A stretch of DNA of 46,555 bases from Octopus sinensis (taxonomy: Eukaryota), in NCBI RefSeq assembly GCF_006345805.1, contig NW_021834542.1, forward strand, positions 1 through 46,555. The letters run 5' to 3'. The position numbers and the translations under genes are program-made. Shown in pieces: positions 1-46,555 of the stretch (within the stretch, counting starts at the first letter, position 1; each line of letters opens with the position of its first letter). Below the pieces are notes generated by a model. The model searched no databases, was not told where the DNA came from, and saw only the letters and a program-made list of their open reading frames with translations.

Positions 1-1817
1 ATATGTATGTATGTAGAGGCAAACCTACACAAATGTGCCCCAGGCGAATGTTTCCTTGTAACTTCTAGAAAAATGGATGTTTTTCAATGAAATTTCTTTC
101 ACAAATATCCTTCAGATGGCAAATATTCCAATTATATCGGAATTTGTTGTGAGAAAAACCTTTTCGGTGGGTGGAGAGAGAAATTTAGGAAAGTTCACCC
201 GAGTCGGCTTTCTTTCCAAAAAAATAGATATTTTCAATAAAACCGTTTCAGATGGTGAAGATTTCGATTATATCGGAATTTAATATGAAGAAAATTATAA
301 AAATTGGTGGATTCGCACAGATATACACTGACACAAAACAGAAAATAAAAAGATGAACTTTGGGAAAATAACCGTGATGTGTGTCAGTATGTATGTGTGC
401 GAAACCATCAAATTTTTAAAGTTTTTTCATGTTAAATTCCGATATAATCCTAATCTACACCATTTGAAAGGTGTATTAGGTGGAAAAATATTAGGTGGAA
501 AAAATCAACAGCATAATATAGTGAAATAGCAACATAATAACAATAACAACAATAATAATACAGTACAATGCAAAACATTATAGATCAGCAAATACATATA
601 AAATGAAAAATATTGATTGACATCAGCAAAATCCAGAAGTGTACATGCATATAAAGGCATACAAGTCAGACTTTTGACGGTGATATATATTAAGTGGTAA
701 GTTTAGAAATGATTTAAGATTGAAAGCTCAATAGGATTGACTGGAACATTTGAATTTCAATTATCTCCGTTACGGTTGGTTTATTAAGATACACTTACAT
801 ACATACACACGTATATGTGCGCTTACACATATATACATAGATAAACCAAAAAAATAGAAAATACAAGCTTACATACACACATACATACATAACTACGAAC
901 GTATAGATCCATATATATATATATATATATAAACAAATACATATACCCGAAAACAACCACGCACACATATATGTATATATATACATACACATACATACTG
1001 TTAACTAAAATAGTATTAAGAATCATTAAAATTAAGATAATATTAATTGTTAATACAACGAAAGGGGTTGGAAGGGTAATTCGTAATATACAAAAAAGAG
1101 GGGCCTAAAAGGTAGAAAAAGGTAAGGGTTAATAAAAGGCAAAGGTTGGGAATATTGAGATAAAATTTATAAGGGTATAAACTCAAAACACAGATTTACC
1201 ATAACCAGTGTAAAGAAGATGTAGGTTATTTGCATAAGATACATAATTAAAAATTACACCACATATTCCGTAAACAATCAGAAGACTAGGAAACCGTCCA
1301 GATATCAACACTTGTAAATTTTATCTGAATATTTTCCAACAGTAATCAGACACAAGAACAGGAGTAAAGAGGGAGGACAATTTATTAAATGAACCCCTGG
1401 ATATTACTGGTACAGATTTTGACCCCAGGAGTTGAACTTGGAACACAAACGGATCAAAGTAAGGTGATGATTCTGCATTTAGCCCAGGGCCAGAGGAAAG
1501 AGGAAAATTTCAAGAGAAGGTGGGGGGTGAGGTGTTTTACATGGAATGAAAGGAAGAAGGGAGAGGATTTGAACCTGTAACGTTGAGGTAACGAAGGATG
1601 AGATGAAGTAAAGAATCCAGTCAGGTAACAACAACAACAACAACAATAATTATGATGATTAATTAATGAAGTTAGATTACAGTGTCATTAGAGTGTGAGA
1701 GAGAGAGAGGGGTGAAGCATGACGACCCATGGTGGGATTATGACATGAATGACTCGAAACAAGAAAACAAAGATTAAAGAAACAGATTTGGATAATCCAA
1801 ATCCATTGGGGACTTAC

Positions 1818-2176
1818 TTTTGAACTGCCAGATGGAGAGGGGTGTCACCCTCGAGGTTCACCTTATTGACATCGATGCCATTCTGTTGCAGGAGAAAATC
1901 AACAACATCCTTGCGTCCATGAAAAGAGGCAAGATGTAGAGGGGTGTCACCTTGCTTGGTCTCAGCATTAACATCCGTGTCTTTATGTTTCAGGAGAAGT
2001 TCAACAACGTCCTTGCTTCCATAGCGACAGGCAACATGGAGAGCTGTCCAACCTTTGTTCTCCACAGCATTAACATCGATGCCATTCTGTTGCAGGGGAA
2101 GTTCAACAACGTCCTTTCTTCCACAGCAACAGGGAAAATGGAGAGCTATCCAACCGTCTCTCCTTTGCTGATTAAC
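1818..2176 (-). CDS. Ankyrin gene large exon C, module 1 (3 x 102-bp repeats plus a half repeat); gene continues past the left edge
   Basis: AG acceptor at 2178-2177 and GTAAGT donor at 1817. 359 nt = 3x102+53, open frame VNQQRRDGWIALHFPCCCGRKDVVE...GDTPLHLAVQ. Window start matches intron sequence (7091, 12651) that lies ~140 bp from a B exon, so another B exon is expected just outside the window. Confidence 0.88.
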
Positions 2177-2622
2177 CTAAAAAAAATAAACAATAAAGAC
2201 ATTAAAGATGGTGTTTATTGGGGAAAGAAGGAAAAAAAATGAAAAATGTCAGAAAAACAGAATCAGATTAATTTAAACAGGTGGAATGAAGGTGAGGGGA
2301 AAATAAATGAGATTTATAATGTATCTATACACACACACATTTGTGTATGCATATATATATATATACACTCTCGCACATACATATATACATAAATACCTAT
2401 ATATACATACGTGTTTTATATCTTCACGGATCATTTGTTTATGCATTTTTGTGTATATATGCGTTTATGTGTGTGTATATTTGTGTATGTACAGGTCTGT
2501 GTGAGCTGAAGAAAAGTTTTTAATCAAAAACATATAAATATAAACTGTTTCATATACATAAAACACAAACCAACATACATATCATTATACACACACACAC
2601 ATATATATATATATTCGCTGAC

Positions 2623-2779
2623 CTGTAAATTGTTATTTTCTTTGCTATTTAACAGGACTTTGACTACATCTTCATAGTTCTTCCTCACAGCCAGATGTAG
2701 AGGTGTGTTGCCCCCTGAGTCCTGCTTATTAACATTTGCTCCACTGGAGACTAAGAAGGCCACAACATCAGTTTTGTGG
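2623..2779 (-). CDS. Ankyrin gene small exon B, module 1
   Basis: AG acceptor at 2781-2780 and GTCAGC donor at 2622. 157 nt. HKTDVVAFLVSSGANVNKQDSGGNTPLHLAVRKNYEDVVKVLL... Confidence 0.9.
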
Positions 2780-3189
2780 CTGAAAGGAAGAAAAACAAAC
2801 ATAAAACATCACATTCACTTAATAATTACATCAAATATACACTCGTGTTCCATTAAATGCATAAAAACCTATATATACTACAGCCTCGTGTGTGTGTGTA
2901 TGTATATATATAAATATATCTATATATATATATATATATATATAAAAGTTATAGAAAAACAAAACGGATTTGGGTGAATTTTGAGAAAGTTTGAAAATTT
3001 GTTTTTACAACAATTTCCGATATAATTGGAATCTTCATCATCTGAAGCATTTTTGTGAAACAAATTCGTCGTGGGGCCCATATGGACGCATATATATATA
3101 TATACACACACACACGTACATTATATATCACCGGTACATATCGCTAGTTGAAATGTCAAAGTCAATAATATTATACAGGTGTATATGTG

Positions 3190-3236
<47 letters not shown>

Positions 3237-3790
3237 GCATGTATGTGTATGTATGTATATATATATATGTATATATATAGAGAGACAGACAGACAGAGAA
3301 ATATGAGCCACTGAAATACGTATAATCGTTAATACACAGTAGACAAATGTGTACGTGTGTGTGTATACACATATTAATAGGTGAGGGTATAAAGTATAAA
3401 TATTTTTATCCCAGCGAGTGTACAATAGAAAACAAGGATTAAGTACCGTTGTTAGTATCTATATATTTGGTATACATTGAAAAATGTATTGTAACCCTTT
3501 TGCGAAAGATGGAATGTCTGAAAATTATAGACAAACTAATTGATAGCAGATTTCTCATCAATCTAAAAAAAAAACAACAGCAGCACGTCGTAATTGGCGG
3601 GAAAACTACGTCTGCAAATGTAATGTTGTCATAGCAACAGACTATGCAAGAGAAAGTTTGCTGTTAAGGGCAACGAGGCGTATTTTTACCGCCAAAAGAA
3701 ACAGTAAAGTATGGCGGTCATATAACACACATAAATGAATATATAAACACACAAATATTTATTATATATGTGTGTGTATACATATATATT

Positions 3791-3825
<35 letters not shown>

Positions 3826-4667
3826 ATATAAGTTAAACTCCAGTGTTTGACTCGAGCAAAAAAAAATTGTGCAATAGGTGTAAAATAAAATGTAAAATGA
3901 ATATGTAAAAAAAAAATACACTCTGGCGAACGAGGGGCGGTGGAGACGACTCGGAAAATTCACACGATCAATCTCACAGGATCCGAAAACTACATGTTGT
4001 TTTATACCTGTTACACTTTTTGTTTTCATTTTTGGGACCGGTTGTCGAGTGGGGTTACCGGATCGTGTGAATCATCCGAGTCCGCACCCCAGATATACAC
4101 TGACACAAAACAGAAAATAAAAAGATGAACTTTGGGAAAATAACCGTGATGTGTGACAGTATGTATGTGTGCGAAACCATCAAATTTTTAAGTTTTTCAT
4201 TTAAATTCCGATATAATCCTAATCTACACCATTTGAAAGGTGTATTAGGTGGAAAAAATATTAGGTGGAAAAAATCAACAGCATAATATAGTGAAATAGC
4301 AACATAATAACAATAACAACAATAATAATACAGTACAATGCAAAACATTATAGATCAGCAATACATATAAAATGAAAAATATTGATTGACATCAGCAAAA
4401 TCCAGAAGTGTACATGCATATAAAGGCATACAAGTCAGACTTTTGACGGTGATATATATTAAGTGGTAAGTTTAGAAATGATTTAAGATTGAAAGCTCAA
4501 TAGGATTGACTGGAACATTTGAATTTCAATTGTCTCCGTTACGGTTGGTTTATTAAGATACACTTACATACATACACACGTATATATGCGCTTATACATA
4601 TATACATAGATAAACCAAAAAGACAGAAAATACAAGCTTACATACATAACTACGTACGTATATATCC

Positions 4668-4698
<31 letters not shown>

Positions 4699-5579
4699 AA
4701 TACATATACCCGAAAACAACCACGCACACATATATGTATATATATACATACACATACATACTGTTAACTAAAATAGTATTAAGAATCATTAAAATTAAGA
4801 TAATATTAATTGTTAATACAACGAAAGGGGTTGGAAGGGTAATTCGTAATATACAAAAAAGAGGGGCCTAAAAGGGTAGAAAAAGGTAAGGGTTAATAAA
4901 AGGCAAAGGTTGGGAAATATTGAGATAAAATTTATAAGAAGGGTATAAACTCAAAACACAGATTTACCATAACCAGTGTAAAGAAGATGTAGGTTATTTG
5001 CATAAGATACATAATTAAAAATTACACCACATATTCCGTAACAATCAGAAGACTAGGAACCGTCCAGATATCAACACTTGTAATTTTATCTGAATATTTT
5101 CCAACAGTAATCAGACACAAGACAGGAGTAAAGAGGGGGGACAATCTATTAAATGAACCCCTGGATATACTGGTACAGATTTTGACCCCAGGAGTTGAAC
5201 TTGGAACACAAACGGATCAAAGTAAGGGGATGATTCTGCATTTAGCCCAGGGCCAGAGGAAAGAGGAAAATTACAAGAGAAGGGGGGTGAGGTGTTTTAC
5301 ATGTAATGAAAGGAAGAAGGAGAGGATTTGAACCTGAACGTTGAGGTAACGAAGGATGAGATGAAGTAAAGAATCCAGTCAGGTAACAACAACAACAACA
5401 ACAATAATTATGATGATTAATTAATGAAGTTAGATTACAGTGTCATTAGAGTGTGTGAGAGAGAGAGAGAGAGGGGTGAAGCATGACGCCCCATGGTGGG
5501 ATTATGACATGAATGACTCGAAACAAGAAAACAAACATAAAGAAACAGATGGGATAATCCAAATCCATTGGGGACTTAC

Positions 5580-6346
5580 TTTTGAACTGCCAGATGGAGA
5601 GGGGTGTCACCCTCGAGGTTCACCTTATTGACATCGATGCCTTTCTGTTTCAGGAGAAAATCAACAACATCCTTGTGTCCACGAGTAGAGGCAATATGAA
5701 GAGGGGTGTCACCTTGCTTGGTCACAGCATTAACATCCGTGTCTTTATGTTGCAGGAGAAGTTCAACAACGTCCTTGCTTCCATATTGACAGGCAAGATG
5801 GAGAGCTGTCCAACGATCTTTCGTCACAGCTTTAACATCCGTGTCTTTATGTTGCAGGAGAAGTTCAACAACGTCCTTGCTTCCATAGCGACAGGCAAGA
5901 TGGAGAGCTGTCCAACGATCTTCCTCCACAGCTTTAACATCCGTGTCTTTATGTTTCAGGAGAAGTTCAACAACGTCCTTGCTTCCATAGCGACAGGCAA
6001 AATGGAGAGCTGTCCAACCTTTGTTCTCCACAGCATAAACATCCGTGTCTTTATGTTGCAGGAGAAGTTCAACAACGTCCTTGCTTCTATAGCGACAGGC
6101 GAAATGGAGAGCTGTCCAACGATCTTCCTCCACAGCTTTAACATCCGTGTCTTTATGTTGCAGGAGAAGTTCAACAACGTCCTTGCTTCCATAGCGACAG
6201 GCAAAATGGAGAGCTGTCCAACCTTTGTTCTCCACAGCTTTAACATCCGTGTCTTTATGTTTCAGGAGAAGTTCAACAACGTCCTTGCTTCCATAGCGAC
6301 AAGCAAGATGCAGAGCTGTCCAGCCCAATTTATTTTTCTGATTAAC
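5580..6346 (-). CDS. Ankyrin gene large exon C, module 2 (7 x 102-bp repeats plus a half repeat)
   Basis: AG acceptor at 6348-6347 and GTAAGT donor at 5579. 767 nt = 7x102+53, open frame. Confidence 0.9.
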
Positions 6347-6797
6347 CTAAAAAAGATGAACAATAAAGACATTAAAGATGGTGTTTATTGGGAGAAGAAG
6401 GAAAAAAATGAAAAATGTCAGAGAAAAAGAATCAGATTAATTTAAACAGGTGGAATGAAGGTGGGGGGAAAATAAATGAGATTTATAATGTATCTATACA
6501 CACACACATATGTGTATGCATATATATATATTATATCACTCTCGCACATACATATATACATAAATACCTATATATACATACGTGTTTTATATCTTCACGG
6601 ATCATTTGTTTATGCATTTTTGTGTATATATGCGTTTATGTGTGTGTATATTTGTGTATGTATGTACAGGTCTGTGTGAGCTGAAGAAAAGTTTTTAATT
6701 AAAAACATATAAATATAAACTGTTTCATATACATATAACACAAATCAACATACATATCATTATACACACACACACATATATATATATATTCGCTGAC

Positions 6798-6953
6798 CTG
6801 TAAATTGTTATTTTCTTTGCTATTTAACAGGACTTTGACTACATCTTCATAGTTCTCCTCACAGCCAGATGTAGAGGTGTTTCGCCCCTTGAGTCCTGCT
6901 TATTAACATTTGCTCCACTGGAGACTAAGAAGGCCACAACATCAGTTTTGTGG
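6798..6953 (-). CDS. Ankyrin gene small exon B, module 2 (carries a 1-bp deletion: frameshift or consensus error)
   Basis: Same splice sites as the other B exons but 156 nt. It reads 'agttctcctc' at 6851-6860 versus 'agttcttcctc' in module 1, giving a TAG at 6841-6839. Confidence 0.7.
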
Positions 6954-7106
6954 CTGAAAGGAAGAAAAACAAACATAAAACATCACATTCACTTAATAAT
7001 TACATCAAATATACACTCGTGTTCCATTAAATGCATAAAAACCTATGTATACTACAGCCTCGTGTGTGTATATATATATATATATGTGCAAATATGTATT
7101 ATGTAA

Positions 7107-7830
7107 AGGCAAACCTACACAAATGTGCCCCAGGCGAATGTTTCCTTGTAACTTCTAGAAAAATGGATGTTTTTCAATGAAATTTCTTTCACAAATATCC
7201 TTCAGATGGCAAATATTCCAATTATATCGGAATTTGTTGTGAGAAAAACCTTTTCGGTGGGTGGAGAGAGAAATTTAGGAAAGTTCACCCGAGTCGGCTT
7301 TCTTTCCAAAAAAATAGATATTTTCAAATGAAATTTTCAATAAAACCGTTTCGGATGGTGAAGATGTCGATTATATCGGAATTTAATATGAAGAAAATTA
7401 TAAAAATTGGTGGATTCGCACAGATATACACTGACACAAAACAGAAAATAAAAAGATGAACTTTGGGAAAATAACCGTGATGTGTGTCAGTATGTATGTG
7501 TGCGAAACCATCAAATTTTTAAAGTTTTTTCATGTTAAATTCCGATATAATCCTAATCTACACCATTTGAAAGGGATTTGTAGAAATTTTCACAGAAACA
7601 AAATATCCACTTTTCTGAAAGTTATAGAAAAACAAAACGGATTTGGGTGAATTTTGAGAAAGTCAACTCCTCAACGTTTGAAAATTTGTTTTTACAACAA
7701 TTTCCGATATAATTGGAATCTTCATCATCTGAAGCATTTTTGTCAAAGAAATTTCATTAAAAAATATCAATTTGTCTCAAAGTTATAAGGAAACAAATTC
7801 GTCGTGGGACCCAGTTGTGTAGGTATGCCT
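7107..7830. mobile_element. Non-autonomous DNA transposon (MITE-like) with long imperfect terminal inverted repeats
   Basis: Left 'aggcaaacctacacaaatgtgccccaggcgaatg...attatatcggaatt' is the imperfect reverse complement of right 'aatttccgatataatt...gtcgtgggacccagttgtgtaggtatgcct'. Internal repeats of 'cagatgg...attatatcgga'. No ORF; superfamily unassigned. Partial copies at 17-470 and 2945-3080. Confidence 0.7.
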
Positions 7831-7978
7831 ATACATATGCACGCATATATATATTTATAGGATCTCGAGTATCGAGTACCAACGTCTGGCTAGCGCGCAC
7901 GCGCGAATCCGCGTGTGCGCAACCGGGACCACTCTGCGATAATGTCAAAGTCAATAATATTATACAGGTGTATATGTG

Positions 7979-8011
<33 letters not shown>

Positions 8012-8567
8012 GCATGTATGTGTATGTATGTATATATATATGTATGTATATAGAGAGACAGACAGACAGAAATATGAGCCATGAAATACGTATAATCGTT
8101 AATACACAGTAGACAAATGTGTACGTGTGTGTGTATACTCATATTAATAGGTGAGGGTATAAAGTATAAATATTCTTATCCCAGCGAGTGTACAATAGAA
8201 AACAAGGATTAAGTACCGTTGTTAGTATCTACATATTTGGTATGCATTGAAAAATGTATTGTAATCCTTTTGCGAAAGATGGAATGTCTGAAAATTATAG
8301 ACAAACTAATTGATAGCAGATTTCTCATCAATCTAAAAAAACAACAACAACAGCAGCACGTCGTAATTGGCGGGAAAACTACGTCTGCAAATGTAATGTT
8401 GTCATAGCAACAGACTATGCAAGAGAAAGTTTGTTGTTAGGGGCAACGAGGCGTATTTTTACCGCCAAAAGAAACAGTTAAGTATGGCGGTCATATAACA
8501 CACATAAATGAATATATAAACACACAAATATTTATTATATATATGTGTGTGTATACATATATATATT

Positions 8568-8600
<33 letters not shown>

Positions 8601-9430
8601 ATATAAGTTAAACTCCAGTGTTTGACTCGAGCAAAAAAAAATTGTGCAATAGGTGTAAAATAAAATACACTCTGGCGAACGAGGGGCGGTGGAGACGACT
8701 CGAAAATTCACACGATCAATCTCACAGGATCCGAAAACTACATGTTGTTTTATACCTGTTACACTTTTTGTTTTCATTTTTGGGACCGGTTGTCGAGTGG
8801 GGTTACCGGATCGTGTGAATCATCCGAGTCCGCACCCCAGATATACACTGACACAAAACAGAAAATAAAAAGATGAACTTTGGGAAAATAACCGTGATGT
8901 GTGACAGTATGTATGTGTGCGAAACCATCAAATTTTTAAAGTTTTTTCATGTTAAATTCCGATATAATCCTAATCTACACCATTTGAAAGGTGTATTAGG
9001 TGGAAAAAATATTAGGTGGAAAAAATCAACAGCATAATATAGTGAAATAGCAACATAATAACAATAACAACAATAATAATACAGTACAATGCAAAACATT
9101 ATAGATCAGCAAATACATATAAAATGAAAAATATTGATTGACATCAGCAAAATCCAGAAGTGTACATGCATATAAAGGCATACAAGTCAGACTTTTGACG
9201 GTGATATATATTAAGTGGTAAGTTTAGAAATGATTTAAGATTGAAAGCTCAATAGGATTGACTGGAACATTTGAATTTCAATTGTCTCCGTTACGGTTGG
9301 TTTATTAAGATACACTTACATACATACACACGTATATATGCGCTTATACATATATACATAGATAAACCAAAAAGACAGAAAATACAAGCTTACATACACA
9401 CATACATACATAACTACGTACGTATAGATC

Positions 9431-9979
9431 AGCAGGTCTTTTGTTAGCGGCTCTCCAGCCATCTATTTAAAACTGTATACAGCTATGGTACGACCACACT
9501 TGGAATTCGCATCATCAGTTTGGAATCCCTATCTTGCTCAGAACATTGACCTCCTGGAATCTGTCCAGAGACGTGCAACCAAACGCATACCCTCCATCAG
9601 ACACCTACCATATTCTGAGCGCCTTGTTTCCCTGGGCATGATTCACTGAAGCTCCGCGTCTGGCGACGGACTTGGTAAACACCCACAAAGTTATCAACCA
9701 CCTCACCAACAACAACACTGAACACCTTTTTGATCTCCATGTGTCTAACACACGTGGACATGCCTACAAAGTAAGAAAACAACACACGCTCCCATGACTT
9801 TCGGAAACATTTTTTCACGCTCAGAGTTGCTGAAGCATGGAATAAACTGCCTGCATCAATTGTTGACTGCCATGACACTGCATCATTTAAGGCCCTCATG
9901 CTTTCCGAAATCCACCGAAACTACACCTGATTATATATACACTTTAGATGAGTTGTAGTGCACCTGAGCACTGTACACA

Positions 9980-10012
<33 letters not shown>
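9431..10012 (+). mobile_element. 5'-truncated CR1-type LINE with (TTA)n tail, present only in module 3
   Basis: Translates to LKLYTAMVRPHLEFASSVWNPY...LLESVQRRATKRI...YSERL, and after frameshifts TRGH and FFTLRVAEAWNKLP, typical of the CR1/L2 ORF2 C-terminus. Absent from the equivalent sites at ~910 and ~4668. Confidence 0.88.
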
Positions 10013-10029
<17 letters not shown>

Positions 10030-10929
10030 TATAAACAAATACATATACCCGAAAACAACCATGCACACATATATGTGTATATATATACATACACATACAT
10101 ACTGTTAACTAAAATAGTATTAAGAATCATTAAAATTAAGATAATATTAATTGTTAATACAACGAAAGGGGTTGGAAGGGTAATTCGTAATATACAAAAA
10201 AGAGGGGCCTAAAAGGGTAGAAAAAGGTAAGGGTTAATAAAAGGCAAAGGTTGGGAAATATTGAGATAAAATTTATAAGAAGAGTATAAACTCAAAACCC
10301 AGATTTACCATAACCAGTGTAAAGAAGATGTAGGTTATTTGCATAAGATACATAATTAAAAATTACACCACATATTCCGTAAACAATCAGAAGACTAGGA
10401 AACCGTCCAGATATCAACACTTGTAAATTTTATCTGAATATTTTCCAACAGTAATCAGACACAAGAACAGGAGTAAAGAGGGGGGACAATTTATTAAATG
10501 AACCCCTGGATATTACTGGTACAGATTTTGAGCCCAGGAGTTGAACTTGGAACACAAACGGATCAAAGTAAGGGGATGATTCTGCATTTAGCCCAAGGCC
10601 AGAGGAAAGAGGAAAATTACAAGAGAAGGGGGGTGAGGTGTTTTACATGGAATGAAAGGAAGAAGGGAGAGGATTTGAACCTGTAACGTTGAGGTAACGA
10701 AGGATGAGATGAAGTAAAGAATCCAGTCAGGTAACAACAACAACAACAACAATAATTATGATGATTAATTAATGAAGTTAGATTACAGTGTCATTAGAGT
10801 GTGTGAGAGAGAGAGAGAGAGGGGTGAAGCATGATGCCCCATGGTGGGATTATGACATGAATGACTCGAAACAAGAAAACAAACATTAAAGAAACAGATT
10901 GGGATAATCCAAATCCATTGGGGACTTAC

Positions 10930-11900
10930 TTTTGAACTGCCAGATGGAGAGGGGTGTCACCCTCGAGGTTCACCTTATTGACATCGATGCCTTTCTGTTT
11001 CAGGAGAAAATCAACAACATCCTTGTGTCCACGAGTAGAGGCAATATGAAGAGGGGTGTCACCTTGCTTGGTCACAGCATTAACATCCGTGTCTTTATGT
11101 TGCAGGAGAAGTTCAACAACGTCCTTGCTTCCATATTGACAGGCAAGATGGAGAGCTGTCCAACGATCTTCCTCCACAGCTTTAACATCCGTGTCTTTAT
11201 GTTGCAGGAGAAGTTCAACAACGTCCTTGCTTCTATAGCGACAGGCAAAATGGAGAGCTGTCCAACCTTCGTTCTGCACAGCATTAACATCCGTGTCTTT
11301 ATGTTTCAGGAGAAGTTCAACAACGTCCTTGCTTCCATAGCGACAGGCAAGATGGAGAGCTGTCCAACCTTCGTTCTTCACAGCATTAACATCCGTGTCT
11401 TTATGTTTCAGGAGAAGTTCAACAACGTCCTTGCTTCTATAGCGACAGGCAAAATGGAGAGCTGTCCAACCTTTGTTCTCCACAGCATTAACATCCGTGT
11501 CTTTATGTTTCAGGAGAAGTTCAACAACGTCCTTGCTTCCATAGCGACAGGCAAGATGGAGAGCTGTCCAACGATCTTCCTCCACAGCTTTAACATCCGT
11601 GTCTTTATGTTTCAGGAGAAGTTCAACAACGTCCTTGCTTCCATATTGACAGGCAAAATGGAGAGCTGTCCAACCTTTGTTCTCCACAGCTTTAACATCC
11701 GTGTCTTTATGTTTCAGGAGAAGTTCAACAACGTCCTTGCTTCCATAGCGACAGGCAAAATGGAGAGCTGTCCAACCTTTGTTCTCCACAGCTTTAACAT
11801 CCGTGTCTTTATGTTGCAGGAGAAGTTCAACAACGTCCTTGCTTCCATAGCGACAGGCAAGATGCAGAGCTGTCCAGCCCAATTTATTTTTCTGATTAAC
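10930..11900 (-). CDS. Ankyrin gene large exon C, module 3 (9 x 102-bp repeats plus a half repeat)
   Basis: tttttag acceptor at 11902-11901 and GTAAGT donor at 10929. 971 nt = 9x102+53, phase 0 to 2. Repeated GWTALHxACxYxSKDVVELLLxHKDTDV. Confidence 0.93.
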
Positions 11901-12353
11901 CTAAAAAAGATAAACAATAAAGACATTAAAGATGGTGTTTATTGGGAGAAGAAGGAAAAAAATGAAAAATGTCAGAAAAACAGAATCAGATTAATTTAAA
12001 CAGGTAGAATGAAGGTGGGGGGAAAATAAATGAGATTTATAATGTATCTATACACACACACACATATGTGTATGCATATATATATATATATACACGCACG
12101 CACATACATATATACATAAATACCTATATATACATACGTATTTTATATCTTCACTGATCATTTGTTTATGCATTTTTGTGTATATATGCGTTTATGTGTG
12201 TGTATATTTGTGTATGTATGTACAGGTCTGTGTGAGCTGAAGAAAAGTTTTTAATTAAAAACATATAAATATAAACTGTTTCATATACATAAAACACAAA
12301 CCAACATACATATCATTATACACACACACACATATATATATATATTCGCTGAC

Positions 12354-12510
12354 CTGTAAATTGTTATTTTCTTTGCTATTTAACAGGACTTTGACTACAT
12401 CTTCATATTTATTCATCACAGCCAGATGTAGAGGTGTTTCGCCCCCTGAGTCCTGCTTATTAACATTTGCTCCACTGGAGACTAAGAAGGCCACTGCATC
12501 AGTTTCGTGG
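12354..12510 (-). CDS. Ankyrin gene small exon B, module 3
   Basis: ttcag acceptor and GTCAGC donor. 157 nt, phase 2 to 0. HETDAVAFLVSSGANVNKQDSGGETPLHLAVMNKYEDVVKVLLNSKENNNLQ. Confidence 0.9.
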
Positions 12511-12664
12511 CTGAAAGGAAGAAAAACAAACATGAAACATCACATTCACTTAATAATTACATCAAATATACACTCGTGTTCCATTAAATGCATAAAAACC
12601 TATGTATACTACAGCCTCGTGTGTGCATATATATATATATATATGCAAATATGTATGTATGTAG

Positions 12665-13388
12665 AGGTAAAACTACACAAATGTGCCCCAGACGAATGTT
12701 TCCTTGTAACTTCTAGAAAAATGGATGTTTTTCAATGAAATTTCTTTCACAAATATCATTCAGATGGCAAATATTCCAATTATATCGGAATTTGTTGTGA
12801 GAAAAACCTTTACGGTGGGTGGAGAGAGAAATTTAGGAAAGTTCACCCGAGTCGGCTTTCTTTCCAAAAAAATAGATATTTTCAAATGAAATTTTCAATA
12901 AAACCGTTTCGGATGGTGAAGATTTCGATTATATCGGAATTTAATATGAAGAAAATTATAAAAATTGGTGGATTCGCACAGATATACACTGACACAAAAC
13001 AGAAAATAAAAAGATGAACTTTGGGAAAATAACCGTGATGTGTGTCAGTATGTATGTGTGCGAAACTATCAACTTTTTAAAGTTTTTTCATGTTAAATTC
13101 CGATATAATCCTAATCTACACCATTTGAAAGGGATTTGTAGAAATTTTCACAGAAACAAAATATCCACTTTTCTGAAAGTTATAGAAAAACAAAACGGAT
13201 TTGGGTGAATTTTGAGAAAGTCAACTCCTCAACGTTTGAAAATTTGTTTTTACAACAATTTCCGATATAATTGGAATCTTCATCATCTGAAGCATTTTTG
13301 TCAAAGAAATTTCATTAAAAAATATCAATTTGTCTCAAAGTTATAAGGAAACAAATTCGTCGTGGGGCCCAGTTGTGTAGGTATGCCT
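12665..13388. mobile_element. Second full copy of the ~720-bp MITE (module 3)
   Basis: Near-identical to 7107-7830. Confidence 0.7.
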
Positions 13389-14129
13389 ATACATATGCAC
13401 GCATATATATATTTATAGGATCTCGAGTATCGAGTACCTACGTCTGGCTAGCGCGCACGCGCGAATCCGCGTGTGCGCGACCGGGACCACTCTGCGATAA
13501 TGTCAAAGTCAATAATATTATACAGGTGTATATGTGTGTATATATATATATATTTATATATATATATGCATGTATGTGTATGTATGTATATATATATGTA
13601 TGTATATAGAGAGACAGACAGACAGAGAAATATGAGCCACTGAAAACGTATAATCGTTAATACACAGTAGACAAATGTGTACGTGTGTGTGTATACTCAT
13701 ATTAATAGGTGAGGGTATAAAGTATAAATATTTTTATCCCAGCGAGTGTACAATACAAAACAAGGATTAAGTACCGTTGTTAGTATCTACATATTTGGTA
13801 TACATTGAAAAATGTATTGTAATCCTTTTGCGAAAGATGGAATGTCTGAAAATTATAGACAAACTAATTGATAGCAGATTTCTCATCAATCTAAAAAAAA
13901 ACAACAACAACAGCAGCACGTCGTAATTGGCGGGAAAACTACGTCTGCAAATGTAATGTTGTCATAGCAACAGACTATGCAAGAGAAAGTTTGTTGTTAA
14001 GGGCAACGAGGCGTATTTTTACCGCCAAAAGAAACAGTTAAGTATGGCGGTCATATAACACACATAAATGAATATATAAACACACAAATATTTATTATAT
14101 ATATGTGTGTGTGTATACATATATATATT

Positions 14130-14164
<35 letters not shown>

Positions 14165-14233
14165 ATATATGTTAAACTCCAGTGTTTGACTCGAGCAAAA
14201 AAAAATTGTGCAATAGATGTAAAATAAAATGTA

Positions 14234-14610
14234 TTAAACGAATATGTAAAAAAAAATACACTCTGGCGAACGAGGGGCGGTGGAGACGACTCGGAAAATT
14301 CACACGATCAATCTCACAGGATCCGAAAACTACATGTTGTTTTATACCTGTTACACTTTTTGTTTTCATTTTTGGGACCGGTTGTCGAGTGGGGTTACCG
14401 GATCGTGTGAATCATCCGAGTCCGCACCCCACCCACCCGCCCTGTCACAAAAATTGAACAAAAGTAGAGTACCGGGTGTAAAATAATGTGTAAAAAACGA
14501 AAATGAAGAACAAAAAATTCGCCGACGAACGGGGAAGTGGTGAGATTTGAATTTTCCGAGTCGTCTCCCCACCTCCCGTTCGCCATATTTTTTTTTTTCA
14601 TATTCGTTTA
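14234..14610. repeat. Imperfect inverted repeat element (probable DNA transposon remnant)
   Basis: 'taaacgaatatg...tggcgaacgaggggcggtggagacgactcggaaaattca' versus 'tgaattttccgagtcgtctccccacctcccgttcgcca...catattcgttta'. Modules 1 and 2 carry only the left arm. Confidence 0.6.
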
Positions 14611-14824
14611 CTACATGTTGTTTCACACCTATTGCACTATTTTTTTCCTTTTTTCTTTGCTTGGGCCAAACACTAGATTTTAACCTAATGTTTCCCTCCT
14701 CTGTCTTCTCCATCTGAAGGAGCCATGTCCCTCTTCTAATGCAAGACACCTTTCTCTCCAGCAATATTAGCTCCCCCACCTCACCACCTCAACCAGTCGA
14801 GAGGTCTTTGTCTCGCAATTAACT

Positions 14825-15023
14825 GGTGACCTCACTGGTTTGGATGGCATGTAAAAGGCATCCAGTACACTCTGCAAAGTGGTTGGTGTTAGGAAGGTCG
14901 TCCAGCCATAGAAACCAAACCTAAGCAGACAGTAGTGTTTGGTGTGGTCTTCTGACTTGTCTGTTCCTATCAAACCCTCCTACCCATGCCAGCATGGAAA
15001 AGGAACATTCGATGACGATGATG
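14825..15023 (+). mobile_element. Degenerate RTE-LINE/SINE 3' end
   Basis: Similar to 24790-24976 (gtggttggtgttaggaagg...cccatgccagcatggaaaa...gatgacgatgatg). Confidence 0.7.
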
Positions 15024-15747
15024 GTGTGTGTGTGTTTGTGTGTTTGTGCAAAATTCTGGAACAATTTGTGACTGCAGAAGCTATAGAAACTAACAAGAAC
15101 TTCAAAACATGTTTTATTGTCCAGAGATGACCTTATGAAGCACAATTCAAAATATAATAGATCTCAAAATGTGTTGAGTGAGTTGCAGATGGAGGTGAGA
15201 AATAATTTCTGTAAGAAATTTACAGATTATTTACTGTCAAAACAAGCTAGAGAATCTTTCTTGTTGCTTTAGATCTCAAATAACATTTTCTTTGGAGAAA
15301 AATTGATCGATCTCCCCATAATCAATATGAAGAGAAGGCACTGAATCAGAATGGGTCAATCTTAAGAACTGTTGGCTCTCAAAGAATATCTCCATACTTT
15401 GTTATATATATACTGATATGTATGCATGTATGTATAGGATGACTCACGAGTCATCTTCGTAGTCATAAAGCGAGACAGATGAGTGACAACCTGGCCACTG
15501 GTGGTGGTGTAACGCACCATACTAATCATATCTGTTTTGACAAAAAATAATGAAAAAGATTTTTGTGATTCAATGAAGATGATTCATGGAGAAAATGAGA
15601 AAAAGATGTTATTTGGCTACTACTACCATGTTGTTATCGTGTCACACTGCCTCTATTATGGTATCTTTGGATATTCAAATAGTCTGGAATTGCAAAAAAT
15701 TTCAAAACAAAAGCAGATCTGAAGATTTTAATTAATTCAAGCCTTAC

Positions 15748-15899
15748 CTTTCCACAGCATAATGCAATGCTGTATTCTTGCCTTCGTCACTGATGTCTAT
15801 ATTGGCTCCAGATTCTATCAAGAAGGCTATTAGACTTGTGCTGCCCTGTTCACAAGCCGCCATTAAGAAAGTTTTACTGTCTGAACCTTTTTGGTTGAC
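15748..15899 (-). CDS. Ankyrin-repeat gene exon 2 (VNQKGSDSKTFLMAACEQG...GANIDISDEGKNTALHYAVE)
   Basis: (CT)n tract plus AG acceptor at 15901-15900 and GTAAG donor at 15747. 152 nt, phase 0 to 2. Clear ankyrin motifs (GANID, TALHYA). Confidence 0.9.
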
Positions 15900-16086
15900 C
15901 TGAAGAGAAGAAAGAGAAGATATATAAAATATATCAAAGGAGAGAGAGAGATAGAGAGAGAGAGGAGGGAAGAATAGAGAGAGAGAGAGAGAGAGAGAAG
16001 AGAAGAGAGAGTAAAGAAGATGCTGGAGTGAAAGAAAGGGATATGAAAGACGAAGAAAGAAAGATACACACACACACACACACACC

Positions 16087-16206
16087 AGTGTGCAACATGA
16101 AATAGAATGTCTTGCTGAAGAATACAACACACAGCCCAGACTGGGAATCAAACTCACTATCTCCTGATTGTGAACCTGTTGCCCTAACCATTGAGTCATG
16201 CGCCTT
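16087..16206 (-). mobile_element. tRNA-derived SINE 5' head
   Basis: Minus strand 'ggcgcatgactcaatggttagggc...gagtttgattcccag': degenerate Pol III A and B boxes followed by SINE body. Confidence 0.65.
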
Positions 16207-16254
16207 CATATACATATACACACATACACACACCCATGTATGTATGTATGTATG

Positions 16255-16950
16255 TAAGGGTGGAGGAACTCTTGAGAGTCAACAGCCTTCCAATAAATGT
16301 CTTAAGGCTGTATCATGCACGGGAACATAGAAATAATTGGACTGAATACCCGATCGCGCGGTTAAACCATTGGGAGTGAAGGACTCCTAGCCTTTGTTAG
16401 GGCATCCTTCTAGGCGAAGGTAACTCAGGTAACTGGGATAACTCCGGCATAAAACCTGCAGCTCAGTGGTTGCCGATGATGTTGACTTGTTCTTCTTTTC
16501 GGATTATGGCTGCTGTTGCTTAGTGAGTGGGATTGACTCAGTGCACAGCCTTTCCTCACTTTTACTATATCCATACTTTGTTATATATATGCTGATATGT
16601 ATACATGTATGTATGTATAGGATGACTCACGCGTCATCTTCATAGTCATAAAGCGAGACAGATGAGTGACCACCTGGCCACTGGTGGTGGTGTAACACAC
16701 CATACTAATCATATCTGTCGGGCATGTGGAAGAGAGTGTAATTCGGCAGGAGGACTTAAACGACATGCAAAGGTACATGAAGCCCAGTTACAACTACAGC
16801 CGGCTATTACCAGTAAAGGTCTTAGTTGCCAATTTTGTACAAGACATTGTAGATCTTTAGCTGGGTTAAAAAGTCACATTCGATCACAGCATCAATAACA
16901 GTTAAGTTTCGTGCAATGGCCATACTCGATAACAAGGGGGCAGCCATCAT
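16255..16950 (+). mobile_element. Internally deleted RTE-type LINE remnant with two C-terminal C2H2-like motifs
   Basis: ORF 16662-16898 has CRACGRECNSAGGLKRHAKVH and CQFCTRHCRSLAGLKSHIRSQH, matching the CxxCxRxCxSxxGLxSH motif that ends RTE-BovB-like ORFs. The assignment of 16255-16570 as the 5' UTR is tentative. Confidence 0.6.
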
Positions 16951-16959
16951 GTATAGGTT

Positions 16960-17470
16960 ACATCTCCAATCTGGTATGCTCATTTTGTCCAGAATGCCAA
17001 TCTACTGGAAGCTGTCCACAGATGTACAACCACACAAATAGCCTCTCTCAATCACTTATTATTCCTTAAAAGTATTGCTTCTCCATGCATCAACACAGAA
17101 TTTTGTCATTTCTAGCAACTCACTTGATCCCACAAGATTATCCCTCATCTTCCAATAACAAATTTGACCACTTCTGGAATTTAATATCTTTACCACTCTG
17201 AGACATGCTTATAAAGTAAAAAAAAAACACCCATCCCAGTTTCCATGATATCAGAAACAATATTTTTATGCTCAGAATTGTCAAGGCATGGAATAAACTA
17301 TCTACGTTGGTTGTTAGCTGTATCCTTCAAAAACACCACACTTTCTGTAATTCAGAAACACTACATCTGAGGTTCCTATGAACCCTTTCCTTTTTGTGGT
17401 TCTTTTACTGCTCCCTTTTCTGTCTTTTAGTGTTCTATCCCGTGAACGATGGCATGCACTTTAGATGGTC
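16960..17470 (+). mobile_element. Old degenerate CR1-type LINE 3' end related to 9431-9980
   Basis: 'ctggaagctgtccacagatgtacaacc', 'gacatgcttataaagta' and 'ctcagaattgtcaaggcatggaataaacta' align in order with the younger copy. Confidence 0.7.
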
Positions 17471-18859
17471 ATTAGTGTCTTTCTTTACATGACTTGTGCT
17501 TCCTGTCCTTTCATAGAAGTGGACAGAGCAATATCGAAGGAAATCAGTTCAAATATACCGTTTCATGGTAGATGGAAGAGTCTTTCTTATGAAACATAAG
17601 ATGTCTGTCTTAGGGAAAAAAAATCAGTTGAGAAAATCTACCAGTTTATTACTGGTATGTATGATATCAATTATGAATTGAAGAGAATACTGACAAGATT
17701 TCAAATGTGGTATCTGATAGGAGACACACAGGTAAATAAGAGAAACCATCTACACAAAGCAACTGTAGGGATTAGGCAATAAGATGGTGTATAAAGTAAC
17801 TGAACAGGGGAAGAGCTATAAAGGGTCAAAACCTCAGAAATAATTGTGTAGATTCTAAATATATCAGACTGGATTTTAGTTTAGTATTCCCTGGTAAAGC
17901 TCATGAAATTCTACACTGTGTTATCACTGATGCCTGGCATAGTAGCACTTTCATTTAATGCTATAATGATGAAAGAGATTTAAGAAATGGTGAGAGAAGA
18001 ACAGGATGTTTGAAATGAAGCATGGATCTTCAGATGTCATATGTCTGGTGAAACAGCAACATGAGATCTTGGAAAAGAATGAAAGCAAATCTACAAGAAA
18101 GGTGTAGAGCACAGGTAAATCAAGGTGAAAAAAGCTTAGAAAGACTGTTTAGTTCATGCATAAGCTCAAGGAAAAGATTGAAAATCTATTTATGTTAGTC
18201 ACTGAATCTATTACAAAGTAACTACTTGTAATTAGACATCTGTGACATCTTTGGAACGATACCAACCACAGCTAAATATGTGCAACTATGGAAAAGGAGG
18301 AGACACAAATGAAAAGAAACAATGGAGAAAATAAGAAATATTCTGAAAGTAGGGATCAGAATTTTGAGCCTAAATGAGGCAGCAGCGGTGTCAGGGCTTA
18401 CATTAGTTTGTAGCCATACAATATGTAAGAAGGTGTGAGTGGTTCATACACAACTGTATTACACCTGTACAAACAACACTATCGACTTCTCCTTGAGGAA
18501 AACACCTACCCTCACTAAACTGGCAGACATTCACCCACCATTGAAATACATGTATGATGGTCATCAAGAAAATAAAGGATGTTTTTTCTGCATTTCACCA
18601 TTTGTCAGCTGTCTTCCCTCCCAAATTAAAGCCTCATTTTCTGGTCTCTTACCAAGAGTATCTCTATAGATTTTACAGAATCATTCCACCCACCACTCCC
18701 TAACCATGATGGTTCTCTGATCCAAACTCAACTACACATTGAGTTTCATATATTTGTATGACCATAGCCTGGTCCTTATAAAATTTTCCACAACCCCTAC
18801 CCAAGGGTAGCACTACTCTCTTAGAGAAGCCCTGTTTTATAATTCTTGCTGATAGTGTC

Positions 18860-19275
18860 CTATCTGCTGACTACCAGCCAGTCATTCTAACTTCCAATAT
18901 TTCAATTATAAAGTAAAAAGTCATAAACAACCATCATCTTTGTCCCTTTGGGTATCTTTCTCTATTCAATGAGCCCCAGAACAGTTCCATAAAGCCGGTT
19001 CAAGCAGGGGTCTGATTCCTACGTGACTCCCCAGGGTTTTGGTTATGTTTGACAACTTCTGCAAAAGAAATACTGTAGCCCTTGACATCGGTAAAACCTT
19101 CAACTGTGTATGGCAAGAGAATTTCTTGACAAAGTCACCATTTATCTATTGGGTCCATCTGTCCCCCATCTCTTGGACTGAATATTTCCTGCCAGAATAC
19201 TCCATTGCAGTGTGTGAGGATGGGTTTCTCTCTCACTCACATTCCATCAATTCTGGCATGCCTCATTGTCTGGTT
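18860..19275 (+). mobile_element. Degenerate LINE reverse-transcriptase fragment (CR1/Jockey-like)
   Basis: Decayed RT motifs in the right order: DYQPVILTS, VALDIGKTFNCVWQ, SINSGMPH. Confidence 0.7.
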
Positions 19276-19439
19276 GAATATTTATAAAAAGTGACAATGA
19301 TGAGGATTAGAGGAAAGAGGTAAAGAAAGAAATGAAATATTATGGACAAATATATCTGGTTATTTAGGAACATTTAATATTGTGTATAAAATAATAAACA
19401 AACATTCAACATTGAAGAAGCAATATAAAGTAAACTTAC

Positions 19440-19523
19440 TTGATCAGGATTTTCTTTGATAAGTCGTTTCACATCTTCAAAGTCTCCATTCTGAATCTTG
19501 CTTATAATCTTATTTACATCCAT
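19440..19523 (-). CDS. Ankyrin-repeat gene, probable first coding exon (MDVNKIISKIQNGDFEDVKRLIKENPDQ, N-cap-like repeat)
   Basis: Pyrimidine tract plus AG acceptor at 19527-19526, then AC-ATG. 84 nt (28 codons) to a GTAAGT donor at 19439. Phase 0 joins the next exon in frame. Not in the ORF track. The ATG could be internal if further coding exons lie upstream. Confidence 0.75.
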
Positions 19524-19604
19524 GTCTTTTGAATAAAAAGGAAAGTAAGATAATTTTTAAAAACTTATAAAATGAGGTAAAGAGCAATTTAAAGAAGACG
19601 GAAC

Positions 19605-19790
19605 AGCTCATTTGTGAAATTAACATGCAAATGGCTGAGTACACCAAAGACGCGTGTATCCCTAATGTTGTTTTGAGGGAGATTCAGCATGACACAGAGT
19701 GTGACAAGGCTGACCCTTTGAAATACAGACACAACTCATTTTCACTGAGTAGACTGGAGCAACGTGAAATAAAGGTTCTTGCTCAAGGAA
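19605..19790 (-). mobile_element. SINE body fragment
   Basis: 'gactggagcaacgtgaaataaaggttcttgctcaagga' is the same family motif as at 16095-16125. Confidence 0.6.
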
Positions 19791-20014
19791 TCCTCCTACT
19801 CATTCCCCACCCCACCAACCCACCAACTCTCTGCGCATGAGTGGCTGGGGAAGCAAGCATATTAATGTGTTAATGCGTATCCGCAGGTTTGTATGTAATT
19901 GGACGCATCTATCAATGGTGCTACCACAAACCCCAGTTTTGCTTGATTATTGCACCCAGAATCTCTTACTGGTCACCTGATATGTTATCTACTTACCCGC
20001 CTGTCTCCCCTCTC

Positions 20015-21766
20015 TTAACCCTGTTGATACTAACCTGGCTGTAACTGCTTCTGGGCTCTGTGGTAAAATGTCTTGTTTCCATAAGTTTTGAATTAAAATT
20101 CTCCACCAAACCTTAGTCACAATATATGTTCCTAACACTAGCTTAATGATGACTAAGTTATTTTACTAAATTCTTTGTTATATTTAAAATTAATTGAAAG
20201 AAACACAGAGCATCTCAACAGAAATATGTTAACAAAAGGGTTAAAATATATAATAGAGAAACAATTCTTAACCCTTTTGGTACCAGCCTGGCTGAAACTG
20301 CTTCTGGGCTCTGTAGTACAAATGTCTTGTTTCCAAAAGTTTTGAATTAAAATTCTCCACCAAACCTTAGTCACAATATATGTTCCTAACACTAGCTTAA
20401 TGATAACTAAGTTATTTTACTAAATTCTTTGTTATATTTAAAATTAATTGAAAGAAACACAGAGCATCTCAACAGAAATATGTTAACAAAAGGGTTAAAA
20501 TATATAATAGAGAAACAATTCTAACCCTTTTGGTACCAGCCTGGCTGAAACTGCTTCTGGGCTCTGTAGTACAAATGTCTTGTTTCCAAAAGTTTTGAAT
20601 TAAAATTCTCCACCAAACCTTAGTCACAATATATGTTCCTAACACTAGCTTAATGATAACTAAGTTATTTTACTAAATTCTTTGTTATATTTAAAATTAA
20701 TTGAAAGAAACACAGAGCATCTCAACAGAAATATGTTAACAAAAGGGTTAAAATATATAATAGAGAAACAATTCTTAACCCTTTTGGTACCAGCCTGGCT
20801 GAAACTGCTTCTGGGCTCTGTAGTACAAATGTCTTGTTTCCAAAAGTTTTGAATTAAAATTCTCCACCAAACCTTAGTCACAATATATGTTCCTAACACT
20901 AGCTTAATGATAACTAAGTTATTTTACTAAATTCTTTGTTATATTTAAAATTAATTGAAAGAAACACAGAGCATCTCAACAGAAATATGTTAACAAAAGG
21001 GTTAAAATATATAATAGAGAAACAATTCTTAACCCTTTTGGTACCAGCCTGGCTGAAACTGCTTCTGGGCTCTGTAGTACAAATGTCTTGTTTCCAAAAG
21101 TTTTGAATTAAAATTCTCCACCAAACCTTAGTCACAATATATGTTCCTAACACTAGCTTAATGATAACTAAGTTATTTTACTAAATTCTTTGTTATATTT
21201 AAAATTAATTGAAAGAAACACAGAGCATCTCAACAGAAATATGTTAACAAAAGGGTTAAAATATATAATAGAGAAACAATTCTTAACCCTTTTGGTACCA
21301 GCCTGGCTGAAACTGCTTCTGGGCTCTGTAGTACAAATGTCTTGTTTCCAAAAGTTTTGAATTAAAATTCTCCACCAAACCTTAGTCACAATATATGTTC
21401 CTAACACTAGCTTAATGATAACTAAGTTATTTTACTAAATTCTTTGTTATATTTAAAATTAATTGAAAGAAACACAGAGCATCTCAACAGAAATATGTTA
21501 ACAAAAGGGTTAAAATATATAATAGAGAAACAATTCTTAACCCTTTTGGTACCAGCCTGGCTGAAACTGCTTCTGGGCTCTGTAGTACAAATGTCTTGTT
21601 TCCAAAAGTTTTGAATTAAAATTCTCCACCAAACCTTAGTCACAATTTATGTTCCTAACACTAGCTTAATGATAACTAAGTTATTTTACTAAATTCTTTG
21701 TTATATTTAAAGTAATTGAAAGAAACACAGAGCATCTCAAAATAAATACAGTAATGAAAGGGTTAA
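20015..21766. repeat. Satellite of 7 piggyBac-type MITE copies, 254-bp period
   Basis: Units start at 20015, 20268, ~20522, 20775, 21029, 21283 and 21537. Each reads TTAA-CCCTTTTG...CAAAAGGG-TTAA plus a 23-bp spacer. Confidence 0.92.
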
Positions 21767-22312
21767 GGGGGCATGTAAGCACAGCCTATATCTCCAAACT
21801 CTGGTCAATTCTTAACCCCCATTCTCATCAACACCAGTCCACAATTGTGTTTCTGGGGGTTGTGTTCCCACTCTACCTTCTCCTGATCTCCCTTCCCTTC
21901 AAGCCGTGTACCTCTCAAGTATTTCGTTTTGGTTACTGCATGTATTTCCTTATGCATGCTGCCCTTATGAGGTGCATCTACCAATTGCAGCTATTGTTTG
22001 ACACAACGATGTGTTACCAAATACTGAAACAGGTGTAACATGAAATGAAGGAGGGCCAGGTTGAAGCCCCTGCTTGTTTCTCTTGTTAATGATGTGCTTT
22101 TTATATTATTACAGCCCCCGCTGATTGTACAGGATCCTGTTTGAATTCAAAATGAAAGGAATTTAAACTGATTAACCTCAAGTGTCAAAATTTGGATGGA
22201 ACAGTGTCATGCAAGGAGCACATCCTATCACACACACACACACATTGATATATATATATATATATATATACATATATAGATACATAACATACAAACATAC
22301 ACATACACACAT

Positions 22313-22357
<45 letters not shown>

Positions 22358-22548
22358 AATTGATGAATGAATTATGCTTTGTTTACCGTTAACATAGAAA
22401 ATTCAATAGACAGTTACCAGGGTAGCAAATTTCACGCAAGTAACAAGGATGTAGCGACCTATTCAAAGGTAGAAACTCCGGGTTAATGTGCAGTAATTTG
22501 TGTAGTATAAGTAAATAAATGGAGTTGAATGCAGATGTTATTCGAATT

Positions 22549-22644
22549 CTTTTATATTCGACATATGTTTCAAAGACAACATTGGTTTTATTCCAAAGGA
22601 ATAAACGGTGTAAAATAATGCAATCTTCTCATCAGGAAAGAAAG
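22549..22644 (-). ncRNA. Minimal type I hammerhead ribozyme (copy 1 of at least 12)
   Basis: Minus strand: UUC-CUGAUGA-GAAGA...UCUUU-GAAA-CAUAUG-UC-GAA. Core at 22635-22629, GAAA at 22571-22568, predicted cleavage after C at 22560. Confidence 0.8.
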
Positions 22645-22679
22645 AGAACCTATCTCAACAACAAGACATTGTATTTACT

Positions 22680-22713
<34 letters not shown>

Positions 22714-22828
22714 CTATATATATATATATACATACATATGTATATATATATGTATATATATATGTATATATATATATGTATATATATATGTATATATATG
22801 TATATATATGTATATATATATGTATATA

Positions 22829-22996
<168 letters not shown>

Positions 22997-23080
22997 AATA
23001 CAAACTGCGACAAGAATGCAAAACATTTAGAAGACGATACAAAAAACACAGATGGGACATTCGAAGCCTATATATGTATA

Positions 23081-23164
<84 letters not shown>

Positions 23165-23172
<8 letters not shown>

Positions 23173-23985
23173 ATGAGGGTGTCTAAGAGACACCAACATG
23201 CCGAAATAGCAGTCGAAATTCTGACTATAAAAACCACGTTAAGTGTTCATATCGTACCATGAGATAAGACAGAGGGACAAAATATACAAGCAAAAGTTAT
23301 TGAATAATTCAAGATCCAGGATTTCTAGTTTTGCTTTAAATAAGCTTTACCGTTATCAATTGAATATATCAAGGGTACATAAATACAGATATATATATGC
23401 AGAACAAACGATATACTTACATATACGAACGTCCATACATACATACATATGTACGTATGCACACGGCCAGTTAAATTGCCCGCCAAAACACCCCATAAGC
23501 ACGATATGGTTAAAATAAACACCGCAGTGAATATAATAACGAATTATATAAATTTATATATGAGGATAATATCTATATTCTAGTATCAATATTATCAAGT
23601 GGCCAGCATGGAAAAAATACCGTACAAAGGTAATAATTTTTAACAATTAAAAATGAGGGTGTCTAAGTGACACCAACATGCCGAAATAGCAGTCGAAATT
23701 CTGACTATAAAAACCACGTTAAGTGTTCATATCGTACCATGAGATAAGACAGAGGGACAAAATATACAAGCAAAAGTTATTGAATAATTCAAGATCCAGG
23801 ATTTCTATGGTACGATATGAACACTTAACGTGGTTTTTATAGTCAGAATTTCTACTGCTATTTAGGCATGTTGGTGTCTCTTAGACACCCTCATTTTTAA
23901 TTGTTAAAAATTATTACCTTTGTACGGTATTTTTTCCATGCTGGCCACTTGATAATATTGATACTTGAATATCGATATTATCCTC

Positions 23986-23993
<8 letters not shown>
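23165..23993. mobile_element. Penelope-like element remnant with direct and inverted terminal repeats
   Basis: 23165-23327 is repeated at 23645-23806, and 23554-23740 is inverted at 23807-23993. The family assignment is inferred from this architecture. Confidence 0.6.
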
Positions 23994-24028
<35 letters not shown>

Positions 24029-24105
24029 TTATATAGATATATGTGTGTGTATATATATATATAATATTATATATATATATATATAATTATATTATATATA
24101 TATAT

Positions 24106-24976
24106 GGACCTATAGCTGGACCTAAGAAGCATCAGTTGTGGTGTGCAAGAGAGACGTTTGCGCTGGTATGGTCATGTGGCGAGAATGGATGAAGATAGTT
24201 GTGTGAAAAAGTGCCACACCCTAGCGGTTGAGGGAACCTGTGGAAGAGGCAGACCCAGGAAAACCTGGGACGAGGTGGTGAAGCACGACTTTCGAACTTT
24301 AGGTCTCACTGAGGAAATGACTAGAGACCGAGACCTCTGGAAGTGTGCTGTGCGCGAGAAGACCCGGCAGGACACCGTGGCCTTCTACATGGGATGGAGC
24401 CAGCCTACGTATGCATACCTTCCCTTCTTGGGACACAAAACTCTACTTGTGAAGACGTGTTGAGGCAAGTGAGGATCAGAATCGAAATCGATCAATGGAA
24501 ATTGCGGATGTGCTACCAGTGCCGGTGGCATGTCGAAACTCTGCTTGTGAAGACCCATTGAGGCAAGTGAGGATCAGAATCGAAATCGATCAATGGAAAT
24601 CGATCAATGGAAATTGCAGATGTGTTACCAGTGCCGGTGGCATGTAAGAGAACTTTCCGTTTCGCGACCGTTGCCAGCACCGCCCCGTTTCGTGTCCGTT
24701 GCCAGCCTCGCCTGGCCCTCGTGCCGGTGGCACATAAAAAGCACCATCCGTTCGTGGCCGTTTGACAGCTCTGTCTGGCACCAGTGCGGGTGGCACGTAA
24801 AAAGCACCCACTACACTCACGGAGTGGTTGGCGTTAGGAAGGGCATCCAGCCGTAGAAACACTGCCAGATTTGACTGGGCCTGATGAAGCCTTCTGGCTT
24901 CACAGACCCCAGTAGAACCGTCCAACCCATGCTAGCATGGAAAACGGACGCTAAATGATGATGATGATGATGATGA
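24106..24976 (+). mobile_element. 5'-truncated RTE-clade LINE with (ATG)n tail
   Basis: ORF end QERRLRWYGHVARM...GRGRPRKTWDEVV (RTE signature), then a 3' UTR with internal duplications and 'gctaaatgatgatgatg'. Confidence 0.9.
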
Positions 24977-25040
24977 TATATATATATATATATATTTTAT
25001 TTTATAGAAGTAGCTTCTACATATATATATATATATATAT

Positions 25041-25203
25041 ATAATAATGCTGCCATAATCCTTGCTTTCAGTTCATCTTTAGTGTTACAAGGAATTTCGT
25101 AAGGGAGACTAGATGATTGGTGAGGAAACACTCCACCCCCTAGGACCAGTGGATCTTGTTTCAAATCTCAGGCACGTTCAAGCTAGACTCCACCCCCATA
25201 TAT

Positions 25204-25259
<56 letters not shown>

Positions 25260-26020
25260 TATATATATGTATATACATGACAAGAAATCATTTTTGTCTC
25301 CTTTTTATGGAAACAAAGGGATTATAGGACTACAAAAAAGAAGTGCTCAAATGTAATTGAGACAGAGATAAAGAAACATTGATCATAAAACAAACATCAA
25401 ATTCGAGTGAATGACTTTATATATAAAACATTTGATCATATATAAATATTACCATGGCTCTTAAACATATAAATTATACATATATAAAAAAACTTTGAAG
25501 GTAAAAAATATATATGCGAAAAGAAGCCAGGTATATACAACGGTCTATCAAGAAGGTATATACAATTGGCTAAAAATTCTATAGTGTGTCATGCCACTAA
25601 AAATCCAAATCACATAAAAGAAAATATCAATCAACTAAAAAAAATGTTTTCTTTCTCCTCTCAAACGAAAGAGTACATAAAAAAAAGTTCAGGTCATAAA
25701 AACCATGGTAGGTTAGAGTCCAGGATCGAAAAGTGTTCCACAAAATCAAGTCAAACACACCTATGGCCATTTTAGGAGTTCATTGCTGCGATTCAATTAC
25801 GAGTTAAGGCACATCTCGACAATGACCCCCACATCAGTATGAACAGGAAACTCAAAAAATTATTTGTTCAGCTGGAAAACTTTGAGAATGGTTACATGAC
25901 TTTCTGAAAGACAGAAGTCAGAAGCCAGTGGTACCACCTCAACGGAACCACAAATAGTGAGTGGTGTTCCACAGGGCACTGTCTTAGGACCACTGATTTT
26001 CATAGTGGCCCTCTCAGATA
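25041..26020. repeat. ~1-kb block duplicated at 36882-37868, ending in a CR1-type RT fragment
   Basis: Co-linear near-identity of the two blocks. SGVPQGTVLGPLIF motif at ~25960 and ~37805. Confidence 0.88.
25045..25105 (-). mobile_element. Short Tc1/mariner transposase C-terminal fragment (also at 36885-36945)
   Basis: Reads PCNTKDELKARIMAA, resembling the region after the last catalytic residue of Tc1/mariner transposases. Confidence 0.5.
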
Positions 26021-26609
26021 TGTATGTATGTATATATATACATAAATATATATGTATACATATAATTAGGGGATATGTTAGCTTTTGGAAGGGATAGATG
26101 TATTCAAAGAAATACTGATTCAATACTTAGAATTTGGGGGGAATGAAATTCCCTTAAAACATTAGATCTATATTAAGCATATATATTATATATAGATCTT
26201 AGTAAGCACATGGTTTATATTCATTTAAAAGAAATAAAGAAATTAGAGATAAGGAATTTAATACATTTTGTTATCAAAATGGCCATCTTTGCTGCTTACA
26301 GCTATTTCAAGAAATTATTACAAATTTATACATTAAATTTACATTTATGTGACATGAGTATAATTTCATCACAGTGAAAACATGTTCTTTTGGATGTGAT
26401 GAGGATCGATCTTCTTTACTTTTCTTCTTTTCATTGGATATAAACTATATACATACAAACACACACATATATATATATATGTATATAAATATATATATAT
26501 ATGCATGTATATAAGTGTATATATATCACGTGACCGACCAGTCCGTGAGATGTAGTTACACATTGCTGTTCACAATGCGTTCACATTATTTTAGCCTTTG
26601 AATGACGAA

Positions 26610-30660
<4,051 letters not shown>

Positions 30661-30670
30661 TATATATATA

Positions 30671-32536
30671 CTAGCAGAATTGCCCGCCGTTGCTCGGGGC
30701 TGAATTGCTTGAAAGTACTGTTAATGATTGCACTGAATTATGATGATCATTCAGGCAAATATTGATATAAGTTTACGGTGGGAGATAAGGACTTAACGAT
30801 CAAACGTCTGCCATTGCATTGTTTTGGGGGAACCAAATTTCTGATGAGCATTATAGGGGCACCAACTTTAAGTTTAAGAAAGTGTGGTGGTAGTCCGGGG
30901 TGCTCAAAGGAATTGAGTACCTCTATTGGATAGTTGATGACGTCCTCTGGGTCAGGAGTTGTATCGATAGACTGATATACATAGACTTCCCCAGGAATGA
31001 GTTTTAGCATTTCATCATTAATATGGTGAACAGTTTTATTCCTCGGGGCCAGTATAGCCTTTTTGCCAATCCAATCCATATTCTGATAATTAGCTTGTAG
31101 ATCTGGGAACACTGCATCTCTGAGATCAGAAGGCGTCTTAACAATGGTACAAATGGAATCGATGGCAATATTACCATTTTCATCCCCTGTTATTTTGCCT
31201 TTGCCAAGTGCAAGGAGGGTGTGAGGAAATGCTGCTGATGTGATATTACGTCGCATATGAGCACGCATATTAGTGTGAAGTTTGAGAGTTACTTCCCTTT
31301 ATTAAAAAAAATATGCATTAAAATGGAAAGAAATGATGGTAAATTATTTGTAAAATCATAGACTCATCGTAGACGCGCACTAATACCCAGAAAGGCTCGA
31401 TATGAATCTCGACTATAAGATACCCGGTTTTTGTTAAACTGCATCGCAAAATGTGGGAGTAGTTAGGAATCTAAATCGGAGTAGACAGACACACAACCTT
31501 TCTTTTATATATGAATATTTTCGTCCTAAAAAACTTTGTATGGATTGAATGGTTACTTCTATGGAAATATATACACGCACATTATACATACATGTGTGTA
31601 TAGATGAATATATAAATACATTTAAATATCTATATACACTTTTGGGCGATCTTTCTGTTTCTTAGAGATAACTTTAGATCTTATTTTCGTCCTAAAAAAC
31701 ATTGTATGGAGTGAATGGTTACCTCTATGGAAATATATACACACACGTTATACATACATGTGTGCATAGATGAATATATACATACATTTATATATCTATA
31801 TACACTTTTGGGCGATCTTTGTGCTACTTAGAGATAACTTTAGATCTTATATTCGTCCTAAAAAACTTTCCTGTCACACATTCACGCACACGCACACACA
31901 CACACACACGCACCCTCACACACACACACACGCTCACACACACTCACACACACACACACACACACACACAACACACACACACAAATACATTTAAATATCT
32001 ATATACACATTTGGGCGATATTTCTGCTACTCGGATATACGTTAGGTCTTATATTCGTCCTAAAAACTTTCCTGTCACACACTCACGCACACGCACACAC
32101 ACACACGCACCCTCACACACACACACACACGCACACACACACACACACACACTCACGCAAACACACACACACACACACGTTAGCTTACAATTTTATTCAT
32201 ATATCTGCGTGTCTATGTGTGTAAAGAGGAAGTGGGAGGCAGAGTGAAAGAGTCAGTCACTACAAAAAGTCAATTACTTTCACTTTATTCGTTGCACACT
32301 GTGCGTGTGCGTGTTCTGTAGCCCACACTAAGAAAAGCATTTGACTCATACACCACAATGTGAGTTTTCTCTAAATTTTGCTTAATTGGGGTTGAAATTT
32401 TAAAAAGTGGACCTGGCAAGACCCGATGCATTCTACTCTTAAAAATGCTAGGTAAATTGTAATTGAAGAAATCCTATATTGTAGATTTGTATAAGAGACA
32501 AAGGGAGGCAGATAAAATCTGCCTTTTATAATAAGA
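30671..32536 (-). mobile_element. Composite Helitron carrying a helicase fragment
   Basis: 3' CTAG (30674-30671) preceded by the hairpin cccgagcaacggcggg and followed by T. 5' TC at 32536 and an internal second 5'-end-like sequence at ~31290-31513. Confidence 0.85.
30747..31268 (-). pseudogene. Helitron RepHel PIF1-like helicase fragment
   Basis: KAILAPRN, GLPPHFLKLKVGAPIMLIRNL and CNG.RL motifs of PIF1/Helitron helicases. Truncated at both ends. Confidence 0.9.
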
Positions 32537-32929
32537 CTAGCAGTATCGCCCGGCGTTGCTCGGGTTTGTAAGGGAAATAATTATATAAGCATTTTTAGAG
32601 ATGTAAAGTATTATAGCCATCTCAATATGGCTAACCACAAAGGGGGAGGGGTGTTACTGTAGCTTTTTACGTTCTGAGATTTAATAATAAATTTTAGAGA
32701 GTTACTTACCTTATATAAGTCAAAAATGGATTAAAATGGGAAAAATTGATGGTAAATTTTTTTTAAATCGTAGACTCATCGTAGACGCGCGCTAATACCC
32801 AGACGGTCTCGATATGAATCACGACTATAAGATACCCGGTTTTGGTTAAACTGCACCGCAAAATGTGGGAGTAGTTAGGAATCTAAATCGTAGGAGACAG
32901 ACACACAACCTCACTTTTATATATAAAGA
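32537..32929 (-). mobile_element. Complete non-autonomous Helitron (393 bp)
   Basis: A|TCTTTATATATAAAAG 5' end at 32929, hairpin cccgagcaacgccggg, CTAG|T 3' end at 32537. Confidence 0.9.
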
Positions 32930-33093
32930 TTTCCTCTATTTACATAATATTGAGGTCTCTTTCTTTCTTTTGTTATCTTACTGTTTTTACCAATATACAT
33001 ATATATTATATAATATATATATATATATAGTTACAGAGATGTACTTGCATAGCAAGTAACTTGATCTGAGATCGTGTGCTGGAACGAAAACAG

Positions 33094-33352
33094 TTGCAGC
33101 GTTGAAGGTGTTTATAAGCCATTTAAGAAACACACAAAAACCGTTAGATTCACTTCAACATTTAAATTTAATTTGTCAAAATATTTTCATCGCTTTGAGA
33201 CCGCGACCTGTTAGCACGATATTTTTGTCAGTGAACAGGTCGCGGTCTCAAAGCGACGAAAATATTTTGGCAAATTAAATTTAAATGTTGAAGTGAATGT
33301 AACGGTTTTTGTGTGTTTCTTAAATGGCTTACAAACACCTTCCACGTTGCAA
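33094..33352. repeat. Long inverted repeat (119-bp arms, 21-bp spacer), Penelope-like terminus
   Basis: 33094-33212 is the near-perfect reverse complement of 33234-33352. Confidence 0.9.
33224..33274 (+). ncRNA. Variant minimal type I hammerhead ribozyme (G3-C8 core)
   Basis: UUUGUCA-GUGAACA-G-GUCGC(9-nt loop)GCGAC-GAA-AAUAUU-U-UGGCAAA. 7-bp stem I, 5-bp stem II, palindromic stem III. Confidence 0.6.
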
Positions 33353-33424
33353 TATATATATACACACATATATATATATGTATGTATGTATGTATGTGTG
33401 TATATGTGTATGCATGTATGTGTG

Positions 33425-33650
33425 TGTGTGTGCGTGTCTGTGCTTGTGATTGTCCTCCACCACTGCTTGACAACGAATGTTGGTTTGTTTACATCCCTGT
33501 CACCTAGTGGTTTGACAAAGGAAACAGATAGAATAAGTACAATGCTTACAAAAATAAAACGAGTTGATTCATTAAACTACAATTCTTCAAGGCATTGCCC
33601 CAGCATGGCCACAGACCAATGGCTGGAAAAAGCAGAAGAATAAAAGAATA
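33425..33650 (+). mobile_element. Degenerate SINE 3' half
   Basis: 'gatagaataagtac...ccccagcatggccacag...gaataaaagaata' tail, recognised as a common cephalopod SINE end (from memory). Confidence 0.55.
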
Positions 33651-33715
33651 CATTCTCTGCTTTGGTCTTATGTTCAAGGCATGAGAAAGCTTGAGTTTAC
33701 ATGAGAAGGCCTAAC

Positions 33716-34195
33716 AGACCTGGTAGAAACAGCAGCCAAATCTCCCTCAAATCACACCTTACTGTCTTATGTATGTATATATATATGAGCCAATGAGTGG
33801 GACCTCTACATGGTAGCTAGACCTGGTAGAAATAGCAGCCAAATTTCCCCCAAATTACACCTTACTGTCTTATCTATGTATATATGTATGTATGAGCCTA
33901 TGAGGGAGACCCCTACATGGCAGCTAGACCTGGTAGAAATAGCAGCCAAATTTCCCCCAAATCACACCTTACTGTCTTATCTATGTATATATGTAGGTAT
34001 GAGCCTATGAGGGAGACCCCTACATGGCAGCTAGACCTGGTAGAAATAGCAGCCAAATTTCCCCCAAATCACACCTTACTGTCTTATCTATGTATATATG
34101 TATGTATGAGCCTATGAGGGAGACCCCTACATGGCAGCTAGACATGGTAGAAATAGCAGCCAAATCTCCCTCAAATCACACCTTACTGTCTTATC
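33716..34195. repeat. 107-bp minisatellite, ~4.5 copies
   Basis: Period 107 (33810, 33917, 34024, 34131). Unit 'ggcagctagacctggtagaaatagcagccaaat...agacccctacat'. Confidence 0.92.
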
Positions 34196-34209
34196 TTTCT
34201 GCTACTTGG

Positions 34210-36269
34210 AGATAGGTGTTATACTCGTAGTAAAAAACTTTCCTGTCACACACTCACGCACACGCACACACACACACGCACGCACCCTCACACACACCAC
34301 ACACACACGCGCACACCCACACACACCCACTCACACACACGCACGTTAGCTTACAATTTTATTTATATATTTGCGTGTCTGTGTGGAAAGAGGAAGTGGG
34401 AGGGAGAGTGAAAGAATCACTCACTACAGTAAGTCAATTACTTTCATTTTATTCGTTGCCCACTGTGTGTGTGCGTTTGCGTGTGCTGTAAACCAGACTA
34501 AGAAAAGCATTTGACACACACACCAGAATGTGAGTTTTCTGTAAATTTTGCTTAATTGGAGTTTAAATTTTAAAAACTGGACCTGGCATGACGCGATGCA
34601 TTGTACTGTTAAAAATGCAAGGTAAATTGTAATTGAAGAAATCCTATATTGTAGATTTGTATAACTCCCAAAGGGAGGCAGATAAAATCTGCCTTTTATA
34701 ATAAGACTAGCAGTATCGCCCGGCGTTGCTCGGGTTTGTAAGGGAAATAACTATATAAGCATTTTTAGAGAGTTATAGCCAAAAATTAGCAAAAAAATGC
34801 ATTAAAAATTGAAAAAAAATTAAGGTAAATTTTTTTTTAAATCGTTGACACATCGTAGATATTTTTAGAGAGTTAATTCCCTTATATAAAAGCGAAGAAA
34901 ATGCATTAAAATGGAAAAATATGATGGTAAATTTTTTTTAAATCGTAGACTCATCGTAGACGCACGCTAATACCCAGAAGGGCTCGATATGAATCACGAC
35001 TATAAGATACCCGCTTTTGGTTAAACTGCACCGCAAAATGTGGGAGTAGTTAGGAATCTAAATCGTAGGAGACAGACACACAACTTCACACTTATATAAA
35101 GACGCTTTTTTTTTTCAGTCATAGAGTTAGATTTATGAAGGTGTTCAGTAGAAAATCCTTCGAATTCTGACTCGCTGCTTGATATAATGAAATTCGTATC
35201 CATTTTTTGTCAGAATTACAATTTTGAAAACACAATAGGAACAAATTCGGGAAAAATCTCCCATAATTCACGGATTTAAAATTACACTTCGATTTTTGTA
35301 CAAAACTGTAGTTGAAGTGTTTACGAAGTATAATACGTGTTTTCACGAATGTACTAAAGAGATTTGCTCTGATATTTCATTTAAATATGAATAGGTAAAT
35401 TCGGGCGGCTTGGTAACTATATATAAGTGTCGTCTTGTATACATAAACTCTGTTTCATACTGCAATTATATATACATATATCTATATATAATATTATATA
35501 ATAAAATATATACAGAGTAAATAAAAACAATTTACCTTTTCTGTCCGTCCGTGTGTCTTTGCAAATGTGGCAAATGTGTTGGAATGATAAGTGAGTTGAG
35601 TTTTGGCGCCTTTTTTAGTAATAACAAACACACACGTGTTTGTATGTAGTTGTATGTGTATGTAGTTGTATGTAGTTGTATATCTATGTGTATGCGTGTG
35701 TGTGAGGAATGACACACACACACTCACGCACGCACACATGTACATCAATGCTTTCGTAGTGATATGTTAAAATATTGAGTTTTCTCGAATTTTGTCTTAA
35801 TTGGTGGTAAAATTGAAAGAAATTTTTTATGGCATCACCCACTGAAGTACTCTGAAAAATCTTAGGTAAATTCTAATTGAAGAAATTGTGTGAGGAATAA
35901 ATGATTATGTATTTATTTGTTTCTGTTTGCTGTGTTTTTTTATTTTTTGAGTAGTGGTTTAAATACTTTCAGTTTAGACTTCCTCAAATCACTCTGTCGC
36001 TATTTACTTTCATTTTATTTGTTGCCCACTGTGTGTGTGCGTTTGCGTGTGGTGTAAACCAGACTAAGAAAAGCATTTGACACACACACCAGAATGTGAG
36101 TTTTCTGTAAATTTTGCTTAGTTGGAGTTTAAATTTAAAAAACTGGACCTGGCATGACGCGATGCATTGTACTGTTAAAAATGCTAGGTAAATTGTAATT
36201 GAAGAAATCCTATATTGTAGATTTGTATAACTGCCAAAGGGAGGCAGATAAAATCTGCCTTTTATAATA

Positions 36270-36307
<38 letters not shown>

Positions 36308-36390
36308 GTAGACAGACACACAACCTATATATATATATAAATATTTCGTCCTAAAAAACTTTGTATGGATTGAATGGTTACCTCTATATA
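34210..36390 (-). mobile_element. Further Helitron copies: 5' end at 34706, small element 34707-35102, long 5' portion ending at 36272
   Basis: 34210-35102 parallels 32050-32929, including the CTAG|TC junction. The same TCTTATTATAAAAGGCAGATTTTATCTGCC 5' end occurs at 36272. Confidence 0.8.
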
Positions 36391-36400
36391 TATGTATATG

Positions 36401-36462
<62 letters not shown>

Positions 36463-36535
36463 TAATATATAAAATCTATATATAATAAGATTATATATAT
36501 ATATATAAAATAGTATATATATATATATAAAATAT

Positions 36536-36568
<33 letters not shown>

Positions 36569-36678
36569 TATATATATATATATATATATAATATATATAT
36601 ATATAATATATATGTATATATATTATATATATATGTGTATATATATACATATATATATATATGTATATATATATATAC

Positions 36679-36709
<31 letters not shown>

Positions 36710-36826
36710 ATATATATATATATATACATACATACATTAGTAATATTATATATATACATATATATATTTGTATATGTGTATATATATAGTGTATATATAT
36801 ATATATATATATATATTACATATATA

Positions 36827-36888
<62 letters not shown>

Positions 36889-38009
36889 CTGCCATAATCC
36901 TTGCTTTAATTTCATCTTTAGTGTCACAAGGAATTCCGTAAGGGGAACTAGATGATTGATGAGGAAACACTCCACACCCTTGGACCAGTGGATCTTGTTT
37001 CAAATCTCAGGCACGTTCAAGCTAGACTCCACCCCTATATAATATATTATATATATATATATATATTATATATATATATATATATATTATAATATATATA
37101 TATATATATATTATATGTATATACATGACAAGAAATAATTTCTATCTCCTTTTTATGGAAACAAAGGGATTATAGGACTACAAAAAAGAAGTGCTCAAAT
37201 GTAATTGAGACAGAGATAAAGGAACATCGATCATAAAACAAACATCAAATTCGAGTGAATGACTTTATATATAAAACATTTGATCATATATAAATATTAC
37301 CATGGCTCTTAAACATATAAATTAGACATATAAAAAAACTTTGAAGGTAAAAAATATATATGCGAAAAGAAGCCAGGTATATACAACGGTCTATCAAGAA
37401 GGTATATACAATTGGCTAAAAATTCTATAGTGTGTCATGCCACTAAAAATCCAAATCACATAAAAGAAAATATCAATCAACTAAAAAAAATTTTTTGTTA
37501 CTCCTCTCAAACGAAAGAGTACATAAAAAAAAGTTCAGGTCATAAAAACCATGGTAGGTTAGAGTCCAGGATCAAAAAGAGTTCCACAAAATCAAGTCAA
37601 ACACACCTATGGACATTTTAGGAGTTCATTGCTGCGATTCAATTACGAGTTAAGGCACATCTCGACAATGACCCCCACATCAGTATGAACAGGAAACTCA
37701 AAAAATTATTTGTTCAGCTGGAAAACTTTGAGAATGGTTACATGACTTTCTGAAAGACAGAAGTCAGAAGCCAGTGGTACCACCTCAACGGAACCACAAA
37801 TAGTGAATGGTGTCCCACAGGGCACTGTCTTAGGGCCACTGATTTTAATAGTGGCCCTCTCAGATATGCTCTCCGCTGCCCTGATACCCTTGCTAGCTAC
37901 GGAGACATGTAAACCTTGCAGAAAATACAGAACCCCAGCAATATTGAATGCCTGCAGCTGTAGCTGGATGCAATTTACAGATGGTCTTTAGGGCAATAAT
38001 ATGCATGTA

Positions 38010-38088
<79 letters not shown>

Positions 38089-38156
38089 CATATAAATATA
38101 TATATATAGATATATATATATATAATATATATGTATGTATATATGCATATATATGA

Positions 38157-38550
38157 GGGTAATAATTGTAGTAAGCAGGAAGTAAGTGTTCTCAGCCGAT
38201 AAGGCTATTCATTGTGTTTTTCGTGGAATTATATTTATCTATACATTCTATCTTCCTTTTATTAAGTAGTAAAAGATAAAATATTATATATATATATGAC
38301 AAGATTTAAGATGAGAAAATGTTTTCTTTACCTTGAATCAGAAGTTTTCAGTTGGATAAGTTTGAGTTTTAAGGTTCTCAGCTGAGTAAGTTTGTTGGGA
38401 GATTTAAATTTGGGGATATGAATCTTCAAGTTCTCTCGTTGGTATGAATAAAATGATTTTAGATTCATAGGTTTATATAATTGTAGTAAGCAGGAAGTAA
38501 GTCGTCTCAGCCAATAAGGCTATTCATTGTGTTTTTCGTGGAATTTTATT

Positions 38551-38552
<2 letters not shown>
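38157..38552. repeat. Small insert with ~70-bp direct terminal repeats (possible Penelope-like remnant)
   Basis: 'taattgtagtaagcaggaagtaag...ggctattcattgtgtttttcgtggaatt' at ~38163 and ~38478. Confidence 0.5.
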
Positions 38553-38584
<32 letters not shown>

Positions 38585-38977
38585 TGTATGTATGTATGTA
38601 GTATGTATATATATATATATGTATGTATGTATATATATATAATATATGTATGTATGTATGTATGTAATGTATGTATGTATGTATGTATATATATATATAT
38701 AAATATATATGTATACATATAATTAGCGGATATGTTAGCCTTTGGAAGGGATAGATGTATTGAAGGAAATACTGATTCTACCACCGCGAGTCTGCTGCCC
38801 TAACCACTGGGCCGAATATACATTTACATATATATAAGTGTATGTATATATATATGTATATAATACACACACATATAATACATCTATTATACATATATTA
38901 TATGTATATACATATATACAATATAGATACATAACATGCAAACACACACACACACACACATACACACACACACAACA

Positions 38978-39018
<41 letters not shown>

Positions 39019-39355
39019 AATCGATGAATGAATTATTCTTTGTCTACGTTAACATGGAAAATTCAATAAACGGTTTCCAGGGTAGCAACATTCACGCAAG
39101 TAACAAGGATGTAGCGACCTATTCAAAGGTAGAAACTCCGGGTTAATGTGCAGTAATTTGTGTAGTATAAGTAAATAAATGGAGTTGAATGCAGATGTTA
39201 TTCGAATTTTTTTATATTCGACATATGTTTCAAAGACAACTTTGGTTTTATTCCAAAGGAATAAACGGTGTAAAATAATGCAATCTTATCAGGAAAGAAA
39301 GAGAACCTATACATACATAAATTTAATGTATTTAACATACATACATATATATATG

Positions 39356-39449
<94 letters not shown>

Positions 39450-39469
39450 GTACGTTTGTATGTATGTAT

Positions 39470-39500
<31 letters not shown>

Positions 39501-40219
39501 CATATAATTAGGGGATATGTTAGCCTTTGGAAGGGATAGATATATTGAAGGAAATACTGATTCTACCATATAAGTGTATGTATATATATATGTATATATA
39601 TATATAGATATATATATGTATATATTTAGATATATATATATAATACACACACATATAATACATCTATTATACATATATGTATATACATATATACAATATT
39701 GGCCTGCTCGCTTATCCGGCGGGGTGGCGTCATTCGAAGGCTAAAACAATGCGAACGCATTGTGATCAGCGATGTGTAACTACATCTGATGGACTGGTGG
39801 GTCACGTGATGGTGATGGTGATATACAATATAGATACATAACATACAAACACACACACACATACACACACATCCACACACACACACATATATATATAAAT
39901 CGATGAATGAATTATTCTTTGTCTACGTTAACATGGAAAATTCAATAAACGGTTTCCAGGGTAGCAACATTCACGGAAGTAACAAGGATGTAGCGACCTA
40001 TTCAAAGGTAGAAACTCCGGGTTAATGTGCAGTAATTTGTGTAGTATAAGTAAATAAATGGAGTTGAATGCAGATATTATTCGAATACGTTTATATTCGA
40101 CATATGTTTCAAAGACAACATTGGTTTTATTCCAAAGGAATAAACGGTGTAAAATAATGCAATCTTCTCATCAGGAAAGAAAGAGAACCTATACATACAG
40201 TTAATGTATTTAACATACA

Positions 40220-40266
<47 letters not shown>

Positions 40267-40307
40267 TGTAACATCATATATATGTATATATATATCTATA
40301 TATATTA

Positions 40308-40380
<73 letters not shown>

Positions 40381-41632
40381 ATATATGTATACATATACTT
40401 AGGGATATGTTAGCCTTGGAAGTGATAGATGTATTGAGGGAAATACTGATTCTACCATATATGTGTATGTATATATATATGTATATGTATATATATGTGA
40501 ATATATGTGTGTGTATATATATATATATATACATGTATGTATTTGTATGTAGGTGTTTGTGTATGTGTGTGTATTTATATTTATTGTTGCATATATATAG
40601 ACTAGCCTTCTAAGAGTGTAGACATGAATCTGTAGGTACGCGTACGTATGTGTATATACGTGAATGTATGTAGATGTATGTATGTATGAATATAACGCGT
40701 GCGTGCGGTGTATGTGTATGAGTGTACGAATGAGTGAGTGCGTGCTAAAGAGTGTGCGTGAGTGAATGAGTGCTTGTTTTCAAGTAGACAGACAAATGGA
40801 CTGGCTGTCATAGCCAAGATTTGTGACCAGTCGTCAAAGATACACAAAGTAATAACTGAAGATAATAAAATTAAATTAGGGAATGGGTCTGTATTTGTAT
40901 GTGTATATATATATGTGTATGTGTAGGTATGCATAGGTACACATATGTATATATATATATATATATATATGATATATATATTATATATATATATATATAA
41001 TATATATATCTATATATAATATATATATGTATGTGTATGTATGTGTGTGTATTATATATATATGTGTGTTTTTGTGTATATATGTGTATATCGGACTAGT
41101 GTGCTGTTGTGTGCATGTGTGTGTGTGGATATGTGTGTGTATGCGTGAATGTGTGTATGGTGTGTGTATGTGTATATATATTTTCTGTGGTATATGTATG
41201 TGTGGTCGTGGTGTGTATATATACATGCGTGTATACGTGTATGCATGTGAGTGTGTGTATGTATACATATAATATGTGAATGTGTAGATATGTATAGGTA
41301 TGTGTAAGTGTATATCTATTATATATATGTGGTGGTGTGTATGTTGTGTATGTATATGTATATATGTTTGTATGTGTGTGTATATATGTATACATATGTG
41401 CATAGGTATAAGTGAGAATCTCCTTATTTACCTAAAACCCTATTACATTTTTTAATATATATTTTTTATCTTTTTATTTATTCTTCTATCTAATTTAATC
41501 TAATTTAACACTGATTCCTTCACCACTCCCCCAAGTATGATATTTTGCGCTATGCCTACCCCCTAAAAGTCCCCCACCATCACCCCTTTAAACCTGCCTA
41601 AATGTATAATGCCATACAAATTCTTGTTAACT

Positions 41633-41681
41633 AGCTTCCTGAAGATTCTCTTGAATGAAACAGTTCTAGTCCTGTAGAGCT
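41633..41681 (+). ncRNA. Type I hammerhead ribozyme, unrelated to the array motif
   Basis: AGCUUC-CUGAAGA-UUC(UCUU)GAA-U-GAAA-CAG(8 nt)CUG-UA-GAGCU. GUA cleavage triplet; short, imperfect stems I and II. Confidence 0.6.
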
Positions 41682-41765
41682 CCTTCTATATAATAATTAT
41701 TTTTACTCAGCTATGTATTGAGTACCTTATTTACTGTGGTTACACCGAATCAACCCGGGACCTAC

Positions 41766-41803
<38 letters not shown>

Positions 41804-41809
41804 TATATA

Positions 41810-41858
<49 letters not shown>

Positions 41859-42006
41859 ATATGTATGTATTTTTGGATGTATGTATGTATGTATATATAT
41901 ATAATAAATATATGTATACTATAATTAGGGGATATGTTAGCCTTTGGAAGGGATAGATGCATGAAGGAAATACTAATCTATACTAAATAAGTGTATGTAT
42001 ATATGG

Positions 42007-42076
<70 letters not shown>

Positions 42077-42778
42077 TAATATATATATATATATATTTAT
42101 ATCTTATATATATATATATATAATACACACACATATAACACATCTATTATACATATATGTATATACATATATACAATATTGGCCTGCTCACTTAGCCGGC
42201 GGGGTGGCGTCATTCGAAGGCTAAAACAATGCGAACGCATTGTGACCAGCGATGTGTAACTACATCTGATGGACTGGTCGGTCACGTGATGGTGATGGTG
42301 ATATACAATATAGATACATAACATACAAACACACACACACATACACACATCCACACACACACACATATATATATAAATCGATGAATGAATTATTCTTTGT
42401 CTACGTTAACATGGAAAATTCAATATACTGTTACCAGGGTAGCAACATTCACGCAAGTAACAAGGATGTAGCGACCTATTCAAAGGTAGAAACTCCGGGT
42501 TAATGTGCAGTAATTTGTGTAGTATAAGTAAATAAATGGAGTTGAATGCAGATATTATTCGAATACTTTTATATTCGACATATGTTTCAAAGACAACATT
42601 GGTTTTATTCCAAAGGAATAAACGCAGTAAAATAATGCAATCTTCTCATCAGGAAAGAAAGAGAACCTATACATACAGTTAATGTATTTAACATACATAC
42701 TATATATAGATATATATAAATTATATATGTATATATAATATATATATATATATATCTATATATATATATATATATATC

Positions 42779-42810
<32 letters not shown>

Positions 42811-42925
42811 ATATATATTATATATATAAAACATATATGTATACATATAATTAGGGGATATGTTAGCATTTGGAAGTGATAGATGTATGAGGGAAATACT
42901 GATTCTACCATATATGTGTATGTAT

Positions 42926-43028
<103 letters not shown>

Positions 43029-43677
43029 ATACACACACATATAATACATCTATTATACATATATGTATATACATATATACAATATTGGCCTGCTCGCTTA
43101 GCCGACGGGGTGGCGTCATTCGAAGGCTAAAACAATGCGAACGCATTGTGACCAGCGATGTGTAACTACATCTGATGGACTGGTCGATCACGTGATAGTG
43201 ATGGTGATATACAATATAGATACATAACATACAAACACACACACACATACACACACACACACACACCACACACACACACACACATATATATATAAATTGA
43301 TTATTGAATTATTCTTTGTTTACCGTTAACATGGAAAATTCAATAAACGGTTACCAGGGTAGCAACATTGTCGCAAGTAACAAGGATGTAGCGACCTATT
43401 CAAAGGTAGAGACTCCGGGTTAATGTGCAGTAATTTGTGTAGTATAAGTAAATAAATGGAGTTGAATGCAGATGTTATTCGAATTCTTTTATATTCGACA
43501 TATGTTTCAAAGACAACATTGGTTTTATTCCAAAGAAATAAACGGTGTAAAATAATGCAATCTTCTCATCAGGAAAGAAAGAGAATCTATACATACATAC
43601 ATTTAATTTATTTAACATACATACATATATATATATGTGTATATTATATATATATATATATATTATATATATATATC

Positions 43678-43711
<34 letters not shown>

Positions 43712-43745
43712 AATATATATATATATATATAAATATATCTATATA

Positions 43746-43900
43746 TGATTGGCGTTAGGAAGGGCATCCAGCTGTAGAAACACTGCCAGATCTGACTTGA
43801 CTGGTGCAGCTTTCGGGCTCCCCAGACCCCAGTTGAACCGTCCAACCCATGCTAGCATGGAAAGCGGACGTTAAATGATGATGATGATGATGATGATGAT
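43746..43900 (+). mobile_element. Very short RTE 3' end inserted in a (TA)n tract of one array unit
   Basis: Matches 24828-24976 and has an (ATG)n tail. Confidence 0.85.
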
Positions 43901-44073
43901 GTATGTATCTATATATGTATGTATGTATATATATATATAAATAAATATATATGTATACATATAATTAGGGTATATGTTAGCCTTTGGAAGGGATAGATGT
44001 ATTGAACGAAATACTGATTCTACCATATAAGTGTATGTGTATATATATGTATATGTATATATATATACATATG

Positions 44074-44104
<31 letters not shown>

Positions 44105-44127
44105 GTATGTATATGTATATATATATA

Positions 44128-44169
<42 letters not shown>

Positions 44170-44970
44170 TACATACATATAATACACACACATATAATAT
44201 ATCTAATATACATATATGTATATACATATATACAATATTGGCCTGCTCGCTTAGCCGGCGGGGTGGCGTCATTCGAAGGCTAAAACAATGCGAACGCATT
44301 GTGACCAGCGATATGTAACTACATCTGATGGACTGGTCGGTCACGTGATGGTGATGGTGATATTCAATATAGATACATAACATACAAACACACACACACA
44401 CACCTCCACACACACACACACATATATATAAATCGATGAATTAATTATTCTTTGTTTACGTTAATATAGAAAATTCAATAAACGGTTACCAGGGTAGCAA
44501 CATTCACGCAAATAACAAGGATGTAGCGACCTATTCAAAGGTAGAGACTCCGGGTTAATGTGCAGTAATTTGTGTAGTATAAGTAAATAAATGGAGTTGA
44601 ATGCAGATGTTATTCGAATTCTTTTATATTCGACATATGTTTCAAAGACAACATTGGCTTTATTCCAAAGGAATAAACGGTGTAAAATAATGCAATCTCA
44701 TCAGGAAAGAAAGAGAACCTATACATACATACATTTAATGTATTTAACATACATACATATATATATATATTTATATATATATGTATATATATATTTGTAT
44801 ATATATATATATATATATTGTTATATTTCGGAATGGTCATATTGCCAGTTTAGCCAATAAAAACACTCGCACTATATATTTGGCGTTATTTTGCTTCAGT
44901 GATATAACAATATCTGTTTCAACACACGACTTCACCTAAAAAATCTTGCACAACAAATATTTAAACGTAT

Positions 44971-45013
<43 letters not shown>

Positions 45014-45674
45014 ATATATACCTATATATCTATAGATATGTATATATATATAATACCCACACATATAATACATCTATTATACATATATGTATATACATAT
45101 ATACAATATTGGCCTGCTTGCTAGCCGGCAGGGTTGCGTCATTTGAAGGCTAAAACAATGCGAACGCATTGTGACCAGCGATGTGGTACTACATCTGATG
45201 GACTGGTCGATCACGTGATAGTGATGGTGATAATACATATAGATACATAACATACAAACCACACACACATACACACACACACACAAACACACACACACAT
45301 ATTATATAAATTGATTAATGAATTATTCTTTGTTTACCGTGAACATGGAAAATTCAATACCGGTTTCCAGGGTAGCAACATTCACGAAGTAACAAGGATT
45401 TCGCGACCTATTCAAAGGTAGTAACTCCGGGTTAATGTGAAGTAATTTGTGTAGTATAAGTAAATAAATGGAGTTGAATGCAGATGTTATTCGAATTCTT
45501 TTATATTCGTCATATGTTTCAAAGACAACATTGGTTTTATTCCAAAGGAATAAACGGTGTAAAATAATGCAATAATCTCATCAAGAAAGAAAGAGAACCT
45601 ATACATACATTTAAAGTATTCAACATACATACATATATATATATATATGTACGTATATATATATATAATATATC

Positions 45675-45718
<44 letters not shown>

Positions 45719-45961
45719 CATATATATAATATATCTATATATATTATATATATTGTATGTATGTATGTTGTTGGATGTAGCATGTATGTATATATATATA
45801 AATATATATATGTATACATATAATTAGGGGATATGTTAGCCTTGGAAGGGATAGAGTATTGAAGGAAATACTAATTCTACTATAGAAGTGTATGTATATA
45901 TGTTATATATATATATATATTGTATATATATATATAATATATATAATATAAATATATATAT

Positions 45962-45993
<32 letters not shown>

Positions 45994-46017
45994 ATATAGA
46001 TAAGATTTATATATTTA

Positions 46018-46048
<31 letters not shown>

Positions 46049-46555
46049 GAATATATATATATTATATATATATATATATAATATATATATATAATACACA
46101 CACATATAACACATCTATTATACATATATGTATATACATATATACAATATTGGCCTGCTCGCTTAGCCGGCGGGGTGGCGTCATTCGAAGGCTAAAACAA
46201 TGCGAACGCATTGTGACCAGCGATGTGTAACTACATCTGATGGACTGGTCGATCACGTGATGGTGATGGTGATATACAATATAGATACATAACATACAAA
46301 CACACACACACATACACACACATATATATACATCGATGAATGAATTATTCTTTGTCTACGTTAACATGGAAAACTCAATAAACGGTTACCAGGGTAGCAA
46401 CATTCACGCGAGTAACAAGGATGTAGCGATCTATTCAAAGGTAGAAACTCCGGGTTAATGTGCAGTAATTTGTGTAGTATAAGTAAATAAATGGAGTTGA
46501 ATGCAGATGTTATTCGAATTCTTTTATATTCGACATATGTTTCAAAGACAACATT

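Follow-up and report, generated by a model that had tools for sequence, protein, structure and literature searches.

The window, an Octopus sinensis stretch of 46,555 nucleotides, contains a gene in which ankyrin repeats are probably reshuffled through recombination; its product is likely to be a variable intracellular recognition adaptor, coupling a diversified ankyrin face to RING and Death domains. The gene opens with a 28-codon exon, followed by ankyrin exons, and has three tandem two-exon (A+B) modules on the contig. As every module starts and ends in splice phase 2, any subset of modules can be joined in frame. The features are as follows.

38332..38350, minus strand: putative 3' boundary, carrying a GT donor, of an untranslated first exon; the only match of the RNA loose end at 19528
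19440..19525, minus strand: first coding exon, ATG at 19523; 100% identity over 29 amino acids with O. vulgaris P0122; RNA joint 15899-19444
15748..15899, minus strand: exon Z, an ankyrin exon present once; its final phase is 2, as in all B exons
8838..14431, no strand assigned: module 3 (A3, B3 and introns), with a LINE-like 3' fragment (581 bp, about 9431-10011) absent from modules 1 and 2
12354..12510, minus strand: exon A3, 157 nt encoding one ankyrin repeat, phase 2 to 0; RNA joints 12510-15748 and 12510-10930
10930..11900, minus strand: exon B3, 971 nt, AG/GT, phase 0 to 2, encoding 10 ankyrin motifs, including 7 internal 102-bp units that are near-identical; RNA joints at its 3' end
4090..8837, no strand assigned: module 2 (A2, B2 and introns), about 2% substitutions relative to module 3
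6798..6953, minus strand: exon A2, at 156 nt lacking one base (near 6854) relative to A1 and A3; frameshift as assembled
5580..6346, minus strand: exon B2, 767 nt, AG/GT, an open frame encoding 8 ankyrin motifs, including 5 internal units
318..4089, no strand assigned: module 1 (A1 and B1); bases 1-945 match the intron leading into a further A exon of paralog G000:C9539
2623..2779, minus strand: exon A1, a single ankyrin repeat, 157 nt
1818..2176, minus strand: exon B1, a short array, 359 nt; 99% identity (119/120 amino acids) with the O. vulgaris ANK-RING-Death protein P0024

The third, shorter array module (1818-2176) falls beyond the interval covered by the preliminary description, and every module has a one-repeat exon in addition. 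The view of module 1 as the last module was dropped once bases 1-945 were found to match the C9539 intron preceding another A exon, a match from which a fourth module probably lies past the contig end. Private 1-bp deletions are in excess in module 2 (14, against 3 and 1 in the other modules), and the frameshift of exon A2 is probably an assembly error. Plus-strand open frames across the arrays (295 and 363 amino acids) were rejected, as Pfam, splice sites and RNA joints all give the minus strand; such frames are a by-product of the stop-free repeat.

An exact joint of B donor to A acceptor was found in two of four RNA-type octopus runs, which came from separate studies, and a Z-to-A joint and a loose end leading from B to the next exon were each found in one of the four. 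These runs show module-to-module splicing at the level of the family, although the B-to-A joint could instead reflect back-splicing. Since their RNA label is a guess, their source organism is coded differently from the best DNA match and the alignment was made at 88% likeness, they show expression of the family and not of this particular copy.

Within exons B2 and B3, tandem 102-bp arrays at 5641-6322 and 10977-11876 translate on the minus strand into 34-amino-acid ankyrin repeats. With the first repeat, the last full one and the terminal half repeat excluded, 12 internal units remained (five in module 2 and seven in module 3), all 12 of them distinct, with a mean nucleotide identity of 93.8% (88.2-99.0) and 15 variable sites per 102 bp, which bears out the preliminary description of near-identical units. 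Every cassette listed there was present among the 12: the hairpin forms ENKG (5), EEDR (4), KNEG (1), QNEG (1) and TKDR (1), together with L/F (5/7), R/Q (9/3), G/R (9/3), K/Q (6/6) and K/N/Y (8/3/1). Synonymous differences were indeed few, a single variable site (TTT/TTC) being purely silent, and modules 2 and 3 do differ in the number, combination and order of their repeats, despite terminal repeats that diverge at only 2/102, 0/102 and 0/50 bases. Mean amino-acid identity among the internal units, a figure not derived from T-REKS, is 86%, which places the gene within high internal conservation, defined as >85% identity across a stretch of 100 amino acids or more (PMC4986451).

Exchange among units by unequal crossover or gene conversion had also been suggested, and the distribution of variants supports block-wise recombination. 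In a four-gamete test on the 12 internal units, 34 of 55 informative site pairs displayed all four gametes, with incompatibility seen in 0/13 pairs spaced at 7 nt or less and in 34/42 at larger spacing (distance permutation test, p=0.0003). Simulations under uniform mutation and no recombination gave p=0.006 and 0.0007, while a 15-site hot-spot model equalled the overall level of incompatibility in 21% of runs without reproducing the distance effect.

Diversifying selection cannot be proved from the units of the window alone, in which 14 steps are replacements and 2 are silent (p=0.26 for a ratio of about 2.0). Placement of the variation on the surface randomised in DARPins, another earlier proposal, holds in part: five of these 14 replacement changes fall on the six DARPin positions, and positions 5, 14 and 33 are invariant in these units. 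In a structure model (pLDDT 95.6), positions 1-4 lie in the hairpin loop and 10 and 13 in helix 1. Five of the 14 changes, among them those at positions 15, 25 and 31, are outside the classic binding face or at its margin.

Across the family, however, the proposed diversifying selection was supported. With 63 internal family units pooled, replacements at the six binding-face positions ran at 3.1 times the silent rate of the whole unit (p=5e-5), or 3.8 times with singletons removed (p=3e-4), and 33 of 68 replacements fell at 6 of the 34 positions (p=0.001); pooled counts are quoted, and per-array counts set aside, because the latter count variants common to several arrays twice. A codon model of 58 distinct family units gave a binding-face omega of 5.1-6.4 (p=3e-4, and p=3e-5 when the silent rate was fitted separately). 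Elsewhere in the units omega was about 1.3, which points to inflation of these values by recombination. Conservative counting, in which binding-face replacement was set against silent change in identical codons, gave only 1.0-1.4. In exon A, a single repeat compared over eight copies, binding-face replacements exceeded the intron rate 11-fold (p=6e-8) and the silent rate of the exon 3.4-fold (p=0.007). The framework codons of the family units are nearly invariant. Binding-face codons in the relatives change 3-11 times faster than neutral sites, supporting diversifying selection at the family level.

The contig ends before the 3' exons of this copy, and the RING/Death architecture was read from its nearest paralogs and from O. 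vulgaris proteins. Judged by exons 1, Z, A and B, which have conserved phases and 85-100% identity with O. vulgaris models, and by flanking introns at 91-97% identity with paralogs, the gene is assigned to an octopus ANK-RING-Death family with over 100 matching places, several copies of which carry frameshifts or stops as assembled. Pfam finds ANK, RING and Death in relatives P0024, P0025, P0066 and P0132 and in the exons of C9539, a paralog in which six A+B modules are followed by RING and Death exons. The preliminary description had named Death, NACHT, Roc-COR and kinase as candidates for a C-terminal domain outside the window; Death, accompanied by RING, is what the nearest relatives carry. 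NACHT/NB-ARC was found neither by Pfam in five relatives or P0132 nor in 20 homologues among the matches listed, and Roc-COR and kinase domains were absent from the relatives examined by Pfam and from homologues among the matches listed; the gene is therefore not an NLR. No signal peptide or membrane segment was evident in the relatives. Among the best 120 of 2732 matches, the search for longer fused relatives gave generic ankyrin proteins only, and a literature search found no published description of the family. Ankyrins and DARPins made up most of the PDB matches.

Exon matches show the C-terminal half of Mind bomb 2 (MIB2) to be the origin of the family, which has kept its first RING. The post-ankyrin and RING exons of the relatives match a two-RING, MIB_HERC2-bearing gene on contig C26, with 41-53% identity over the last ANK, pre-RING and RING exons, and the family RING aligns without gaps to the first RING of that gene (E=9e-11), its alignment to the second being poor (E=0.002). 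As human MIB1 matched the pre-RING part only weakly in a PDB search (E=0.36), the basis for this descent is the MIB gene of the genome itself. Order is kept among the homologous exons, whereas the N-terminal MIB_HERC2/ZZ/SH3 substrate module is missing from the family (0/9 MIB_HERC2 matches lie on this contig), as is the C-terminal catalytic RING, the relatives having a RING1 homologue only; gains of the family are a Death domain and an array expanded within one exon, and over 100 places stand against one gene. RING zinc ligands are kept in most relatives, with the last cysteine pair lost in P0127, and the domain resembles IAP/MYLIP RINGs in the PDB. In the available portion of one report (PMC7815719), cFLIP ubiquitylation by human MIB2 needed RING2 only, RING1 being dispensable for ligase activity, and MIB2 is connected with Notch and cell-death control. 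Because the retained RING corresponds to the first RING of MIB2, its ligase activity would be doubtful.

By analogy, the family is best read as evolving like the high-conservation repeats of fungal NLRs, such as the Podospora ANK NLRs Pa_3_8560 and Pa_2_8180 and the WD40 HNWD genes (PMC4986451, PMC13449251), without a nucleotide-binding domain. Near-identical repeats (>85% in amino acids), repeat exchange, a repeat number that varies among modules and paralogs, variation concentrated on the hairpin and inner helix, and a large, fast-turning family are common to both, as is positive selection on the concave face at the family level, with p=0.26 for the window alone. Unlike those NLRs, the 20 octopus relatives among the matches listed have no NACHT/NB-ARC, and the repeats are N-terminal with RING and Death as effector; the gene is that of an animal, with introns and a duplicated two-exon module, and any allorecognition or death function of the fungal type is putative here. 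Near-identical recombining repeats occur in about 0.8% of metazoan ANK/TPR/WD proteins (PMC4986451). In brown algal ROCO-LRR and NB-ARC-TPR candidate receptors and Tuber ANK NLRs, as described in the discussion of PMC13449251, exon modules, alternative splicing and paralog exchange likewise raise repeat diversity, but in those systems a separate exon or mini-exon encodes every repeat, whereas the octopus gene has many repeats per exon and a two-exon block as its spliceable unit; domains and lineage also differ. The fixed framework recalls DARPin/ANK-N5C designed libraries (PMC4308713), the family varying at positions 2, 3, 5, 10, 13 and 14, although its 34-amino-acid repeats are natural, hypervariability extends to position 1 and position 33 hardly varies. 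ANKDD1A/B (ankyrin and death domain) and arthropod ANK-RING 'mib1-like' clusters, the top feature look-alikes in the ESM Atlas and leads only, share subsets of the domains, but among the matches listed none combines ANK, RING and Death or has near-identical arrays.

On the favoured reading of a recombining recognition adaptor, short-tract gene conversion and unequal crossover would homogenise the framework of the repeats, yet exchange variants of the hairpin and helix 1 and alter repeat number, module duplication and optional module skipping would add a second level of variation, and variants would be retained through selection for new binding specificities. The ankyrin solenoid is predicted to bind foreign or fast-evolving proteins and the signal to pass via death-domain partners. 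A putative role in immunity or non-self recognition is a reasonable inference.

It was also considered that a young tandem array had simply been homogenised and reshuffled by ordinary unequal crossover, with binding-face positions merely unconstrained and many copies perhaps decaying. Such neutral concerted evolution would accommodate the non-significant window ratio, the own-codon ratios near 1 and the frameshifts and stops of several copies. Relaxed constraint, however, cannot push a rate above neutral, and binding-face replacements at 3-4 times the unit-wide silent rate beside a nearly invariant framework, together with the 11-fold excess over introns in exon A, which contains no tandem repeat, therefore make this explanation unlikely. 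Far more improbable is a partial assembly artefact, in which modules 2 and 3 are two alleles set in tandem or the units are mosaics from polishing with mis-mapped reads. The contig is unplaced and only 46.6 kb long, and the 14 private deletions and the roughly 2% divergence of the two modules would fit; against this, the identical module junction occurs three times in C9539, B-to-A splicing is present in RNA-type runs, EEDR recurs four times in both modules, the ENKG, CQY and RS alleles recur on other contigs, and exon B2 itself has no indel.

The same diversification data would serve equally for an active ubiquitin ligase with a variable substrate receptor, in which the array picks targets such as pathogen proteins, the RING ubiquitylates them and the death domain recruits signalling complexes. 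Intact zinc ligands in most relatives and the likeness to IAP/MYLIP RINGs speak for it, but the identity of the RING as a RING1 homologue, the RING2-only requirement of human MIB2 quoted above and the missing cysteine pair of P0127 render it quite unlikely. The lack of an evident signal peptide or membrane segment in the relatives fits a cytosolic sensor, and a death domain suggests innate-immune or death signalling; both leave little probability for a driver unrelated to infection, be it the marking of self and non-self, conflict in the germline or with selfish elements, or codes of cell identity in the nervous system, even though rapid binding-face change is common to all such conflicts and the MIB2 ancestry ties the family to Notch and cell-death control (PMC7815719, in the portion available).

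A bolder and distinctly more tentative extension of the recognition-adaptor reading is that of an animal 'natural DARPin' receptor system of more than 100 genes, made from half of Mind bomb 2, in which germline, and perhaps somatic, repeat conversion would combine with in-frame choice of two-exon modules at splicing, and Death-domain signalling would proceed without the NLR nucleotide switch. To our knowledge, few variable receptors are known in cephalopod immunity. If the adaptor reading is true, a large family with a fixed framework, a fast ankyrin face and a death domain would be a concrete candidate for such a receptor, and a fungal mode of receptor diversification would have arisen again in an animal, from a Notch ligase.

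The window corresponds to one complete unplaced contig (G000:C11013) from a genome of 2.7 Gb. Tandem Repeats Finder located three 102-bp arrays on it, all of which code for 34-aa ankyrin repeats. The closest named proteins were from Octopus vulgaris, O. sinensis and O. bimaculoides, of which only those of O. vulgaris and O. bimaculoides are independent, as the O. sinensis-named records may stem from the same genome.

Features of the ankyrin gene
1865-2155, minus strand, 102-bp tandem array
5641-6322, minus strand, 102-bp tandem array
10977-11876, minus strand, 102-bp tandem array
15748-15899, single-copy ankyrin exon Z, upstream of the modules
19440-19525, first coding exon, upstream of the modules
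ending at 38332, candidate untranslated exon, upstream of the modules

Self-comparison of the window revealed a 3.8-5.6-kb module in three tandem copies. In every copy, exon A (157 nt) holds one repeat and exon B several, the latter measuring 971, 767 and 359 nt in modules 3, 2 and 1; AG/GT ends were seen throughout. As exon Z and each B exon end, and each A exon starts, in phase 2, the addition or skipping of a module keeps the frame. Exon A2 as assembled was one base short, and module 2 carried 14 private one-base deletions versus 3 and 1 in the other modules, an excess that points to a probable consensus error. Bases 1-945 aligned with an intron of the paralog on contig C9539 that leads into another A exon, and a fourth module therefore probably follows beyond the contig end; the 3' exons of this copy also lie outside the contig. 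An imperfect, MITE-like palindrome of about 790 bp (71% self-identity) was seen upstream of the A exons (7069-7859, 12630-13417 and 1-471), and the module breakpoint falls inside it.

The repeat feature reported in the preliminary description is real. Leaving aside the first, the last full and the final half repeat of exons B2 and B3, all 12 internal units were distinct, with a mean identity of 93.8% and 15 variable sites within 9 of 34 codons, and every cassette named earlier was found among them. At the codon level, the alleles ENKG, CQY and RS were also present on other contigs. Among the loci compared, EEDR, TKDR, KNEG and QNEG were confined to the window. The claim that unit order differs between modules 2 and 3 was likewise borne out, as internal units numbered 5 in B2 and 7 in B3 and their order was unlike, despite terminal repeats differing at only 2/102, 0/102 and 0/50 bases and introns differing by about 2%, suggesting that reshuffling took place after or around a recent module duplication. 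Recombination among units, for which a test had been called for, was supported: all four combinations occurred at 34 of 55 informative site pairs (0/13 within 7 nt versus 34/42 farther apart), and incompatibility grew with site distance (r=0.64, permutation p=0.0003). The best tree required 26 steps versus a minimum of 16. Without recombination, 0.6% and 0.07% of simulated runs attained the observed level when mutation was uniform; a 15-site hot-spot model, an extreme case that produced no distance effect, did so in 21%. The gene also looks chimeric, since its 5' part (15050-15930) was nearest to G000:C27:8.21 Mb (97%; C9539, 83%) and its module introns (10500-11050) to C9539 (95%), which suggests paralog exchange.

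Diversifying selection, proposed earlier, did not reach significance in the window alone (14 replacement versus 2 silent steps, ratio about 2.0, p=0.26). Five of the 14 replacements fell on the six DARPin positions, 2, 3, 5, 13, 14 and 33 in ankyrin numbering (p=0.08-0.13), and 10 on hairpin and helix-1 positions, a set picked after seeing the data. Using the ANK-N5C variable set, given as 2, 3, 5, 10, 13 and 33 in PMC4308713, the count was 6/14 (p=0.025). On the B3 structure model (pLDDT 95.6), positions 1-4 belong to the hairpin loop, and 10 and 13 to helix 1; positions 15 and 25 lie at helix ends.

Across family sequences, the binding-face signal was clear. In 63 pooled units (22 window-type and 41 sister-type; terminal, frameshifted and duplicate-contig units excluded, one unit missed by the motif), scored as distinct alleles, a count that recombination affects little, 33/68 replacements fell on the six binding-face positions (p=0.001), where the replacement rate was 3.1-fold the silent rate over the whole unit (p=5e-5) and 3.8-fold with singletons removed (p=3e-4); against same-codon silent steps on the most conservative path, the ratio was just 1.0-1.4. 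A fixed-class codon model of 58 distinct units gave omega 5.1-6.4 at these positions (p=3e-4 and 3e-5 with a separate silent rate), values inflated by recombination, as omega was 1.3 at the remaining sites. Having a single repeat per exon, exon A is the cleanest test: of 10 close copies, 8 were compared (one with the deletion and one incomplete excluded; two were near-identical sisters), and the 12 replacements at the six positions correspond to a rate 11-fold that of the adjacent intron (p=6e-8) and 3.4-fold that of silent changes in the exon (p=0.007). More distant members were observed as single-exon arrays at G000:C29:1722842-1726718 (L059), 3511630-3514689 (L062), 8813432-8815777 (L063) and 9359307-9361651 (L061), with about 25-40 ankyrin repeats in open frames of 590-1317 aa, varying chiefly at positions 33-5, 10, 13 and 14.

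The O. vulgaris relatives are ankyrin-RING-Death proteins, one of which (P0024) matched exon B1 at 119/120 residues, and the C9539 paralog carries six modules and, after them, post-ankyrin, RING and Death exons. The NACHT, Roc-COR and kinase domains suggested earlier were absent from the 20 proteins, all Octopus, listed among 544 candidates of a C-terminal-half search. Matching places in the genome numbered 134 for the pre-RING exon (150/152 candidates scored), 120 for the Death exon (138 scored), 32 for exon A (E<=1e-8) and 37 for exon Z (E<=1e-6), counts that are lower bounds yet contain broken copies and are inflated by haplotype duplicates, probable for identical arrays on C103/C10645 and C10744/C27:8.21 Mb. 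One pre-RING match sits in a C26 gene that, by its two MIB_HERC2 domains and two RINGs, is MIB2-type; of the two RINGs of that gene, the first aligned ungapped with the family RING (E=9e-11), the second poorly (E=0.002). The C9539 modules (34875-65475) alternate short and long B exons, indicating higher-order duplication, with frameshifts in several exons as assembled. Tandem short VCPKSEEKAVQ-like exons, varying in number, lie between RING and Death at G000:C27:15807903-15808949 and G000:C9539:22241-22667, and the O. vulgaris proteins P0024 and P0025 share their ankyrin part but have unlike Death ends.

Four sequencing runs from as many studies, tentatively taken as RNA, supplied contigs that were aligned to 10500-19700 at 88% likeness. 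Exon bins were covered far above introns (in run X19, 120-375, with many intron bins at 0). A Z-to-A joint (15748/12510, run X11) and a B-back-to-A joint (10930/12510, X11 and X19) fell exactly at predicted splice sites, where loose ends of A-to-B and B-to-further-exon joints also lay. The B-to-A joint is expected from concatenated modules; back-splicing of one module would look alike. The reads may derive from paralogs or another species, and are evidence of such splicing for the family, not necessarily for this copy. Within intron 1, a small plus-strand frame encoding two C2H2-like fingers (16626-16898), deeply covered in these runs, is probably the end of a multicopy mobile element.

Other elements comprised a 5'-truncated 3' fragment with a (TAA)n tail in module 3 only (9431-10011), without a Pfam match and presumably LINE-like by resemblance; a 254-bp tandem repeat (20013-21766, 6.9 copies, 98% matches); a Helitron-like Pif1 helicase 2B-domain fragment (30747-31298, minus strand, E=4e-14); and a microsatellite-rich unit of about 0.9-1.2 kb repeated in many copies across the long first intron (22500-46400).

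The gene resembles fungal NLR repeats of high internal conservation in mode of evolution, although it is not an NLR; nor does its descent from MIB2 make it a Mind bomb. PMC4986451 defines such conservation as >85% identity, places it in 0.8% of metazoan repeat proteins and describes repeats whose number is polymorphic and whose hairpin and inner helix are under selection; fungal NLRs of this type are also treated in PMC13449251. No description of the octopus family was found by title or abstract start among the papers listed, a search mostly of openly accessible literature; the supplements of genome papers may list the expansion. The block-recombination test, the comparison of exon A with intron and the phase-symmetric modules with a module-to-module joint in RNA are new.

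Relaxed constraint cannot lift a rate above neutral. Neutral drift, with which the window-only ratio is compatible and the exon A rate is not, was considered unlikely. An active, variable ligase, to which the retained RING would point, is slightly less probable still: ligase activity is doubtful, as the family RING resembles the first RING of MIB2, and in PMC7815719 human MIB2 lost cFLIP ubiquitylation when its second RING was mutated, but not when its first was. A conflict of a non-immune kind, which fast binding-face change would also fit, is improbable beside the Death domain, and an artefact, for which the module 2 deletions might speak and the alleles recurring on other contigs do not, is very improbable.

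Recombining ankyrin modules with predicted variable binding and death-domain signalling remain the reading that we think reasonably probable. The data establish that the modules are tandem and phase-symmetric and the units mosaic, and they establish the architecture of the family, its origin from MIB2 and its fast binding-face change. Conversion and unequal crossover would homogenise the repeat framework and shuffle surface variants, and duplicated modules would lengthen the solenoid or supply alternative solenoids. The ankyrin solenoid is predicted to bind changing, probably microbial, proteins, with a putative signal relayed via the death domain.
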